From Bacteroidota bacterium (lineage in GTDB: Bacteria > Bacteroidota > Bacteroidia > AKYH767-A > OLB10), in assembly GCA_016717725.1 (NCBI GenBank), contig JADKFA010000001.1, forward strand, positions 67,219 through 131,218: DNA of 64,000 nucleotides, in the 5' to 3' direction. The notes beneath the pieces are model-generated. The model did not search any database. It had not been told where the DNA came from and saw only the letters and a list, made by a program, of their open reading frames with translations. A program made the position numbers and the translations under genes. Below, piece after piece: positions 1 to 64,000 of the stretch (position 1 is the first letter of the stretch; each line of letters begins with the position of its first letter).

Positions 1-454
1 GCAATTTTCATCTGAATTAGAGATGGCAGTTTTCAGTAACGTCTTGGGCGCACCCGTACTTGCCATTTTACAAGGACTCACAGCAGGCATTATTTTTTGG
101 TTTTGCGATTTAGACCAGCCATGGTTTTGGGGAACCATCGCTGGGTTCATGTCCTTTATTCCACTCGTAGGAACTGCGTTAGTATGGATTCCAGCAGGGA
201 TTTACCAATATGCGAATAGCAACAATTGGCAAGGCATCGCCATCTTAATTTGTGGCACTTTAATCATCACCAATATTGATAATGTATTTCGTTTCACGCT
301 CCAGAAAAAATTCGCGAATGTACATCCTATGGTTACTGTGCTTGGAGGTATATTAGGGATGCAGTGGTTTGGACTTCCAGGAATTGTTTTTGGACCGTTG
401 CTGATTTCTTACTTTGTACTGATGGTGAAAATGTATAAGGAAGAGTATAGGTGA
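1..454 (+). CDS. AI-2E family transporter (PerM/UPF0118-like), C-terminal part; the 5' end lies outside the window
   Basis: The frame is open from the window edge. Multi-TM sequence with the FIPLVG..VWIPAG..GPLL pattern typical of AI-2E permeases. Confidence 0.7.
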   Translation, partial: QFSSELEMAVFSNVLGAPVLAILQGLTAGIIFWFCDLDQPWFWGTIAGFMSFIPLVGTALVWIPAGIYQYANSNNWQGIAILICGTLIITNIDNVFRFTLQKKFANVHPMVTVLGGILGMQWFGLPGIVFGPLLISYFVLMVKMYKEEYR

Positions 455-462
455 ATTAAGAA

Positions 463-993
463 TTAAGTCCCGATAGTAAAACCATAATCTGCTCCATAGG
501 CATTTAATGATTTTTTTAGTTTTTGTCGGGCTACATGAATTCTGATTTTTACTGTGCCCAATGGAACTTGCAATTCATCTGCAATTTCAGAATATTTATA
601 TCCTTCAAATGATTTCAGAAATGGAATGCGTAAATTATTATTCAACTCATTTATGGCTGCATCAATTTCTTTCATGGCAATGCGCTCTATTCCATTATTC
701 ATTTCGGAATAATTTAAATTTTCTAACAAATAATTATTTTCAGAATCATCATGCATTACTTTTCGATTCACTTTTTTTCTATATTCATTTATAAAAAGAT
801 TTTTTAAGATGGTATACAACCATCCTTTCAAATTGGTGTCAGGAGTAAATTTGTCTTTATTTTTAAATGCCTTTAGCATTGTTTCTTGAACTAAATCCTC
901 GGCATCTTCTATAGCTCGGGTCAACTTTAATGCATATCCGCGAAGAGGCTCATAGTGATCCTTAACATGATAATTAAATTCTAGCTGAGTCAT
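463..993 (-). CDS. RNA polymerase sigma-70 factor, ECF subfamily
   Basis: 176 aa. Region 2 (DAEDLVQETMLKAF) and region 4 HTH (YSEIADELQVPLGTVKIRIHVARQKL) signatures. Confidence 0.85.
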   Translation of the reverse strand: MTQLEFNYHVKDHYEPLRGYALKLTRAIEDAEDLVQETMLKAFKNKDKFTPDTNLKGWLYTILKNLFINEYRKKVNRKVMHDDSENNYLLENLNYSEMNNGIERIAMKEIDAAINELNNNLRIPFLKSFEGYKYSEIADELQVPLGTVKIRIHVARQKLKKSLNAYGADYGFTIGT

Positions 994-1194
994 TTTGTTT
1001 AATTATTTAAGTAAATACTTAAACAAAGGTAAGTAAGACAATACCTGATTTGCAAATTTTTGTTTAACTTTTTTTACATTTTTGTTAAACAACCATTAAC
1101 TCATTGAAAGCTAGTGTCTCAAATAAAAATATTGGTTTACAAGAACTTGTATTTTACCGAGACGGATTTGGCTTATGGATGACTTAAATATCTT

Positions 1195-1450
1195 GAAGCT
1201 GAGTCAATCGGTTGCTTTTCTCTTCGCTAATTTTTCTCGCTAAGGCGCAGTCCCGCAGCGCCGTCGGCAAGCCTTTGGCGGCCGATGGATAGCTATCGGG
1301 ACGCAAAGGCTACGCTACGAGAAATTTTCTCGCTAAGGCGCTAAGGACGCTAAGCCATTCGGTTGCTTTTCTCTTCGCTAATTTTTCTCGCAAAGGGCGA
1401 TAAAGGACGCTAAGGCTGCGCTACGACAAATTTTCTCGCCTAGGCGCAAT
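1195..1450. repeat. Intergenic GC-rich low-complexity repeat block (ttttctcgctaaggcgc / cgctaaggacgctaag words). Contains an internal ~40 bp direct repeat at 1206-1247 and 1348-1397.
   Basis: tcggttgcttttctcttcgctaatttttctcgc occurs twice. The word gctaaggctgcgctacgacaaattttctcgc recurs at ~6097-6127. Confidence 0.6.
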
Positions 1451-1453
1451 CCA

Positions 1454-2338
1454 CTACCCTAGCGATTTTAAAAATTTACTGAAATCATCAAAATCATAAA
1501 GCAGTGTTACCTGCGGCGGAAATTGAATATGCGATTGAGAAATTTGTGAACCTGCAATCAAAATGTTTGTAGTAGGAAAATCTCCATGCAACTTATTTGC
1601 AATTTGTAAAGGTGTTTGATTGATGATCGCAGAAGTTAACACGGTGAGTATGTAGTCGGCCTTATACAATTTCATTACTGAATGCAAATCATTAAGCGGT
1701 AGGTTGGGTCCAAGATAATTAGTATGATGTCCAGCTAAACGAATTAGATAATTTGCAAAAAGCAAGGTCACATCATGCGGTTCATTCGCTGGCAAAAACA
1801 GAATAAATTTCTTTGGATTATGCAATTCTGATTTAGGTAATGTGTTGAGAGCAGAAAATAATTTAAGTCGAATTAAATGAGTAATAAAATGCTCATAGGC
1901 CGGATTAATAGAACCTGTTTGCCAAAGGATACCAATTCTGGACATTAGAGGAAAAACCAACTTTTTAAAACTTTCTTCGAATCCAATATGTTCAATGCTT
2001 GTTTGAAAAATTTGCATGAAACTTTCTTCGTCCAATCCAAACATCGCCTTAATCAATGATTCTAAATGCATCGTCTCATCGTTGGAATGAAGTGTAAGAT
2101 CGAGCACTAATGCATCCACATCTTCCTTCGACATTTTTGTAATCTTGGAGATTTTAAAACCTCTACGATTTAACATTGCTACATTGAGAAGTAATTTTAA
2201 ATCTTCGTCCGTATAATAACGAATATTGGTTGCTGTTCTATTGGGCAGAGGAATTCCATAACGAAGTTCCCAAATACGCAATGTATGCGATTTGATGCCG
2301 GTTAATGCTTCCACATCTTTAATTGAGAAGTTGGTCAT
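1454..2338 (-). CDS. MerR family transcriptional regulator with a C-terminal B12-binding-like domain (CarH/LitR-like light regulator candidate)
   Basis: N-terminal MerR HTH (IKDVEALTGIKSHTLRIWELRYGI, RYYTDEDL). The ~190 aa C-terminal part resembles cobalamin-binding domain regulators. It sits next to a photolyase gene. Confidence 0.65.
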   Translation of the reverse strand: MTNFSIKDVEALTGIKSHTLRIWELRYGIPLPNRTATNIRYYTDEDLKLLLNVAMLNRRGFKISKITKMSKEDVDALVLDLTLHSNDETMHLESLIKAMFGLDEESFMQIFQTSIEHIGFEESFKKLVFPLMSRIGILWQTGSINPAYEHFITHLIRLKLFSALNTLPKSELHNPKKFILFLPANEPHDVTLLFANYLIRLAGHHTNYLGPNLPLNDLHSVMKLYKADYILTVLTSAIINQTPLQIANKLHGDFPTTNILIAGSQISQSHIQFPPQVTLLYDFDDFSKFLKSLG

Positions 2339-2398
2339 TTACTTTACTTTTCGTTGCTTTATCTATTTAATGAGATAACTCTTGTTAAGTAGAACAAC

Positions 2399-2737
2399 TC
2401 AAGATGAATAATGTTTTTTTAAAATCACTTTTATTAATTCACGTTGTAAAATGATATCTGCCATTTGAGCAGTATCGCGACAACCATAACGGGCTGGAAT
2501 CATATGTTCTGGGACATCAATATGGTAAAATAAACCTGGAAGTCGGTCTGCATCAAACTTACACCAAAACTGAAGCTGCTCTGTCAATTGAATATGATAA
2601 TTATCGAATTGAACAGGTAACTCCTCATTAAAAACTAAAATATAATTAAACCGTTCAAAATCCTTTATAGTTTGAACAGCCATTGCTCTCAAATACGCAA
2701 GGTCGTGACGATATTTTTCAAGTTGCAAATCTTTCAT
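2399..2737 (-). CDS. hypothetical protein (112 aa)
   Basis: Clean ORF directly upstream of, and co-directional with, the MerR gene. No family recognised. Confidence 0.4.
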   Translation of the reverse strand: MKDLQLEKYRHDLAYLRAMAVQTIKDFERFNYILVFNEELPVQFDNYHIQLTEQLQFWCKFDADRLPGLFYHIDVPEHMIPARYGCRDTAQMADIILQRELIKVILKKHYSS

Positions 2738-2754
2738 GTACTATCTTTGTTCAA

Positions 2755-3768
2755 ATGAAAATGGAAAAGACCCAGCTGCAAATATTAAAATTATTTTTTA
2801 ATAAGTACTCCTTTCTACTGCTATTAATGATACTTGTCAGTATGTTTTCCTTTGGTCAAGGTGGCTATAAACCACATGCATTACTTTCTCCGATGTGGCA
2901 AGTTGATGAAGAATATTTAGAACCCAGCGAGGTTAAAGATACAACCATGGAGAATGGTCACGCCGCCACAGGATTCAGCTTTCGTTTTCCACTCTATCTT
3001 GGTAAAGATTGGCTCTCTGCCGATGGCGGAAAACCTTACTTCGCCGTTCTTTTACACGGTGGAGCTACTGGGAAAATTTCGCAACTCGATTTCCTCGAAC
3101 CCGATCGAATCCTTACCATGGGACGATTAGGCATAACAGCGCTCATGGCAAAAGGTTTACGGAATTTATATTTAATTCAGTTTTCTACTTCTTTACCTTC
3201 TGAGTCATTTAATTTCAAACTAAATTATTTGCGATTTCATGGCGCATTGGTTTGGAGGAAACTCTATCATAATAATACATGGTGGCATACACTGGGTGTG
3301 ATGTATACACCCGTCATGGGTCGAGATCTTCCTCTTCCTCTGCTTGGATTTGGAATTAAATTAGGAAACGATGATCAAGTTCAAATGACGTTTCCTTTTA
3401 ATGCAATGTATACCCATGTATTCTCTAAAAAAATTAGTTTGAGTGCTAAAATTCAAAATACGGGAGGCTATCATTATTTAAAACCAGATAGCATTTATCA
3501 AGACGAGCCACTCCTTTATCGCTTCCAATATTATCGAGTAGGTGTGCTTGCTCGCTATTATACTACGCGTCATGTTGTCATTACTCCCGAAGTGGGAATG
3601 ACTACCTCAGGAAGTTTGCAGATTGATGATTACAAAGCAAAGCAAGTGGCAACACCGTATTTGCGGATTAGCTTACAAGTTCGATTTGGAAAACGTCCAC
3701 CTGTTGCTCCTATCTTAAATTTTGATCCAGGAGACAGTGGTTTTGATCCTGCTTATTTGGTGGAGTAA
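2755..3768 (+). CDS. hypothetical secreted / outer-membrane protein
   Basis: An internal ATG at 2755 gives the signal-like N-terminus MKMEKTQLQILKLFFNKYSFLLLLMILVSMFSFGQ. The aromatic-rich C-terminal half suggests a beta-barrel. The track start at 2683 overlaps the divergent gene. Confidence 0.45.
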   Translation: MKMEKTQLQILKLFFNKYSFLLLLMILVSMFSFGQGGYKPHALLSPMWQVDEEYLEPSEVKDTTMENGHAATGFSFRFPLYLGKDWLSADGGKPYFAVLLHGGATGKISQLDFLEPDRILTMGRLGITALMAKGLRNLYLIQFSTSLPSESFNFKLNYLRFHGALVWRKLYHNNTWWHTLGVMYTPVMGRDLPLPLLGFGIKLGNDDQVQMTFPFNAMYTHVFSKKISLSAKIQNTGGYHYLKPDSIYQDEPLLYRFQYYRVGVLARYYTTRHVVITPEVGMTTSGSLQIDDYKAKQVATPYLRISLQVRFGKRPPVAPILNFDPGDSGFDPAYLVE

Positions 3769-3861
3769 ATAAATGGATACTGCAAAGTTATGACTGAAGC
3801 AGAAATGTAAATTTATTTTATCGAAATCAAAACAAATCATTTCCTTCCTTGTTTTAGTTTC

Positions 3862-4758
3862 ATGAAAAAAGTGCTCATCGCGGGTGGATCAGGATTAATC
3901 GGAAAACGATTAACTACACTTCTTATGGAGAAAGGGTATGAAGTGGCGTGGCTAAGTCGAGCGGTTATGCCTGTAGATGGAATCACAACTTATTTATGGA
4001 TTCCGGAGTTGGGGAAGATGGATGTACAAGCGCTCGAAAATTGTGTTGCTATTATTAACCTTGCTGGTGCACCAATTGCTAATCATGCATGGACTCCTGT
4101 TTATCGAAAAAAAATAATAGAAAGTAGGACTCAATCTGCGCGATGCATTTTAAAAGCATTGAAAGAAAATCCGAATCAAGTTAGTGTACTTATTTCATCT
4201 TCTGCCATCGGATTTTATGGTGACCGAAAAGATGAAATCATGACGGAAGAATCGGCAATAGGCAATGGCTTTCTTGCGCATTCCACAGCTGAATGGGAAA
4301 TGGCATATGATCATTCACAGATAAGAACAATTCTTTTCAGAATAGGAGTTGTATTATCAAAGAATGGAGGCGCATTAAAAGAGATGAGTAGCTCAATTCC
4401 GTTTGGAATATGTCCGATACTTGGAAATGGAAAACAAATTTTGAGTTGGATTCACCTAGATGATATCTGTTTACAGATGATTCATGGTATTGAAAATGAA
4501 AATATGAATGGTGTTTACAACGGAGTAAGTCCAACTCCTAGTCCGCAAAATGCATTCAGCTTAGCGATTAGAAAACACTTAAATAAATGGAGTATCCCAA
4601 TTTTAATTCCATCCCTTATTTTGAAACTCCTGATGGGCGAACGCAGTTCGATTGTTCTAAACAGTTCAATGGTAAGTTCTGAAAAAATAAAACGAAGTGG
4701 GTATGAATTTAAGTTTCCAACACTTGAATCTGCGCTAATCAATATTTATGGAAAGTAA
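3862..4758 (+). CDS. TIGR01777 (YfcH-like) family SDR / NAD-dependent epimerase with DUF1731 C-terminus
   Basis: GGSGLIGKRL Rossmann motif and a ~298 aa length. Its end overlaps the photolyase start by 11 nt. Confidence 0.75.
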   Translation: MKKVLIAGGSGLIGKRLTTLLMEKGYEVAWLSRAVMPVDGITTYLWIPELGKMDVQALENCVAIINLAGAPIANHAWTPVYRKKIIESRTQSARCILKALKENPNQVSVLISSSAIGFYGDRKDEIMTEESAIGNGFLAHSTAEWEMAYDHSQIRTILFRIGVVLSKNGGALKEMSSSIPFGICPILGNGKQILSWIHLDDICLQMIHGIENENMNGVYNGVSPTPSPQNAFSLAIRKHLNKWSIPILIPSLILKLLMGERSSIVLNSSMVSSEKIKRSGYEFKFPTLESALINIYGK

Positions 4759-6056
4759 AATCGCTATTCACTGGTTTCGTCGCGACCTTCGTCTAGAAGA
4801 CAATGCTGCTTTACATCACAGTTTAAAAAGTGGATTCAAAGTACAATGTGTTTTTATTTTTGACAAAGATATTTTGGATTCATTAGAAGATAAGAAAGAT
4901 CTTCGACTCCAATTCATACATGATCAAATTACTTACTTAAACCAACAACTTTTATCGCATGGTGCTAGTTTGGATGTGCGATATGGCACCCCTATAAAAA
5001 TCTGGAAAGAAATACTAAAGGATTATAATACAGCTGCAGTTTATACAAATCACGATTACGAACCTTACGCAAAAATTCGAGACAAAGAAATAGAAAATCT
5101 ATTAGTAAAAAATAACATTTCCTTTCATACTTACAAGGATCAAGTGCTTTTTGAAAAAGATGATATTCTAAAAAAAGATGGGCAACCGTATACCATCTAC
5201 ACTCCCTTCAGTAAAAAATGGATGGATAATTTAAATGAAGAAGGTGTTCCTCATTTCGAAACTACAAATCTTCTTAGCAATCTAAATCAAAATAATTCTT
5301 CGACTATACCTTCATTGAAATCGATGGGATTTGAAAAAAGTGACATTGCTTTTCCCAGCAAAGAAATCAACAATACGATAATTCAGCAATACCACAATAC
5401 TCGTGACTTTCCAAGTGTATTAGGCACATCTCACCTTAGCGTACACCTTAGATTTGGAACGGTGAGTATTCGACAAATAATTAAAGAAGCACAAAAAATG
5501 AGTCCTACTTGGTTGAACGAACTTTGCTGGCGGGAATTTTATATGATGATCATTTGGCATTTTCCACATGTTGCTCAACAGCGCGTTTAAACCTGCATAC
5601 GATTATATTGAATGGAGAAATAGCGAAGATGAATTCGAGGCATGGTGTGAAGGACGAACGGGCTATCCCATTGTTGATGCAGGCATGCGCGAACTCAATG
5701 AAACTGGATTCATGCACAATCGAGTACGCATGATTACTGCCAGCTTTCTCACTAAACATTTATTAATTGATTGGCGGTGGGGGGAAGCGTACTTCGCTTC
5801 CAAACTTCTCGACTTCGACTTGAGTGCAAACAATGGCGGATGGCAATGGGCAGCAGGGAGCGGTTGCGATGCAGCACCCTATTTTAGAATTTTTAATCCA
5901 TACCTCCAAACACAACGATTCGATCCCAAATTTAAATACATTCGAAAATGGGTTCCAGAATTTGAAGACTTCGGCTATCCATCACCGATAGTGGAGCATA
6001 CCTTTGCAAGAGATCGATGTTTGCAAGTGTATAAGAAAGGTCTTGCAAAAAAATAG
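4748..6056 (+). pseudogene. phrB: deoxyribodipyrimidine photolyase / cryptochrome family, interrupted by one frameshift near 5570-5590
   Basis: The N-terminal part (IHWFRRDLRLEDNAAL) is in frame 2. The C-terminal FAD part (GYPIVDAGMRELNETGFMHNRVRMITASFL..WQWAAG) is in frame 0. The junction lies between WHFPHV and AFKPAYDY. Confidence 0.85.
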
Positions 6057-6250
6057 GTTTCTCGACGAAAGGTTTCTCGCAAAGGCGCAAAGCCGCTAAG
6101 GCTGCGCTACGATAAATTTTCTTGCAACCTTTTGCAAGCTCAGGTTAAAAAGGCGAAGAAGGCGCTAAGACTGCGGTACGATAAATTTTCTCCCGACTTC
6201 GACAAGCTAAAGGTAAAATTTTCTCGCAGAGACCGAGAGGCTGGTGCTAA
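6056..6250. repeat. Intergenic GC-rich repeat block of the same word family as 1195-1450
   Basis: Contains ggtttctcgc, aaggcgc, gctaaggctgcgctacgataaattttct and ctgcggtacgataaattttctc. Confidence 0.5.
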
Positions 6251-6363
6251 GACGAAAAGCAGAAAAGTTTTTTAAAGTAAAAGTCTTATGAGTATTTCTT
6301 TCTGAAAATAAAAACAGGTGTTCACTTTTTGAGTAAACACCTATTTCATAGTTCATCATTCTA

Positions 6364-8523
6364 CTATTTCAAAAAATCATTAAAGTACCTTGTTATTTTT
6401 TCATAAAGATGGATTCTGTCTTTGCCTAACACATTATGCAAATGTCCAGGGTATACCATATAATCCACTTGAACACCACTACTCACCGATTTTTTTAAAT
6501 AAGCAAGGCTATGTTGCCAAACTACCACATCATCACTGGTACCATGAATAAGCATTAATCGACCGTTTAACTGATCTACATAATTCAACAAATTATTTAA
6601 TTTATAGCCTGCTGGGTTCGACTCGGGAGTATCCATGTATCTTTCAGTATACATGATTTCATAAAAACTCCAATCGATAACTGGACCACCGGCTACGCCC
6701 ACTTTAAAAATTCCTGGGTTACGTGTCATCAAAGAAGTAGTCATAAATCCACCGTAACTCCATCCATTCACACCCAAACGATTTCCATCTACAAAAGACA
6801 TTTTCCTTAGGTAATTCACTCCAGAAAGTTGATCCGCCATTTCTTTCTCTCCTAAATTTCTAAAGGTGGCTTGCTCGAAAGCTTTTCCTCTCCAACCGCT
6901 ACCTCTATTATCCAAAGTAAAAACAATATATCCTTCTTGTGTTAAATAATGAAACCACATATCAGAACCGGCCATCCATGAGTTGGTGATCATTTGTGCA
7001 TGCGGTCCGCCGTAAACATACACGATTACTGGATACTTTTTTGTTGAATCGAAATTTGCAGGCAACAACATGCGACACCATAACAAGGTATTGTCTTCGC
7101 CCTTAATATTAAAAAGACGAGTAGATGCGGCAGTATATTTCGCAAGCGGATTCTCCGCTTTTAATAAAGCATTCATCACTTTTCCATTTCATCTACCACT
7201 TGAATAATTCGAGGAGTAGAAACGATTGGAATACGTATCCATAAAATATTTTTTATCATCATTCGCAACACATACATGCACACCACTTCCAGTGCTAATT
7301 TTCGTAAGCGAACCAGAATTTAATTCTACGCGATAAAAATCACGATCAACACCATTATTTCCTGTAGCATGAAAATATGCGAACTTTCCTTTTGCATCAA
7401 AGCCTGTAAAATCGCTTACCTCCCACTCTCCTTTTGTCAGTTGCTTTATCAGATTTCCACTCACCTCATATAAGTATAAATGATAGAATCCATCTCTTCT
7501 ACTTTGCCAAATAAACTGATTATTATTACCTGGAATAAACTCGATAGGATGCAATGGTTCGGTGTATTTATCATCCTTCTCTTCAAACAAAGTTTTTATA
7601 AAATCACCAGTTGCCGCATTGTATTGATTTAGCTTCATGTGATTTTGATCACGGTTTAATACAGCAATAAAAACCGATTTTTCGTCTGGACTCCAGGCAA
7701 TATTGGTGAGGTATTGATCGGCTGGCAGGCCCGTTTTTAAATAAACAATTTTTCCACTCGACAAATCGTATATGCCTACCGTTACTTCATGACTCACTCC
7801 ACCTGCCATTGGGTATTTAATAATTTTTTCTTTTGCTGGTGTAGCCGAAAAATCAACGATGGGATAATCATTTACCATCGACTGATCCATTCTGTAAAAA
7901 GCGAGTTTATTTCCTTGTGGCGACCAGAACAATCCCTTTTCGATACCAAATTCTTCGCGGTGTACAGATTTACCATAAACGATATTATTGGTTCCGTCGG
8001 ATGTAATTTGTTTTGCCTGATGATTCTTCTCGATGTAAATATTAAATTCACTCACATAGGCAATATCTCCTTTGTCCGATTTAGACTCCACTTCTGCTGA
8101 CTCTGGTAAAGTGATCGAATCCATCAATGCCAACTTCATATCCTTTGTTGACAATTCAAATTGCTTCTTCTTCAAAGAAAATGAAATGGTTGAAGCATTC
8201 TTCCATTTCATTGCTGGAATTTTCGGTAGTGTATCCATCTTTGAAGAAGTCAGAAGAGCGTTTAATTTACTCAACGATAATACATCTGTGGTTTCTGTAT
8301 TTCCAACTGATCCTTGAACTAATACTTCCGCATTATTTTTAGTATCTACATAAGAAAAAGAAGCGGAACCCGGAATCCACTGAAGCTGAGGAAGGCGTTT
8401 AGGAGCTAAAGTCGTCCTTTGACGAAGAACTGCATCCTCGATCGTTAACTTTTGAAGTTGCGCTTGAACCGATCCAATAGAAATTAGACAGGCAATTAAT
8501 AGGGCATTAAATATCTTTTTCAT
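6364..8523 (-). pseudogene. S9B dipeptidyl-peptidase IV family protein (DPPIV_N propeller plus S9 catalytic domain), broken near 7180-7225
   Basis: The N-terminal ORF has signal peptide MKKIFNALLIACLISIGSVQA. The C-terminal ORF has GWSYGG (nucleophile elbow) and the catalytic-domain pattern. The apparent in-frame TGA at 7189-7191 is explained by a short out-of-frame stretch (IVSTPRIIQVVDE reads in another frame), that is, two compensating indels. Confidence 0.85.
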
Positions 8524-8641
8524 AGGATGACAAAGGTAAAATTTAATAGGAATACCGTATAAATTCTCGACCTGCTCCCACATTTGTTCGACCAAAGCAA
8601 TAATTATTTACTTTTATCTTCAGAATCAAAGTACAAATATC

Positions 8642-9223
8642 ATGTTCACTGGAATTATTGAAGCGCTTGGAAAAGTGTTAGTTGTAGTTGAAGAAGGGGG
8701 AAATAAAACCTTTACGGTGGAATGCTCCTTCATTGAAGAGTTAAAAGTAGACCAAAGCTTGGCTCATAATGGTGTTTGCTTAACGGTCACTGGTTTTCGA
8801 CCTGAGGGGTATATAGTAACGGCTATTGCAGAAACATTGCGTAAAAGTAATTTAGGGAATATCCAATCGGGCGATATAATTAACCTCGAGCGATGCATGG
8901 TAATGAACGGAAGAATTGATGGGCATATCGTTCAGGGGCATGTTGACTTAACTGGAGAATGCACTTCCATCAAAGATGAAAACGGAAGTTGGCTATTTGA
9001 ATTTATTTATGATAAAAACTCCGGTCATGTTACGGTTCCACAAGGTTCCATCACGATTAATGGAGTTAGTTTAACTGTTGCTGCTTCGCATCCTGGAAAA
9101 TTCAGCGTCGCTATTATCCCTTACACATTCGAGAACACAAATTTTAAAACGATGAAAGTGGGTGATGTTGTAAATTTAGAATTCGATATTATTGGAAAAT
9201 ATGTAAAAGCATATTTAAAATAA
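8642..9223 (+). CDS. ribE: riboflavin synthase alpha chain
   Basis: MFTGIIE start and duplicated lumazine-binding repeats (HNGVCLTV / INGVSLTV). Confidence 0.9.
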   Translation: MFTGIIEALGKVLVVVEEGGNKTFTVECSFIEELKVDQSLAHNGVCLTVTGFRPEGYIVTAIAETLRKSNLGNIQSGDIINLERCMVMNGRIDGHIVQGHVDLTGECTSIKDENGSWLFEFIYDKNSGHVTVPQGSITINGVSLTVAASHPGKFSVAIIPYTFENTNFKTMKVGDVVNLEFDIIGKYVKAYLK

Positions 9224-9227
9224 TTCT

Positions 9228-10418
9228 CTACACTACCTCTGAATTAATTTTTGATACATTCCATCGTAGAAGAAAAAATGAGATCATTGCAACAACTGCA
9301 GTGATTGAAAAAACCAGTTGGGGTCCTCCCATTGACCACATCCATCCCGTCCACGCTCCTGCGAAAAGTATCCCCAAACTATTTACACTCGTATAAAAAC
9401 CGATAGCTTGTCCACGTTCATGCGTTGGTACTAGGGTAGAAATAACAGCCTTAGCAACGGATTCTAAACACGACATGGATAACGCATATACTGCAAAGAG
9501 AAATATAAAGGCAATCAAAGAATTCATCCAGCCCATGCCTGCATAAGTAATCACAAAAAGAAAAATTCCTGTTAACAGTATATTTATTTTTCCCCATTTG
9601 TCGGCCAGCACGCCGATGGGCATTGAAAGAATTGCATAGAGTAAATTATATAAAATATATACTGCGATCATCGTCGTATCTGAGAATCCAGCTTCCTTTA
9701 ATGCCATCAACAAAAACACATCTGGACTATTTACCAAAGCGAACAACATCAAGGGGAATAAAAATTTCCGATAGCTAATATGACTTGCTTTCCAATAGTT
9801 AAAATAAGAAAAAAATCCGACTTGAGATTTCGTCTTTACTTCTATGCTAACTTTTTTCTCTTTCAAACGAAAGGTTAATAACAAACTAATTCCAGCAGGA
9901 ATAAATGCCATGGTGAATAAAGTTGAATAGTCGCCGGGTGTCCACCAAAGCCATAGCAACGCCACGGAAGGACCAATGGCAGCACCGAGCGTATCGAGTC
10001 CACGATGAAAACCAAATACGGCGGCACGAGTATCAGGACTTGACTCCAATGCGAGTAAAGAATCGCGTGGAGCTGTCCGAATTCCTTTTCCTAAACGGTC
10101 GGTAATTCTTCCAGAAAAAATACGGAATAAATCAGGGGAGCCCATCATCAACAATTTTCCCAAAGCAGAAAGGCCGTAACCCCATCTTACAAAAACCGAG
10201 CGTCGCTGCAACACATCTGATTGATGTCCGAAATACCCTTTAGACACACCTGCAATTACATTGGCAATACCTTCTAACAATCCAAGGGCAAGCATTGAAT
10301 AACCAGCTTCTTTTAAATACACGGGAAGAATTGGATACAACAACTCACTAGAAATATCGGCGAAGAGACTAATCCATCCTAGCAGCCAAACATTACGAGA
10401 GAATTTTGATTTAAACAT
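9228..10418 (-). CDS. MFS transporter
   Basis: 396 aa with ~12 predicted TM segments and a D-R-x-G-K-G-like loop (TDRLGKGIR). Confidence 0.75.
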   Translation of the reverse strand: MFKSKFSRNVWLLGWISLFADISSELLYPILPVYLKEAGYSMLALGLLEGIANVIAGVSKGYFGHQSDVLQRRSVFVRWGYGLSALGKLLMMGSPDLFRIFSGRITDRLGKGIRTAPRDSLLALESSPDTRAAVFGFHRGLDTLGAAIGPSVALLWLWWTPGDYSTLFTMAFIPAGISLLLTFRLKEKKVSIEVKTKSQVGFFSYFNYWKASHISYRKFLFPLMLFALVNSPDVFLLMALKEAGFSDTTMIAVYILYNLLYAILSMPIGVLADKWGKINILLTGIFLFVITYAGMGWMNSLIAFIFLFAVYALSMSCLESVAKAVISTLVPTHERGQAIGFYTSVNSLGILFAGAWTGWMWSMGGPQLVFSITAVVAMISFFLLRWNVSKINSEVV

Positions 10419-10965
10419 GATTCATCGAATCAAACATTTCTCGAGTGAGTATCCAACGTTTTACAAGCTGCTCGTAGCAAATCCAACCAGGGACAGTAGT
10501 GTATTCTTTAATAAAGTCGAACCCCAATTTTTCGATCGTTCTATTTGATCCATGATTGAGTGCATAGGGTTCACACAAAATTCGTTTCAACTCAAACTTA
10601 TCAAAATAAAAAGGGATAGACATTCGCAACCATTCCAATCCAAATCCTTTTCTTCTGTATTCATTCGACCATATATGCAAGTGGACAAAAGCTTCTTCGC
10701 CAAATTGTATGGGACCAATACTTGAATGTCCAACAGGTTTCCCATCATACAACCAAATCATCGCAAAAGATTTCTTCTCTGAAAAAGGAGTTGTTAATTG
10801 TGTTTCAATCATTGCAGTAAAATCTTCTCGTGAAGGCAACTTCTTCAAATCGACACCCATATTTATCAAAAACTCATCTGGAGAATTCAACCAGTAGTTT
10901 ACCAAAGGAGAAATATCCTCTTTTGTAATTTCCCGAACAGACAGCTTGCTCTTTGACATGATCAC
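10411..10965 (-). CDS. GNAT family N-acetyltransferase
   Basis: RRKGFG acetyl-CoA loop and a RimJ/L-like size. Confidence 0.7.
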   Translation of the reverse strand: MIMSKSKLSVREITKEDISPLVNYWLNSPDEFLINMGVDLKKLPSREDFTAMIETQLTTPFSEKKSFAMIWLYDGKPVGHSSIGPIQFGEEAFVHLHIWSNEYRRKGFGLEWLRMSIPFYFDKFELKRILCEPYALNHGSNRTIEKLGFDFIKEYTTVPGWICYEQLVKRWILTREMFDSMNHV

Positions 10966-10999
10966 AAATTTAATAGATATTTTTAATTTGTAGAAACAT

Positions 11000-11464
11000 T
11001 TACAATCGTTTCCAAACCAACTTCACTGCGGAGATAGAATCAATTTCTAATCGGACACCTTCTTGAATTTCAAAACCATTTTTTACATAAAACTTCAAAG
11101 GAGAAATATAAGGAGAGCCATCTGCTTTCAACTCTCGATCATGATCAACCACCCAAGCGGAAATCGAATCGACGTCTTTTGTTAATTCTTCCAATAAAAT
11201 TGTTCCATAGCCTTTTCCTTGCATGGAGGGAGGCATGAGCATGGCTAGCCACAATTCATCATCGCGGATAAATCGAAAAGAAAAAGCTGTGGCTGATAGT
11301 GATGCATCAATCAAAAGAAAATATTCCACTTGTTCTAATCCATCAAAATAGGATTTGACTTGGGCTACATCCTCGAACTGCAAATTTACTGGATACACTT
11401 CGTTCCAGCATTTCATCAATTCGATTTGTTGCTGTTGATTTAAAACATGAGTATGAATAATCAT
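11000..11464 (-). CDS. GNAT family N-acetyltransferase
   Basis: QGKGYG acetyl-CoA motif. The start was chosen at the internal Met (MIIHTHV); the track start at 11500 is also possible. Confidence 0.6.
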   Translation of the reverse strand: MIIHTHVLNQQQQIELMKCWNEVYPVNLQFEDVAQVKSYFDGLEQVEYFLLIDASLSATAFSFRFIRDDELWLAMLMPPSMQGKGYGTILLEELTKDVDSISAWVVDHDRELKADGSPYISPLKFYVKNGFEIQEGVRLEIDSISAVKLVWKRL

Positions 11465-11667
11465 CTTAATATTCCTTTTAAAAATGCTATGAGAAAACAA
11501 AGATACTAGTTCGTTATACTACATAATACTCATACTGCAGCTTTTATTCACTAATCAGCACTAAAACGAGAAAGACGTATACGATTCAAGTGAATCCGAC
11601 AAGGCTACTTTGATTTACTTGCCATTTGGTTTACTTAACACCCTTTCTATTGACATTTTAATTATTA

Positions 11668-11683
11668 TTCGTATATTTACGAA
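11668..11683. promoter_or_regulatory. Palindrome TTCGTA-N4-TACGAA upstream of arsR (candidate ArsR operator)
   Basis: ttcgtatatttacgaa lies 19 nt upstream of the arsR ATG. The same half-sites recur at 12040-12057. Confidence 0.45.
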
Positions 11684-11701
11684 CTACAAGTTATATATAA
11701 T

Positions 11702-12001
11702 ATGGCCGTTACAAAAGAAAAGTTTACAGTTAATCAGGAACTAATTGCTCAATTTGCTAACGCATTAGGCAACCCTGTACGAGTGTCCATTTTACAATTG
11801 TTATCTAAACAAAGTTGTTGCTATCATGGGGATATGGCAGGGGAACTTCCTATTGCTAAAAGTACGTTATCCCAACATTTAAAGGTGTTGTTAGAAGCAG
11901 GATTAATACAAGGTGAAATAACCCCACCCAAAACAAAATACTGCATCAATCGAGCAAACTGGAATTTAGCCAAAGGGTTGTTGATTGGTTTCTTTCATTG
12001 A
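11702..12001 (+). CDS. ArsR/SmtB family transcriptional regulator
   Basis: 99 aa with a winged HTH (FANALGNPVRVSILQLL..STLSQHLKVL) and a CC pair in helix 3 (SCCYHGD). Confidence 0.8.
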   Translation: MAVTKEKFTVNQELIAQFANALGNPVRVSILQLLSKQSCCYHGDMAGELPIAKSTLSQHLKVLLEAGLIQGEITPPKTKYCINRANWNLAKGLLIGFFH

Positions 12002-12039
12002 AAATCATATGATATTGGTCATATTTCAAACATGATATT

Positions 12040-12057
12040 GTTCGTATTTTTACGAAC
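12040..12057. promoter_or_regulatory. Second copy of the palindrome (gTTCGTA-N4-TACGAAc), between arsR and the thioredoxin-like gene
   Basis: gttcgtatttttacgaac has 7-bp perfect arms. Confidence 0.45.
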
Positions 12058-12079
12058 TTATTGAAAAACAAAAAATAAA

Positions 12080-12316
12080 ATGAAACAGATAAAAGTTTTA
12101 GGACCTGGTTGCCCAAAATGCAAAACCACCTTTAATAATGTATTGGAAGCTATTAAACAATTGGGTATTGAGGCACAGGTTACAAAGGTGGAAGACATTG
12201 AGGAAATGATGAAATACAATGTTCTATCAACACCAGTGTTGATGATTAATGAAGTTATCAAAGTAAAAGGCAGGGTTGCCGACATCAATGAAATTAAACA
12301 ATTACTCACTGCATAA
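12080..12316 (+). CDS. thioredoxin-fold protein, MTH895/TM0996 (redox-active disulfide protein 2) type
   Basis: 78 aa with an N-terminal GCPKC motif. This family is typically partnered with an ArsR regulator and a COG0701 permease. Confidence 0.75.
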   Translation: MKQIKVLGPGCPKCKTTFNNVLEAIKQLGIEAQVTKVEDIEEMMKYNVLSTPVLMINEVIKVKGRVADINEIKQLLTA

Positions 12317-12329
12317 ATAAACGCACAAA

Positions 12330-12713
12330 ATGGCAAATCAAACTTTAGTCAAAGAAATATGCCCGACCTCCACACAAGTTAGAGTAAAAGAAGGTGCCAT
12401 ATTGATAGATGTTCGTGAAAGAAATGAAGTAGCGGCGTTGGCCTACGATGTTCCAAACATTATCAATATCCCATTAAGCGAATTTGAAGACCGCTATACT
12501 GAAATTCCAAAAGACAAAGAGGTAATAATTGTATGCAAAAGCGGTGGCAGAAGCTTAAGAGCAGCTGGTTTCTTAATAAATCATGGTTATACTAATGTAA
12601 CAAATATGGAGTATGGGATCACCCGTTGGGTGCAAAAAGGATTTCCTACCAAGGGAGATACTTCCCATTTATCAGGAAGCGATTCATGCTGTAATTCGTC
12701 TGGTTGCTGTTAA
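12330..12713 (+). CDS. rhodanese-like sulfurtransferase with a Cys-rich C-terminal tail
   Basis: Active-site loop CKSGGRS. The C-terminus is SDSCCNSSGCC. Confidence 0.8.
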   Translation: MANQTLVKEICPTSTQVRVKEGAILIDVRERNEVAALAYDVPNIINIPLSEFEDRYTEIPKDKEVIIVCKSGGRSLRAAGFLINHGYTNVTNMEYGITRWVQKGFPTKGDTSHLSGSDSCCNSSGCC

Positions 12714-12722
12714 TAATCACCT

Positions 12723-13701
12723 ATGTTTAATTGGTTACAAAACTTTGCTGACTGGCTTATTTATTCAGTATTTGGACTAACACATGGTTCAAAGATTGGC
12801 GATGCTTTTAACTTTTTTGTGTATGACAGCATAAAAATTTTTATTCTGTTGGGTGTAATAACCATATTAATGGGAATAATTAACTCCTATTTCCCTATCG
12901 AGAAAGTTCGGAATTTTTTAACTAAACGCAAAATGGTATGGACTTGATTACTTTTTGGCTTCTTTCTTTGGAACTATTACTCCGTTTTGTTCATGCTCTT
13001 CCGTTCCTTTATTTATTGGCTTTGTAAAAGGTGGAATTCCGCTAGGCGTAACGTTAGCTTTTCTCATTTCATCACCTTTGGTTGATGCGGTTTCAGTTGC
13101 TATGTTTCTTGGAATGTTCGGATGGAAAACAACAATTGTTTATGTGGTCAGCGGTATTGTGTTATCAATGATAGCAGGATTTATATTGGGAAAAATGAAG
13201 CTAGAGCACTTCCTCACTGATTGGGTGCAGCAATTACTAAAAAACAAAAAGTTGTCAGACGATACGCAGGAAAATGAGCAATTGAGTTTTTATCAACGTA
13301 CACCTGAAATTTTAAAGGAAGCGATATTAATTGTAAAAAGTGTATCGCCATACATTTTAATAGGGATTGCCATTGGTGGATTAATGCACGGATTTATTCC
13401 AACAGGTTTTTTTGAAACATATATAAAAAAAGAAAATCCATTTGCAGTCCCCATCGCCGTTTTAGTAGGTGTTCCTATGTATAGTAATGCTGCAGGAATT
13501 TTGCCCATCATGCAGGTGTTAGTTCAAAAAGGTATTCCTATCGGAACTGCAATAGCATTTATGATGGCGGTTGTTGGACTATCCATTCCAGAAGGTTTGT
13601 TGCTTAAAAAAGTTATGTCAGTAAAAATGTTAATTATTTTCTATGCAGTAGTAACAGTATGTATAATTATCTCAGGCTATGTTTTTAATCTCATTCTATA
13701 A
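12723..13701 (+). pseudogene. COG0701-type permease (TPFCSCSS motif, ArsP-like family), with one frameshift at an A-run near 12929-12933
   Basis: Removing one A gives KRKWYGLDYFLASFFGTITPFCSCSSVPLFIGF. Both parts are multi-TM. Confidence 0.75.
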
Positions 13702-13715
13702 AAATTCAAAATAAA

Positions 13716-14594
13716 ATGCAAAAAATAATCATCATTCTAACAACCTTTGCAAGCATATTTATTATGTCCTGCAATTCAAATTCAACGCCTCCCAATTTCA
13801 AAAGTGAAAAAGAAAGCTTAACCATCAACGAAGCTTATGTATTACTGAATGAAAATGCTGTACTCATTGATGTTCGTGAACCCAATGAATTAGTTGAGCA
13901 ATCGTATGATGTAAAGAATTGGATCAATATTCCGCTGGATAGTATTGAAATTAAAATTAACAACATTCCATCAGACAAACAAGTGATTTTAGCTTGTCAG
14001 TCAGGAAGAAGGAGCCAACTGGCATTTGAAATTTTAAAAGCAAAAGGATATATTAACATTGCTAATCTGGAAGGCGGAATGAATGCTTGGACAAAAGCAG
14101 GAAAGCCAACTAAAACCTCAAAAGTAGAAAAGGAATCTTGTTGTGATGACCCCAGCAGTTCTAATTGTAATCCAGATGGAACCTGCAAATCAATCGACGA
14201 AAAGACTACAATTTCAGGAAATAACTTAACAAAAAATCATTTGGAAGTTTATGTCTTTCATGGAACAAGACAATGTGAAACTTGCAAACACATGAAGGCA
14301 TACACCAAGGAAACATTAGATAACTACTTTTCTGAGCAATTAAAAAACGGAAGCATTGTATTTGCAATAGTTGATGTTGATGATGCAGCCAATGAAATGT
14401 TAGCAGCCAAATTTGAAGCAACGGGAACAGCATTGATGATAAATAATGTGGTGAACGGGCAAGACCATATTGCTGACTGGAGTAATTTTGCATTTGAAAA
14501 GGCCAACGTTAAAAACAAATTCGTTCTTGAGCTAAAAACCATGATTAACGAAGTTTTAAAAAAGCAAAATGGAAACACTTCATCAATTAATTGA
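13716..14594 (+). CDS. lipoprotein with an N-terminal rhodanese domain, a Cys-rich linker and a C-terminal thioredoxin-fold-like domain (CxxC)
   Basis: Lipobox FIMSC, rhodanese loop CQSGRRS, linker CCDDPSSSNCNPDGTC and C-terminal RQCETC. Confidence 0.65.
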   Translation: MQKIIIILTTFASIFIMSCNSNSTPPNFKSEKESLTINEAYVLLNENAVLIDVREPNELVEQSYDVKNWINIPLDSIEIKINNIPSDKQVILACQSGRRSQLAFEILKAKGYINIANLEGGMNAWTKAGKPTKTSKVEKESCCDDPSSSNCNPDGTCKSIDEKTTISGNNLTKNHLEVYVFHGTRQCETCKHMKAYTKETLDNYFSEQLKNGSIVFAIVDVDDAANEMLAAKFEATGTALMINNVVNGQDHIADWSNFAFEKANVKNKFVLELKTMINEVLKKQNGNTSSIN

Positions 14595-15279
14595 TAGCAC
14601 CAATATCCCAATATTTTCAGCATTACTTTTAGGGGTATTAACGGCTATTAGTCCGTGTCCACTCGCCACCAACATAACAGCAACTGCATACATTGCCAAA
14701 ACACTTTCAGGCAAAAAGCAAGTGTTGTTAAGCGGATTACTTTACACTTTAGGGCTTGCACTATCTTACACCACCATCGCATTGATAATCATTTTCGGAG
14801 CAAGCAAATTCCATATTGCTAAATTTTTTCAGGCTAATGGAGAAAGGTTTGTAGGACCAGTCATGCTAATTATTGGATTGATAATGCTAAACGTTATTAA
14901 ATTAAATTTTATTGGCAAAACAAACTTCACCGAAAAGCTACAAGATAAATTCAAAGACAAAGGATTACTTGGTTCATTCTTACTAGGAATATTATTCGCC
15001 ATGGCTTTCTGCCCATATAGTGGAGCCATGTATTTTGGTGTACTAATTCCAATGAGCATTAAAAGCAGCATTGGATTCTCATTACCCATTTTTTATGCAT
15101 TGGGTGTAGGTTCTTTGGTTTTATTTTTCACTTTCCTAATTGCATTCAGTATGGAAAAAGTAGGTAAGTACTTTAACGCAGTAAAACGCATTGAAAGAGT
15201 GATGCGGGTAATTGCAGGTCTTTTATTTCTGCTTACTGGCTTATATTACATTTTAATTTACATGAAAATTATAGAATAA
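14569..15279 (+). CDS. DsbD/CcdA-like (DsbD_2) thiol-disulfide transfer membrane protein
   Basis: 6 TM segments, an ISPCPL motif in TM1 and a second Cys-Pro (AFCPYSG). Confidence 0.6.
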   Translation: METLHQLIDSTNIPIFSALLLGVLTAISPCPLATNITATAYIAKTLSGKKQVLLSGLLYTLGLALSYTTIALIIIFGASKFHIAKFFQANGERFVGPVMLIIGLIMLNVIKLNFIGKTNFTEKLQDKFKDKGLLGSFLLGILFAMAFCPYSGAMYFGVLIPMSIKSSIGFSLPIFYALGVGSLVLFFTFLIAFSMEKVGKYFNAVKRIERVMRVIAGLLFLLTGLYYILIYMKIIE

Positions 15280-15734
15280 TGACAACAACACAAGCATATC
15301 TGCAAACCTGGATAGAAGCACGCACAAGGTTTTCAAATCTTTTAAAAGATTTAAAAGAAATTGACCTTACTAAGAAATTGGTTAATACAAAAAACAGTGC
15401 GGGTTTTCTCATTCGACATATCGCTGATGTTGAATTGCTGTTTGCAAAAAACGTTTTTGGAGTGTCTGAAATAAAAGTTCAAGCAAAGACAGTAATTGCA
15501 CAACACGACACGGGTGAATGGATAAACCTTATTGAGTTGCTGGAATATCAACAATATGCTTTTGAAAATCTCAAAGCAATAATTGAAAAACAAAATGATG
15601 ATGATTGGCAAGAATCGATAACTACAAAGGAATTTGGCACAAAAACCAAAGCCGAAGCTTTAGGCAGAATTATTTCTCATACGGCTTATCACGCAGGTCA
15701 GTTGTCTCTAATATTGAAATATGCAATCTTATAG
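15279..15734 (+). CDS. DinB family protein
   Basis: 151 aa with the His pattern (IRHIADVE .. HTAYHAGQ) of the DinB four-helix bundle. Its start overlaps the upstream stop (TAATG). Confidence 0.6.
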   Translation: MTTTQAYLQTWIEARTRFSNLLKDLKEIDLTKKLVNTKNSAGFLIRHIADVELLFAKNVFGVSEIKVQAKTVIAQHDTGEWINLIELLEYQQYAFENLKAIIEKQNDDDWQESITTKEFGTKTKAEALGRIISHTAYHAGQLSLILKYAIL

Positions 15735-15813
15735 TTATTGTATTAAAAGTGTGATTGATACATTAACTACTACTATTAAAACCACATTAAGTATTAACTA
15801 AAATTCCTACAAC

Positions 15814-16116
15814 ATGTCAAAAACATTCTCGGAAATTATTAATAATGATAAACCTACACTGGTTGACTTTTTTGCTGAATGGTGCGGTCCATGTAAAATG
15901 ATGCAACCCATACTAGCGGAGTTAAAAACTACTCTAGGTAACAATGTAACAATTTTAAAAATTGACATTGATAAAAATCCGAAAGCTGCAAATGCTTATC
16001 AAATTTTAGGCGTTCCTACATTAATACTTTTTAGAAATGGGGAAATAAAATGGCGGCAGTCTGGGGTCGTTACATCGAATCAGCTTCAGAAAATTATTCA
16101 TCAACATTCAACTTGA
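15814..16116 (+). CDS. trxA: thioredoxin
   Basis: WCGPC active site, 100 aa. Confidence 0.9.
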
Positions 16117-16247
16117 TAAAAAAGATAGAAAACATCAATCAGGAAGAAGAAAACACAAATTAAAAACAAGGTATCCAAATCGACGATCTATTCATCATCC
16201 AAAAATAAAGATGGTAATTGTTTTAAACGTTAAACTGAACGACAAAA

Positions 16248-17134
16248 ATGGAATTTATAGACTATTATAAAATTTTAGAAATACCTAAAACCGCAACTGA
16301 AAGCGATATAAAAAAGGCTTATCGTAAATTCGCCCGAAAATATCATCCCGACTTAAATCCTAATAATAAAGAAGCCGAAAAGAAATTTAAAGAAATTAAC
16401 GAAGCCAATGAGGTACTAAGTGATCCTGAAAAAAGAAAGAAGTACGATGAGTTTGGAATGGATTGGAAACATGCTGAAGATTTAAAAAAAGCCAAACAAC
16501 AACAATCAAATAGAAGTGCTAACCCTCAACAAGATTATGGTGAATTTTCAGGTGATTTCTCCGACTTTTTTGAAACAATGTATGGTAGAGGTGGAAATAG
16601 ACAAACAAAATTCAGAGGTCAAGATTTAAACGCAGAATTGCATTTAAATTTAAAAGATGTCTATAAATCACAACAACAAACCATAACAGTTAATGGTAAG
16701 AACATTCGTTTAACCTTTCCAGCAGGAATAGAAAATGGTCAAGTAATAAAAATAAATGGATATGGGTCTCAAGGTGTGAATGGAGGTCCGAATGGAGATT
16801 TGTATATTACTTTTTCAATAAAAAATGACACAAAATTTAAAAGAGAAGGAAGAACCTATATATAAACACCGATTTGGATCTATATACAGCTTTATTGGGA
16901 GGCGAAGTATTGATCGATACTTTCGATGGCAAAGTTAAACTTAAGGTTGCTCCAGAGACTCAATCGGGCACAAAAGTAAAATTGAAAGGAAAAGGGTTTC
17001 CTGTTTATAAAAAAGATAATGAGTTTGGCGATTTGGTGGTTACCTATCAGGTCAAATTGCCATCAAATTTAACCGAAAAGGAAAAAGAGCTTTTAACAGA
17101 ATTACAAAAAATCAGAAATAATGGAAACAACTAA
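16248..17134 (+). pseudogene. cbpA: DnaJ-class co-chaperone (curved-DNA-binding protein CbpA type), with one frameshift near 16850
   Basis: J domain ([18 protein letters not shown]) with no Zn-finger. The C-terminal part continues in another frame ([19 protein letters not shown]). The break lies at ggaagaac, consistent with a missing A. Confidence 0.8.
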
Positions 17135-17417
17135 TTTAGTACTTGTAGAACAGTTCTGTTCGAATTGTGATGTGGAATTTTCTTTTATCAATTCACTAAA
17201 CGAATATGGTATTATTGAAATAATTATTTTAGAAGACAAAAAATACATTTCTAATGAGCATTTAAAAGATGTTGAAAGGGCGATTCGCTTTCATTATGAA
17301 TTAAATATTAATATTGAAGGTATAGATGTTATATCTAATTTATTAAAACAAATAGATGATTTACAACAAGAGTTAATTGCCACTAAAAACAAATTGAAGC
17401 TATTTGATTCAGAATAG
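17121..17417 (+). CDS. chaperone modulator CbpM-like (MerR-like) protein
   Basis: 98 aa and overlaps the cbpA end, which is the classical cbpA-cbpM arrangement. Confidence 0.5.
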   Translation: METTNLVLVEQFCSNCDVEFSFINSLNEYGIIEIIILEDKKYISNEHLKDVERAIRFHYELNINIEGIDVISNLLKQIDDLQQELIATKNKLKLFDSE

Positions 17418-17611
17418 GAAAATGGAAAAATCAAATTTAGTAGTTATTCTAAATTCCTAGCGGTTATTGGTTTAATAAAAGCAATATTTATTTTTTGGGT
17501 TCTTGCATCTGTAACAATAACACTTCCCATTTTCAGTCGATCAACAACAATTTGATACCCTATTTAGCAAATCAAAATCTTTCATTAAGGCTCCACGCAA
17601 TCACTATGCAA

Positions 17612-17641
17612 AACTGGATCGACAACGAAGTCGATCCAGTT
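17612..17641. terminator. Hairpin between convergent cbpM and the porin gene (bidirectional terminator candidate)
   Basis: actggatcgac-aacgaa-gtcgatccagt has an 11-bp perfect stem, with ttctt downstream on the + strand. Confidence 0.5.
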
Positions 17642-17660
17642 TCTTCAGGATAATTAAATC

Positions 17661-18875
17661 TTAGAAATTAATTTGTGCTTGCAATCTCAACAAGGAACCT
17701 TCTTGATAATTATCTCTTAACACAGCATCTTCAAACTTCCGTTTTGAAATGGTATACATGGCAACGAATTCAAATTGCGGAACAGGCTGCCATTCCAGAC
17801 CAATCTCCATTTCTTCCACTTCATAAGAACGCGCATCCAATTCATGCTTCTTACCACCATTGTAATATTGATAGCGCACAAATGGAATCATAATTTGATC
17901 TTTAATTTTGGTCATATAAGATAGAATGATGTAACCACCATAGAGATCCTTCGTCTCTATTGAATCGGTTGCTTTATTAAACTCTGGACCTTCACCGATA
18001 TTATATTCTGCTTGAATTCCGAAAGGCTTCGGATACAAAGTAAAAGAACCGGCTACACGTTGATCTGTGTAACTCTTATCCACTGTTGTTTTGATATCAG
18101 TGGATATTTGATCTTTTGCCATGACATATTTTCCAGAATATCCTTGCACTCCAGCTTCAATAATTTGGTTTCCTAACTCAAAAGGATAACTTAGTCGACC
18201 CACTACATGCACTTCGTTATTCAAATCAGGTTTATTGGCTGTTTGTCCATTAAATACTCCAAAAGCAAAAACGCCATAATCTCCTGTACCTTTCAATCCA
18301 GCTTTAACAAGATGACTCAATAATTTTCTTTTCTTAGTAGGCGCCCAATAAAAGAAAGCACCCATATCACGCTCATTCGAAAATGCACTGTTTATGGCAT
18401 CATCACGATCTAGTGGCATACGATTCTGACTTGACTGCAAATTTTCAAATCCAAAAGGCACTTTACTCTGCCCTAAACGAACTCTAAACTCATTTTTCTT
18501 GTCAATGCCTAAATCCATGTACGCATCTCTCAACTGTGCAAAATTCAAACTTGTTGAAGAGGCAGCACTAGCAAAATCAGGTTGAATATAAAAATACACT
18601 TGCTTTGAAATTTGACCTGAAAAAATAATTCGAGCACGACGAATAAAGATACCACCATTATCTCCCCAACTTTTATCACACTGATCACACTTTAATTTTT
18701 CGTTTGTTTCCAAAAAGCGATTGTAACGTATTTGCAAGTATCCGCGTATTTTAAAAGTGTCGAACCACTTTTCTTCACTTTCTGGTTTCGGTGCTTTAGG
18801 CTCTGCAGTTGCTTGTGCAAATAAAGAGTTGCTGCTTAATACATGTATGACCATTAGTAAAAACATACTTTTCAT
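17661..18875 (-). CDS. porin (phosphate-selective porin O/P-like)
   Basis: Signal peptide MKSMFLLMVIHVLSSNSLFAQA, alternating beta-strand pattern and a C-terminal F. Confidence 0.65.
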   Translation of the reverse strand: MKSMFLLMVIHVLSSNSLFAQATAEPKAPKPESEEKWFDTFKIRGYLQIRYNRFLETNEKLKCDQCDKSWGDNGGIFIRRARIIFSGQISKQVYFYIQPDFASAASSTSLNFAQLRDAYMDLGIDKKNEFRVRLGQSKVPFGFENLQSSQNRMPLDRDDAINSAFSNERDMGAFFYWAPTKKRKLLSHLVKAGLKGTGDYGVFAFGVFNGQTANKPDLNNEVHVVGRLSYPFELGNQIIEAGVQGYSGKYVMAKDQISTDIKTTVDKSYTDQRVAGSFTLYPKPFGIQAEYNIGEGPEFNKATDSIETKDLYGGYIILSYMTKIKDQIMIPFVRYQYYNGGKKHELDARSYEVEEMEIGLEWQPVPQFEFVAMYTISKRKFEDAVLRDNYQEGSLLRLQAQINF

Positions 18876-19102
18876 TCCCATTATCCGATTTGGATAACAT
18901 CTTAATAACCTTTTTTTCATTTTAATTTTAGATTAGTTCCTTGGGGGCAAAAATAAATTTAATTCTGCTCTAAAAACGACCTATTGCCTCTTCAACGTTA
19001 ACAAATCATTAATATCGCTCCCAATGTTAAGATAACATTAACCCTATGTTAAGGTAACCTTTTGGTCACATCAAAAGAGTGGTGGATTTCTAAAAAAGAG
19101 AG

Positions 19103-20146
19103 CTAAACTATCGACTTATTAGCCAATTGACCACATGCAGCGTCAATATCCTTGCCTCTACTACGACGCAGATTAACGACATGACCATGTTTCCAAAGTT
19201 CGTTCATAAAAGCATTGATCTTAGGTTCGGTAGTCTTTTGAAACTCGCCTCCATCAATGGGATTGTATTCAATTAAATTAATCTTGCTCACCACCCGACG
19301 AGCAAAAGCTGCCAATTCACGGGCATCATCGAGGCTATCATTAAAATTATTAAAAACAATATATTCTAAAGTAACTCTTGTACCTGTCTTTTCATAAAAA
19401 TAATTCAAAGACTCTTCCAGCACATCCAACTTATTACTTTCATTGATGGGCATAATGCGATCGCGTTTCTGATCATTAGCAGCATGCAGAGATAAAGCGA
19501 GATTAAACTTTACTTCATCATCACCTAATTTCTTAATCATCTTGGCTATACCTGCTGTACTCACCGTAATTCGGCGAGGCGCCATATTCAAGCCTTGTTG
19601 TGAGGTGATATGCTCTATACTTTTTAAAACATTAGCATAATTAAGAAGAGGCTCACCCATGCCCATATAGACAACATTACTTAATGCAATATCGTAATTC
19701 TCTTGAGCCTGTTCACGAATCATTGCAACCTGATCATAGATTTCATCGAAATGCAAGTTGCGCACTCGGTCCATCTTCCCTGTACCACAAAATTTACATG
19801 TCAGGCTACATCCTACTTGAGAACTCACGCATGCAGTCATTCGAGTATCGGTAGGAATTAGTACTCCTTCCACAATATTTCCATCGTGCAGCTTAAAAGC
19901 ATTCTTTATGGTTCGATCGCGGCTTACTTGTGAAGTCTCAATGGTGATGGGATTAATAGTAAAATTCTCTTCGAGTAAAGTCCGTGTATCCTTCGACAAA
20001 TTCGTCATTTCATCAAAAGAACGGGCTGATTTATTCCACAACCAATCACTTACCTGCTTGGCACGAAAGGCTTTATCTCCTTTAGAGACGAAAACCTCTT
20101 TGAGTTCATCCAGGTTTAAATGACGTATATTTTGCTTTTCAGACAT
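19103..20146 (-). CDS. rlmN: 23S rRNA/tRNA (adenine-C2)-methyltransferase RlmN, radical SAM
   Basis: CSLTCKFCGTG radical-SAM motif, plus MGMGEPL and ACGQL near the C-terminus. Confidence 0.9.
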   Translation of the reverse strand: MSEKQNIRHLNLDELKEVFVSKGDKAFRAKQVSDWLWNKSARSFDEMTNLSKDTRTLLEENFTINPITIETSQVSRDRTIKNAFKLHDGNIVEGVLIPTDTRMTACVSSQVGCSLTCKFCGTGKMDRVRNLHFDEIYDQVAMIREQAQENYDIALSNVVYMGMGEPLLNYANVLKSIEHITSQQGLNMAPRRITVSTAGIAKMIKKLGDDEVKFNLALSLHAANDQKRDRIMPINESNKLDVLEESLNYFYEKTGTRVTLEYIVFNNFNDSLDDARELAAFARRVVSKINLIEYNPIDGGEFQKTTEPKINAFMNELWKHGHVVNLRRSRGKDIDAACGQLANKSIV

Positions 20147-20179
20147 CGGGGCAAAGATACGGGTTAGTTGTTGGACTTT

Positions 20180-20213
20180 GGATGTTGGATGTTGGATGTT
20201 GGATGTCGCTAGG
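20180..20213. repeat. Heptamer tandem repeat (ggatgtt) x ~4.7 in the rlmN upstream region
   Basis: ggatgttggatgttggatgttggatgttggatgt read directly. Confidence 0.6.
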
Positions 20214-20293
20214 ATTCTCGATTAGTTGCTAGAGGTTTGGATGTAAAGTGTTTATCGTGAGGCTTTGCGATTAGGTGTAGAATTTCAATGAAT

Positions 20294-21670
20294 TTACCCA
20301 AACAACAATTCAAAAACCTCTTCTACTTTTCCAACAGGAATTACTTTGATGGTCGAATTGTCTTTCAATTTGTCTGTTCCTGTATTATAACTCGAGACAA
20401 ATATTTTCTTGAAACCTAATCGAGCAGCTTCGTTGATTCTGGCTTCTATACGATTCACGGGACGAATCTCACCAGTCAACCCCACTTCCCCAGCAAAACA
20501 GTAAGAGGGATCGATGGATAAATCTTCAGAAGAAGAAAGTATAGCACAGATAATAGCAAGGTCAATAGCAGGATCTTCAACACGTATTCCTCCAGCAATA
20601 TTTAAAAAAACATCTTTAGCACCTAATTTAAAACCGCAACGTTTTTCGAGAACAGCTAAAATCATATTCAATCGACGCAAATCATAACCGGTAGTGGAAC
20701 GCTGTGGTGTGCCATACACGGCAGAGCTCACCAAGGCTTGCGATTCAATTAAGAATGGACGAACGCCTTCCATCGTACAGGCAACAGCGGTTCCGCTTAA
20801 GCTTGCATCGCGTTGTGATAAAAGTAATGCGGACGGATTGGCAACTTCAACCAAGCCTGCACCTTGCATTTCATAAATTCCAAGTTCGGCGGTAGATCCA
20901 AATCTGTTTTTTTTAGCACGAAGAATTCGATACACATGATGACGATCACCTTCAAACTGCAAAACGGTATCCACCATATGTTCCAATACTTTTGGTCCTG
21001 CTATGGAACCTTCTTTTGTAATATGTCCGATGAGTAACACAGGAGTAGCTGTTTCCTTAGCAAAACGCAACAATTCTCCTGCGCATCCACGTATTTGAGA
21101 AACAGTTCCGGGAGCTGATTCATATACATTCGAATACAACGTTTGAATAGAATCCACAATGACTAAATCGGGTTGCAGCACTTCTATTTGGTGAAAAATT
21201 TGTTGTGTTGTCGTTTCCGTCAAGATATAACATTCACTTTGCAATTTACCAATACGCTCGGCACGCATCCTTACTTGATGTTCGCTTTCCTCTCCTGATA
21301 TGTATAAAATTTTCTTCCCCTTTAAATTAATTGCGAGTTGCAAGAGCAGTGTTGATTTTCCGATACCGGGTTCACCACCCAATAAAATTAAGGATCCAGG
21401 AACTATACCGCCACCCAGTACACGCATCAATTCATTATCAGGAATTATTATCCGCGGACTTGATTCCAAAGCAATTTCAGAAATCAACCTTGGCTTATTT
21501 GCTTTAGATTCTTTGAGGGGAGATGTTCTCCATTGATTTTCTTTTGCTGTAGGTTGAATTACTTCTTCCGCATAGGTATTCCATTCGTTACACGAAGGAC
21601 ATTTACCAATCCACTTCACGGAATTAGCTCCACAATTTTGACAATAAAATACTGTTTTCGTTTTTGCCAT
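20294..21670 (-). CDS. radA: DNA repair protein RadA
   Basis: N-terminal Zn ribbon CQNCG..CPSC, Walker A GEPGIGKST, a KNRFG motif and a Lon-like C-terminus. Confidence 0.95.
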   Translation of the reverse strand: MAKTKTVFYCQNCGANSVKWIGKCPSCNEWNTYAEEVIQPTAKENQWRTSPLKESKANKPRLISEIALESSPRIIIPDNELMRVLGGGIVPGSLILLGGEPGIGKSTLLLQLAINLKGKKILYISGEESEHQVRMRAERIGKLQSECYILTETTTQQIFHQIEVLQPDLVIVDSIQTLYSNVYESAPGTVSQIRGCAGELLRFAKETATPVLLIGHITKEGSIAGPKVLEHMVDTVLQFEGDRHHVYRILRAKKNRFGSTAELGIYEMQGAGLVEVANPSALLLSQRDASLSGTAVACTMEGVRPFLIESQALVSSAVYGTPQRSTTGYDLRRLNMILAVLEKRCGFKLGAKDVFLNIAGGIRVEDPAIDLAIICAILSSSEDLSIDPSYCFAGEVGLTGEIRPVNRIEARINEAARLGFKKIFVSSYNTGTDKLKDNSTIKVIPVGKVEEVFELLFG

Positions 21671-21724
21671 TATACTTTACTTCTAATAAAAAAATACATT
21701 TTGATTATTTATTCATTAAAAAAA

Positions 21725-22213
21725 CTAATACACTTTTTGTAACATATGCACATCGTGAAAAGCACCAAACTTTACTCCTACTTCACGCAATGTACCTATC
21801 ACGGAAAAACCAAGTCGTTCATGCAAATAAACACTTTGTTCATTCCCATGTGTTATTCTTGCAATCAACGAATGCAGTCCCAATTGTTCACCTTCCAAAA
21901 CCAATACTTCAAGCAATTGCTTACCCACTCCTTGTTTCCTAAAATCCTTATGCACATACAAACTAGTTTCGGCGGTAGAATTATACGCAGCACGTTCACT
22001 CCATCTACTTAAAGAAGCATAACCAATTACCACTTCATTCAATTCTGCTACAATAACAGGATGAATGGATTTATGTGCTCTAAACCAATCTACACGATCT
22101 TCTAAACTTTTCTCTTCAGTATCAAATGTAGCTGTTGTGGTTAGAATAGCTTCATTATAAATTTCGGTGATACGAGGCACATCTTTCTCTGTGGCTGGAC
22201 GAATGGTAATCAT
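21725..22213 (-). CDS. GNAT N-acetyltransferase (phosphinothricin acetyltransferase-like)
   Basis: IRPATEKDVPRITEIYN start and an RKQGVGKQL motif. Confidence 0.75.
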   Translation of the reverse strand: MITIRPATEKDVPRITEIYNEAILTTTATFDTEEKSLEDRVDWFRAHKSIHPVIVAELNEVVIGYASLSRWSERAAYNSTAETSLYVHKDFRKQGVGKQLLEVLVLEGEQLGLHSLIARITHGNEQSVYLHERLGFSVIGTLREVGVKFGAFHDVHMLQKVY

Positions 22214-22277
22214 ACTTCAAAATTAGCGAAATAACAATTGCAGCATTAAATATATAAAGAATGTTCGCTATTCATCC

Positions 22278-23327
22278 TCAAGCATTAAAAAAATTCTTAA
22301 CCATTAATTCTACACCTGTGCCTGGTAAAGAAGAAAGTAACAATGAACCATTTTCATAATTAGCTCCTGTAAAAGGATCATTACTAATCAATCTTGGGCC
22401 ATCCAAATCCACCCAATCGGCCCATGGGCTCAATTGTGCTGCTGCCATGGCTCCGCAAGTACCTTCTGACATACATCCTACCAATACTTTTAATCCAAGT
22501 TTATTGGCTTTACGAACTAGTGCTTGGGCAGGCTCTATTCCTCCGCACTTTAATAATTTTACATTTATACCATGGCATACTGAACTTAATCTTTCTAAAT
22601 CAGCCATTCCCTGTATGGATTCATCTAAAATAATAGGCAATGGTGACGATTGAAATAAACCAGCATATTCTTTCTCTAAGTTAACAGGAAGGGGCTGTTC
22701 AACAAACAAACAATTTCGTTCTTTTAGCCAATGCATCCATTCCAAACTTTCAGCAACACTTGTCCATGCTTGATTTGCGTCAACACAAAAAGGAGAAGTA
22801 GAATTCTTCAAATAAGCATCAATTCTTTCCTTATCATTATCACCTCCTAATTTTATTTTGAAAAATGTAAAATCGGAAGAATCATTCAATTTCTGAATAA
22901 GCACATCCGTTGAACTGATGCCTAACGTAAATGAACATAACACTTTCTTCGCTTCTTGGATTTCAAAAATGTTACGAACAGTTTGTTGAGTTAGTCGGGC
23001 AAATAGATCATACATCGCAATATCGACAGCTGTTTTAAGTGGCTTAGGAATTATCGAATTTCCTTCAGCCAATTTCGCCATTGTTGACCGAATCGCATCA
23101 CTTCCTTTCATTTCAGCAGGAAAATATTGATGAAAACTATTCACTAAAGCCTGAACATCATATCCTAAATATGGAGGAATGGCAGCTTCCCCATATCCTT
23201 CTATACCCATAAATGATGCTTTTATAAAAATGGCTTCTGTACTATTTCTAGTACCATGCGCTATTCCAAAAGGACTATTAAACAACAATTGAAAATACTT
23301 GATACTTAATTGTAAACTTTCTCCCAT
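22278..23327 (-). CDS. enolase-superfamily dipeptide epimerase (L-Ala-D/L-Glu epimerase-like)
   Basis: KIKLGG, VDANQAW, VEQPLP, ILDES and VKLLKCGG motifs of the MLE/MR subgroup. The true start may be an internal Met. Confidence 0.7.
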   Translation of the reverse strand: MGESLQLSIKYFQLLFNSPFGIAHGTRNSTEAIFIKASFMGIEGYGEAAIPPYLGYDVQALVNSFHQYFPAEMKGSDAIRSTMAKLAEGNSIIPKPLKTAVDIAMYDLFARLTQQTVRNIFEIQEAKKVLCSFTLGISSTDVLIQKLNDSSDFTFFKIKLGGDNDKERIDAYLKNSTSPFCVDANQAWTSVAESLEWMHWLKERNCLFVEQPLPVNLEKEYAGLFQSSPLPIILDESIQGMADLERLSSVCHGINVKLLKCGGIEPAQALVRKANKLGLKVLVGCMSEGTCGAMAAAQLSPWADWVDLDGPRLISNDPFTGANYENGSLLLSSLPGTGVELMVKNFFNA

Positions 23328-23415
23328 ATCGACAAAGTTATAAAAAGGAATGTCAAAATTTTATTTACTTTTAAAATAAACAACTATAAACCTATTCATA
23401 TAAAAAAATAAAATT

Positions 23416-24600
23416 ATGAGAATCACAATACTCCTATGTTGCCTTCTCTTTTCCTCTGCAAAAGCACAAACTCCGTTGCGGTTAAAGCTGACGGAGATAG
23501 CGAGAGGATTCACTTCTCCTATTGGTTTATTCTCACCAACAGATGCAACAGATCGTCTTTTTGTGATGGAACAGGGTGGAAAAGTAAAAATTATTCAGAA
23601 CGGAATCAAAATCGAAAAACCATTTATCAATATTTCATCTCAATTAGATGGACTGAACATCGCCTATTCTGAAAAGGGATTATTGGGAATGGCATTTCAT
23701 CCTGACTACAAAAAAAATGGATTGTTCTATCTCTATTACTCGGCTAAAACTCAACTGAGAGGAATGGATCATGAAAGCAGAATTTCTGAGTTCAAAGTTT
23801 CAGCCAATCCCAACCTGGCAGATGATAAAAGCGAAAGAGTGTTACTTACCATTCCACAACCAGAAAGCAATCACAACGGTGGGCAAATGGTTTTTGGTGC
23901 CGATGGATTTTTATACATTGGATTAGGAGATGGTGGCGGTGGTGGTGACCAACATGGTGTGAGTGGAAACGGACAAAACCTAAATACCTTGTTAGGAAAA
24001 ATAATTCGGATAGATGTAAACACATCCAAAGGTTATAAAATACCCTCCGACAACCCCTTCGCTAAAAGTGAAACCATTCAACCAGAAATATGGGCTAGTG
24101 GACTGAGAAATCCATGGCGATTTTCATTTGATCGAGCCACTCAAAAACTCTTCTGTGCCGATGTAGGTCAAAACAAATATGAAGAAGTTAACATCATTGA
24201 AAAGGGAAAAAATTATGGTTGGCGTTTGATGGAGGGCAATCATTGCTTTGATCCACCCGAAGGATGCGACACCAAGAAATATGCAGCACCCATCGCAGAA
24301 TATGATCATTCGGAAGGGGTTAGTGTAATTGGTGGATATGTATATCGCGGCAGGGAATTTCCTTCCTTACACGGATACTATATTTTTGGTGATTGGAATG
24401 GAGTATTATTTTACTTGCTTCAAAATGAAAAAACCAAATTGTGGGATCGAGGACCTATCTTTACCGAAAAAGAAAACAATGAAATTAACGGCAAAATAAA
24501 TAGTTTTGGAGAAGATGAGAGAGGAAATATTTATATTGTCACCCAAAAACTCTTTGGACCAAAAAGTCCGACAGGTGTAATTTACAAAATAGGCTACTAA
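23416..24600 (+). CDS. PQQ-dependent sugar (glucose/sorbosone) dehydrogenase family protein
   Basis: Signal peptide, plus HNGGQMVFGADGFLYIGLGDGG and NYGWR motifs. Confidence 0.8.
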   Translation: MRITILLCCLLFSSAKAQTPLRLKLTEIARGFTSPIGLFSPTDATDRLFVMEQGGKVKIIQNGIKIEKPFINISSQLDGLNIAYSEKGLLGMAFHPDYKKNGLFYLYYSAKTQLRGMDHESRISEFKVSANPNLADDKSERVLLTIPQPESNHNGGQMVFGADGFLYIGLGDGGGGGDQHGVSGNGQNLNTLLGKIIRIDVNTSKGYKIPSDNPFAKSETIQPEIWASGLRNPWRFSFDRATQKLFCADVGQNKYEEVNIIEKGKNYGWRLMEGNHCFDPPEGCDTKKYAAPIAEYDHSEGVSVIGGYVYRGREFPSLHGYYIFGDWNGVLFYLLQNEKTKLWDRGPIFTEKENNEINGKINSFGEDERGNIYIVTQKLFGPKSPTGVIYKIGY

Positions 24601-25985
24601 TGCGACTTGCAGATTTAATAAAAAAAGAAAGTGTACTCTGGGTATTGTTAATATCCACACAACTTTTTTTCTTTGCATACGCACAACTTCACCAACATAC
24701 CAAGACGGCTGACTCCGATGAGTACATTTATCAAGCAAAAAATTTAGTTGATCATTTCTCTACCTATAGTGGCGATTACAACGCTTCAAATTTAGATATT
24801 TCACTTTACGACCGAAGGACACCAGGGTATCCTGTATTTTTAATACTCACTAAAATTATTTTTAATTCAGATTTTCTGCCACTATTCTTACAATGCGTTC
24901 TATCCCTATTAAACATATTCATTGGCTATAAAATATTAAAGTTAATAAGTCCAGACACAAAAAAAACATATTTATATCTCTTTTTCTTTTTATTCTTTCC
25001 AAGTCAATTTATTTATGCTACTGTTTTCATGACAGAAATACTTTTTCAAGCTACACTACTACTTTGCATTTATTATTTATTGCATTTCGAAAAAAGCGGG
25101 AAATACAACTATTTTTATATCTACCATGTATTGCTTGCTATTGCTTATATCATTAAGCCTGTGGCACTTTTTCTATGGCTAGGTTATAGTTTATATAGTA
25201 TTATTGCGCATAACAAACGTGGAATTGCAAGACGACAAATTGCAGCAGCATTATTTCATGTACTTTTATTAGGCAGTTTTTTTCTTAAAAACTATCATCA
25301 AACTGGGATAGCTGAATATTCAGGAATTGGCAGAAAATTGTTAATCAATTATAATATGCCCGCCTTGCTCACCTTTTATGAAAATGAGACTTATGCTAAA
25401 AACAAAATAGATTCTTTACAATACATCTTAACCAACGAGTCCTATGCTTCTCAATGTGCTACAACCGACTTATTCATTCGGCAAGAAATCACAGCACATC
25501 CTCTCCATTTCATTCTTTTACAGGGCTATGGATCCATTAAATTTCTACTTGAAACTGGAAGATGGGATCTTGAATTATGGCGAATAGGCTATGAAAATGT
25601 CGAAAATATTCCTTCCTTAAAACGCACATACTCTTTGAATGGAATAAGCGGAGTCCTTCACGAATTAAATCGATGGTCAATTTTCTTTCTAATCTATTAT
25701 GGCTTAGTTATCCTAGCAACTATTGCTCTCTTCCTATTGTTCGTGGTCAGTCTCTTTAAAAAGTCGATAACTCGTTGGCACAAACTTCTACTTGTTTCAA
25801 CCATTATTTACTTCGCATTACTTTCGGGACCATCAGCTTCAGCAAGATTTAGGCTTCCCGTATTTCCTATTCTTGTTATACTTGCAGTGAGTAGCTTTAA
25901 TAAAAATGAATATCCATCTCTTACCTCCATCTCACAAGGCCGGTCTACTAATTTTCGACAAAAAATAAATAAATTTAAAAATTAA
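24600..25985 (+). CDS. polytopic membrane protein, ArnT/GT39-like glycosyltransferase candidate
   Basis: ~12 TM segments and an N-terminal loop with an RTPGYP motif typical of GT-C enzymes. The start overlaps the upstream stop. Confidence 0.5.
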   Translation: MRLADLIKKESVLWVLLISTQLFFFAYAQLHQHTKTADSDEYIYQAKNLVDHFSTYSGDYNASNLDISLYDRRTPGYPVFLILTKIIFNSDFLPLFLQCVLSLLNIFIGYKILKLISPDTKKTYLYLFFFLFFPSQFIYATVFMTEILFQATLLLCIYYLLHFEKSGKYNYFYIYHVLLAIAYIIKPVALFLWLGYSLYSIIAHNKRGIARRQIAAALFHVLLLGSFFLKNYHQTGIAEYSGIGRKLLINYNMPALLTFYENETYAKNKIDSLQYILTNESYASQCATTDLFIRQEITAHPLHFILLQGYGSIKFLLETGRWDLELWRIGYENVENIPSLKRTYSLNGISGVLHELNRWSIFFLIYYGLVILATIALFLLFVVSLFKKSITRWHKLLLVSTIIYFALLSGPSASARFRLPVFPILVILAVSSFNKNEYPSLTSISQGRSTNFRQKINKFKN

Positions 25986-26009
25986 AATTTCCCATTAAAT
26001 TTGCAGTCC

Positions 26010-27605
26010 ATGAACAGTAAGGATACACCATTTTATAAAATAATATTAGCCTTAACATCTGCCATTCTTTTTTGGATTGCCTGGCCCGCCAATGGGTTTG
26101 CGCCCTTACTTTTTGTTGCATTAATTCCATTATTGCTGCTTGAAAATACAGTACATCAACAGAAAATAATTAAAAATAAATCATTACTTTTTCCTTACAC
26201 CTATTTAAGTTTTTTTCTCTTTAACATTTTCAATACTTGGTGGATTTGGTATGCGAGTCCATTTGGAATGTTTGGTGCCGTTGCTGCAAATGCATTATTA
26301 ATGACCATCACCTTCCATTTTTTCCATATAACACGATTGAAATTTGGAAATGGAATTGGCTATACATCTTTACCAATTTATTGGGTAGCTTTCGAATATT
26401 TCCATCTAGATTGGGATCTTAGCTGGACCTGGCTTAATCTCGGAAATGGATTTGCTTCTTGGGTAAATATGGTTCAATGGTATGAATACACAGGAGTACT
26501 TGGTGGAACTTTTTGGATCATTCTGATCAATATTTTTGTTTATCATTTCATTCAAGATGGAAAAAAGACGAAACCAAAAATTGCATTAATTCTATTTTTT
26601 CTACTAAGTATTCCAATCGGAATTTCATTTCTTATTTTAAATAATTACTATGAAAAATCAGATCCCATTGAAGCAGTCATAGTACAACCCAATATTGATC
26701 CATATCATGAGAAATTTAGTGGAAATAGCGATCAACAACTCACTAAAATACTTCAACTTGCCATTAGTCAACTCAGCAATAAAACTCAACTTTTAGTATT
26801 ACCAGAAACAGCATTGCCAGATGGAATTTGGAATTCAGATTTAGAAATTCATCCACAAATAGAACGTATAAAAGAGTTTGTTAAAAATTATCCCAACCTT
26901 AAAATACTAACTGGACTTTCTTATTATCGCTATTTTTCTCCTGATGAAAAAATTAGCTCTACTGCTCGTAAATTTCTTGATGGCCCAGGTCATTATGATG
27001 CATACAACGCTGCTATCCAAATCAGCAATGGTAGTAAAATGCCATTGCATTTCAAATCCAAATTAGTACCTGGAGTAGAGAAAATGCCATTCCCGAGTAT
27101 TTTTGGTTACCTCGATGATTTTGCCATTGATTTAGGTGGAACAACAGGAAGTTTAGGCTACCAAGAATCACCAAGCGTTTTTAAAAGTGAAAAAATTATT
27201 GCTGCTCCTGTAATATGTTACGAATCTGTTTATGGAGATTATGTTGGTGAATATATTCGTAAAGGCGCTAACGTTATATGCATCATGACGAATGATGGTT
27301 GGTGGGATGACACGCCAGGTTATAGACAACATTGTCAGTATGCCCGCTTGAGAGCAATTGAACACAGAAGAAGCATAGTACGATCGGCAAATACTGGAAT
27401 TTCTTGTTTTATTAACCAAAAAGGAGAAATTACTCAGCCTACCGAATGGTGGGTTCCAGCGTGTATCAAACAAGAAATCAATTTAAACAACGAACTCACT
27501 TTTTACTCTCAACAGGGAGATCTAATAGGTCGCTGCTCATTTTTTGGTGCAGCCTTCTTCTTGGCAATCACTTTTTTAGGTCTGCTCTTCAAACGCAAAA
27601 AATAA
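26010..27605 (+). CDS. lnt: apolipoprotein N-acyltransferase
   Basis: N-terminal multi-TM region plus a CN-hydrolase domain (VLPE, K, ICYES catalytic triad context). ATG at 26010; the track start at 26001 is TTG. Confidence 0.85.
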   Translation: MNSKDTPFYKIILALTSAILFWIAWPANGFAPLLFVALIPLLLLENTVHQQKIIKNKSLLFPYTYLSFFLFNIFNTWWIWYASPFGMFGAVAANALLMTITFHFFHITRLKFGNGIGYTSLPIYWVAFEYFHLDWDLSWTWLNLGNGFASWVNMVQWYEYTGVLGGTFWIILINIFVYHFIQDGKKTKPKIALILFFLLSIPIGISFLILNNYYEKSDPIEAVIVQPNIDPYHEKFSGNSDQQLTKILQLAISQLSNKTQLLVLPETALPDGIWNSDLEIHPQIERIKEFVKNYPNLKILTGLSYYRYFSPDEKISSTARKFLDGPGHYDAYNAAIQISNGSKMPLHFKSKLVPGVEKMPFPSIFGYLDDFAIDLGGTTGSLGYQESPSVFKSEKIIAAPVICYESVYGDYVGEYIRKGANVICIMTNDGWWDDTPGYRQHCQYARLRAIEHRRSIVRSANTGISCFINQKGEITQPTEWWVPACIKQEINLNNELTFYSQQGDLIGRCSFFGAAFFLAITFLGLLFKRKK

Positions 27606-27658
27606 ATTCCGACTTCACCTTTTTTACGACTAATTTTGCATTACTAAAATAAAATGAA

Positions 27659-29065
27659 ATGTCAGTGTACGACGCTATAGTGATTGGATCAGGCCCAGGA
27701 GGATATGTTGCCGCTATCCGACTTGCCCAACTCGGAAAAAAAACAGCATTGATTGAAAGATACAGTGCTCTAGGCGGAACTTGTTTAAATGTAGGATGCA
27801 TTCCTTCAAAAGCTTTACTTGATTCTTCTGAACATTTTCATCAAGCCAAACATCAATTCAATGCACATGGAATTGAGGTGGTAGATTTGAAATTAGATTT
27901 TAATAAAATGGTGCAACGAAAAGCTGAAGTAGTTTCACAAACTGTTGATGGTATTCGTTTCTTAATGAAAAAGAATAAAATTACAGTGTACCAAGGACAT
28001 GGTAGTTTTAAAGATGCTAAAAGCATCATGATAACAAAAGACGATGGCACCACAGAAATAATTACAGGCGAAAAAATAATTATTGCTACAGGTTCAAAAC
28101 CTTCTTCATTAAAAGGAGTCACCATCGACAAAAAACGAATTATTACTTCCACGGAAGCTTTAAAACTTGATGTAGTTCCAAAACATTTATTGGTTATTGG
28201 CGGAGGTGTTATTGGTCTTGAGTTAGGTTCTGTTTACGCCCGCTTAGGAGCTAAAGTGAGTGTGATTGAATTTGCAGATGGAATTATTCCAGCTATGGAT
28301 CGATCATTAGGAAAAGAATTGCAGAAAATTTTACATAAGCAAGGTTTTAACTTTTATTTAAATCATGGAGTTACTTCTGTTACTTCACAAGATAACCAAG
28401 TAACTTTAAAAGCAACATCCAATAAAGATGGAAAAGAGATTGAACTTAGTGGTGATTACTGTTTAGTTTCTACTGGACGATCTCCCTACACAGCGAATCT
28501 AGGCTTAGAAAATATCGGAATTAATTTAGATGAAAGGGGAAGAATTCCAGTGAATGAATTTTTAGAAACCACTTCACCTGGAATTTATGCCATTGGTGAT
28601 GTGGTGAAAGGTGCTATGCTTGCTCATAAAGCCGAAGAAGAAGGTGTTTTTGTGGCTGAACATATTGCTAGACAAAAACCACATATCAACTATTTATTAA
28701 TTCCAGGGGTAGTTTATACCTGGCCAGAAGTTGCATCCGTTGGATATACAGAAGAAGAATTGAAAAGTAAATTAGTAAAATATAAATCTGGAAGTTTTCC
28801 ATTTAAAGCCAGCGGTCGCGCTCGAGCTAGTATGGATTTAGATGGTTTTATAAAAGTACTGAGTGATTCCACGACGGATGAAATATTAGGAGTACATATG
28901 ATTGGACCGAGGGCGGCGGATATGATTGCTGAGGCGGTTGTTGCCATGGAATTTAAAGCTTCCGCTGAAGATATTGCTCGAATTAGTCATGCTCATCCAA
29001 CCTATTCTGAATCTTTCAAAGAAGCTTGTTTGGCTGCAAGTGACAATAGAGCATTGCATATTTAA
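27659..29065 (+). CDS. lpdA: dihydrolipoyl dehydrogenase
   Basis: GSGPGGY FAD motif, GGTCLNVGCIPSK redox disulfide and a C-terminal HAHPT. Confidence 0.9.
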   Translation: MSVYDAIVIGSGPGGYVAAIRLAQLGKKTALIERYSALGGTCLNVGCIPSKALLDSSEHFHQAKHQFNAHGIEVVDLKLDFNKMVQRKAEVVSQTVDGIRFLMKKNKITVYQGHGSFKDAKSIMITKDDGTTEIITGEKIIIATGSKPSSLKGVTIDKKRIITSTEALKLDVVPKHLLVIGGGVIGLELGSVYARLGAKVSVIEFADGIIPAMDRSLGKELQKILHKQGFNFYLNHGVTSVTSQDNQVTLKATSNKDGKEIELSGDYCLVSTGRSPYTANLGLENIGINLDERGRIPVNEFLETTSPGIYAIGDVVKGAMLAHKAEEEGVFVAEHIARQKPHINYLLIPGVVYTWPEVASVGYTEEELKSKLVKYKSGSFPFKASGRARASMDLDGFIKVLSDSTTDEILGVHMIGPRAADMIAEAVVAMEFKASAEDIARISHAHPTYSESFKEACLAASDNRALHI

Positions 29066-29240
29066 TAAATCATAGAAAACATTTAATATTACTTTTTATT
29101 TATAATGCTGTCTAATTAACCGCCTACATTTGAATTAAGAACAACTGATTAGCAATAATTTATGTCTATTACAACGATCTTGCTTTAGTATTACCTTTTC
29201 TAGCCCTATTTTAGTAGAATTAAATAAAAACAACAGTTAA

Positions 29241-30920
29241 ATGAAAAAAATATTATTGGTAATTACTGGTCTAATTATCACGTTTAATGCAACTTCACAA
29301 ACATGGTCCTGGGCTGCTTCTTTGGGCGGAAGGTCCAATACAGATGGATCTATTGGAATGGACCGAGATGCGACGGGTAACATCTATATATGTGGAGATT
29401 TTGAAGGCACTCGAAATTTTGGAGGAACTTCTTTAACTGCAGCAGCATTCTCTGATTTCTATTTTTCAAAATTCAATTCAACCGGAACCCATCAATGGAC
29501 CATTCAGTTGAGTGGAACGGGAACTACCACCATTATAGCGAACGGAGTTGCAGTGGATGCATCAGGAAATATTATTGTTACAGGATATTTTAGTTACAAT
29601 GTAACTATTGGTGGAACTACGTACATAAATCCAGGTGGAAATGGAGATAGTTTTATAGCAAAATATAGTCCAACAGGAACATTCATTTGGTCAAAAGTAT
29701 TATCGGGGAATGGAAATGAATTTATTACTAGTGTAAAAACTTTAGGAAATGATATTTATATTAGTGGTGGCTATTCACAAGCACTAACTTTCGGAACTGT
29801 AAGTTTAGCTGCTCCAGCCGGTGGTTATGATGATGCCTTTGTAATGAAGTTAGATGCACAAGGCAATGCTGTTTGGGGTGTAAAAGGAGGAGGAAATAAC
29901 GATGATCGTGCACTTTGTTTAAGCGTAAGTGCCAATGCTATTTATTGGGCAGGGTTTTGCAATGCTTCTGCTTCGTTTGGTGGAGTAAATTTAGCTCCTG
30001 CTGGTTCAGGAGCGGATGTTTTTATTTCTAAATTAAACTCAAGTGGCGTTCAATCTTGGGTGAAAAGATATGGAGGCAATTTAGGTCAACAAATCAATGG
30101 TATTAGCCAAGATCCGTGGGGCAATCCGATATGCACTGGAAACTTTTATGCAACATTAAATTTTGGCACTGGATTACTTTTAACTGAAGCCTACGCGATG
30201 TTTCCTGCAGGAAATGGAGATGGGTTTGTTGCTAAATTGAACGGAAGCGACGGAACATGTTCATGGGTACGTCAAATAAAATGTATCAATGGCGATAATA
30301 ATGAAGTAAGCAACGGAGCTGTAACCGATCCAGGTGGTAGTACCTATGTAACAGGACATTTTAACGCTACAACGGTTTTTGCTTCAAGTTCAAATCAAAC
30401 TGGACCATCCCTCGTTTCAACAAATGGAAAAGATGCATTCGTAGCTAAATATTCTCAAACAGGCACATTGTTATGGGTTCAAAAAATTGGTGGAAGCAGT
30501 AATGACCAAGGGAAAGCAGTTGTTTATGATGCCAATGGAATTTGTACTGTAGCTGGCAATTTCGGAGGTACGCTAACGTTAGGTTCCACTACTCCTATTA
30601 CAGCAAGTCCAGGAGCGGCAAGTGTATTCATTGCAAAGTATGATGGTTTAAGTGCTGGAGTTGATGAGCCCTTAAACACATTGAAATTTGAAGCGCATCC
30701 AAACCCAGCGGATCAATTTATAACGGTTACTTCGGAACTCACTGATCCAATTCAACAAATCGAAATCTACACACTCACTGGTGTTCGTGTTCTTGAAATT
30801 AAACTTGATGCTCACTCCAACGAATATAAAATTGACATTTCTGAATTGAGTTCAGGCTTGTATTTTTTACAAATTATAGCTGGAGAAAATAAAGGCGTAA
30901 AAAAGATTCAAATAAAGTAA
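29241..30920 (+). CDS. secreted beta-propeller (SBBP-type) repeat protein with a T9SS C-terminal sorting domain
   Basis: Signal peptide, repeated G..D.G..I..D..GN.Y..G modules, and a C-terminus HPNPADQFITV..IEIYTLTGVRV..LSSGLYFLQI typical of the Por_Secre_tail. Confidence 0.75.
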   Translation: MKKILLVITGLIITFNATSQTWSWAASLGGRSNTDGSIGMDRDATGNIYICGDFEGTRNFGGTSLTAAAFSDFYFSKFNSTGTHQWTIQLSGTGTTTIIANGVAVDASGNIIVTGYFSYNVTIGGTTYINPGGNGDSFIAKYSPTGTFIWSKVLSGNGNEFITSVKTLGNDIYISGGYSQALTFGTVSLAAPAGGYDDAFVMKLDAQGNAVWGVKGGGNNDDRALCLSVSANAIYWAGFCNASASFGGVNLAPAGSGADVFISKLNSSGVQSWVKRYGGNLGQQINGISQDPWGNPICTGNFYATLNFGTGLLLTEAYAMFPAGNGDGFVAKLNGSDGTCSWVRQIKCINGDNNEVSNGAVTDPGGSTYVTGHFNATTVFASSSNQTGPSLVSTNGKDAFVAKYSQTGTLLWVQKIGGSSNDQGKAVVYDANGICTVAGNFGGTLTLGSTTPITASPGAASVFIAKYDGLSAGVDEPLNTLKFEAHPNPADQFITVTSELTDPIQQIEIYTLTGVRVLEIKLDAHSNEYKIDISELSSGLYFLQIIAGENKGVKKIQIK

Positions 30921-30955
30921 TTATACATTTTTAATAAAAAGAGAGTCGTATAAAC

Positions 30956-32668
30956 TGAGGCCACTGAAAAAAGTCCTATTAAGACTTAAATGTTAATAAA
31001 AGGGAGTAGAAACGCAAGTTTATCTACTCCCTTTTTTGTATCTTGTATCAGACTAAAAGATTAAATTCGAGGCTGTTACAACAAGAAGAATTACGGTTTA
31101 GCGATTATAGTTCTCTTTATGATTTGATAGTCCCCAAAGGGAATTTATTAAGAAAGATAAACGACCTGATTGATTTTAGGTTTGTTTACAATGAATTGGT
31201 AAATAAATATTGTCACAATAATGGCCGTACAGCAGAAAGTCCTATTCGGATGTTCAAATATTTATTGCTAAAGACTATTTATGATATCTCAGATGTAGAT
31301 GTAGTAGAACGTTCACGTTATGATATGTCGTTCAAATATTTTTTAGATATGTCATCAGAAGAGGACGTGATTAATCCTAGTTCACTTACTAAATTTAGAA
31401 AGCTACGATTGAAAGATACCGACCTATTGAGTCTTTTGATAAATAAAACAGTGACCCTTGCGATTGAGAAAGGAGTTATCCGTTCTAAATCAATCATAGT
31501 TGATGCTACTCATACTTTATCGAGATCAAATCCATTCTCAGCAATCGAAGTTTTAAGGGAACGATCAAAACAACTTCGAAAAACTATTTATAGGTATGAT
31601 GAAGATTGGAAGGAACGAATGCCGAGAAAGAATATTGATAATGATTTAGAAAAGGAATTAGTTTATTGTAAAGAGCTTGAACGAATTGTTGAAAAGGATC
31701 AATCTATCAGTTCCATTCCTGCGGTACAAGAAAAATTAAATATCTTAAAGGAAACAGTTGAAGACACTCAAGAAAACCTAGTATTATCGAAAGATGAGGA
31801 TGCCAAAATAGGTCATAAATCTGCAGAGCGTTCGTTCTTTGGATATAAGACGCACATAGCTATGACTGAAGAGCGAATAATAACAGCAGCCGTGGTTACT
31901 TCAGGCGATAAAGGTGACGGGCCTGAGTTACCAAATCTTTTAGAAATTAGTCAAGAAAATGGCATTGAAGTCGACACAATAATAGGTGATGCAGCATACT
32001 CAGGAAAAGAAAATATCAAACTAACTAGAGAGCAAAATATTAAAATAGTAGCTAAGCTTAATCCATCAATTACACAAGGTTTTAGAAAAGACGAAGACAA
32101 ATTTGATTACAATAAGGATGCAGATATGTTTGTATGTCCTGCAGGCCACATTGCTATAAGAGAGGCCAGACAAGGAAAAAAAAACATAGGAGAAAATCAA
32201 GTAGACACGTACTACTTTGATATTGAAAAATGTAAAACCTGCCCTCTAAGAAACGGCTGCTATAAAGAAGGAGCAAAGACAAAAACCTACTCTGTATCTA
32301 TCAAATCTGACCATCATAAAGAACAAATTGCTTTTCAAGAAACAGAACACTTCAAGGAAAAGGCGAAACATCGATATAAAATTGAGGCAAAAAATGCAGA
32401 GTTAAAAAATGTTCATGGTTATCGTCGAGCAAAAGCATACGGCATAGTCAATATGCAAATGCAAAGTGCGATAGCAATTTTTACAGTAAATCTCAAAAGG
32501 ATCATTAAGTTGAGTGTGTAAAGACGCAAAACGCTCTATAGCACCAATTGAAACACCATTTTTGAATGGTTTTGGCAAAACATCAACACGACTAAAAGCG
32601 ATTAAGTTCAAAAGGAAGTTTGAACTTAATCGCTTTTTTAATTTAAGAGCACTTTTTCAGTGGCCTCA
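30956..32668 (+). mobile_element. IS1182-family insertion sequence (~1.71 kb) with imperfect terminal inverted repeats
   Basis: IRL is tgaggccactgaaaaaagtcc (30956-). IRR is gcactttttcagtggcctca (-32668). A single DDE transposase ORF lies inside, and the flanks form a split hairpin. Confidence 0.8.
31043..32521 (+). CDS. IS1182-family (IS5-like DDE) transposase
   Basis: N-terminal DUF772-like region (PIRMFKYLLLKTIYDISD), a DDE region (IVDATH.. GDAAYSG) and a C-terminal CxxC..C plus YRRAKAYG motif. Apparent TTG start. Confidence 0.85.
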   Translation: MYQTKRLNSRLLQQEELRFSDYSSLYDLIVPKGNLLRKINDLIDFRFVYNELVNKYCHNNGRTAESPIRMFKYLLLKTIYDISDVDVVERSRYDMSFKYFLDMSSEEDVINPSSLTKFRKLRLKDTDLLSLLINKTVTLAIEKGVIRSKSIIVDATHTLSRSNPFSAIEVLRERSKQLRKTIYRYDEDWKERMPRKNIDNDLEKELVYCKELERIVEKDQSISSIPAVQEKLNILKETVEDTQENLVLSKDEDAKIGHKSAERSFFGYKTHIAMTEERIITAAVVTSGDKGDGPELPNLLEISQENGIEVDTIIGDAAYSGKENIKLTREQNIKIVAKLNPSITQGFRKDEDKFDYNKDADMFVCPAGHIAIREARQGKKNIGENQVDTYYFDIEKCKTCPLRNGCYKEGAKTKTYSVSIKSDHHKEQIAFQETEHFKEKAKHRYKIEAKNAELKNVHGYRRAKAYGIVNMQMQSAIAIFTVNLKRIIKLSV

Positions 32669-32862
32669 TATTATGCGACTCTTTTTTTGTCGGCACCTTT
32701 AAATAAGGTCTACCGAATAAGTAGTGAGAATTTGATTTATTATAAATTAGATATCACGTTCAGGGGTACACATGAAATTAAAAAGTCAAGTTTAAAATAA
32801 TTCCATCACTATAATTTATTTTTTTGCATGGATATTATTGAAATTAATCCATTAAATTTTCA

Positions 32863-32911
32863 ATCACGTTGTTGTTGAGGCAGGTATGACCTGCCTCAAC
32901 AACAACGTGAT
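32863..32911. repeat. Perfect 23-bp-arm palindrome with a 3-nt loop
   Basis: atcacgttgttgttgaggcaggt-atg-acctgcctcaacaacaacgtgat. Confidence 0.85.
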
Positions 32912-32929
32912 ATTGATTGAGAGTGAAAG

Positions 32930-32963
32930 CTTGTTGAGACAAGGTATGCCTTGTCTCAACAAG
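32930..32963. repeat. Second, related palindrome (15-bp arms, 4-nt loop)
   Basis: cttgttgagacaagg-tatg-ccttgtctcaacaag shares the gttgag.ca.ggtatg core with the first palindrome. Confidence 0.85.
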
Positions 32964-33068
32964 TACAATTATCCTCTACAAGAATTATATTGCTAATGAT
33001 TCATACACTTTAAGTTCGTACTCAAATAAATTCCGAACCCTCGAGATGAATTCCTTCTTCAGTAAATT

Positions 33069-33479
33069 TTATATATCTATTGGTTCATGCCATTTTTTAA
33101 TGGATGTTTTTTTCATTGACTCAATCAATCTATTTCGACAAATTAAATATTCATCGTGCATTGGACATGGATTCTTGGCGCTACACTTGAGTCGACCCAT
33201 TAAACATGAATTTAATATTTGATCACCATCCACTGCATGCAATAACTCATAAATGGTAACTTCACTTTTCTTCTTATCCATCCAAAAGCCACCTCCCGGA
33301 CCTTTCACAGAATGTAAAAATCCTTTTCGAACTAATTCTTGCATAATTTTCCCTAAATAATGCTGTGAAAGCTGAATAGACGAAGCTAACTCATCCAAAC
33401 TCACCTTTTTCTCCACCTTACTTTCTTGTGCTATGTAAGTCATAGCCCTCAACGCATACGCAAATGTTCTTGAAAACAT
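33069..33479 (-). CDS. Rrf2 family transcriptional regulator (NsrR/IscR-like), divergent from the nos cluster
   Basis: MFSRTFAYALRAMTYIA start and three C-terminal Cys (C..C....C) suited to an Fe-S cluster. The start was chosen at the internal Met. Confidence 0.8.
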   Translation of the reverse strand: MFSRTFAYALRAMTYIAQESKVEKKVSLDELASSIQLSQHYLGKIMQELVRKGFLHSVKGPGGGFWMDKKKSEVTIYELLHAVDGDQILNSCLMGRLKCSAKNPCPMHDEYLICRNRLIESMKKTSIKKWHEPIDI

Positions 33480-33694
33480 AATCACGCAAAATAATAACAT
33501 CCATAAGCGATATTGGGTGATATTAATCATATTTACGACTGAAATTTAGTATCTTCGAACAATTAGTCGTTTTCAAGACTTAAATCATAAAAAGAACTGA
33601 CATTCCTCCTTTTCTTCACAATCGGCTAGAAGTAGGTTTGCATCATAATAAAAGACATTCCACTCTTTTAATAAATAAAAAAAAAACAACCACT

Positions 33695-34159
33695 ATGAAA
33701 TTGAAAATTCTGATGGCAAGCATGCTGAGTATTTCTCTCTTTGCCTGCACCTCGAAACAAGAAGCTGAAGATGCTGCGAAAAATTCTCCTTCACCCGTTG
33801 AAGCTGCGGCTGAACAGCCAGAAGTACATGGAGTAGAAATAAAAGATCTTGAACTTACCAATCCACTAAATAAGGAGTGGATAACAAATGGCGAAAAAAT
33901 TTACGACAGCAAATGTTTGTCATGTCATAAGTTAACGGATGAAAAAGTAGTAGGTCCAGGCTGGAAAGGTGTCACTCAACGAAGAAAACCAATTTGGATT
34001 ATGAACATGATTTTAAATGTAGAAATAATGTTAGATGAAGATCCGGAAGCACAACTTTTACTTGAGCAATGTTTAATTCGTATGCCCAATCAAAACTTAA
34101 CTCATGATGAGGCTCGACAAGTAGTGGAGTTCATGCGTCACAACGATGGAGAAAAATAA
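33695..34159 (+). CDS. monoheme c-type cytochrome lipoprotein (nos-associated)
   Basis: Lipobox LFAC and CLSCH heme motif. It lies immediately upstream of nosZ and overlaps its extended ORF. Confidence 0.75.
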   Translation: MKLKILMASMLSISLFACTSKQEAEDAAKNSPSPVEAAAEQPEVHGVEIKDLELTNPLNKEWITNGEKIYDSKCLSCHKLTDEKVVGPGWKGVTQRRKPIWIMNMILNVEIMLDEDPEAQLLLEQCLIRMPNQNLTHDEARQVVEFMRHNDGEK

Positions 34160-34187
34160 AAAACTTAACCTAATTACAACTATATAT

Positions 34188-36185
34188 ATGAAAATCTATC
34201 ACTTAATTACGGCCACTGCAGTTCCGCTATTACTGCTCGCATTAACGGGATGTGCACCAAAAAATCCGACCCAAGCCATCACTGGCGATGCAGCAGAGAA
34301 AGTATATGTTGCTCCTGGAAAACACGATGCTTACTACAGTTTTGTTTCCGGTGGATTTAGTGGACAAGTATCGGTTTATGGACTTCCATCTGGAAGGCTA
34401 TTCCGTGTAATTCCGGTATTTTCTCAAGACCCTCAAACAGGTTGGGGATATTCGGAAGAAACGAAACCTATGTTGAATACATCACATGGTTTTACACCTT
34501 GGGACGACAGTCACCATATTGCATTGTCAACCACCAATGGTGAGCACGATGGCAAATGGGTTTTTATAAATGGGAATAACACCCCTCGAATTGCGAGAAT
34601 TAGCTTGAAAACATTTCGCACTGAAGAAGTCATTGAAATTCCAAATGCATCGGGAAACCACTCCTCCCCATTCCTAACTGAAAACTCAGAATATGCCGTT
34701 GCTGGTACTCGTTTTTCATTCCCGCTCGATTATGATGGAGAAACAGTTGACGTTCCGATTAATTCTTACAAAAAGAATTTTAAAGGCACCGTTTCTTTTG
34801 TAAGTATTAACAAAGAAAGTGGAAACATGGCTGTTGCGTTCCAACTGTTATTACCCGGAATCAACTTCGACTTATCAAGAGGTGGACGTGGTCCTTCTAA
34901 AGATTGGTTCTTCTTTAGTTGCTACAACACTGAATTAGCGAATACTTTGTTAGAGGTGAATGCATCTCAAAAGGACAAAGATTTTATTATGGCTGTAAAC
35001 TGGAAAAAAGCGGAACAATATATTGCTGCTGGAAAAGGAAAGAAGTTAAATGTAAACTATGCACATAATGTATATAGCGATGAAACCCACACCTCCACTT
35101 CTACCATGATAAAAGAAATCCTTGCACTTGATCCTATTGAGTTAAAAGACATCGTTTATTTTATGCCATGTCCAAAATCTCCTCATGGTTGTGATGTAGA
35201 TCCAAGTGGTAAGTATATTGTAGGATCTGGCAAATTAGCAGCACTTATTCCTGTATTCTCATTTGACAAAATGATAGCCGCCATTGCAGCGAAAAATTTC
35301 GAAGGAGAATTTGAAGGCATTCCCGTTTTAAAATACGAATCTGTTTTACATGGTGAAGTGAAGAAGCCAGGCTTAGGCCCTCTACATACAGAATTTGATG
35401 GAAAGGGATTTGCTTACACTTCTATGTTTGTATCCTCTGAAATTGTAAAATGGAATATTGAAAATTTAACTGTGGTGGATCGAGTTCCAACATACTATTC
35501 TATTGGCCATCTCAGTATACCCGGGGGTCCTACTGCTAAGCCACACGGTCAATATGTTATAGCTTACAATAAAATAACAAAAGATCGCTATTTACCAACT
35601 GGTCCTGAATTGACTCAATCGGCACAGATATATGATATCTCTGGTGAGAAAATGAAGTTACTTCTTGACTTTCCTACTATTGGCGAACCGCACTATGCAG
35701 AAGCATTACCCGCAAAATTGGTAGAGCCCAATAGTGTCAAATTCTTCAAAATTGAAGACAATAAGCATCCTTACGTTACTAAAAGCGAAAAAGAAGCGAA
35801 GGTTGTTCGTCAAGGCAATCAAGTACATGTGTATATGACATGCATTCGTTCACATTTTGTTCCAGATAATATTGAAGGAATTAAAATGGGAGATGTACTC
35901 TACTTCCACATTACAAATCTTGAGCAAGATTGGGATGTACCACATGGATTTGCAATTAAAGGTGCGAACAATGCTGAATTATTAATCATGCCAGGTGAGA
36001 CGGCTACATTAAAATGGAGTCCAGATCGTGTTGGAGTGAGTCCTATGTATTGCACAGATTTTTGCTCTGCTCTACATCAAGAAATGCAAGGTTATGTAAG
36101 AGTTTCTCCTGCTGGATCATCAACTCCATTGAAATGGAGCACGGGTGAAACACCAGAAGCAAATTTATCGGCTGATGTAAAATAA
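34188..36185 (+). CDS. nosZ: nitrous-oxide reductase, clade II (Sec/lipoprotein-type signal)
   Basis: The N-terminus MKIYHLITATAVPLLLLALTGC has no twin-arginine. His-rich propeller, and a C-terminal CuA motif HGF...CTDFCSALHQEM. Confidence 0.95.
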   Translation: MKIYHLITATAVPLLLLALTGCAPKNPTQAITGDAAEKVYVAPGKHDAYYSFVSGGFSGQVSVYGLPSGRLFRVIPVFSQDPQTGWGYSEETKPMLNTSHGFTPWDDSHHIALSTTNGEHDGKWVFINGNNTPRIARISLKTFRTEEVIEIPNASGNHSSPFLTENSEYAVAGTRFSFPLDYDGETVDVPINSYKKNFKGTVSFVSINKESGNMAVAFQLLLPGINFDLSRGGRGPSKDWFFFSCYNTELANTLLEVNASQKDKDFIMAVNWKKAEQYIAAGKGKKLNVNYAHNVYSDETHTSTSTMIKEILALDPIELKDIVYFMPCPKSPHGCDVDPSGKYIVGSGKLAALIPVFSFDKMIAAIAAKNFEGEFEGIPVLKYESVLHGEVKKPGLGPLHTEFDGKGFAYTSMFVSSEIVKWNIENLTVVDRVPTYYSIGHLSIPGGPTAKPHGQYVIAYNKITKDRYLPTGPELTQSAQIYDISGEKMKLLLDFPTIGEPHYAEALPAKLVEPNSVKFFKIEDNKHPYVTKSEKEAKVVRQGNQVHVYMTCIRSHFVPDNIEGIKMGDVLYFHITNLEQDWDVPHGFAIKGANNAELLIMPGETATLKWSPDRVGVSPMYCTDFCSALHQEMQGYVRVSPAGSSTPLKWSTGETPEANLSADVK

Positions 36186-36199
36186 TAAATTCTTCTGTG

Positions 36200-36229
36200 G
36201 GGGACTCATTGTATTGCCATTGAGTCCCC
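36200..36229 (+). terminator. Hairpin plus T-tract directly after nosZ (intra-operon terminator/attenuator candidate)
   Basis: ggggactca-N12-tgagtcccc followed by ttta. Confidence 0.5.
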
Positions 36230-36251
36230 TTTAGAAGAGAATTAAAAAACT

Positions 36252-37280
36252 ATGAAACCTATATCGAGAATTTTAATTGCCCTTTCATCTTTGTCAATGC
36301 TAGCCACTTTTTTTCTTCCGCTTTGGCAGATACAACTATGGGCACCTCAATATCCAGAGGGACTAAACATGAAAATTTGGCATAATCACTTAAGTGGAGC
36401 GTTCGATATTATCAATGGATTGAATCATTACATTGGAATGCGTTTGATTAAGGAGGAGATGTTCCCTGAATTGCAGTATATAGGTATTCTAATAGGTATT
36501 TATATTGCCATCGGTTTAATAGCTTCCATTTCAAATAAAGTAACAATGCTCAAAATTTATACCCTTACAGGTATCACTTATGGTGTTGCGGCACTCTATG
36601 ATTTTTACAGATGGGGATATGATTACGGACACAACTTAGATCCTCATGCGGCCATTCAAGTTCCTGGTATGAGCTATCAACCACCTGTTGTAGGATACAA
36701 AAACTTGCTCAACTTCACTGCTTACTCTGGTCCTGATCAAGGAGGATGGATCATCGTTATTGCAAGCATTGTTGCTTTGAGTGTATTAATTTATACTATT
36801 TGGTCAAACAAAAAATCAAAATTCAAATCAATATCAATCAATGTAAGTACGAGCGTAGTTCCCTTGGTTTCGATATTACTATTTAATGCCTGTAACTCAT
36901 CAGAACCAGCACCTATTCGACTAGGCAAAGATGAATGCACGCATTGTAAAATGATGATAACTGACCCTCGATTTGGTGCAGAAATCATTACAAAAACTAA
37001 CAAACTATATAAATTCGACGATGCAAATTGTTTAAATAATTACATCAAAAATAACGAAAAACTTCAATCGAAAATTAACCTTATCTATTTTGTGGATTAT
37101 GGGAATGAATCTAAATTTGTTTTAGCCCATCAAGCATTTTATCTTCAATCGGAAGAAATAAAAAGTCCTATGGGAAGTGCGGTTGCAGCCTTCAGTAACA
37201 AGAAACAACTTGCTGAAACCGCCTCCTCACTCTCACAAAGCAAAGCCCTCACTTGGAACGAGGCAAGTAAAGTATATTAA
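36252..37280 (+). CDS. nosL: fusion ORF: NosB-like integral membrane domain plus a NosL copper-chaperone domain
   Basis: The N-terminal ~190 aa has 4-5 TM segments. Then comes an internal lipobox-like LLFNAC, then the NosL signature CTHCKMMI..YKFDDANCL..SPMGS. Confidence 0.7.
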   Translation: MKPISRILIALSSLSMLATFFLPLWQIQLWAPQYPEGLNMKIWHNHLSGAFDIINGLNHYIGMRLIKEEMFPELQYIGILIGIYIAIGLIASISNKVTMLKIYTLTGITYGVAALYDFYRWGYDYGHNLDPHAAIQVPGMSYQPPVVGYKNLLNFTAYSGPDQGGWIIVIASIVALSVLIYTIWSNKKSKFKSISINVSTSVVPLVSILLFNACNSSEPAPIRLGKDECTHCKMMITDPRFGAEIITKTNKLYKFDDANCLNNYIKNNEKLQSKINLIYFVDYGNESKFVLAHQAFYLQSEEIKSPMGSAVAAFSNKKQLAETASSLSQSKALTWNEASKVY

Positions 37281-37284
37281 ATCC

Positions 37285-38562
37285 ATGAACAACAAGTACA
37301 GCATTCTTATTTTTATTCTGTTTGCATCCATCAAACTGAATGCTGCTGTACTTACTTGCGGCAACAAAACAAATTGTCAATACATTCAAAATGCCATAAA
37401 CGCTGCTTTTCCTTTTGACACCATTGAAGTTCAACCTGGGCATTACAAACAGGGAAATCTACTCATCACCAAACCGCTTTCACTGCTTGCAAATGGAGAG
37501 GTAATTCTTGATGGAAATTTTAATTGTGAAATTATTACTATTAAAAGTAATCATGTTTTTATTCGCGGGTTCTCTATAAAAAATAGTTCCAATTTGAGTA
37601 GCATTGATATTGCCGGAATCAAAGTTTTAGCTTGCCAGCATGTAACCATTGAAAACAATAAAGTTGAAAAATGTTCTTTTGGAATCTACTTATCAAATAC
37701 CACACATTGCAAAGTGCAAAACAATTTTATTTCAGGAAATGTATTATCCGAAACTAATATTGGAAATGGTATTCACTGTTGGAAAGCAGATAGTAACTCC
37801 ATTGAAAACAATGAGGTGACAAATCAACGTGATGGAATTTACTTTGAATTTGTTACAAACACAACGATTAACAAAAACTTTTCACATCATAATTTAAGAT
37901 ATGGATTGCACTTCATGTTCTCTCACTCCAATACTTATACAAACAATAAATTTTCTAATAATGGTGCTGGAGTTGCTGTGATGTACTCTCACCATGTTAC
38001 CATGAAGAATAATCTATTCGAATATAACTGGGGAGCTAGTGCCTATGGCTTATTATTAAAGGAAATAAACGACAGTGAGATCACTGGAAACATATTTACC
38101 TATAACTCCGCTGCGATTTATATGGAAGGAAGTAACCGAGTAAATATGTCTCGCAATATATTCAGCAATAATGGCTGGGCTATGCGAATTCAATCTAGCT
38201 GTGTAGACAATATCATTGAACATAATAATTTCGTAGGAAATACATTTGATGTCTCCACGAACGGAGAAACACAACTCAGCAATTTCAATTCAAACTACTG
38301 GGATAAATACGAAGGTTATGATTTAAATCGAGATGGAGAAGGTGATATTCCATATCGTCCGGTAAGTCTTTTCTCTGTGATTGTTGAACAGCTTCCACCT
38401 TCTCTTTTATTATTGAGAAGCTTTATGGTTTACTTATTAGATAAGGCTGAAAAAATAATTCCTTCTTTGACTCCTGAATATTTAATTGATAACAAACCTG
38501 TCATTAAAATGATTGAACTAGACAACCAACCTATTGCAATTAGTAATACAAACAAAGAGTAA
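37285..38562 (+). CDS. nosD: nitrous oxide reductase maturation protein NosD (periplasmic beta-helix)
   Basis: Signal peptide MNNKYSILIFILFASIKLNA and repeated N.I..N parallel beta-helix repeats. The start was chosen at 37285 rather than the overlapping 37177. Confidence 0.85.
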   Translation: MNNKYSILIFILFASIKLNAAVLTCGNKTNCQYIQNAINAAFPFDTIEVQPGHYKQGNLLITKPLSLLANGEVILDGNFNCEIITIKSNHVFIRGFSIKNSSNLSSIDIAGIKVLACQHVTIENNKVEKCSFGIYLSNTTHCKVQNNFISGNVLSETNIGNGIHCWKADSNSIENNEVTNQRDGIYFEFVTNTTINKNFSHHNLRYGLHFMFSHSNTYTNNKFSNNGAGVAVMYSHHVTMKNNLFEYNWGASAYGLLLKEINDSEITGNIFTYNSAAIYMEGSNRVNMSRNIFSNNGWAMRIQSSCVDNIIEHNNFVGNTFDVSTNGETQLSNFNSNYWDKYEGYDLNRDGEGDIPYRPVSLFSVIVEQLPPSLLLLRSFMVYLLDKAEKIIPSLTPEYLIDNKPVIKMIELDNQPIAISNTNKE

Positions 38563-38588
38563 TCTAACCACTATTAACTTACAACAAA

Positions 38589-39164
38589 ATGAAAAAAAAC
38601 ATTGCTTCCATTTTCGTCATGGGTATTTCTATAGCATCCTTGACGCTTCTCAACAGTTGCGGTTCAAAAACTGAAGAGAGTACTACAACTCCGAGCACTG
38701 AAGAGACTACCGACCTGGGTGGACAGTCTGCCGTAAAGGATGATGACTCACAAAAGGACATTGTTAAAGTAGCATCTGAAAGTGCAGATCACACTACTTT
38801 AGTTGCCGCTATAAAAGCCGCTGAATATGTGGATGTGCTTAGCAACGCAGGTCCGTTTACCGTATTTGCCCCTACTAATGATGCATTCAACAAATTGCCT
38901 GAAGGCACCGTTGAAACATTAGTAAAACCTGAAAACAAAGATAAACTTCGTGATATTTTAGAATATCATGTAGCGGTAGCCGTGTATAAAACAGATATGT
39001 TTAAAGACGGACAAATAATTAACATGGCGAATTTAGGAAACGTAAAAATCACCATTAAGAACGGGGAAATATTCATCAATGAAAATGCAAAAATCATTGG
39101 TACCGTTCTCTCCTCCAATGGAATTATACATGTTGTTGACAACGTACTATTAGAAAAGAAATAA
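38589..39164 (+). CDS. fasciclin (FAS1) domain lipoprotein
   Basis: Lipobox LLNSC, plus FTVFAPTNDAF, H-box and NGIIHVVD motifs. Confidence 0.8.
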   Translation: MKKNIASIFVMGISIASLTLLNSCGSKTEESTTTPSTEETTDLGGQSAVKDDDSQKDIVKVASESADHTTLVAAIKAAEYVDVLSNAGPFTVFAPTNDAFNKLPEGTVETLVKPENKDKLRDILEYHVAVAVYKTDMFKDGQIINMANLGNVKITIKNGEIFINENAKIIGTVLSSNGIIHVVDNVLLEKK

Positions 39165-39166
39165 TT

Positions 39167-39886
39167 TTGATTGCATTTAAAAATATTAGTAAATCGTTTG
39201 GCAAAACAAAAATTCTAGACCAACTAAATCTAGAGCTTTTGAAAGGGCAATCCATTGCGCTTATTGGTCCAAATGGGTCTGGAAAAACAACATTAATTAA
39301 ATGTTTATTAGGATTAGTAGTTCCTACTTCGGGCGAAATACAAATTGACGGAGTAGATACGATTGGCACTTGGTTGCATCGCAGTAATATTGGATACATG
39401 CCTCAAATAGGACGGTATCCAGACAACATTACTGTGATGCAACTTTTTGAAATGATTAAAGAAGTTCGAAAAGATACATACACAAAGTTGGATGAAGAGT
39501 TACTTCATTCATTTGATATTTTCAAATTTGAAAATAAAACCATGCGCTCATTGAGCGGAGGAATGCGACAAAAAGTGAGCGCCTGCTTGGCATTTATGTT
39601 TGATCCAGAAATATTAATTCTAGACGAACCCACCGCAGGATTGGATCCCATCTCCTCAGAAATACTGAAAGAGAAATTAAAAAAGGAATTAAACAAAGGG
39701 AAACTTGTTCTCATCACTTCCCATATTTTAAGTGATCTGGAGGAACTAACTGATAAAATTATTTATCTCAATGAGGGTAAAATAGTTTTCTTCAAAAAAG
39801 TAGAAGAACTAAAATCTGAAACAGGGTCCATAAATTTATCAAAAACAATTGCGCGAATAATGGAGATGCAAAACAACCTTTCTTAG
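39167..39886 (+). CDS. nosF: ABC transporter ATP-binding protein NosF
   Basis: Walker A GPNGSGKT, signature LSGGMRQK and Walker B ILILDEP. Apparent TTG start 2 nt after the fasciclin stop. Confidence 0.8.
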   Translation: MIAFKNISKSFGKTKILDQLNLELLKGQSIALIGPNGSGKTTLIKCLLGLVVPTSGEIQIDGVDTIGTWLHRSNIGYMPQIGRYPDNITVMQLFEMIKEVRKDTYTKLDEELLHSFDIFKFENKTMRSLSGGMRQKVSACLAFMFDPEILILDEPTAGLDPISSEILKEKLKKELNKGKLVLITSHILSDLEELTDKIIYLNEGKIVFFKKVEELKSETGSINLSKTIARIMEMQNNLS

Positions 39887-40013
39887 AATATCAATGATGG
39901 AAATGCGTAAATTTGATAATAAGTTGGGGAATCGACATAGGAATCAGATAGAAGGTTCAGGAACTTTCGCATCCGCAATTTTATTAAAACATGAAGATCC
40001 GTCTACCATTAAA

Positions 40014-40883
40014 ATGAGAACTTCAACCAAGAAATATTTACTCCTTCGTTTACTAAAATATGTTTTGCTCGATATTTTAAAGAATAGAATGGTTCTTTTT
40101 TACACACTCTTTCTATTAGCTACGTCCTTAGGATTATTTAGCATGAGTGGTGATCCCACGAAAGGAATTGCAAGTCTACTTAATATAGTTCTCCTCGTTA
40201 GTCCGTTATTAAGTTTAATTTTTTCTACAATCTACTTTTACAATTCTTATGAGTTCATCGAGCTGTTGTCAGCTCAACCCATCCAAAGAAAAACTATTCT
40301 ATACAGTCAATATTGGGGGCTTTGTATTTCACTAATTGTAGCGCTGGTTATTGGACTTGGAATTCCACTATTAATTTTTGCTCCAGGGAAAGCTGCCCTT
40401 TCACTTCTTATCGTTTCTTGCGGACTCACCATGGCATTTGTTTCTTTAGCTTTACTTGCGGCGCTTCTCACAAGAGACAAAGCCAGAGGAATTGGATTAT
40501 CGCTACTTCTTTGGTTTTATTTTACGTTCATCTACGATGCTTTGATGCTGATGATCATGTTTGCCTACATTGATTATCCGATGGAAACACTTACGCTTAC
40601 TATGATCTCTTTAAATCCGATTGATTTAGCAAGAGTAATTGTATTATTGCAACTAGATGTATCCGCATTGATGGGATATACAGGAGCCATGCTTCAAGAT
40701 CTTTTTAGCAGTGGTAAAGGAGTTCTTTTAGCAAGCGGAGTGATGTTGATTTGGATATTAGCTCCTCTTAGATTAGCCATTAAACTTTTTAATAAAAGAG
40801 ATTTATGGAAAAAAATCCCTGAAGATGATAAGCACCTTCAGGGATTTTATTTTTTCTATCAAAAACAATTTTCATTGAATTGA
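40014..40883 (+). CDS. nosY: ABC-2 type permease NosY
   Basis: 6 TM segments, following nosF. The track ORF starts at 39894, but its first 40 aa are hydrophilic and atypical, so the start is uncertain. Confidence 0.7.
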   Translation: MRTSTKKYLLLRLLKYVLLDILKNRMVLFYTLFLLATSLGLFSMSGDPTKGIASLLNIVLLVSPLLSLIFSTIYFYNSYEFIELLSAQPIQRKTILYSQYWGLCISLIVALVIGLGIPLLIFAPGKAALSLLIVSCGLTMAFVSLALLAALLTRDKARGIGLSLLLWFYFTFIYDALMLMIMFAYIDYPMETLTLTMISLNPIDLARVIVLLQLDVSALMGYTGAMLQDLFSSGKGVLLASGVMLIWILAPLRLAIKLFNKRDLWKKIPEDDKHLQGFYFFYQKQFSLN

Positions 40884-40897
40884 TATTTCAAGATTTT

Positions 40898-42952
40898 TTA
40901 TCTCCCTTTAAATCTACATTTACCTTCTTCTAAATACTTTTTATAAGTATCTGCATCCGGTGTATATCCAACAGGTTTTGCTAGTAACTTACCTTGATGA
41001 TCGAGAAGTACATAATAGGGTTGCGAATTCGTTTGATAAATTCGACTCTGCATTTCGCTCCATTTATTTCCGGTTGTCTTCACTTTCTTATTTGTATAGG
41101 TGCTTACAAACTTTTTCGTCTCTGGCAATTCCGTTTTATCATCCACGTAAAGTGAAATTAATACATAATCTTCTGAAATTACTTTTAAGACGGCGGGTTG
41201 TGACCACACATTGTCTTCCATCTTACGGCAATTCACACAACTCCATCCCGTGAAATCTATCATCACGGGCTTACCCACTTGTTGCGCATAGGCCATCCCT
41301 TCCTCGTAATCGTGAAAGCAATTTAAATTATGCGGACATGTTCCTGCATGACTGCCACCTGCACTTGCTTCTGAGTCGGTGTTGGTCCACTCCTTGTAAA
41401 AATCGGGAGGTGGAAATCCGCTGATCGCTCTCAACGGTGCACCCCATAAACCTGGAATAAGATATACGGTAAATGACAATGTAATAATGGCTACAATCAA
41501 TCGACCTGTACCTAAATGATGCATGTCGCTATCATGAGAAAATTTCAATTTTCCTAAAAGATATAAACCCATCAAGCCAAAAATAACAATCCATATCGCG
41601 ATAAACACTTCACGTTTTAACAATCCCCAATGGTATGCCAAATCTACGTTCGATAAAAATTTCATTGCCAATGCTAACTCTAAAAATCCCAATACCACTT
41701 TCACCGAATTCAACCATCCACCCGATTTAGGAAGTGTATTGAGCCAACCTGGAAAAGCAGCAAACAATCCGAAGGGCAATGCCAATGCTAGTGCAAAGCC
41801 AGTCATTCCCATGATAGGTCCGAGGTAAGACGAGCCTCGGGCTGCTTCCACCAACAAAGTGCCGATGATAGGTCCAGTACAGGAGAAAGAAACCAAGCTT
41901 AATGTAAATGCCATAAAGAAAATTCCAACTAAGCCGCCTTTATCAGAAGCTTGATCTGCTTTATTGACCCATGATGATGGCAATGTAATTTCGAATGCAC
42001 CGAAGAATGATAAAGCAAAAATGAAAAAGATAACAAAGAACAACATATTAAAAAACACATTACTTGCCATCGCATTCAGCGCATCGGAACCAAGCGTAAC
42101 CGTGACTAAAAACCCAAGGATCACATAAATTAAAATTATGGATGTAGAATAAATAATTGCATTTGCTATTCCTTTTTGACGTGTTGGACTTCTCTTCGTA
42201 AAAAAACTTACGGTAAGTGGTATCATAGGAAATACGCATGGAGTGAGCAAGGCTAGTAAACCGCCAAGCATTCCAGCAATAAAAATTCCCCAATATGATT
42301 TATCATCTTCCACAATAATTCCATCACCACAACCTGCTTCCAAATGAGAAGCGTCGCTACTGGGTTCAGGAATACGACCATTCGCCAATTTTTCATCAAC
42401 AGGAATTGTAGTCGTCACTTCCGCTGATGAGTCAACTGGAAGAGGATTACTCGCTTCCACATCCACAACAGGAGTTACTTCTTCAACCTTATTTCCTTTA
42501 ATAGAAAGCGAAAAAGAAGTATCGGCATAAACACAAGCTTTATCATCACAAATCTGATACTCGATATTTCCTTCGACCTTAAAACTATTTTGATTATTCA
42601 ATTTAATTTTCTGTGTGAAAACCGGAGTTCCGCTAAACGACCAAACATCCACTTCAAAAACATCGTCAAAATCAACATGTGGTTTTCCTTCAGCCGTTTT
42701 ACCTACAAGTGTAAAATTTTTACTTTTCTCAAAACTGATCACCGTTGGAGAAGGTCCACCCGGAGGTGTGTTTTGCGAATAGATATGAAAACCTTTCGGC
42801 ACATTTGCTTTAATGGTAACGATGGCTTCATCCGTTTTCTGTTCGATGGAGAAATTCCATTTTACACTATTCTGAATTTGAGCACTTGCGGTTAAGAAGT
42901 TAACCAGAAAAAATAGGAAGATGAGTGGGGAATATAATTTACTACTTTTCAT
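40898..42952 (-). CDS. dsbD: thiol:disulfide interchange protein DsbD (N-terminal domain, CcdA-like TM core, C-terminal thioredoxin)
   Basis: Signal peptide, TM core with [10 protein letters not shown] and SCTGP, and a C-terminal WCVNC thioredoxin motif. Confidence 0.85.
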
Positions 42953-43033
42953 ACAGTTCAATAAATCGATAGGAGTCTCAAAGATAAGGAAAGGAGTTAA
43001 ACGGAATAGATCGTTTTTATTGCTCTAAAACGT

Positions 43034-43669
43034 TCATTTTGAACTGTCTTTAATATAGAAATAGGATACTTTCTCTTCCACATCATCAAATGTTACGGGG
43101 TCTTTATCCCAAAAAGTATAGAAATAACTCACGAGAGCGAAGTCGCCCGAGCATCCGGCAGTATGCATAAAAAGAGCGCCCATCCAAATAAAAAACTGAG
43201 AAGCAGGTGCTAAAAAAATGACTAGAATTAACGCAGAATTTATGACCACAAACGGAGCCAATGCAATAAACATAAAGGGCACTTTATACGTAACAAATTT
43301 ATCGGCCATTGCATAAAAAATAAATTTTTTCCAAACCGCTTTATAACTTACTTTGTTTGCACCCGCACATCGATACACAAACCCATGTATTAATTCATGA
43401 ATGGGAACTAATAAAAAAAAGAGCGCAATGCCAAGCGAGAACTCTGATACATGTTTCATAAAAGCTCCTGAGTTTATTAAACTATAGACCGAAATCACAA
43501 GCAATGAAAGTGAAAAAATTCCATAGAACATCATCACTAGATTTCTTCTAAAAAAATAAGGTTTGATGAAATCAGCTATTTCGGTATGGGTTAAGGTAGA
43601 TTGAAGGGTGTAGCCTTCGGTTTCCAGTTGGTGGTGATTTAAGGAATTGCTCATAGTTAGAAATAACAA
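43034..43669 (-). CDS. DUF3267-like membrane protein (putative zincin, HELIH motif)
   Basis: HELIHG motif within a polytopic membrane protein. Confidence 0.5.
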   Translation of the reverse strand: MLFLTMSNSLNHHQLETEGYTLQSTLTHTEIADFIKPYFFRRNLVMMFYGIFSLSLLVISVYSLINSGAFMKHVSEFSLGIALFFLLVPIHELIHGFVYRCAGANKVSYKAVWKKFIFYAMADKFVTYKVPFMFIALAPFVVINSALILVIFLAPASQFFIWMGALFMHTAGCSGDFALVSYFYTFWDKDPVTFDDVEEKVSYFYIKDSSK

Positions 43670-43764
43670 TCATGAAATTTAATAGTTTCAAAACTAATAA
43701 TGTTTTGAAGCAAACAAAAATAACTCATATATTTTTTATCTTCGTCTGACTAAAATCAAAAGCA

Positions 43765-44301
43765 ATGGATGTTCAAGACCCCCGCTACCCTATCGGCAAA
43801 TATTTGCCTCAGGCAGACTTTACAAAAGAAGTGATGGAAAACTGGCTAGCCATCATTGCTGCACTGCCGACACAATTAGACTTGGCTATTAAAAATCTGA
43901 ATGATGATCAGCTCGATACTCCCTATCGTGATGGTGGCTGGACTGTTCGACAGGTGGTACATCATGTTGCCGATAGTCATATGAACGCCTATATTCGATT
44001 TAAACTCGCATTAACAGAAGAGAATCCCACTATTAAACCTTATCAAGAAGAACGTTGGGCAGAACTCGCCGATTCAAAATATGGAACTCTGGAAGATTCA
44101 CTTATGTTGTTAAAAGTACTACATAGTAAATGGAGTCATGTAATGCAAAATATGTCGGACGAAGAATGGGATCGTACTTTTACGCACCCACAGTACAATC
44201 GTGTATCCACCTTGAAATTCAATCTCGGACTCTACGCTTGGCATAGTCAACATCACACGGCGCATATTACGCATTTGCGGAGTCGTAAAGGATGGATTTA
44301 G
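43765..44301 (+). CDS. YfiT/DinB-family metal-dependent (bacillithiol-transferase-like) protein
   Basis: RYPIGKY start and the His triad VVHHVADSH .. HSQHHTAHI. Confidence 0.7.
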   Translation: MDVQDPRYPIGKYLPQADFTKEVMENWLAIIAALPTQLDLAIKNLNDDQLDTPYRDGGWTVRQVVHHVADSHMNAYIRFKLALTEENPTIKPYQEERWAELADSKYGTLEDSLMLLKVLHSKWSHVMQNMSDEEWDRTFTHPQYNRVSTLKFNLGLYAWHSQHHTAHITHLRSRKGWI

Positions 44302-44352
44302 GTTTGATAGTGTTTGTTGGAGGGATATAGTTTTTTGCTTCGGATGTTGTAG

Positions 44353-44432
44353 GATGCTCGATGCTCGATGCTCGTCCCGATAGCTATCGGGACTCGATGC
44401 TCGATACTCGATATTGGTCGCGAAGCCTCGCA
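44353..44432. repeat. GC-rich palindromic repeat module: (gatgctc)n - gtcccgatagctatcgggac - (tcgatgc)n - tcgcgaagcctcgc
   Basis: Read directly. The same core palindromes recur at 50310-50327 and 50353-50396, and partially at 1287-1301. Confidence 0.6.
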
Positions 44433-44482
44433 ACTGGATGCTGGATTGCAAATTATAGGCTTCAAGATACTAATTGTTAGCT

Positions 44483-44553
44483 AACCCAGAATGGGTGACA
44501 TTATTATAACGAAATGCATCTTTCGATCATAAACCCAGAATGGGTGACATTAT
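44483..44553. repeat. Two direct copies of a 22-bp element (aacccagaatgggtgacattat), 49 bp apart, upstream of the 35-bp array
   Basis: The copies are at 44483-44504 and 44532-44553. Each contains the inverted repeat accca-gaa-tgggt. Confidence 0.7.
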
Positions 44554-44689
44554 GGATTTATAATACAAACGAAAATTTATTTGTTGATTTAAGATTCTAT
44601 TACCTTCCAAATCTTCGATTACAATTATACCTTTTTATTTCACCCTTTCAGGGTTTCTATCTGATGATTCTTGACTTTTCTATAATAAT

Positions 44690-45900
44690 TTCATCCCTAC
44701 GGGATTATAGAGCGATTCAATTAATTTCATTCTTCTGGATTAAGAGCAGGTTTAATTAATTTCATCCTTCGGGATTATAGAGCGATTCAATTAATTTCAT
44801 TCTTCTGGATTAAGAGCAGGTTTAATTAATTTCATCCTTCGGGATTATAGAGTGATTCAATTAATTTCATCCTTCGGGATTATAGAGCGATGCAATTAAT
44901 TTCATTCTTCTGGATTAAGAGCAGGTTTAATTAATTTCATCCTTCGGGATTATAGAGCGATTCAATTAATTTCATTCTTCTGGATTAAGAGCAGGTTTAA
45001 TTAATTTCATCCTTCGGGATTATAGAGTGATTCAATTAATTTCATTCTTCTGGATTAAGAGCAGGTTTAATTAATTTCATCCTTCGGGATTATAGAGTGA
45101 TTCAATTAATTTCATCCTTCTGGATTAAGAGCAGGTTTAATTAATTTCATCCTGCGGGATTATAGAGTGATTCAATTAATTTCATTCTTCGGGATTATAG
45201 AGCGATTCAATTAATTTCATCCTTCTGGATTAAAAGCAGGTTTAATTAATTTCATCCTTCGGGATTAAAAGCAGGTTTAATTAATTTCATCCTTCGGGAT
45301 TAAAAGCAGGTTTAATTAATTTCATCCTTCGGGATTAAAAGCAGGTTTAATTAATTTCATCCTTCGGGATTATAGAGCGATTCAATTAATTTCATCCTTC
45401 GGGATTAAGAACAGGTTCAATTAATTTCATCCTTCGGGATTATAGATTGATTCAATTAATTTCATTCTTCGGGATTATAGAGCGATTCAATTAATTTCAT
45501 CCTTCGGGATTAAAAGCAGGTTTAATTAATTTCATCCTTCGGGATTATAGAGTGATTCAATTAATTTCATTCTTCGGGATTAAAAGCAGGTTTAATTAAT
45601 TTCATCCTTCGGGATTAAAAGCAGGTTTAATTAATTTCATCCTTCGGGATTAAAAGCAGGTTTAATTAATTTCATCCTACGGGATTATAGAGCGATTCAA
45701 TTAATTTCATCCTTCGGGATTAAAAGCAGGTTTAATTAATTTCATCCTTCGGGATAATAGAGCGATTCAATTAATTTCATTCTTCGGGATTAAAGCAGGT
45801 TTAATTAATTTCATCCTTCGGGATTATAGAGCGATTCAATTAATTTCATCCTTCGGGATTAAAAGCAGGTTTAATTAATTTCATTACTTAGGGATTATTC
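44690..45900. repeat. Non-coding tandem array of about 35 copies of a 35-bp unit, in two interleaved subtypes
   Basis: The unit core is AATTAATTTCAT(C/T)CTTC(G/T)GGATTA. The tail is either TAGAG(C/T)GATTC or A(A/G)AGCAGGTTT. The period is 35 (checked at 44761/44796/44831). Stops occur in all frames. Confidence 0.9.
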
Positions 45901-45913
45901 ATGCGAACATTTC

Positions 45914-46969
45914 TTACTCATACCGCAATCGATGAATCAAATAGATTAACGCGGCGAAGAGGAAGAAAGCAAATGCCTGGTGCAGCACACCCAACACAAT
46001 GGGAACACTGAATAAAAGTGTAACTATTCCCAATAAAACTTGACCAAATATGCCCTCCATCAAAATATATACAGCTCGTTTTTGCGAACGATGTAAGGTG
46101 GGCATTTTGAAAATTTTTATCATGAAAACAATTGTAAATATCGTGAGTATGTAGGCTAATCCACGATGTATAAATTGCATACTTGCTAAATTATTTATTA
46201 AAGAAGAAATTCCATCTTTTTGAAATGAATAGCCTATCGCTTCAGGCACCCAATCGTCGTACATTTTAGGCCATGTATTGTAAATCAGTCCTGCTTTAGA
46301 ACCCGCGACAAAAGCACCATAGATAATTTGCAAAGTGAGTAACCCCAATAATATTTTAGCTGCCTTTCTGAACTTCGTTACTTCTCTACCGTTACCCGCC
46401 TTCCGATCGAAGAGCTGAGTAAGTGCTACCCAAAAGATATATCCGAACGTAATGAATGCAAAGGTGAGATGGATCGCCAAGCGGATATGACTTACACGTA
46501 CATTTTGAGTAAGTCCGCTCGACACCATATACCATCCTAAAAAGCCTTGCAAGCCTCCCAGCACGAACATAAATAATAATTTAGGTAACAACTCCACCGT
46601 AATCGCTTTCCTCCACAAAAAGTAAATCAACCCAAACAAAAACACAACGCCAATGAGTCGACCAAACAATCGATGTATAAACTCCCAGAAATAAATAAAT
46701 TTAAAATCCGCTAATTCGAAATGTGAATTTTGCTGTTGATATTGCGGAATCTGCTTGTACTTTTCAAATGCCTCTAGCCATTGCGCTTCGTTTAATGGAG
46801 GAATACTTCCGCTAATCACTTTCCATTCGGTGATTGATAATCCAGAACCCGTGAGTCGAGTGATCCCTCCAACTACCACCATGCCGAATACTAAAAAACA
46901 TCCGGTGAAAAGCCACAGCAACACTTGACTTTTATACTTTTCTGAATGAATACTGCTTAATACTTCCAC
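45914..46969 (-). CDS. ctaA: heme A synthase (COX15/CtaA family)
   Basis: 8 TM segments with conserved His in TM helices (HR..G, H pairs), 351 aa. Confidence 0.8.
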   Translation of the reverse strand: MEVLSSIHSEKYKSQVLLWLFTGCFLVFGMVVVGGITRLTGSGLSITEWKVISGSIPPLNEAQWLEAFEKYKQIPQYQQQNSHFELADFKFIYFWEFIHRLFGRLIGVVFLFGLIYFLWRKAITVELLPKLLFMFVLGGLQGFLGWYMVSSGLTQNVRVSHIRLAIHLTFAFITFGYIFWVALTQLFDRKAGNGREVTKFRKAAKILLGLLTLQIIYGAFVAGSKAGLIYNTWPKMYDDWVPEAIGYSFQKDGISSLINNLASMQFIHRGLAYILTIFTIVFMIKIFKMPTLHRSQKRAVYILMEGIFGQVLLGIVTLLFSVPIVLGVLHQAFAFFLFAALIYLIHRLRYE

Positions 46970-46980
46970 AACGTATCAAT

Positions 46981-48258
46981 TTAGGATGCAACAATTTCTT
47001 TCATGACCAATTGCGCGGTGGTTCGACTTCGTTGTTCCAACAAAATTTCACGCCCTTGCGACAAGTTCTCAATGGTGGAAGGATAATAATAACGGATGGT
47101 ATACAATTGCAATCCTTCGTTATATCGAACCCAATAATCTTTCTTCAATAACTCAATCAACTTAGACGTTTTATATTTATCATCATCAAAACAAACCGAG
47201 AAAGAGATGGCAGAATTTTGCATCAAATTCATCTTCACCCCACAGGCTGCGAACGTTGCAAAAATTGAACTTAAGTTATCCTCGGCAATGAATGCAAAAT
47301 CCTTTGCTGCTAAGGAAACCAACACTTGATCGCTCTTAAAAATAAAAGAAGGAACTTGTGGTTTTGTTGTTAAATCTTTACCTACAATAGTGCCTTTCCC
47401 TTGCGGTTGCAAAAACGACTTTACGTAGAGCGGAATATTTTTATTCTCGAGTGGCTTAATGGTTTTCGGATGAATTACCGAAGCACCATAATATGCCAAT
47501 TCAATAGCATCATGATAACTCAATTGCTCGAGTTTTTGTGCATCATTAAAATATTTTGGATCGGCGTTTAATACTCCGGGAACATCTTTCCAGATGGTTA
47601 CCGATTCTCCATCCAACAAATGCGCGAGAATTGCTGCGGTATAGTCAGATCCTTCACGACCTAATGTGGTGGTGAAATTTTCGCTCGTAGCACCAATAAA
47701 ACCTTGAGTAACAACAATGGGATTACGATCATTTATTAACGATGGAATTATTTGTTTCACTCGCTTTTCACTTTCAACCCAATCTACTTTTCCCTCACGA
47801 TAGGTATTATCGGTATGAATACAATCACGAATATCTAACCACTTACAGGCAATGCCTTGAGCATCCAAATACGATTGTACAATCGTTGTTGACACTAACT
47901 CTCCAATGGAAACAATCTGATCATAAACAAAATCAAATGAGCGAGGTTCTTCTTCCAATACCCAATCGATCTCCACAAAAAAATTATTTACTTTTTCATA
48001 AACGGGCGCATTCGAATCAGGAAATAAATTTTCAAGTATCGTATCGTGATACGCTTTCACTTCTTGCAAACAGGCAATGGCTTCACCCGTTTTATTACAA
48101 TGCGCTTTCACCACTTTCTCCAAGCCATTGGTAGTTTTACCCATGGCAGAAATAACTACGACCAAGGGCTCGCCAGGAAAGAGTCGAATAATTGCAGCTA
48201 CATTTTTTACAGACTCTGCATCTTTTACGGATGCTCCTCCAAACTTAAATATTTTCAT
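46981..48258 (-). CDS. lysC: aspartate kinase
   Basis: MKIFKFGGASV start, GREGSDYTA, and C-terminal ACT domains. Confidence 0.85.
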   Translation of the reverse strand: MKIFKFGGASVKDAESVKNVAAIIRLFPGEPLVVVISAMGKTTNGLEKVVKAHCNKTGEAIACLQEVKAYHDTILENLFPDSNAPVYEKVNNFFVEIDWVLEEEPRSFDFVYDQIVSIGELVSTTIVQSYLDAQGIACKWLDIRDCIHTDNTYREGKVDWVESEKRVKQIIPSLINDRNPIVVTQGFIGATSENFTTTLGREGSDYTAAILAHLLDGESVTIWKDVPGVLNADPKYFNDAQKLEQLSYHDAIELAYYGASVIHPKTIKPLENKNIPLYVKSFLQPQGKGTIVGKDLTTKPQVPSFIFKSDQVLVSLAAKDFAFIAEDNLSSIFATFAACGVKMNLMQNSAISFSVCFDDDKYKTSKLIELLKKDYWVRYNEGLQLYTIRYYYPSTIENLSQGREILLEQRSRTTAQLVMKEIVAS

Positions 48259-48280
48259 TTCCTACTATCTACTTCAATTA

Positions 48281-48748
48281 TTAAAAATTATTAATTTGAT
48301 GATGGGTCATCTTGCAATTAATCCATTCGCCATCCATATTCGCATTATACTTTTTGTAAAAGTGAATAGCAGGTTCATTCCAATCCAGTACTTGCCAATG
48401 CAATTGCTTAGCTTGTAATCGTTGCGAATCCTTCACCACTTCGTTAAATAGCATACTTCCAATTTTATTACCGCGCATACTTTCGGTCACCACTATATCA
48501 TCTAAATAAACACCTTTACCTTTCCATGTAGAATATTTCATGTGATAAATTGCTGTTCCCACAATTTTATTTTCTACTTCCGCCACTAAGCAAAAAAAGA
48601 CAGGATGATCGCCAAATCCATCCACCAACATATCCTCCACGGTATTCGACACTTCATTTGGAGCTTTCTCATACACAGCCAATTCATAAATCAATCCATG
48701 CACCGATGGCATGTCCTCTTTCGTACCTTTGCGAATTGAAATATTCAT
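48281..48748 (-). CDS. GNAT N-acetyltransferase (diamine/spermidine acetyltransferase-like)
   Basis: IRKGTKEDM start and an RGNKIGSML motif. Confidence 0.75.
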   Translation of the reverse strand: MNISIRKGTKEDMPSVHGLIYELAVYEKAPNEVSNTVEDMLVDGFGDHPVFFCLVAEVENKIVGTAIYHMKYSTWKGKGVYLDDIVVTESMRGNKIGSMLFNEVVKDSQRLQAKQLHWQVLDWNEPAIHFYKKYNANMDGEWINCKMTHHQINNF

Positions 48749-48883
48749 GGCTGCAAAAGTAAATCATTCTAGCCCTTATACCGTCACTAGTTATAAAATA
48801 GTCCGATTGATTAAACAAGTTAATGTGGCAACAAAAAATAGTGGACTAATCTCTTCATCCAATTGGTATTAATTGATCATAAA

Positions 48884-49662
48884 ATGAAACTACATTATAG
48901 AATTATCGGCGAAGGAAATCCAGTTCTCCTTTTACATGGATTATTTGGCATGAGCGATAATTTACAAAGCTTTGGTCGTCAACTTGCTGAAAAAAACCAC
49001 CAAGTGATCATCGTTGACCTTAGAAACCACGGACAATCGCCTCATGATTCCAACCATTCTTATCAACTTATGGCAGATGATATCGTGGAATTGCTAGCAG
49101 AATTAAGATTGACCAAAGTGGACATTATTGGGCATAGCATGGGCGGGAAAGTGGTATTAAAACTACTAAACTCCCACGCTGATAAAATAAATAAAGCCGT
49201 TGTTATAGATATTGCTCCTTGGTTTTATCCTATACATCATCGTGAAATTTTAGATGCTTTACTGTCGATTGACTTAAGCGTAATTCGTACACGCAAAGAA
49301 GCGGAAAGAGCATTAGCAGAAAACATCAAAGACCAAGGAACCCTTTTCTTCTTACTTAAAAATTTATATTGGGAAAAACCAGAACAGTTAGCATGGCGAT
49401 TTAATTTACAATCGATCAATCAACACATAAAAAAATAGGTGAAGAGACATGGCCCGATAAAATTATTGTTACTCCCATCCTTTTCGTAAGAGGAGAAAAA
49501 TCCAATTACATCGATCCCTATCGCATGAATGAAATTTTAAAATGGTTTCCGAATGCTGAATTTGCTGAAATAAAAAATTCAGGTCATTGGGTGCATGCGG
49601 AGCAGCCGATGGCATTGTTGGATGTGGTAGATGAATATATATCCCCATTGTCTCGGGACTAA
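48884..49662 (+). pseudogene. alpha/beta hydrolase, with one frameshift in an A7 run at ~49426-49432
   Basis: HGLFG oxyanion motif, GHSMGG nucleophile elbow, and a downstream frame with GHWVHAEQP. Adding one A restores HIKKIGEETWPDK. Confidence 0.75.
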
Positions 49663-49670
49663 AGCCCCGA
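49651..49670. terminator. Short hairpin between the convergent hydrolase and gldD genes
   Basis: tctcggg-actaaag(c)-cccgaga has a 7-bp stem. Confidence 0.35.
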
Positions 49671-49676
49671 GATAGT

Positions 49677-50252
49677 CTATTTCCACTCCAAACTCTTCAA
49701 TAAATGAATGACATCCTCTCGCAAATAATTTTGAACGGGGGCGAGAGAATCGGCATTGGGGAGAACGTTGAAATAGATCGCTCCTCTTAAAAAATGATTG
49801 ACGCTATCGGTCACAAAAAATTGTGTTGCGGAAGCGGCATCTCCACCGAGGGTATAGATCACACCACTCACTCCAGGTTTAAACTGAATTACTTGTTCAT
49901 CAATAGAACTTGCTCGTGCAGTATGTTTGTAAACTAAAGTATGTGTGTCCTCTAAATATTTATCGACATCGCCATGCAAGGGTTTGTAGGTTAAATACAG
50001 TTGCGCATTTAAGGTAGGCATGATCAAATAATACCAACAAGGTTCAGAAACAGAGTTGGTATCCTTCACAGCTATGGCATAATCCGGAATTTCAAATTTG
50101 TATGGACATCCCTCTGGATTAAACATCTCATAGGTACGCGCAGGCAATTCAATTCTAAAAAATCCACGAGGTTTGGGATGCGTTTCTTCTTCACCGCAGG
50201 AAGAAATTAAAACGTTACACAATATAAATGCAATTAGAATTTTTATTTTCAT
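49677..50252 (-). CDS. gldD: gliding motility lipoprotein GldD
   Basis: Lipobox ISSCG and PKPRGFFRIELP near the N-terminus, ~190 aa. The ssb and mutY neighbours match the known flavobacterial synteny. Confidence 0.7.
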   Translation of the reverse strand: MKIKILIAFILCNVLISSCGEEETHPKPRGFFRIELPARTYEMFNPEGCPYKFEIPDYAIAVKDTNSVSEPCWYYLIMPTLNAQLYLTYKPLHGDVDKYLEDTHTLVYKHTARASSIDEQVIQFKPGVSGVIYTLGGDAASATQFFVTDSVNHFLRGAIYFNVLPNADSLAPVQNYLREDVIHLLKSLEWK

Positions 50253-50274
50253 TGAGCTGCAAAGATGGATTATT

Positions 50275-50447
50275 TAATTCAGAATGTAGAATTCAGAATT
50301 CAGAATTGTGTCCCGATAGCTATCGGGATGTGAATTGTGAATTGTGTATCGAGTCGCGAGGCTTCGCGATAAGTATTCTGATCGCGAAGCCTCGCGACTG
50401 AATTCTTAATTCTGCATTCTTAATTCTGCATTCTTAATTCTGAATTC
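50275..50447. repeat. Nested palindromic/low-complexity repeat block (gaattca/gaattgt words, tcccgatagctatcggga, and a 19-bp inverted repeat built on tcgcgaggcttcgcga / tcgcgaagcctcgcga)
   Basis: Read directly. The outer arms (cagaattcagaatt .. aattctgaattc) are also mutually complementary. Confidence 0.65.
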
Positions 50448-50861
50448 TTAAAACGGCAAATCTCCACCTAAATCAGTATGCGGCGGTGTTGGATCGGTTG
50501 TCCCCGCGTCATTCGATCCATTTTGAGCATCGCGCTTGCTTAACATGGTCATATTTTCTGCTATAATTTCGGTGGCATAGCGCTTAATACCATCTTTCTC
50601 CCAACTTCTCGTGCGCAACTTACCTTCTATAAAAACCATATGTCCTTTACGCAGGTGTAACTTCTCAGCTGCCTCGGCAAGTCCACGCCATAAAACAATA
50701 TTATGCCATTCCGTTTGATCCTGACGATTGCCGTCTTTATTCTTAAAATACTCGGTGGTAGCCAATGGAAACTTAGCCACCATAATTCCGCCTTCCATGT
50801 GACGAAATTCGGGATCCTTACCTAAATTACCAATCAGAAATACTTTGTTTACACCAGACAT
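50448..50861 (-). CDS. ssb: single-stranded DNA-binding protein
   Basis: OB-fold N-terminus (NKVFLIGNLGKDPE) and an acidic DLPF-type tail (GGDLPF). Confidence 0.9.
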   Translation of the reverse strand: MSGVNKVFLIGNLGKDPEFRHMEGGIMVAKFPLATTEYFKNKDGNRQDQTEWHNIVLWRGLAEAAEKLHLRKGHMVFIEGKLRTRSWEKDGIKRYATEIIAENMTMLSKRDAQNGSNDAGTTDPTPPHTDLGGDLPF

Positions 50862-50926
50862 AAGAGAGAGATTTTAGTTAAACGAGATAAGACAATTCCA
50901 CTATTACTAACATCAAAGTTAATCCT

Positions 50927-51115
50927 AATTCGATAATAGAAAAATTCTATTATCGAATTGATGCAGCCCTTGATGCAGAAATCGCCCAAAAAGGCGATTA
51001 CGCATCAGGGCTAACCCTTATTCGATAATAGAAATTCTAGTGTATAATTGATGCAGAAATCATCCAAAAAGGCGATTACGCATCAGGGCAGACCGTTATT
51101 CGATGCAGAAATCGA
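50927..51115. repeat. Intergenic repeat block: a 15-bp-arm palindrome (50927-50959) plus two 42-bp direct repeats (50970-51011 and 51048-51089), each an imperfect hairpin
   Basis: aattcgataatagaa-aaa-ttctattatcgaatt; and ttgatgcagaaatc(gc/at)ccaaaaaggcgattacgcatcagggc x2. Confidence 0.65.
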
Positions 51116-51140
51116 AATAATCGTTTAGCTAATCCTTCTT

Positions 51141-52180
51141 TCAAAGACCCTCTTGCTCGAAATAATTCACAATAAGTTGCGGAAAACCAAACGTGGAAAG
51201 GTCGCTTAATTTCACTCTTAAATACCCATATTTAGAAGGTAAACATCTTGCAATTTTTACTGTCCAAAAGGTTGCGTGCAGCTCTTGATGCGATAAGATA
51301 TGCTTCCTCTTAAAGGGGGATTTGTTCAATACAGGTTGATGGAATTTTCGATTTCAGATGGAATTTCAGGTGGAAAATCAGTGGTTCAAAAGCTCTACCA
51401 AAGGAAGTTCGTATAAGCCCTGCCAAATATCCTTTTCATTTCTCCTTTTGATGTACGTGGAGATTCCATCGGTAACCAGAAAATAATGAAAATACCTTTT
51501 TCTAGAGGGTTGTTTCTTCGCTTTCACTGGATAATCCGACACCTTATTATATATTAATGCATGGCAAGCCATAGCGAAAGGGCAATCATCGCAGTTGGGG
51601 AGATGGGTTTACAAACAAGCGACCCTATTTCCATCATCGCCTGATTATGTTCCGCTGCGTGCCGACCATCCATCAACTCAAGAGCAAGCTCATTAAATGC
51701 TTTTTTACCTTGAGATGAATCGATGGGTACATCCATCCCAAAGAATCGTGATAAAAAACGGTAAACATTTCCATCCACAACGGGGTGAGGTAAATCGAAG
51801 GCAAAGCTGGCTATGGCGGATGCGGTATAATCACCAATTCCCTTTATTGATCGCAGCTTTTCAAAGTCGGAAGGAAACTCTCCATTAAAATCCCTTAGCA
51901 CTTGTTTAGCAGCAGCATGAAGATTTCGGGCTCTGGAATAATAACCCAATCCTTGCCAAAGCCGCAAAATTTGGTCTTCAGACGCCATGGCAAGGCTTTC
52001 TATGGATGGGAAATTTTCAAGAAATTTTTCATAGTACGGAAGTCCTTGATTTACACGTGTTTGCTGAAGAATAATTTCCGAAAGCCATATATTATAGGCT
52101 TCTTTTGTGCTTCTCCAAGGCAATTTTCGACCGTTTTTTCGGTACCATTGCCTTAAATTCTTAGAAAATTCCTGATCCAT
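51141..52180 (-). pseudogene. mutY: A/G-specific adenine glycosylase MutY, with about 3 frameshifts
   Basis: HhH-GPD N-terminus. The Fe-S motif CKP..NCDDCPF..C is only readable after a shift at a cccc run (~51575). The NUDIX-like C-terminus (FKRKHILSHQ) is reached after two more shifts at 51335-51380. Confidence 0.85.
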
Positions 52181-52280
52181 ATTAAATAATTAGGGCAAAA
52201 ATAGGAAGTAATATTTTGTATTTCAGCAAGAAAGCATATCTTTGCAGCCCCTTAAAAGGAATTTATAATCAATAGTAAAG

Positions 52281-52586
52281 ATGACAAAAGCAGAATTAGT
52301 AAACGAGATCTCCACAAAGACTGGGATCGAAAAGGTAGCCGTTCAGCAAACCGTAGAATCCATGATGAAAGTGATTCGCAACTCGCTGATCAATAACGAA
52401 AACGTTTATTTACGTGGATTCGGTAGTTTTATCGTTAAGAAGCGTGCAAAGAAAACGGGACGTATCATCACCAAAAACGCTACTATCATTATTCCGGAAC
52501 ATTATATCCCAGCTTTCAAGCCAGCGAAAACTTTCACTGAGCGTGTGAAATCTGCACATAAGATTAAAACGTCAACTGCTGAATAA
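52281..52586 (+). CDS. HU family DNA-binding protein
   Basis: MTKAELV start and the arm motif RGFGSF..KKRA...GR... Confidence 0.85.
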   Translation: MTKAELVNEISTKTGIEKVAVQQTVESMMKVIRNSLINNENVYLRGFGSFIVKKRAKKTGRIITKNATIIIPEHYIPAFKPAKTFTERVKSAHKIKTSTAE

Positions 52587-52592
52587 TCCTGA

Positions 52593-53429
52593 ATGAAAAG
52601 TGCACAACTGAGGAACCTCCTCATTGCCGGCACAATTCTACTTTCAGTTGCACTTTATTTTGCTCCTTCTCAAGTAAACAAGAAGGGAGCCGAACCCAAG
52701 GCCGCCACAGAAAGTACAGAGGACGAATTCAACCCGGAAGCCTTATTGCGATCGGCTAAAGCTTCGCTCGACACCAACGCTCTTCAACAGCTTGAGTTCA
52801 TCGAGAAAGCATCTGCCCAAGCAAATAATCAGGATACTGCCTTATTAGATAGTATTGGCAAAATCTGGGACAGAAACGGAATACCGGCTGCTTCCGCTAT
52901 CTGGTTTGAGCGAAAAGCACAAATAGTAAAGAGTGAGTCATCATATCTTGATGCCGCTTACCGCTATTTTGATTCTTTTCGAATGGCCAACGACAGCTCG
53001 ATTCAGTCGTTATTAGTTGGAAAAGCCATCGCCAACTATAAAAAGGTGTTAGATATAAACCCGAATAACCTGAATGCAAAAACAGACCTTGGTGCCTGTT
53101 ATGCAGATGGAACTTCGGAACCCATGAAAGGGATTATGTTATTGCGTGAAGTGATAGCCGCAGACCCCAATCATGAAATGGCCCAGTATAATTTGGGAAT
53201 GCTATCGGTGAAATCGGGGCAACTTGATAAAGCGATAGAGCGATTCCAAAAAGTATTGGAAATAAATCCGGAAAGAAGCGAAATGAACTTTTACCTCGGT
53301 CAGGTTCATCTTCAAAAAGGAGATACAGCAGCGGCAATTCAGTCGTACGAGACATTCATCAAGAATGCAAAGTATGATGTTTCCGATGTGATTAAAATGG
53401 TTCAAGCACTCAGGAAGAAAGCATCCTGA
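52593..53429 (+). CDS. tetratricopeptide repeat protein (N-terminal membrane anchor)
   Basis: Several 34-aa TPR-like units (A..Y..VL.I.P.N). Follows HU by 6 nt. Confidence 0.7.
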   Translation: MKSAQLRNLLIAGTILLSVALYFAPSQVNKKGAEPKAATESTEDEFNPEALLRSAKASLDTNALQQLEFIEKASAQANNQDTALLDSIGKIWDRNGIPAASAIWFERKAQIVKSESSYLDAAYRYFDSFRMANDSSIQSLLVGKAIANYKKVLDINPNNLNAKTDLGACYADGTSEPMKGIMLLREVIAADPNHEMAQYNLGMLSVKSGQLDKAIERFQKVLEINPERSEMNFYLGQVHLQKGDTAAAIQSYETFIKNAKYDVSDVIKMVQALRKKAS

Positions 53430-53466
53430 AAAAGAAAATAGTTAAAAACATTTAAAAAATTAAGTT

Positions 53467-53559
53467 ATGCCATCAGGTAAAAAGCGCAAACGTCATAAAA
53501 TGGCGACCCACAAACGTAAGAAGCGTCTAAGAAAAAATCGTCATAAGAAGAAGAAATAA
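53467..53559 (+). CDS. 30-aa highly basic protein, mS38 (AURKAIP1/COX24)-like / bS22-like small ribosomal protein candidate
   Basis: MPSGKKRKRHKMATHKRKKRLRKNRHKKKK. It is not in the ORF track because it is too short. This sequence type is conserved in Bacteroidota, from my recollection. Confidence 0.6.
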   Translation: MPSGKKRKRHKMATHKRKKRLRKNRHKKKK

Positions 53560-53577
53560 GCCATTTTAGGCTGATAA

Positions 53578-53615
53578 GTAGCCATTCTGCATAAAATTAT
53601 ACGGAATGGCTACTC
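53578..53615 (+). terminator. Hairpin after the mini-ORF
   Basis: agtagccattc-N16-gaatggctact has an 11-bp stem with a weak T tract (catattt). Confidence 0.4.
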
Positions 53616-53669
53616 ATATTTGCTATTTTTTATTCAGGTAGTCGGTGGACTATGCTGTTTTAAGGAATT

Positions 53670-55271
53670 TTGAAATACTCCTTAAGCAAAATAATTAGGC
53701 TTCAAGATTTGAACAGCGAACTCATTATTGATTCGTCGACTTCCGAGGTGCAAATAGCCCTTGTTGAAGACAAGCAGCTCGTAGAGTTAAATACAGAAAA
53801 GAAAGAAAAAAGCTTTTCGGTAGGTGACGTCTACTTGGGCCGCGTAAAGAAACTTATGCCTTCACTCAACGCCGCTTTTGTGGATATCGGTTATGAGAAA
53901 GATGCTTTCCTCCACTATCTCGATTTAGGTACCCAGGTACAATCCCTCATCAAGTACATGAAGAATACACAAGCCGGCAAACAAGCCGATGCCTTGCTGA
54001 ATAACTTCGAACTGGAGGCCGACATACACAAAGCCGGAAAAATTGGACAGGTAGTAACCACCAACCTCAACATCATGGTGCAGGTGGCCAAGGAACCCAT
54101 CAGCAGCAAAGGTCCGCGCATCACCGCCGAACTTTCCTTTGCTGGGCGATTTGTGGTTCTCGTTCCCTTTTCAGATGTTGTTTCCGTATCACAAAAAATT
54201 AAGAGCAGCGCCGAGAGACTCAGATTAAAACGTTTAGCGACGAGTATCAAGCCCCGCAACTTCGGAATCATTGTTCGCACCGTTGCTGAAGGAAAAAAAG
54301 TTGCCGACCTCGACAGAGATGTTCAAGATTTAACTTCGAAATGGACTGCGCTGCATGAACAATTAAAGTCGGCCACACCACCCGCAAAACTCTTGGGTGA
54401 AATTGATCGCGCTTCCACCATCTTAAGAGATTTATTGAATGCTAATTTCAATGCCATTCATGTCAATGATGTTCGTGTTGCAGAAGAAATAAAAACGTAT
54501 TTGAGAGGCATTGCTCCCGATCAAGTCGACATTGTAAAGTTGTACAAAGGCAAATTGCCCATTTTTGAAAACTTTGGCATCGACAAACAAATCAAATCGC
54601 TTTTTGGAAAAACGGTGAACATGGCGGGGGGCTCCTACCTCATCATTGAGCATACCGAAGCCATGCATGTGATTGATGTGAATAGTGGCGGCCGAAATAA
54701 AGGCGCATCCGACTCACAAGAAAACAATGCACTTCAAACAAACTTAATGGCGGCAAAAGAAATTGCACGTCAATTTAGGATGCGCGATATGGGTGGAATC
54801 ATCGTCATTGATTTCATCGACATGAAAAATACGGTGAATCGCAAAACGCTTTTCGACACCTTGCAAGCGGAGATGAAGCAAGATCGTGCGCGACACACCA
54901 TTTTACCTCCAACCAAATTTGGTCTCGTACAAATCACCCGTGAGCGTGTACGACCTGTTACCGATATCATCACGGCGGAGAAATGTCCGGCTTGTGATGG
55001 AACTGGAGAAATTAAAGCATCCCTCCTATTAATTGACGACATTGAAAATAACTTACGTTACCTCTGCGAAGAGCAAAACGAAAAAGGGTTAACCTTACAA
55101 ACGCATCCTTTCGTAGCTGCCTTTTTAAATAAAGATTTTTGGAAATTCAAATCCTTCCAATGGAAGTGGCGCAAGAAATATAAAAGCTGGGTGAAGATTG
55201 AACCCATCTCCAGCTACCATATTATGGAGTTTCATTTTTTGAATAAGCAAGGGGAAGAGATTAAGCTTTAA
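53670..55271 (+). CDS. rng: Rne/Rng family ribonuclease (RNase G/E)
   Basis: S1 domain (GDVYLGRVKKLMPSLNAAFVDIG), a catalytic core (VIDVNSG, IIVIDFIDM) and a Zn-link CPACDGTG. The true start is possibly the TTG at 53709. Confidence 0.85.
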   Translation: MKYSLSKIIRLQDLNSELIIDSSTSEVQIALVEDKQLVELNTEKKEKSFSVGDVYLGRVKKLMPSLNAAFVDIGYEKDAFLHYLDLGTQVQSLIKYMKNTQAGKQADALLNNFELEADIHKAGKIGQVVTTNLNIMVQVAKEPISSKGPRITAELSFAGRFVVLVPFSDVVSVSQKIKSSAERLRLKRLATSIKPRNFGIIVRTVAEGKKVADLDRDVQDLTSKWTALHEQLKSATPPAKLLGEIDRASTILRDLLNANFNAIHVNDVRVAEEIKTYLRGIAPDQVDIVKLYKGKLPIFENFGIDKQIKSLFGKTVNMAGGSYLIIEHTEAMHVIDVNSGGRNKGASDSQENNALQTNLMAAKEIARQFRMRDMGGIIVIDFIDMKNTVNRKTLFDTLQAEMKQDRARHTILPPTKFGLVQITRERVRPVTDIITAEKCPACDGTGEIKASLLLIDDIENNLRYLCEEQNEKGLTLQTHPFVAAFLNKDFWKFKSFQWKWRKKYKSWVKIEPISSYHIMEFHFLNKQGEEIKL

Positions 55272-55554
55272 ATCACCTTTTTCTCTTGGAAGCTTAGGCT
55301 TTCTACAATACCTATTTCTTGATATTTAATTGCTATTCGTCGAAAGTCGGGGAGCGAGTACGTATTTGTACTTAGTGGAAATTTTTTGGTGGGGATTCGA
55401 GGGTATATGGTTGTTTAAAAAGTATATTTGGGAAAGGGAAATGGCGCAAAGCCCATTCTATAGGAAGTGCTTTATAAAATAAATTTCTAGTAATAATACG
55501 TTAGCGGTCAAACTATGACAACAGTGCAAAACCAAACAACAGTAAAAAAAACGC

Positions 55555-56833
55555 ATGATGACAGAACATATTTCATTTTTATTTGGCTCTGGATTTTCAG
55601 CACCTGAAAACATTCCGACAGTTGGTGCAATCAACAAGAAGCTACGACAACTTAAAAAGGACGAATTTTATTTGGGTTCTGACCAAAGAGCATTTTTTTA
55701 TCAAACTGAATGGAGAGACCCAAATGGATGGATGACCAGTTCAACTATTGACAGATTGTTTGCACAAGAATTTATTGCCTTTTACTGCAAAGAAGTTTTA
55801 CATGACGACCTTGATGCTTTTAACTACGAAGTTTTCTATGATTATTTTAGTGAATTTCTACGATATCAAAAACACAAAGACGCAATAGGAAAGTTTTGCG
55901 AAACTTTTCGGACAACCTATATTAAGGACAGCGTTTGGGCTTCTGACGACTACAATTTTGTTTGGAGATTTAGTAAAATATTCAATCAACGTTTCTGGAC
56001 TGCTGATGGTTCCGAGATACTATGAAGATGTAAGCTATGGAAACTATCCGACTTACGACCCATTAGTTGGTTTGATGAGAGAATTACTTAAAACAAAAAT
56101 AGTAGATGTGCATACTCTCAATCATGACATATTTTTTGACTCTCTTGCAAGTAAGCATTCGGATTTGTGACAACACTTCTGTGATGGTTTTACAGAATAT
56201 GGCTCACCATATTTTGGAGAAGTTTCGTTTGACCATAAGTCCGAACTTTGGACAGTTCATAAATCGTATAAAGTAAGGTTGAGATATTTCAACAACGATT
56301 ACAGCAAGAACTTACGACTATACAAACTTCATGGCAGTATTGATAATTTTATATTGCTTAAAGCAACTTCTCCTGGCGCTACTCAATATTCAAGGGACAA
56401 CTCAGTTCGAGTAAAAAGGGACTTTGCAGTTGGAGAGTTTCTCATGGAGCGACTTGATGAAACGCTTCAAAAATATGTTTACGACAGACCATTTTCTGAA
56501 AATTATCCAGACTTCTTAACTGGAACAACAGAGAAAATCAGATTATACAACGACCCATTTTACGACAAACTCTTTTCAATATTCAAAAGCAACTTGCTTC
56601 ACTCTAATCAATTGTTTGTTATTGGTTACGGCTTTCAAGACAAAGGAATCAACGAGTTTTTAGAAAATCACTATTTGATTTTTAATAAGCCTATGATTGT
56701 AATTGACATCAAGAAACCCGACAGCCCACTTATAGAAAAATATAACGACCAAATTACTTTCATAGATAAAGGTGCCATAGGAGTTTCTTATAAAGAATAC
56801 ATGGAACTTGTAAAACTACCCCTAAAATCATAA
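55555..56833 (+). pseudogene. SIR2-like (SIR2_2 family) protein with one frameshift (~55960-56025) and one in-frame TGA (56168-56170)
   Basis: FLFGSGFS, HTLNHD, YKLHGS and FVIGYGFQD motifs in order across three ORF fragments. Confidence 0.7.
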
Positions 56834-57089
56834 CTGCATACTTGACACGACATATCCTCGGACAGAAAAAAGCACGAAACGATAACAGCACATTTGCAAT
56901 AGGGGGAGTTTCACGAGGTTACAGAAAGTTTGTATCTTCGAATAAATATTTGTGGTAAAAATCCCGCCCATCGTAAATATGCAAAACGTAATAAGCAAGC
57001 CTATCAGTCACACAACAGTAAAGCTTTAATCCGCTTCGTAGCAAAATCTTTTTCCAGTTTATGTTTACCAGTTTGTTTGCAAGTATTAC

Positions 57090-57110
57090 CTTTGACAAAT
57101 TAAGTCAAAG
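57090..57110. promoter_or_regulatory. Perfect inverted repeat ctttgac-aaattaa-gtcaaag, 16 nt upstream of the HTH gene (candidate operator)
   Basis: Read directly, at an operator-like position relative to the XRE-type regulator. Confidence 0.4.
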
Positions 57111-57125
57111 CAAATTCATTCAAAG

Positions 57126-57429
57126 ATGGACAGTTTAGGAAGCACGATAAAACAACTCAGAGAGAAACAAGAACTGCCTTTACGGACAGTAGCTGCTTTT
57201 CTTGATATTGACCAAGCAGTTCTCAGCAAAATAGAGCACGGACATCGTAAGGCAACCCGTGAACAAGTGCAACAACTTGCAAAGTATTTTAAAGCAGACG
57301 AAGATGAATTGATTGTTGCATGGTTAAGCGACAAGTTAGCTCACAGGTAAACAAGACGAAGATTTATCAAAGCAAGCATTGAAAGCAGCTGAAAAAAAGG
57401 TTGACTTTTTAAAAAAGAAAACGAAATGA
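57126..57429 (+). pseudogene. XRE-family HTH regulator (controller-like), with one frameshift near 57345
   Basis: HTH is LPLRTVAAFLDIDQAVLSKIEHG. The tail GKQDEDLSKQALKAAEKKVDFLKKKTK reads in another frame. Its stop overlaps the mod ATG (ATGA). Confidence 0.65.
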
Positions 57430-59367
57430 CAAGCGAATCATTAAACATAACAAAAGACAATTTGGACAAACTCCAAACTCTTTTCCCCGACATTTTTTCA
57501 GAGGGCAAAATTGATATGGAAAAGTTCAAAGCAACTTTTTCTGACGACATCAATTTTGCAAATGAAAGATATGTGTTGAACTGGGCTGGTAAATCCGATG
57601 CATTCAAAGTGTTGCAGATTCCGACAACCGCTACGCTGAGACCACAACCCGAACAATCCATCTACTTTGACACAACCGAAAATGTTTTTATTGAAGGAGA
57701 GAATTTAGAAGTGCTGAAAGTGTTGCAGAAAAGTTACTACAACAAAGTAAAGTGCATTATTATTGACCCGCCATACAATACAGGAAACGACAGCTTTATT
57801 TATCCAGACAGTTTCAAAGAGAGTAAAGCCGAATATGAAAAACGTATTGGCGACAAAGACGAAGAAGGATATTTAATGAAAGAAGGTTTGTTCCGAAAGA
57901 ACAGCAAAGACAGCGGACACTACCACAGCAATTGGTTAAGCATGATGTATCCCCGTTTGTTCTTGGCAAAAAATTTATTGAGAGATGAAGGAGTTATTTT
58001 CGTTCACATAGATGATAATGAAGTTCACAACCTTCGGTTATTGATGAATGAAATTTTCGGCGAGGAGAATTTTGTAGCTTCCTTTTTATGGGAAAAAAGG
58101 ACAAATAGGGAAAATCGCAAAGTAGTTTCTATAAGGCACGACTATATATTATGCTATTCAAATTGCAATGGATGTTGGAAGACCTATCAACCAAAGCTCC
58201 AATGACTGAAAAAGCATTGTCAAATTATAAGAATCCTGACAATGACCATCGAGGTTTATGGAAATCAGACCCTGCAACAGCGCAAGCAGGACACGGGACT
58301 ACCTCTCAATTTTATGAGCTGATTGCACCAAATGGAAAAGTTCATCAACTCGAAAGTGGAAGATGTTGGCTTTATACTAAAGCAGTTATGAATGAAGCTA
58401 TAAAAGATAATAGAATCTGGTTTGGTAAGGATGGGAATGGAGTGCCGCGTGTTAAAACCTATTTGGATGCAAAGGAAAGAGGATTAACACCTGAATCAAT
58501 ATTATTTGCTGAAGATGTTGGAACCACAGAATCTGCTAAAAATCAATTAAAAGAGTTGTTTAATGGTATAGCTGTTTTGAGACTCTAAATCAGTTGGGTT
58601 AATAAATAAGCTTTTTGCAGATGGGTGCAAATGAAGGTATTGTTTTAGACTTCTTTGCAGGTTCAGGAAGTACTGCCCACGCAGTAATGGATTTAAACGC
58701 ATCAGATGGCGGTAATAGAAAATACATTTGCGTTCAACTCCCTGAATTATGCGATGCAAGCAGTGAAGCTTACAAAGCAGGATATAAATCTATTGTCGAA
58801 ATAAGTAAAGAACGATTACGTAGAGCAAACAAGAAAATTCAAGAAGAAATCAACTCAGAAATCAATAAGATAGAAGCCGAAATCGTAAAACTACAAAGCG
58901 AACTCCCTACAGATGAAAACAAAGCAGAAATTGAAAGTCTGAAAAATACTATAGTTCAGTTAAAAAATCAAGATTTAGGTTTCAAAGTTTTTAAACTTTC
59001 ACCTTCTAACTTTAAAGTATGGCGAGGGGATGAAATCACTGAAGAAAATTTGGTAACTCAATTGGATGCTTTCAACAATCCGGTAAAAGCGGAAAGCAAA
59101 AATGAAAACATGCTTTACGAGCTATTGATTAAAGTAGGTTACTTAATTGCCGACAAAGTTGAGGCGAAAGAAGAATACTTTTCAATAAAAGACGGTGAAA
59201 TGATTATTGCATTGGAAGAAATGAATCCGCAAATCATTGACACCATCATAAAAGCACAACCAAAAAAGGTAATAACCCTTGACAATCTTTTCACAGGCAA
59301 CGACCAACTGAAAACAAATACAGTGTTGCAAATGAAAGATGCAGGCATTGATTTTAAAACGATTTAA
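57426..59367 (+). pseudogene. mod: Type III R-M DNA methyltransferase (Mod, beta-class N6-adenine), with about 4 frameshifts
   Basis: Motif IV IIIDPPYNTG precedes motif I VLDFFAGSGSTAHAV. The breaks are at ~58165 and three within 58565-58625. Confidence 0.85.
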
Positions 59368-59369
59368 TT

Positions 59370-60514
59370 ATGGAACAGAAAGATATTAATTACGAGTTAG
59401 ACGAGAATAAAATTGAGGAATCAGACGAAAGTCATGTTCCAATTATAGTTCCTTTTTGACCCAAACCTTATTCGTATAAGGCGTGACCCGTTTACGCTTG
59501 GAGAATTGATTGACAAGATTGAACACAATGAAGTCAACTTCTTTACGCTGTTTCAGCGAAAAGAAAATCTTTGGGATGAAACAAAGCAGAGCAGATTGAT
59601 TGAATCGGTTTTGCTGAAACTTTACCTGCATTTTATTTTGATGAGCTAATGAGGGAAGATGAAAAGACAAAAGAGAAAACCTATTATTGGCAAGTAATTG
59701 ACGGATTGCAGAGATGCAGTGTGTTGAAAAATTATGCAGTAAAAAAAACAATGGTACTAGATGACTTGGAATTTCTGACACAGTTTAATGGGAAAAACTA
59801 TGAATCACTTCCGAGAGAACTAAAAAGGAGAATTACTCAAACTCCAATTACTGTTTATGTTGTAGAGAAAGGTACTCCCGAAGAAGTAAAGTTCAACATC
59901 TTCAAACGAATCAATACAGGTGGTTTGATTTTAACGCCACAGGAAATCCGTCATGCTTTAAATCAAGGTGTGGCTTCTGAATTTGTTGCCACACTTGCAG
60001 ACCATGAAGATTTCAAGGAAGCAACATCATGGATAATTAAGACTGACAGAATGGAGGATAGGGATTTCGTTACAAGGTTTGTTTCATTTTACATTACCCC
60101 CTACACAGAATATCAACCCGACTTAGATACTTTCATGACGAAAGGAATGGGATTAATAAAAACTCTTTCAGATAAAAAAGAGAAGAAATGAAAACTAATT
60201 TTATCAAAGCCATGAATACAGCCATTACAATTTTTGGTGATGATGCTTTTAGAAAAAGAAGAGCAAGAGAAGACAGAAGAAAGCCAATCAACAAAGCATT
60301 GTTTGAAACACTGTCAGTAGCTTTCAGCAAACTAAGTGATGAAGAAACAGAAACTTTGATTGAGAACAAAGAATATTTTAAAGACAAATTTATTGAATTG
60401 CATAACGAACTGATTTTTTACAACTCGCTTGCATCTGGAACTGGATTGAAGCCAAGTGTTACAAAACGATTCAGCGAAATAAACAGAATAACAAACGAAA
60501 CAATTTTAAATTAA
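59370..60514 (+). pseudogene. DUF262 (ParB/GmrSD N-terminal-like) domain protein, with at least 3 frameshifts
   Basis: FQRKENLWDETKQSRLIESVLL, VIDGLQRCSVL and FKRINTGGLILTPQEIRHAL. It starts 2 nt after the mod stop. No DUF1524/HNH tail was seen. Confidence 0.8.
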
Positions 60515-60515
60515 G

Positions 60516-61712
60516 ATGATACGCAAACTGACAATAAAAAATTTCAAGATTCACTCCAACACAGAGTTGGATTTAAGCAACCTGAATATTTTGACAGGAA
60601 TAAACGGGGTTGGAAAATCTTCGGTTTTTCAATCACTTTTGCTGCTAAGGCAATCATACGAAGCCAATGTTCTTTCAAGTGGTTTGCAATTGAACAAACC
60701 ATATTGCGACATCGGCTTTATCAGCGATGCAATTTATCAGGGAGGAGAAACTGATGAAATTGAATTTGCAATCGACACAAATGAAAACGAAAATCAGTCA
60801 TGGAAATTCAAACCGCTTGATAAAAATCCAAATAAAAACTTTATTCCAGTTTCAGGGTCAACAGAAAGCAATATTGTTTCTGATTCAAAAGATTCATTAA
60901 TCCCAAGTGTAGGCAAAACACAAAGTAATTTAGGAAGACTAAGTGTTTTTAATAATAATTTTCAATACCTGAGTGCAGCAAGATTATCACCAAGAGAAAC
61001 TTATCCGCTAGATTCAAATGCAGTAGAAGTGAAACGGCAACTTTCAGTTGAAAAGGGACAAGGAGAATTAGTTGTTCACTTTCTTTATCACTACGGAAAA
61101 GAAAAAAGAGAAAATAAAATTTGACTTACTTAGACATGAAGCTGAGGCATTAGATGATTTGCTTTCACAAACTAGTGCATGGGAGAGAGAAGTAAGTCCA
61201 GGAGTAAATGTTGTTCCTACTCCAAGCGGGAAGGCATTTACATTGAAATATACTTTCAACAAGAAGAATGACTTTACACCGACAGAGCCATTCAGTGCAG
61301 AGAATGTTGGATTTGGTTTGAGCTACGCTTTACCAATTATTGTGGCAGCACTATCATCAAGTGAAAACAGTTTAATACTTGTAGAGAATCCCGAAGCACA
61401 TCTTCACCCAAGAGGACAATCTCAATTAGCAAAACTTCTTGCATTAGCAGCACAAAGCGGAGTACAGATTATCATTGAAACACACAGCGAACATATCATT
61501 AACGGGTGTTAGTTGCTTGCAAGAAATTTGAAAAAGGAGAAAAAGGAATCAATAAAGATTTGGTAAGAATTTATCACTTTAAACGAGACGAAGAAAAGCA
61601 TTGCGCCATTGCAGACCGAATAACAATTCTTGCAGATGGTAAAGTTGATAGACAACCAGAAGATTTTTTTGAACAGACAGAAAAAGACCTAAACTATTTA
61701 CTCGGATTCTGA
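60516..61712 (+). pseudogene. AAA_15/ABC-like ATPase with a DUF3696-type C-terminus, with 2 frameshifts
   Basis: Walker A GINGVGKSS, Walker B-like LILVENPEAHLHP, ETHSEHII, and the tail IYHF..DG..FF. It starts 1 nt after the DUF262 stop. Confidence 0.8.
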
Positions 61713-61713
61713 C

Positions 61714-62284
61714 ATGAAGATAAAAGCATACATACATTTTCCCGAAGATGAAATCGCTTTTAATCATCTTGCTGGAAATCCAGATTCTTACAATGAAATT
61801 GTAAAAGGAACTATACGCTATCAAGTACAAACTGAAGAAGAATTCGCAATACGAACTCTCTTACGATTGGAATAATGTTCAGCGTTTTTTGGCTGTAGCA
61901 GAGGGAATAATTCCCGACAAATATTTAGGAGGAATTCGTAGTCAAATTTTGCATATTGTAGGAACGACAAGCAGAAATGTTAGTCAACCGAGATTAAGAA
62001 TACCTCACTTTACTTACACAACTTGGAGTATTGATTTAAAGGTTGCACATTCTCCTTTTGTGGTTTCAGAATCAGCAGAAGATACTTTGAATGATTCTGC
62101 AACAGAAAAAACTATTTGTCTTTGTCTTGGCGATTCTATCAATGCACAAAGAGAAGAATTACACATCATTAAAGATGCAATTCATGACAGCACCCTTCCA
62201 AAACTAATTACAGTTAATGCCACAAGCAGCGATGTGGGTTTTGTAAAATGGGTTACCACTCTTCCAGTTGGAAATTTACATTAA
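61714..62284 (+). pseudogene. hypothetical ~190-aa protein, with 1 frameshift (~61805-61875)
   Basis: The ATG lies 1 nt after the ATPase stop. MKIKAYIHFPEDE.. continues as ..YDWNNVQRFLAVAEGIIPDKYLGG.. in another frame. No family recognised. Confidence 0.45.
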
Positions 62285-62299
62285 GAAACAATAACGACT

Positions 62300-62506
62300 T
62301 TGAACCGCTTGAAAAGTTTTGGGGAAAGAACCAAGGAAAGAATATTCAGACACAAAGCAACAGGTAATCATTGGTATTTTGACTTCAACCATAAGGATAA
62401 CAAAATTCATTATGAAGTATTTGATGGCACAGGAAATACTCATTTGGGTGAAGCTGATGAAAATGGAACATTAAAAGCAGAAACTCAAAGCAATAAGAAA
62501 AAATAA
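62300..62506 (+). CDS. hypothetical 68-aa protein (apparent TTG start)
   Basis: Co-directional and wedged between the unknown ORF and res. Contains HWYFDF..HYEVFDGTGNTHLGE. Confidence 0.3.
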   Translation: MNRLKSFGERTKERIFRHKATGNHWYFDFNHKDNKIHYEVFDGTGNTHLGEADENGTLKAETQSNKKK

Positions 62507-62519
62507 GCGATTTACTATA

Positions 62520-64000
62520 ATGAAACTCCAATTTGACGGCAACCAATCTTATCAATGGGATGCAGTAAAAGCATCACCGACATTTTTGAAGGGCAACCTT
62601 TAAGCAGTGGAGATTTTGAATTTACGCAATCGTCCGCAGGTGTATTGCTAACTGAAAACGGTTTTGGAAACAACCTTACTTTGTCGGCAGAACAGATTTT
62701 GCTGAATGTGAAAAACATTCAGCAACGAAATGAAATTCAAAAATGCCGTTGAAGAATTGCAGGGAATGAATTTTTCGGTGGAGATGGAAACAGGCACAGG
62801 AAAACTTATGTGTATCTGAAAAGTATATATGAACTTAATAAACTTTACGGCTTCAAAAAGTTTGTAATCGTAGTTCCATCAGTTGCAATTCGTGAAGGTG
62901 TTATAAAATCTACAAATCACACACGACCATTTTCAAAGTCTGTATGATAAAACTTCTATCAATTTTGATGTTTACGACAGTAAGAAAGTTTCCAACCTAA
63001 GAGGATTTTCTTCAGGAAATTTCATTCAGGTTTTAGTAATCAATATTGATTCATTTGCGAAAGATGAAAATATCATCAACAAACCAAACGACAAACTCAC
63101 AGGTAAAAGACCGATTGAGTTTATTCAAAGCACAAAACCATTTGTAATTGTTGACGAACCGCAGAATATGGAAACCGAAATAAGAAAGAAAGCAATTGAG
63201 AATCTCAATCCACTTTGTATCTTACGTTATTCGGCTACACACACCAACTTTTATAACCTCATGTATTCACTCAATCCAGTGAAGGCTTATGATTTGGGAT
63301 TGGTAAAGCAGATTGAAGTTGATAGTGTAATCAGTGAAAACGATTTCAACGACAGTTTCATACAGTTGGAAAGTGTGAACAGAACAGGAAACAACATCAC
63401 TGCAAAAATTAAGATTGATACATCTTCTACAACAGGCATCAAACGAAAATCAGTTACTGCAAACAGAAATAAATTAGACCTTTTTATATTGAGCAATAAG
63501 AATGAAAAGTATGAAGGGTTAAAGATTTATGAAATTGATTTCGGCAATCAGCAAATAGAACTTACCAACGGAATTGTTTTGAAAGTTGGAGAATCAAAGG
63601 GAGGTATGAATGATGAAGTGATGCGTTTCATGATTCAGAAAACCGTTGAAGAACATTTGAAGAAAGAAAGAGAATACAAAGCCAAAGGAATAAAAGTGTT
63701 GACGTTATTTTTCATTGACAAAGTGAAAAACTATCGTGAGTATGATGAAATCGGAAATGCAATTGCAGGGAAGTTTGCTACATGGTTTGAAGAAATTTAT
63801 CAAAATGAAATAGCAAAACCAAACAACAAAAATCTTATCTCTAATTCAGTTACAAAGATTCACAACGGATATTTTTCGCAAGACAACAAAGGTAGAGTGA
63901 AAGATACAGGAGGGAGAAACCCAAGCAGATGATGATACTTACAAACTCATCATGCAGGAAAAAGAAAAGTTGCTTGACATTAACACTCCGCTTCGTTTTA
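62520..64000 (+). pseudogene. res: Type III restriction endonuclease Res subunit (SF2 helicase-nuclease), N-terminal ~490 codons with at least 5 frameshifts; continues beyond the window
   Basis: MKLQFDGNQSYQ start, Walker A METGTGKTYVY (after a shift), motif II FVIVDEPQNM, LRYSATH, and a later YKLIMQEKEKLL in another frame. Confidence 0.85.

Follow-up and report, generated by a model that had tools for sequence, protein, structure and literature searches.

The 35-bp tandem array that lies beside ctaA in the window, by which we mean the whole 64,000-nucleotide stretch of DNA that was analysed, is probably a lineage-specific minisatellite that expanded from a REP/BIME-like hairpin cluster, and we put the probability of this reading at roughly 0.6. 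The array units are decayed versions of a short hairpin element, and the array looks like neither a purpose-built UUCG-hairpin RNA nor a protein-binding array. The features of the locus are given below in window coordinates; bit scores are those of R1, the covariance model of the hairpin family, and L numbers are the fetched loci.

43765-44301, + strand: DinB_2-family (YfiT-like) gene (Pfam DinB_2, E 2e-21), convergent with ctaA
44474-44506, - strand: founder h1, of the h2 sequence type and in direct repeat with h2 (34.8 bits)
44523-44555, - strand: founder h2, ATAATGTC-ACCCA-TTC-TGGGT-T (35 bits)
44598-44718, + strand: conserved non-coding leader block, made up of about 40 nt followed by h3, 29 nt of spacer and unit 0
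44632-44664, + strand: founder h3, TTTTTATTTC-ACCCT-TTC-AGGGT-TTCTATC (40.8 bits), equal to the family consensus
44684-44718, + strand: founder unit 0, AATAATTTC-ATCCC-TAC-GGGAT-TATAGAGCGATTC, with an intact 5-bp stem and a 3-nt loop (predicted -4.8 kcal/mol)
44719-45872, + strand: 33 amplified units of 35 bp each, one of them 34 bp, in 15 sequence types
45873-45907, + strand: degenerate terminal unit (AATTAATTTCATTACTTAGGGATTATTCATGCGAA) that adjoins ctaA, with orthologous degenerate last units in L001, L002 and L007
45914-46969, - strand: ctaA (haem A synthase; Pfam COX15-CtaA, E 3.4e-106), its stop codon 6 nt from the last unit

The array consists of 35 head-to-tail units of 35 bp each that span positions 44684-45907. 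TRF reported a single array at 44686-45897 (period 35, 34.6 copies, 85% matches, score 1625), and the anchor AATTAATTTCAT was found 34 times from 44719 to 45873 at a spacing of 35 bp throughout, except for one 34-bp unit at 45769 where one A is gone from an A4 run; a partial first unit at 44684 stands ahead of the anchor series. An earlier note on this DNA had described about 35 copies of a 35-bp unit, and the TRF result and the 34 regularly spaced anchors bear this out. When up to two mismatches were allowed, the 24-nt core matched 33 times compared to 0 expected from shuffles, and it was found nowhere else in the 64 kb. The statement that every unit keeps this core holds for most units but is slightly overstated, as units 45139, 45664 and 45734 and the two edge units deviate. 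The amplified units carry one of two tail forms, A (TAGAGYGATTC) or B (ARAGCAGGTTT), and the order of these along the array, ABABAABABABABAABBBBABAABABBBABABAB, agrees with the earlier description of forms that alternate at first and then become irregular. The hairpin in the amplified units is ATCC-TTCG-GGAT or weaker, which is a reduced form, and all the variants that had been pointed out were found, namely the TGCG loop in unit 45139, the TACG loop in unit 45664, the TTCT loop in 7 units and the stem C-to-T change in 8 units. That the array is non-coding was also confirmed, since all six frames carry stops and the longest open stretch is 57 codons. An 81-codon ORF at 44514-44759 that runs into the array was rejected as spurious, since gene calling gives nothing at the corresponding site of either L002 or L007. 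The convergent setting described earlier stands, with Pfam DinB_2 (+) and COX15/CtaA (-) on the two sides of the array, and on the strand with the conserved foot the units are antisense to ctaA. The gap of 14 nt that had been given between the ctaA stop codon and the array is 6 nt when it is measured to the last degenerate unit, the figure being dependent on where the array is taken to end.

The element from which the units derive has a foot, (T)AT(T/G)TC, followed by a 5-bp stem with a GC core, a 3-nt loop and a trailing T, and the hairpin of the array unit, ATCC-TTCG-GGAT, differs from the family hairpin ATCCC-TTC-GGGAT by the loss of one C. R1 was trained on dispersed copies, with the amplified array units left out, and it matched 26 of these units at 14.5-22.6 bits, each time on the + strand, and next to nothing besides them in the 64 kb. 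We therefore hold with high confidence that the array unit belongs to this hairpin family, whose copies within the 64 kb are found by R1 at the ctaA locus only. In the family stems, four of the five pairs show double changes and 98.6% of the cells are paired, these being instances that had been preselected by a complementarity filter; in an unbiased count, a perfect hairpin with a 5-bp stem and a 3-nt loop follows 25 of 914 feet, where 1.5 were expected and none of 1000 shuffles gave more than 7. Conservation across the dispersed family is highest in the foot (A6, T7 and C10 at 90% or more). Each of the 33 instances checked, from the window and 10 loci, falls outside the ORFs of 90 codons or more and thus is intergenic. 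The founder 22-mer TATTTCACCCTTTCAGGGTTTC turns up in six unrelated metagenome contigs as well, in every case in an intergenic position and with stem-covarying copies close by. L011 has 12 copies or more, which are found in two intergenic regions of 13 kb. The clusters in L008 and L011 have copies in both orientations, and the order in the window according to R1 is h1(-), h2(-), h3(+) and then the units (+). The founders presumably act as single-strand hairpins, either RNA or ssDNA, that are recognised via the foot. A search of the literature for a described hairpin repeat of Flavobacteria or Bacteroidetes found none, a search by sequence strings gave unrelated primer matches only, and a metagenome scan with the 24-nt core gave no matches.

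Four intact founder copies lie just upstream of the amplified units, h1 and h2 being inverted and h3 and unit 0 being direct. The orthologue of h2 in L002 and L005 has the stem ACCCC/GGGGT, which is a compensatory change. The h3 22-mer is identical in L001, L002, L007 and the six unrelated metagenome contigs, and unit 0, which scores 34.8 bits with R1 though it is part of the training set, is conserved in L001, L002 and L007. The leader block is 87.3% identical to that of L007 (over 110 nt) and 86.3% identical to that of L002 (over 95 nt), whereas 4-fold degenerate sites of the neighbouring genes are only 43-52% identical in the same species pairs. Because the block is so much better conserved than these sites, the comparison shows that the founder block is under purifying selection. 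The 97.7% identity of the leader to that of L001 was considered as a sign of selection and was rejected, as the 3' end of ctaA is also 96.9% identical.

The number of units was 35 in the window, 7 in L001, 4 in L002, 5 in L007 and 0 in five other relatives (L003-L006, L014 and L015 are listed), bearing in mind that short-read contigs, that of L001 included, may have collapsed the array and that the 35 copies rest on a single assembly with frameshift-type errors elsewhere. L002 and L007, relatives with CtaA 85-90% identical, have the same founders h3 and unit 0 as the window, and their few array units have diverged. The AATTAATT palindrome is not kept in the orthologous units of these two loci and is replaced by TAATTATT, TAATAAAT, ATAAAATT and similar sequences. 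L001 is an independent short-read contig from another sample that is 97% identical in the array segment, and its flanks and unit types match those in the window. The 3 kb to the left of the leader is only 74-90% identical to L001, which rules out that L001 is simply the same species; since the right part is about 97% identical and the left 3 kb is not, L001 is recombinant or chimeric at about 44,460.

The hairpins of the amplified units are weaker than those of the founders in the folding model: the predicted energies are -4.8 to -5.1 kcal/mol for the founders, -3.2 for the main unit and -0.5 to -2.2 for unit types b, h and m. The TTCT loop, which is found in seven units, carries no energy penalty in the model. 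The UNCG tetraloop on which the earlier note had laid stress thus deserves no special weight, as the hairpin is the family hairpin minus one C, is weaker, and has TTCT variants that are not penalised. Single units and blocks of four units (140 nt) fold no better than their shuffles on both strands (z from -0.41 to +1.03). A count of pairs within the array gave no double change and a single one-sided C-to-U change, the same as in the shuffles, and hence this count has no power. No Rfam family matched the window or the related loci at the gathering score or at relaxed thresholds, and with folding at the shuffled level the proposal of a long structured ncRNA is not supported. The sole sub-threshold Rfam match was a chance miRNA, E 0.91.

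The arrangement of the units points to how the array grew. In the first 13 units the identity is 91.7% at a lag of 70 compared to 71.7% at a lag of 35, and there is an exact repeat of 153 bp at a lag of 175. Degenerate units stand at the edges, where they are orthologous across species, and the interior is homogenised. A probable sequence of events is that the ancestral state, as seen in two relatives, was a small BIME-like cluster at the 3' end of ctaA with one or two inverted copies, the consensus h3, the direct unit 0 and three or four diverged direct copies, and that in the lineage of the window a copy that had lost one stem C was amplified to about 33 copies. The piece that was duplicated, repeatedly and head to tail, would be one hairpin copy together with about 22 nt of flank, and growth would likely have occurred by replication slippage and unequal recombination between neighbours, with one, two (70 bp) or five (175 bp) units added at a time. 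Tandem reiteration of REPs together with flanking DNA has already been described (PMC3733652). We infer that the copy number has no dedicated function; we are less sure that the expanded part is without a function of its own than that its units belong to the family. Among the roles that had been listed for the array, a hypervariable satellite fits best, with copies going from 35 to 7, 4-5 and 0 and with the 70-bp and 175-bp duplications. Minisatellites and VNTRs, e.g. mycobacterial MIRU, likewise consist of intergenic non-coding tandem units of tens of bp, vary in copy number among related genomes and have degenerate edges, a homogenised interior and higher-order duplications. They differ in that the unit here comes from a conserved hairpin family with selected founders, in that 35 copies is unusually high and in that two unit forms alternate.

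The cluster resembles REP/BIME elements of E. coli and Pseudomonas (PMC3733652) in several ways: the hairpin is short and extragenic and has a conserved single-stranded foot next to its stem; the stems covary from copy to copy, although at 4-5 bp they are shorter here than in classical REPs; the clusters mix inverted and direct copies, with a copy and its flank reiterated in tandem; and the location is at the 3' ends of genes. It is unlike them in that the REP foot is GT[AG]G or CGTC while here it is (T)AT(T/G)TC, conserved but different, in that all the copies in the 64 kb are at one locus, so that dispersal within this genome is putative, and in that no RAYT gene was found within the 64-kb window or the fetched loci. 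If the minisatellite reading is true, the array would be mostly of local interest as a very long REP-like cluster, arranged head to tail, from an uncultured lineage of Bacteroidota, as a contig-breaking and probably strain-variable locus that could be a typing marker, and as an example of a selected hairpin element seeding a minisatellite. BIME clusters of E. coli have about a dozen REPs, and a purely head-to-tail array of 35 copies is far longer. The founder foot and hairpin would be the more useful by-product: the motif is conserved despite saturated synonymous sites, recurs in unrelated contigs, has no match in Rfam 15 and is not in the REP tables examined. Finding its recogniser, which might be a transposase, nuclease or RNA-binding protein, could give a Bacteroidota counterpart to REP/RAYT.

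An unlikely alternative, though one that has to be taken seriously, is that the array acts at the level of the transcript, being part of overlapping 3' UTRs of the DinB-family gene and ctaA or of a small RNA from the leader, where a string of weak hairpins would slow or terminate transcription, insulate the two genes or shield 3' ends from exonucleases. REP elements in E. coli give such protection of 3' ends. The array begins 6 nt past the ctaA stop codon with no strong terminator between, the founder block is under purifying selection, and h3 is terminator-like on the + strand, being the only element flagged by the terminator scan (44642-44654, +). The orientation of the foot strand suits ctaA-sense transcripts in h1 and h2 and DinB-sense transcripts in h3 and the units, and sense copies of the family lie 10-90 nt past stop codons in L011 (2098, 3054, 5594) and L012 (1227). 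However, other copies are located upstream of genes or run antisense to both of their neighbours (L008 3926, L011 5280, L013 6034 and all of those in L007), the unit hairpins are weak and have no U-tract after them, no array unit was flagged by the intrinsic terminator criterion of a GC-rich stem of at least 5 bp and a U-tract, the hairpins in sense orientation are far from the genes that they would terminate, and five relatives are without any such units. A sigma-70-type promoter scan gave no site within the array and a total lower than the shuffle mean, and by eye there was no Bacteroidota-type -7 TAnnTTTG motif in the leader.

It is more doubtful that the founders are an undescribed class of selected, sequence-specific non-coding element in Bacteroidota, defined by the 22-mer TATTTCACCCTTTCAGGGTTTC that unrelated contigs share, and either a substrate of a Y1 REP-type enzyme or a hairpin for an RNA- or ssDNA-binding factor, and that the array is a non-neutral, high-valency sink or platform for it. 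The array as a sink or platform for a factor that reads the foot would explain why the foot is invariant across units. Unit positions 1-12 (AATTAATTTCAT) are invariant in 32 of 32 full units while 13 of the remaining 23 columns vary, which gives a hypergeometric p of about 8e-4 on the assumption of independent and equally mutable columns, and of about 0.01 when the A/B dimorphism is left out. This invariance speaks against the minisatellite reading, in that it hints at constraint, or else at a duplication mechanism that requires the foot.

We consider it very unlikely that the array was grown, instead of by slippage, by a Y1 HUH (RAYT-like) enzyme that is encoded elsewhere in the genome and that took the units as REP-type substrates and copied them head to tail, and we likewise give low credence to mobilisation of the hairpin family by a REP-type transposase. 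RAYT genes are usually single-copy. A conserved foot beside a short hairpin is the recognition logic of REP/RAYT, the consensus 22-mer that is identical in unrelated contigs suggests mobility, and the foot is invariant within the array. According to PMC6006769, RAYT subclass 2.6 of Bacteroidetes has atypical REPs that are without GTAG and have weaker structure, but those listed have stems of 8-10 bp and different sequences, and none of them resembles the element described here. Neither the window nor the fetched related loci contained an ORF with HUH/Y motifs, and segmental duplications of 70 bp and 175 bp are the product of recombination or slippage.

Hardly more credible is a DNA-level array in which 35 phased units form a centromere-, iteron- or nucleoid-type platform for a putative protein that reads AATTAATTTCAT or the stem palindrome. 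It would fit the 12-nt segment that stays the same while hairpin and tail vary, and the foot that is also the best conserved part of the dispersed family, and there is a superficial likeness to centromeres of the sopC type. The sopC of the F plasmid is 12 x 43 bp, and arrays of this kind and iterons are, like the one here, direct tandem repeats of about 35-43 bp with a short inverted repeat in each. Here, however, the context is chromosomal, with ordinary housekeeping genes around the array according to Pfam and without partition or replication genes: Pfam scans of 60 ORFs across the 64-kb window found no cas, rep, par, reverse transcriptase or Y1 transposase, BLAST against plasmids and phages gave no matches, and neither the 24-nt core nor the h3 22-mer matched in the viral contigs scanned. 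The number of units is labile, with 0-7 in close relatives, the covarying stems fit a single-strand hairpin and not one duplex-binding specificity, and, as AATTAATT is not conserved when the units of relatives are compared with their orthologues here, an old DNA-binding site, a role that the earlier note had proposed, is not supported. Likenesses of the TTTCAC and loop sequences to parS and to an anticodon arm were dropped, as they are too short to have meaning. CRISPR arrays share evenly spaced, partly palindromic repeats and an upstream conserved 'leader' with this locus, but here there are no unique spacers, the 11-nt variable part having two forms only, the period is 35 bp and cas genes are absent, which upholds the earlier view that it is not CRISPR-like.

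The least probable explanation is that the array or its length was expanded by a long-read assembler, as might be thought from several frameshift-like split genes in the window, which are typical of uncorrected long-read assemblies, and from the A missing in the 34-bp unit; since L001, assembled independently from short reads of another sample, carries the same flanks and unit types, an artefact of one assembly does not account for the repeat, and the array has 17 distinct unit sequences in an ordered higher-order pattern, whereas an artefact is expected to yield uniform copies.

Tandem Repeats Finder returned one large tandem array at 44686-45897, with a period of 35, 34.6 copies, 85% matches and a score of 1625. 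The array holds 34 exact AATTAATTTCAT anchors from 44719 to 45873, spaced uniformly at 35 bp with the sole exception of a 34-bp unit at 45769, in which the A4 run is short of one A. When the whole window was scanned with the 24-nt unit core, 33 matches with at most two mismatches were found against 0 expected, and all were inside the array. The units comprise 17 distinct sequences, the two tail classes follow each other as ABABAABABABABAABBBBABAABABBBABABAB, and stop codons are abundant in all six reading frames. The array is real, and since these counts, the tail classes, the stops and the flanking genes all agree with it, the earlier note's description of a non-coding array of 35-bp units with two alternating tails between convergent genes is accurate. 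Four intact hairpins of the same type, which we call founders, lie immediately upstream of the amplified units. The features of the locus are as follows (coordinates, strand, feature).

43765-44301, +, DinB_2-family gene (Pfam), flanking the array
44474-44506, -, hairpin h1, ATAATGTC-ACCCA-TTC-TGGGT-T
44523-44555, -, hairpin h2, same sequence as h1
44632-44664, +, hairpin h3, TTATTTC-ACCCT-TTC-AGGGT-TTC
44684-44718, +, hairpin of unit 0, AATTTC-ATCCC-TAC-GGGAT-TA
44684, start of the partial first unit in the anchor series
45914-46969, -, COX15/CtaA gene (Pfam), flanking the array

The founders belong to a dispersed hairpin family made of a foot, (T)AT(T/G)TC, a 5-bp stem, a 3-nt loop and a trailing T. 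In an alignment of 28 copies, picked by a complementarity filter, double changes were present at 4 of the 5 stem pairs and 98.6% of cells were paired. Because of that filter, AT[TG]TC feet were also counted without it, and 25 of the 914 feet outside the array were followed by a perfect 5-bp/3-nt hairpin (expected 1.5, maximum 7 in 1000 shuffles). All 33 family instances are intergenic and occur in both orientations relative to neighbouring genes. The h1/h2 orthologue in two relatives, L002 and L005, has the stem ACCCC/GGGGT, a compensatory change. The h3 consensus 22-mer was identical in six unrelated metagenome contigs with GC contents of 35-52%, all of which carry more similar hairpins nearby (stems ACTCT, GTCCC, GTTCC, AGCCT, ACGCT and TCCCT). 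A covariance model trained on dispersed copies of the family matched 26 array units at 14.5-22.6 bits, on the + strand only, and elsewhere in the window gave two marginal matches only. These matches indicate that the array unit is a copy of the hairpin family. The unit's ATCC-TTCG-GGAT is ATCCC-TTC-GGGAT less one C, and the UUCG tetraloop proposed in the earlier note is thus a by-product of this deletion. One metagenome contig, L011, has a 1-kb intergenic region (2060-3116) in which 8 or more short GC-core hairpins are crowded (among them GTCCC-tac-GGGAC and GCTCC-ata-GGAGC) and a second spacer (5260-5610) with five family hairpins, two of them within a 100-bp x2 tandem repeat; its organism seems rich in the family.

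Eight further loci (L002-L007, L014 and L015) were reached through CtaA homologues. In L002 (CtaA 90%) 4 diverged units of 34-36 bp immediately follow ctaA, L007 (CtaA 85%) has 5 diverged units, and h3 and the first unit are common to the window and both of these. Compared with L002 or L007, the window's leader block, which contains h3 and unit 0 (44598-44718), keeps 86-87% identity over 95-110 nt, with both hairpins invariant, whereas in the neighbouring aspartokinase and GNAT genes the same comparisons gave only 43-52% at 4-fold degenerate sites and 57-71% at third codon positions. This difference from the 4-fold sites, together with the invariant hairpins, shows that the founders are under purifying selection, and 44598-44718 is a selected non-coding element. 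The amplified units have no comparable support. Their predicted hairpin energy is -3.2 kcal/mol versus -4.8 to -5.1 for the founders, and unit types b, h and m are predicted to be weaker still (-0.5 to -2.2 kcal/mol). On neither strand did single units or 140-nt blocks fold better than their shuffles, and the pair count within the array gave 0 compensatory changes, a value equal to that of its own shuffles. The ctaA spacers of L003-L006, L014 and L015 contain no array units and carry other repeats (GCGAGAAAAATT-type motifs, CTCTCCC...GGGAGAG palindromes, GGTCGCGAAGCCTCGCGA hairpins) or an IS element instead, the latter with an rve integrase in the ctaA-DinB spacer of L004. Repeats and insertions alike have a hotspot in this spacer.

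The unit core was found in a single GTDB species representative, the 3.7-kb short-read MAG contig L001, and had no match in JGI metagenomes, viral contigs, plasmids or phages. L001 has the window's layout of DinB gene, leader, array and ctaA end, with 7 units of the window's unit types. Over the span compared (window 41,380-46,040), identity is 74-90% across the 3 kb to the left of about 44,460, with the DsbD, DUF3267 and DinB genes, 97.7% in the leader and 96.9% in the final 127 nt of ctaA, and the units too are nearly identical. Selection as the cause of the high leader and unit identity is rejected, as the ctaA end is equally close and the left 3 kb are diverged. Since identity jumps to about 97% and the other relatives match the window at only about 79% over that end of ctaA, L001 is either recombinant or a chimera assembled by MEGAHIT, with its junction near 44,460. 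The junction adjoins a 7-bp microsatellite, CTCGAT[GA], 3' of the DinB-family gene (window 44353-44415, L001 about 640-740), which runs for about 14 uninterrupted 7-mers in L001 and is broken in the window by a 20-bp perfect palindrome, GTCCCGATAGCTATCGGGAC, at 44374-44393. A similar palindrome, TCCCGACAGCTATCGGGA, is present in the L004 ctaA spacer.

Across the first 13 units, identity at lag 70 is 91.7% and at lag 35 it is 71.7%; a five-unit duplication is evident from 153 bp repeated exactly at lag 175, and runs of identical B units occur in the later array. At the edges of the array the units are degenerate and have orthologues in other species, and inside it they are homogenised, a signature that points to satellite-like growth by slippage or unequal recombination. 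Unit positions 1-12, AATTAATTTCAT, do not vary in the 32 full units, whereas 13 of the other 23 columns do; the hairpin columns that vary are 13 (C24/T8), 16 and 18 (G25/T7). Calculated from the unit table with columns taken as independent and of equal mutability, p is about 8e-4 for this invariance, or about 0.01 leaving out the A/B dimorphism. This invariance could stem from lower mutability at A/T sites, from gene conversion, or from recognition of the foot by some mechanism or factor; in the dispersed family, too, no part is better conserved than the foot.

The closest known match is with REP/BIME-type repeats, which share the conserved foot beside a short extragenic hairpin, the covarying stems, the clusters of mixed orientation and the tandem reiteration together with flanking DNA that has been described for REPs (PMC3733652). 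Unlike them, the family has no GT[AG]G foot. Within the window its copies lie at this one locus, and no RAYT gene was seen there. Bacteroidetes RAYT subclass 2.6 reportedly uses atypical, weaker REPs, and the examples given are unlike this element (PMC6006769). We consider it likely, at a probability of roughly 0.6, that the array is a minisatellite grown out of a REP/BIME-like hairpin cluster, and the founder element is more noteworthy than the array itself. Operationally, the array also fits the definition of an intergenic VNTR. A plasmid-type centromere is rejected because the window has no partition or replication genes and the unit core is absent from plasmids and phages, membership of an Rfam 15 family because no family matched in the window, and a CRISPR array because the tails come in two forms and there are no cas genes in the window.

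Pfam scans of 60 ORFs in the window gave the gene content of an ordinary Bacteroidota chromosome (nos cluster, DsbD, aspartokinase, GldD, SSB, MutY, RNase G, T9SS sorting-domain proteins, one IS element and a few defence-like genes). Genes for Cas proteins, partition, replication, reverse transcriptase or Y1 transposase are absent; HUH/Y1 enzymes were not found by a motif search either, and no tRNA or Rfam family was found in the window. The nitrous-oxide reductase cluster spans 33,638-40,883 (cytochrome c, NosZ-type propeller, NosL, NosD, ABC ATPase and permease), the IS element, with a DDE_Tnp_1 transposase, 31,043-32,521, and a small defence-like group (N6/N4 DNA methylase, GmrSD_N, AAA_15/21 ATPase) 57,426-61,512. 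Several genes are apparently frameshift-split or truncated (4748-6056, 6364-8595, 60516-61512 and 48863-49438); photolyase, DPP-IV and the AAA_15/AAA_21 ATPase each occupy two ORFs, and an alpha/beta hydrolase has 191 aa where relatives have 254-262 aa. Indel errors in a long-read assembly typically leave such a pattern, and single-base details of the array such as the 34-bp unit are therefore to be read with care. Other short tandem repeats in the window separate gldD from ssb (7-bp and 14-bp repeats AATTCAG, AATTCTT and CTGAATTCTTAATT, 50276-50451) and the rlmN-like from the radA-like gene (TGTTGGA x5.4, 20169-20206).

Follow-up and report, generated by a model that had tools for sequence, protein, structure and literature searches.

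A predicted Menshen (NsnABC) system nested between the genes mod and res in a type III restriction-modification operon in a Bacteroidota bacterium

Introduction

A stretch of 64,000 nucleotides from a Bacteroidota bacterium (GCA_016717725.1, JADKFA010000001.1:67219-131218; "the window" refers to this whole stretch) was found to carry a type III restriction-modification (R-M) operon in which the interval between mod and res holds what is predicted to be a complete three-gene Menshen (NsnABC) system, with an anti-phage role assigned by homology. The reading that we favor, and consider probable, is that two separate anti-phage systems occupy one operon, with Menshen in a variable slot, and that the indels of this copy are likely consensus errors. 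An apparent seven-gene puzzle with two "unknown" proteins is in this way reduced to two named systems, and the frameshifts in the window are probably not biological. The first-pass annotation of this DNA had entertained a defense gene nested in a defense gene, and this is what was recovered, with nsnABC (PADLOC Menshen) lying within type III R-M. Its estimate of novelty was too generous, since a link between Menshen and type III R-M was reported by Li et al. 2025 (PMC12065111). The same study dissected Menshen, an anti-phage system validated in Solibacillus silvestris StLB046, where it forms a three-gene operon.

Organization of the operon

The mod gene (57426-59367; 647 aa when repaired) and the res gene (62520-64000; the first ~495 of 878 codons, the rest being cut by the end of the window) both lie on the + strand, and the ~3.15 kb co-directional block that had been described between them was confirmed by the coordinates and the PADLOC matches. 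The block had been read as a four-gene cassette, but comprises three genes, all on the + strand: nsnA (59370-60514; 382 aa repaired), nsnB (60516-61712; 399 aa repaired), and nsnC (61714-62520; 268 aa repaired). The ORFs at 61714-62284 and 62300-62506, previously taken for unknown proteins of ~190 and 68 aa, are pieces of one nsnC. Once joined, they give a sequence that can be aligned along its whole length with 23 intact proteins of 264-286 aa. The spacings originally given for the ATG codons of nsnA (59370, 2 nt past the mod stop), nsnB (60516, 1 nt past the nsnA stop), and the following gene (61714, 1 nt past the nsnB stop) are correct; in place of a res start 13 nt downstream of the 68-aa ORF, the nsnC stop codon in the repaired frame (TAA, 62518-62520) shares 1 nt with the res ATG. 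The XRE-type HTH gene (57126-57429, + strand; 100 aa repaired) does overlap the mod start (ATGA), once a +1 insertion at 57345 is removed, and then matches the intact gene at 5405-5707 of the near-identical contig L001. From the HTH gene to res, the junctions are -4, +2, +1, +1, and -1 nt, and this spacing, taken by itself, makes a single transcription unit plausible. Scans for consensus (sigma-70) promoters and for terminators gave counts equal to those of shuffled controls. Further upstream, a SIR2-like gene (55555-56833, + strand; Pfam SIR2_2, 1.5e-05; PADLOC Aga_SIR2, 3.3e-12), broken here and intact (426 aa) in L001, is the first gene of an island that is near-identical to L001.

The Mod product matched the PADLOC MTase_III model (PDLC03634; 1.7e-110 and 2.3e-53) and contains an N6_N4_Mtase domain, with a DPPY motif followed by FxGxG in the translation. 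The res fragment in the window matched REase_III (PDLC03647; 2.3e-104) and encodes the SF2 motifs GTGKT and DEPQ, and an intact 878-aa Res ortholog comprises ResIII, DEAD, and C-terminal RE_endonuc domains. The outer system is accordingly described as a predicted type III R-M system, in which Mod would be an N6_N4_Mtase-family methyltransferase and Res an SF2 ATPase with a PD-(D/E)XK nuclease domain. The adjacency of mod and res expected of type III systems is absent; 3.15 kb and three genes intervene.

The HTH product matched HTH_3 (1.1e-10), and the best PADLOC match of the repaired protein was HTH_VI (2.2e-10), followed by Control_protein (3.2e-05). The perfect palindrome previously noticed in front of this gene is present at 57090-57110 (CTTTGAC-AAATTAA-GTCAAAG) and may serve as an operator. 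It overlaps a candidate -7 box (TACCTTTG, 57087-57094; both on the + strand, together 57087-57110), which we take to mark a promoter from the published Bacteroidota TAnnTTTG consensus. Because the palindrome overlaps this probable promoter, autoregulation by the HTH protein is suggested. TTTGAC-N7-GTCAAA is kept in L001, L005, and L091, and variants occur in other relatives (TTTGACAAGTCAAA in L008, L093, L094, L100, and L104; TTTGACAAGTCTAAA in L137), indicating that the putative operator is conserved across the Res family.

The Menshen cassette

The first-pass annotation had named a DUF262 protein and an AAA_15/DUF3696 ATPase as the content of Menshen, and PADLOC bore this out for the repaired proteins, all three of which matched Menshen models: NsnA (PDLC03877, 4.4e-123; model positions 19-383 of 385), NsnB (PDLC03878, 5.6e-106; positions 1-343 of 345), and NsnC (PDLC03889, 6.1e-13). 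The DUF262/ParB-like NsnA also matched GmrSD_N (4.8e-11), and a DGLQR motif is present in its translation. NsnB is an ABC ATPase with AAA_15, AAA_21, and a DUF3696 tail (1e-08); its Walker A motif is GINGVGKS, and the Walker B position carries "EN" (LILVENPEAHLH), a substitution described by Li et al. 2025 (PMC12065111).

The matches of NsnC to PDLC03889 (5e-14 and 6.1e-13) cover only its C-terminal half, with the 68-aa ORF spanning positions 210-265 of the 269-position model (5e-14), and the N-terminal half matches no model. The gene is intact at 10001-10807 of L001, and NsnC homologs are encoded after nsnA-nsnB in every context examined. In Menshen, NsnC combines an inactive-PIN domain at the N-terminus with a nuclease or toxin domain at the C-terminus. 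The AlphaFold model of NsnC has a mean pLDDT of 56.8 and is confident only for residues ~200-268. With this low-confidence model, the best Foldseek matches were weak, to the colicin E3 RNase domain (E = 0.015, target TM-score 0.58) and CdiA-CT, and the YafQ-like BECR fold of the archetype NsnC was not recovered; a PDB profile search with NsnC gave no match. The inner system would be a complete Menshen lacking the optional N-terminal sensor domain of NsnA. Following Li et al. 2025, NsnA would act as a sensor that binds DNA, NsnB is predicted to assemble as a tetramer and to grip NsnC through the DUF3696 tail, and NsnC would be the toxic effector, probably an RNase.

Frame breaks in the window copy

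Compared with L001, positions 57090-64000 contain 21 indels of 1-4 nt, mostly in homopolymers, and every gene of the block is broken. Besides the single insertion in the HTH gene, there are six indels in mod (58160, 58167, 58196, 58575, 58585, and 58612), three in nsnA (59453, 59620 (4 nt), and 60174), two in nsnB (61102 and 61504), four in nsnC (61803, 62270, 62325, and 62498), and five in the part of res within the window (62567, 62739, 62801, 62905, and 63912). In the SIR2-like gene, 2 nt are deleted at 55991, and a W>stop substitution is found at 56170. Identity to L001 is 99.64% across the island, which differs by 31 substitutions (10 synonymous, 17 non-synonymous, and one nonsense among them) and 22 indels, 17 of which are single-base length changes of homopolymers, in both directions. 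The adjacent housekeeping flank is 92.7% identical to L001, with a synonymous:non-synonymous ratio of 192:42 and zero broken ORFs, and has the same homopolymer density as the island. Two further contigs (L002 and L003) stop near the island boundary and carry other, patchy breaks of their own.

These indels are most likely assembly (consensus) errors in an island common to co-occurring strains, in which case the native operon would be intact, as in L001 and L004. We hypothesize that the errors are confined to the island because polishing breaks down wherever reads can be placed on multiple strains. The main alternative, which we consider unlikely while allowing it appreciable weight, is genuine pseudogenization, in which the indels are real mutations and the whole island (SIR2-like gene, HTH gene, mod, nsnABC, and res) is dead and decaying. 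Defense islands are often lost or inactivated, the indels and the nonsense codon are found only within the island, next to 55 kb of intact flank, and the neutral-looking substitutions are what real decay would also give. However, at a divergence of 0.36%, the 22 indels stand to 31 substitutions in a ratio far above that usual for bacterial pseudogenes, and the predominance of single-base homopolymer changes in both directions also argues against decay, as do the sister contigs of the same project (L002 and L003), which are broken differently and patchily in otherwise identical sequence and end near the island boundary.

Recurrence and the variable slot

The near-identical contigs L001 and L004 carry an intact HTH-mod-nsnA-nsnB-nsnC-res operon at the same chromosomal site. 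When genomes were searched for the same gene order, mod-nsnABC-res was found in multiple independent contigs, and the six-gene order is also present in L005-7, where the block adjoins an integrase in a different context, in L008 (a Sphingobacteriales MAG), and in L018, L091, L103, and L137. A chance arrangement is not an issue, given this recurrence. NsnABC also occurs as a stand-alone unit (L009 and L010), with 52-60% NsnC identity, a distance similar to that of the embedded copies, and no homolog of this Mod or Res was found near 78 of the 80 genome NsnB loci. The possibility that the cassette is an autonomous unit with its own promoter, simply inserted here, holds in one respect, as it stands alone elsewhere, and fails in another, as the embedded copies leave no room for a promoter of their own.

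The interval between mod and res was surveyed in the best 80 of 455 hits, near-duplicate contigs included. Among the 62 orthologous-Res loci of this sample with a visible mod, 13 have contiguous mod and res genes (3-11 nt), and the other 49 have 358-7535 nt between them. The cargo falls into at least 18 unrelated types, including Menshen, HEC-01A/B, TIR-APAZ with short pAgo, IetS, PDC-M24, AlbA_2 proteins, KAP/QueC/TatD (Qat-like), HepT, RhuM, Bro-N, KilA-N, IS200 (L116 and L167), and toxin-antitoxin pairs; a 677-aa cargo protein in L101 had no Pfam or PADLOC match. Nearly all cargo ORFs are on the + strand, and in 27 of 44 loci the stop codon of the final cargo gene shares 1 or 4 nt with the res ATG. 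On the Res tree, the cargo types are interleaved, with Menshen at no fewer than four places. Since the slot is empty or filled with varied cargo among orthologous loci, Menshen is one interchangeable cargo in a variable mod-res slot, under a conserved HTH gene and palindrome. The cargo may be swapped by recombination in the conserved 3′ end of mod and 5′ end of res.

Independent or coupled systems

The coupling proposed here is regulatory, and would involve a promoter and repressor in common, translational coupling into res, and mobility of the two systems together; a joint enzymatic mechanism is not part of the proposal, and Menshen and R-M would act independently. The first-pass annotation had also suggested a composite system. 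In its functionally coupled form, Menshen would be tied to R-M as a second line of defense, in the way that PrrC is tied to EcoprrI; NsnA might, for instance, read the Mod methylation state, or sense phage anti-restriction inhibition of Mod/Res, and then release NsnC. Such a composite would fit the tight junctions (+2, +1, +1, and -1 nt), which exclude a separate promoter and leave scope for functional dependence on R-M, e.g., in dosage or timing, and a six-gene block that is conserved and mobile as a unit. Apart from the precedent of PrrC, it is also favored by the finding of Li et al. 2025 (PMC12065111) that 27.9% of Menshen operons occur alongside BREX, type I, type III, or methylase genes, and these authors speculate that DUF262 may read methylation status or target non-modified genomes. 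We nevertheless judge a functionally coupled composite improbable. Close Menshen relatives are autonomous (L009 and L010), the validated S. silvestris system is an operon of only its three genes (Li et al. 2025, PMC12065111), and the slot, in the best 80 of 455 hits, is either empty (13 of 62 loci) or open to many unrelated systems. Moreover, embedded NsnA occurs both with and without an N-terminal extension (469 and 382 aa, respectively), indicating no adaptation specific to embedding.

A wider proposal, which we hold to be similarly doubtful, is that the mod-res junction is a dedicated, translationally coupled docking slot for interchangeable second-line systems that are functionally subordinated to R-M. 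Candidates may include Menshen, SPARTA-like pAgo, Iet, Qat, HEC-01, PDC-M24, and unknowns like the 677-aa protein. Their products might be expressed in a fixed ratio before Res, or might be triggered by a phage block of Mod/Res, for which PrrC triggering in EcoprrI might provide a model. If this were true, type III R-M operons would serve as a regulated platform for layered immunity and also as a place, so far untapped, in which to look for new defense genes. A selfish insertion, in which a mobile element would have separated mod and res and hampered the expression of res, is very improbable: IS200 is found among the slot contents and the L005-7 block lies beside an integrase, but no transposase, integrase, repeats, or scars were found inside or at the edges of the cassette, which meets mod across a 2-nt gap and res in a 1-nt overlap. 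The cargo genes are co-directional, with translational coupling to res as the usual case, and in many of the loci that carry cargo both mod and res remain intact.

Whether embedding brings co-regulation and co-transfer alone, or a true functional layering, is a question for which the Res family offers a compact natural test bed, as about four-fifths of its loci (from the best 80 of 455) bear cargo. Candidate new defense genes, such as the 677-aa cargo, can also be drawn from the slot.

Comparison with known systems

The cassette resembles the archetypal Menshen of S. silvestris StLB046 in its nsnA-nsnB-nsnC order, in its DUF262/ParB NsnA with DGLQR, in its ABC ATPase NsnB, which has a DUF3696 tail and reads "EN" at the Walker B position, and in an NsnC of ~268 aa, probably of two domains, and it shares with the type I Menshen of Li et al. 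2025 the lack of the optional N-terminal sensor domain of NsnA. The unmatched N-terminal half of NsnC agrees with the reported polymorphism. Unlike the archetype, the cassette is embedded between mod and res, where there is no space for its own promoter, its NsnC C-terminal domain gives a weak and tentative match to the colicin E3/CdiA-CT rRNase fold, and the copy in the window is frame-broken.

As in classical type III R-M systems of the EcoP1I/EcoP15I type, the two genes share a strand with mod upstream of res, Mod belongs to the N6_N4_Mtase family and has DPPY ahead of FxGxG, and Res has SF2 motifs and, in the intact ortholog, a C-terminal RE_endonuc domain; in contrast to them, 3.15 kb of unrelated genes separate mod from res, and an XRE-type HTH gene with a putative palindromic operator overlaps the mod start. 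The small HTH_3 protein at the operon head, the GAC...GTC-type palindrome immediately upstream, and the Control_protein match (3.2e-05) recall C-protein controlled R-M systems, although the best PADLOC match is another HTH model (HTH_VI) and the regulator is encoded ahead of mod, not of the nuclease gene.

Precedents for embedding are PrrC in the EcoprrI type IC R-M system, BrxU in BREX, and the preprint of Payne et al. 2024 on "guilt by embedding", which surveyed Hma, BREX, DISARM, and type I R-M; no survey of embedding in type III R-M was found in the searchable literature. In the sense of Payne et al. 2024, nsnABC is nested on the same strand between mod and res, here and in L001, L005, L008, L018, L091, L103, and L137. 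The host differs from theirs in being a type III R-M system, and, in contrast to PrrC, functional guarding has no support here. In all of these cases, co-directional cargo lies inside a multi-gene system, and the cargo, as in "guilt by embedding", consists mostly of known or candidate defense genes, including HEC-01 and PDC-M24, both defined by Payne et al. 2024 and both found in the present mod-res slot.

Identity of the Cassette

ORF listing and three-frame translation revealed a co-directional gene run on the + strand between 55.5 and 64 kb, in which each gene is split into two to five pieces. The restriction-modification (R-M) block consists of an XRE-type HTH gene (57126 onward, +; Pfam), mod, encoding an N6_N4 methyltransferase in three pieces (57426-59367, +; Pfam; PADLOC MTase_III, 1.7e-110), nsnA, encoding a DUF262/GmrSD_N protein (59370-60514, +; Pfam; PADLOC NsnA), nsnB, encoding an AAA_15/AAA_21 ATPase with DUF3696 at its end (60516-61712, +; Pfam; PADLOC NsnB), nsnC, as a stitched product (61714-62520, +; PADLOC NsnC; homolog alignment), and res, the last gene of the run (+; PADLOC REase_III, 2.3e-104). 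The operon-like spacing described in the first-pass annotation was borne out, with the mod (59365-59367), nsnA (60512-60514), and nsnB (61710-61712) stops followed by ATG codons at 59370, 60516, and 61714, respectively.

The DUF262 and AAA_15/DUF3696 pair had been put down as the content of the Menshen anti-phage system, and this assignment held. Before frame repair, the DUF262 fragments matched the PADLOC NsnA model at 4.8e-65 and 1.1e-28, and all three ATPase fragments matched NsnB. The in-silico repair that had been proposed gave PADLOC matches to NsnA (4.4e-123), NsnB (5.6e-106), and NsnC (6.1e-13), in addition to REase_III. PARIS, Gabija, Septu, and OLD identities were rejected for the ATPase, since the NsnB score was far above all of these models; on the repaired protein, the AriA, HEC, GajA, PtuA, and Old models fell far below NsnB. 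None of the cassette proteins has a dedicated family in NCBIfam.

The cassette had also been thought to contain two unknown genes after the ATPase. The 68-aa ORF corresponds to positions 210-265 of the 269-position PADLOC NsnC model (5e-14). Once stitched, 61714-62520 encodes a product that can be aligned along its entire length with 23 proteins of 264-286 aa, each of them single and intact. Both the ~190-aa and the 68-aa ORF are, therefore, pieces of one nsnC, and a four-gene cassette was rejected. No true in-frame nonsense codon separates the nsnC pieces: the apparent stop arises from a -1 indel at 62270 combined with a +1 indel at 62325. The feature itself is genuine, and all of its parts now have names.

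According to Li et al. 2025 (PMC12065111), NsnA is a DNA-binding sensor, NsnB is predicted to form a tetramer that holds NsnC via DUF3696, and NsnC combines an inactive-PIN domain with a toxin effector, usually an RNase. The NsnB of the window has the Walker A motif GINGVGKS and carries "EN" in place of the Walker B DE dyad, the replacement described for NsnB in that paper. Structure prediction of NsnC from the 23-sequence alignment gave a mean pLDDT of 56.8, with residues 92-191 below 50. The best matches of the confident C-terminal ~70 residues were weak (E = 0.015), to the colicin E3 and CdiA-CT rRNase domains; this modeled likeness is compatible with an RNase effector, as a hint rather than a proof. 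Searched as a profile against the PDB, the NsnC alignment gave no meaningful match (best E-value 0.31). Between L091, a relative contig with the same R-M context, and L001, a contig near-identical to the window, NsnA and NsnB are 89% and 78% identical, but NsnC is only 35% identical, a local instance of the NsnC replacement and polymorphism described by Li et al. 2025.

Intact Copies and Recurrence of the Gene Order

Look-up of the closest NsnC homolog led to L001 and L004, contigs of two JGI samples, in which the operon is intact and lies at the same chromosomal site as the window copy. The gene order is RNase E/G, SIR2-like (426 aa), HTH (100), Mod (647), NsnA (382), NsnB (399), NsnC (268), and Res (878), with junctions from HTH to res of -4, +2, +1, +1, and -1 nt. 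A search for the same order elsewhere, suggested in the first-pass annotation, was also fruitful. The six-gene block was found in L005-7, at about 82% nucleotide identity in a different neighborhood with a phage-type integrase alongside, in L008 (a Sphingobacteriales MAG), in L018 (a Chitinispirillia MAG), and, among other metagenome contigs, in L091, L103, and L137.

The center of mod (58075-58964) showed no DNA-level alignment with the block of L005-7, which is ~82-87% identical elsewhere, and among close relatives the identity of Mod (58-65%) lags behind that of Res (88-91%). This divergence is consistent with a swap of the target-recognition domain and with differing specificities, as judged from the alignments.

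Origin of the Frameshifts

Alignment to L001 separated two regimes. The housekeeping flank (51720-55450) is 92.7% identical, with 273 substitutions (192 synonymous and 42 non-synonymous in genes) and seven indels, none of which breaks a frame; no ORF is broken there. The adjoining island (55451-64000) is 99.64% identical, with 31 substitutions (10 synonymous, 17 non-synonymous, and one W>stop at 56170) and 22 indels of 1-4 nt, and every gene in it is broken. One level of identity gives way to the other between 55382 and 55476, a short distance past the RNase E/G gene. A near-identical island on diverged flanks suggests recent exchange between diverged strains; the island would be shared by co-occurring strains whose backbones are ~7% apart, a sign of recent transfer.

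The preferred explanation is that this shared stretch would have been poorly polished in the assembly, giving rise to the indels, so that the broken state of the operon is probably technical. Nearly all of the island indels (21/22) lie within 57090-64000, and 17 of the 22 are length changes of A, T, or G runs. The ratio of indels to substitutions is near 1:1 at 0.36% divergence, which is atypical of bacterial pseudogene decay and typical of unpolished long-read consensus. Two contigs from the JGI project of L001, L002 and L003, terminate close to the island boundary (window positions 55083 and 55557), on it or no more than about 400 nt away. Each has its own, different set of patchy indel and mismatch clusters, restricted to mod and res; nsnABC in both is 100% identical to that of L001. 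L003 also has broken histidine-kinase genes. Assembly quality around the island is uneven across samples. Homopolymer density is alike in island and flank (8.9 vs 9.2 runs per kb). ORFs in the remaining 55 kb of the window are long and intact (median 260 aa). An exact-sequence look-up of the TPR protein of the window, as a route to a cleaner contig of this strain, found no record. Genuine decay of the island, with the indels as real mutations, is a less probable though still serious alternative.

Directly upstream of the R-M operon, inside the near-identical island, lies the SIR2-like gene (426 aa, 55555-56833), disrupted in the window, where it has lost 2 nt and acquired a nonsense codon. Its SIR2_2 match is weak (1.5e-05), PADLOC Aga_SIR2 matches at 3.3e-12, and the N-terminal 159 aa gave no family match. 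It may be a separate single-gene defence.

A Variable Cargo Slot Between mod and res

The mod|res interval was surveyed in 80 metagenome loci (L091-L170) with Res orthologs 61-91% identical, the best 80 of 455 Res matches. A mod gene was visible in 62, and in 49 of these (about four-fifths) mod and res are 358-7535 nt apart. The intervening ORFs are almost all co-directional with mod and res and fall into at least 18 classes in these loci. The commonest cargo among these best 80 matches is an ~880-aa ABC/SMC-like ATPase followed by a 384-405-aa AlbA_2/HATPase_c_4 protein (L094-L097, L112, L123, L136, L156, L157, and L163); the ATPase has a weak PADLOC Ppl match (1.8e-30) in its C-terminal part only. 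AlbA_2/HATPase_c_4 proteins occur alone or with this Ppl-like ATPase. Other cargo includes HEC-01A/B (ABC ATPase and DUF4276), TIR-APAZ with short pAgo, an AAA ATPase with IetS protease, a Qat-like set (AlbA_2, KAP NTPase, QueC-like protein, and TatD), PDC-M24A/B, RhuM, Bro-N, and KilA-N proteins, a second methyltransferase with a HATPase_c_3 protein, a type IIG-like enzyme, IS200, and a HepT-like gene preceded by a 95-aa ORF, possibly its MNT partner. A 677-aa protein without Pfam or PADLOC match is the sole gene in the slot of L101 (2409-4442), L102, and L108, and is, from this position, a candidate new defence gene.

On a neighbor-joining Res tree, cargo types are interleaved among close relatives, with Menshen in at least four places, indicating frequent cargo turnover. 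Whatever the cargo, the stop of its last gene shares 1 or 4 nt with the res ATG in 27/44 loci, a sign that selection favors translational coupling to res. No Res relatives were found on viral contigs.

Regulation and Non-Coding Elements

The palindrome noted ahead of the HTH gene was found at 57090-57110 (CTTTGAC-AAATTAA-GTCAAAG), 15 nt before its start. It is conserved as TTTGAC-N7-GTCAAA in the closest clade and as TTTGACAAGTCAAA in others. It overlaps a TAnnTTTG-like box (TACCTTTG, 57087-57094), which resembles the Bacteroidota -7 element, and this overlap suggests that the HTH gene may be autoregulated at the palindrome. A single HTH-controlled transcript would express both R-M and Menshen. 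Between 55200 and 64000, a sigma-70 scan gave 27 predicted promoters vs 27.3 in shuffled sequence, and an intrinsic terminator scan gave 6 vs 4.8, numbers with no bearing either way on internal promoters or terminators.

Elsewhere in the window, a 1.2-kb non-coding tandem array (44686-45897) has a 35-nt period, ~34.6 copies, and 85% matches, with two unit variants intermixed. Each unit contains a mini-hairpin (ATCC-TTCG-GGAT), the stem or loop of which is altered in some copies. The array is flanked by a 178-aa ORF (43765-44301, +) and a 351-aa predicted membrane protein (45914-46969, -). A CRISPR identity was rejected because unique spacers are absent. No Rfam family reached its gathering threshold anywhere in the window, the array included.

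Nesting and Comparison with Known Systems

In type III R-M families, Mod methylates one strand of an asymmetric site, and Mod-Res cuts unmodified DNA in an ATP-dependent manner. The first-pass annotation had raised the possibility that the cassette and the R-M genes form a composite system. This is not favored: three lines of evidence, namely stand-alone relatives, orthologous R-M loci, and turnover, favor nesting without obligate coupling. Menshen stands alone in L009, adjoining IS elements, and in L010/L011, adjoining Cas9, and these copies are as close to that of the window as embedded ones (NsnC 52-60% identical). Of 80 NsnB loci in species-representative genomes, all but two (L018 and L025) lack a detectable homolog of the window Mod or Res nearby. 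In 13/62 orthologous Res loci with visible mod, res follows mod directly (3-11 nt). An AlbA_2 gene lies directly upstream of Menshen in L010. Menshen would act independently, as a second layer beside type III R-M, and the slot would provide co-regulation and joint transfer.

Menshen-type III R-M examples appear in Figure 7E of Li et al. 2025; the association is, therefore, already published, and the window operon adds one more case to a known arrangement. An incomplete literature search found no description of a variable cargo slot at the type III mod|res junction. "Guilt by embedding" was established by Payne et al. 2024 for Hma, BREX, DISARM, and type I R-M, and two families from that preprint, HEC-01 and PDC-M24, are both present in the type III slot. 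The variable slot in this Res family is the most interesting by-product of the analysis, extending a known principle rather than founding a new one.
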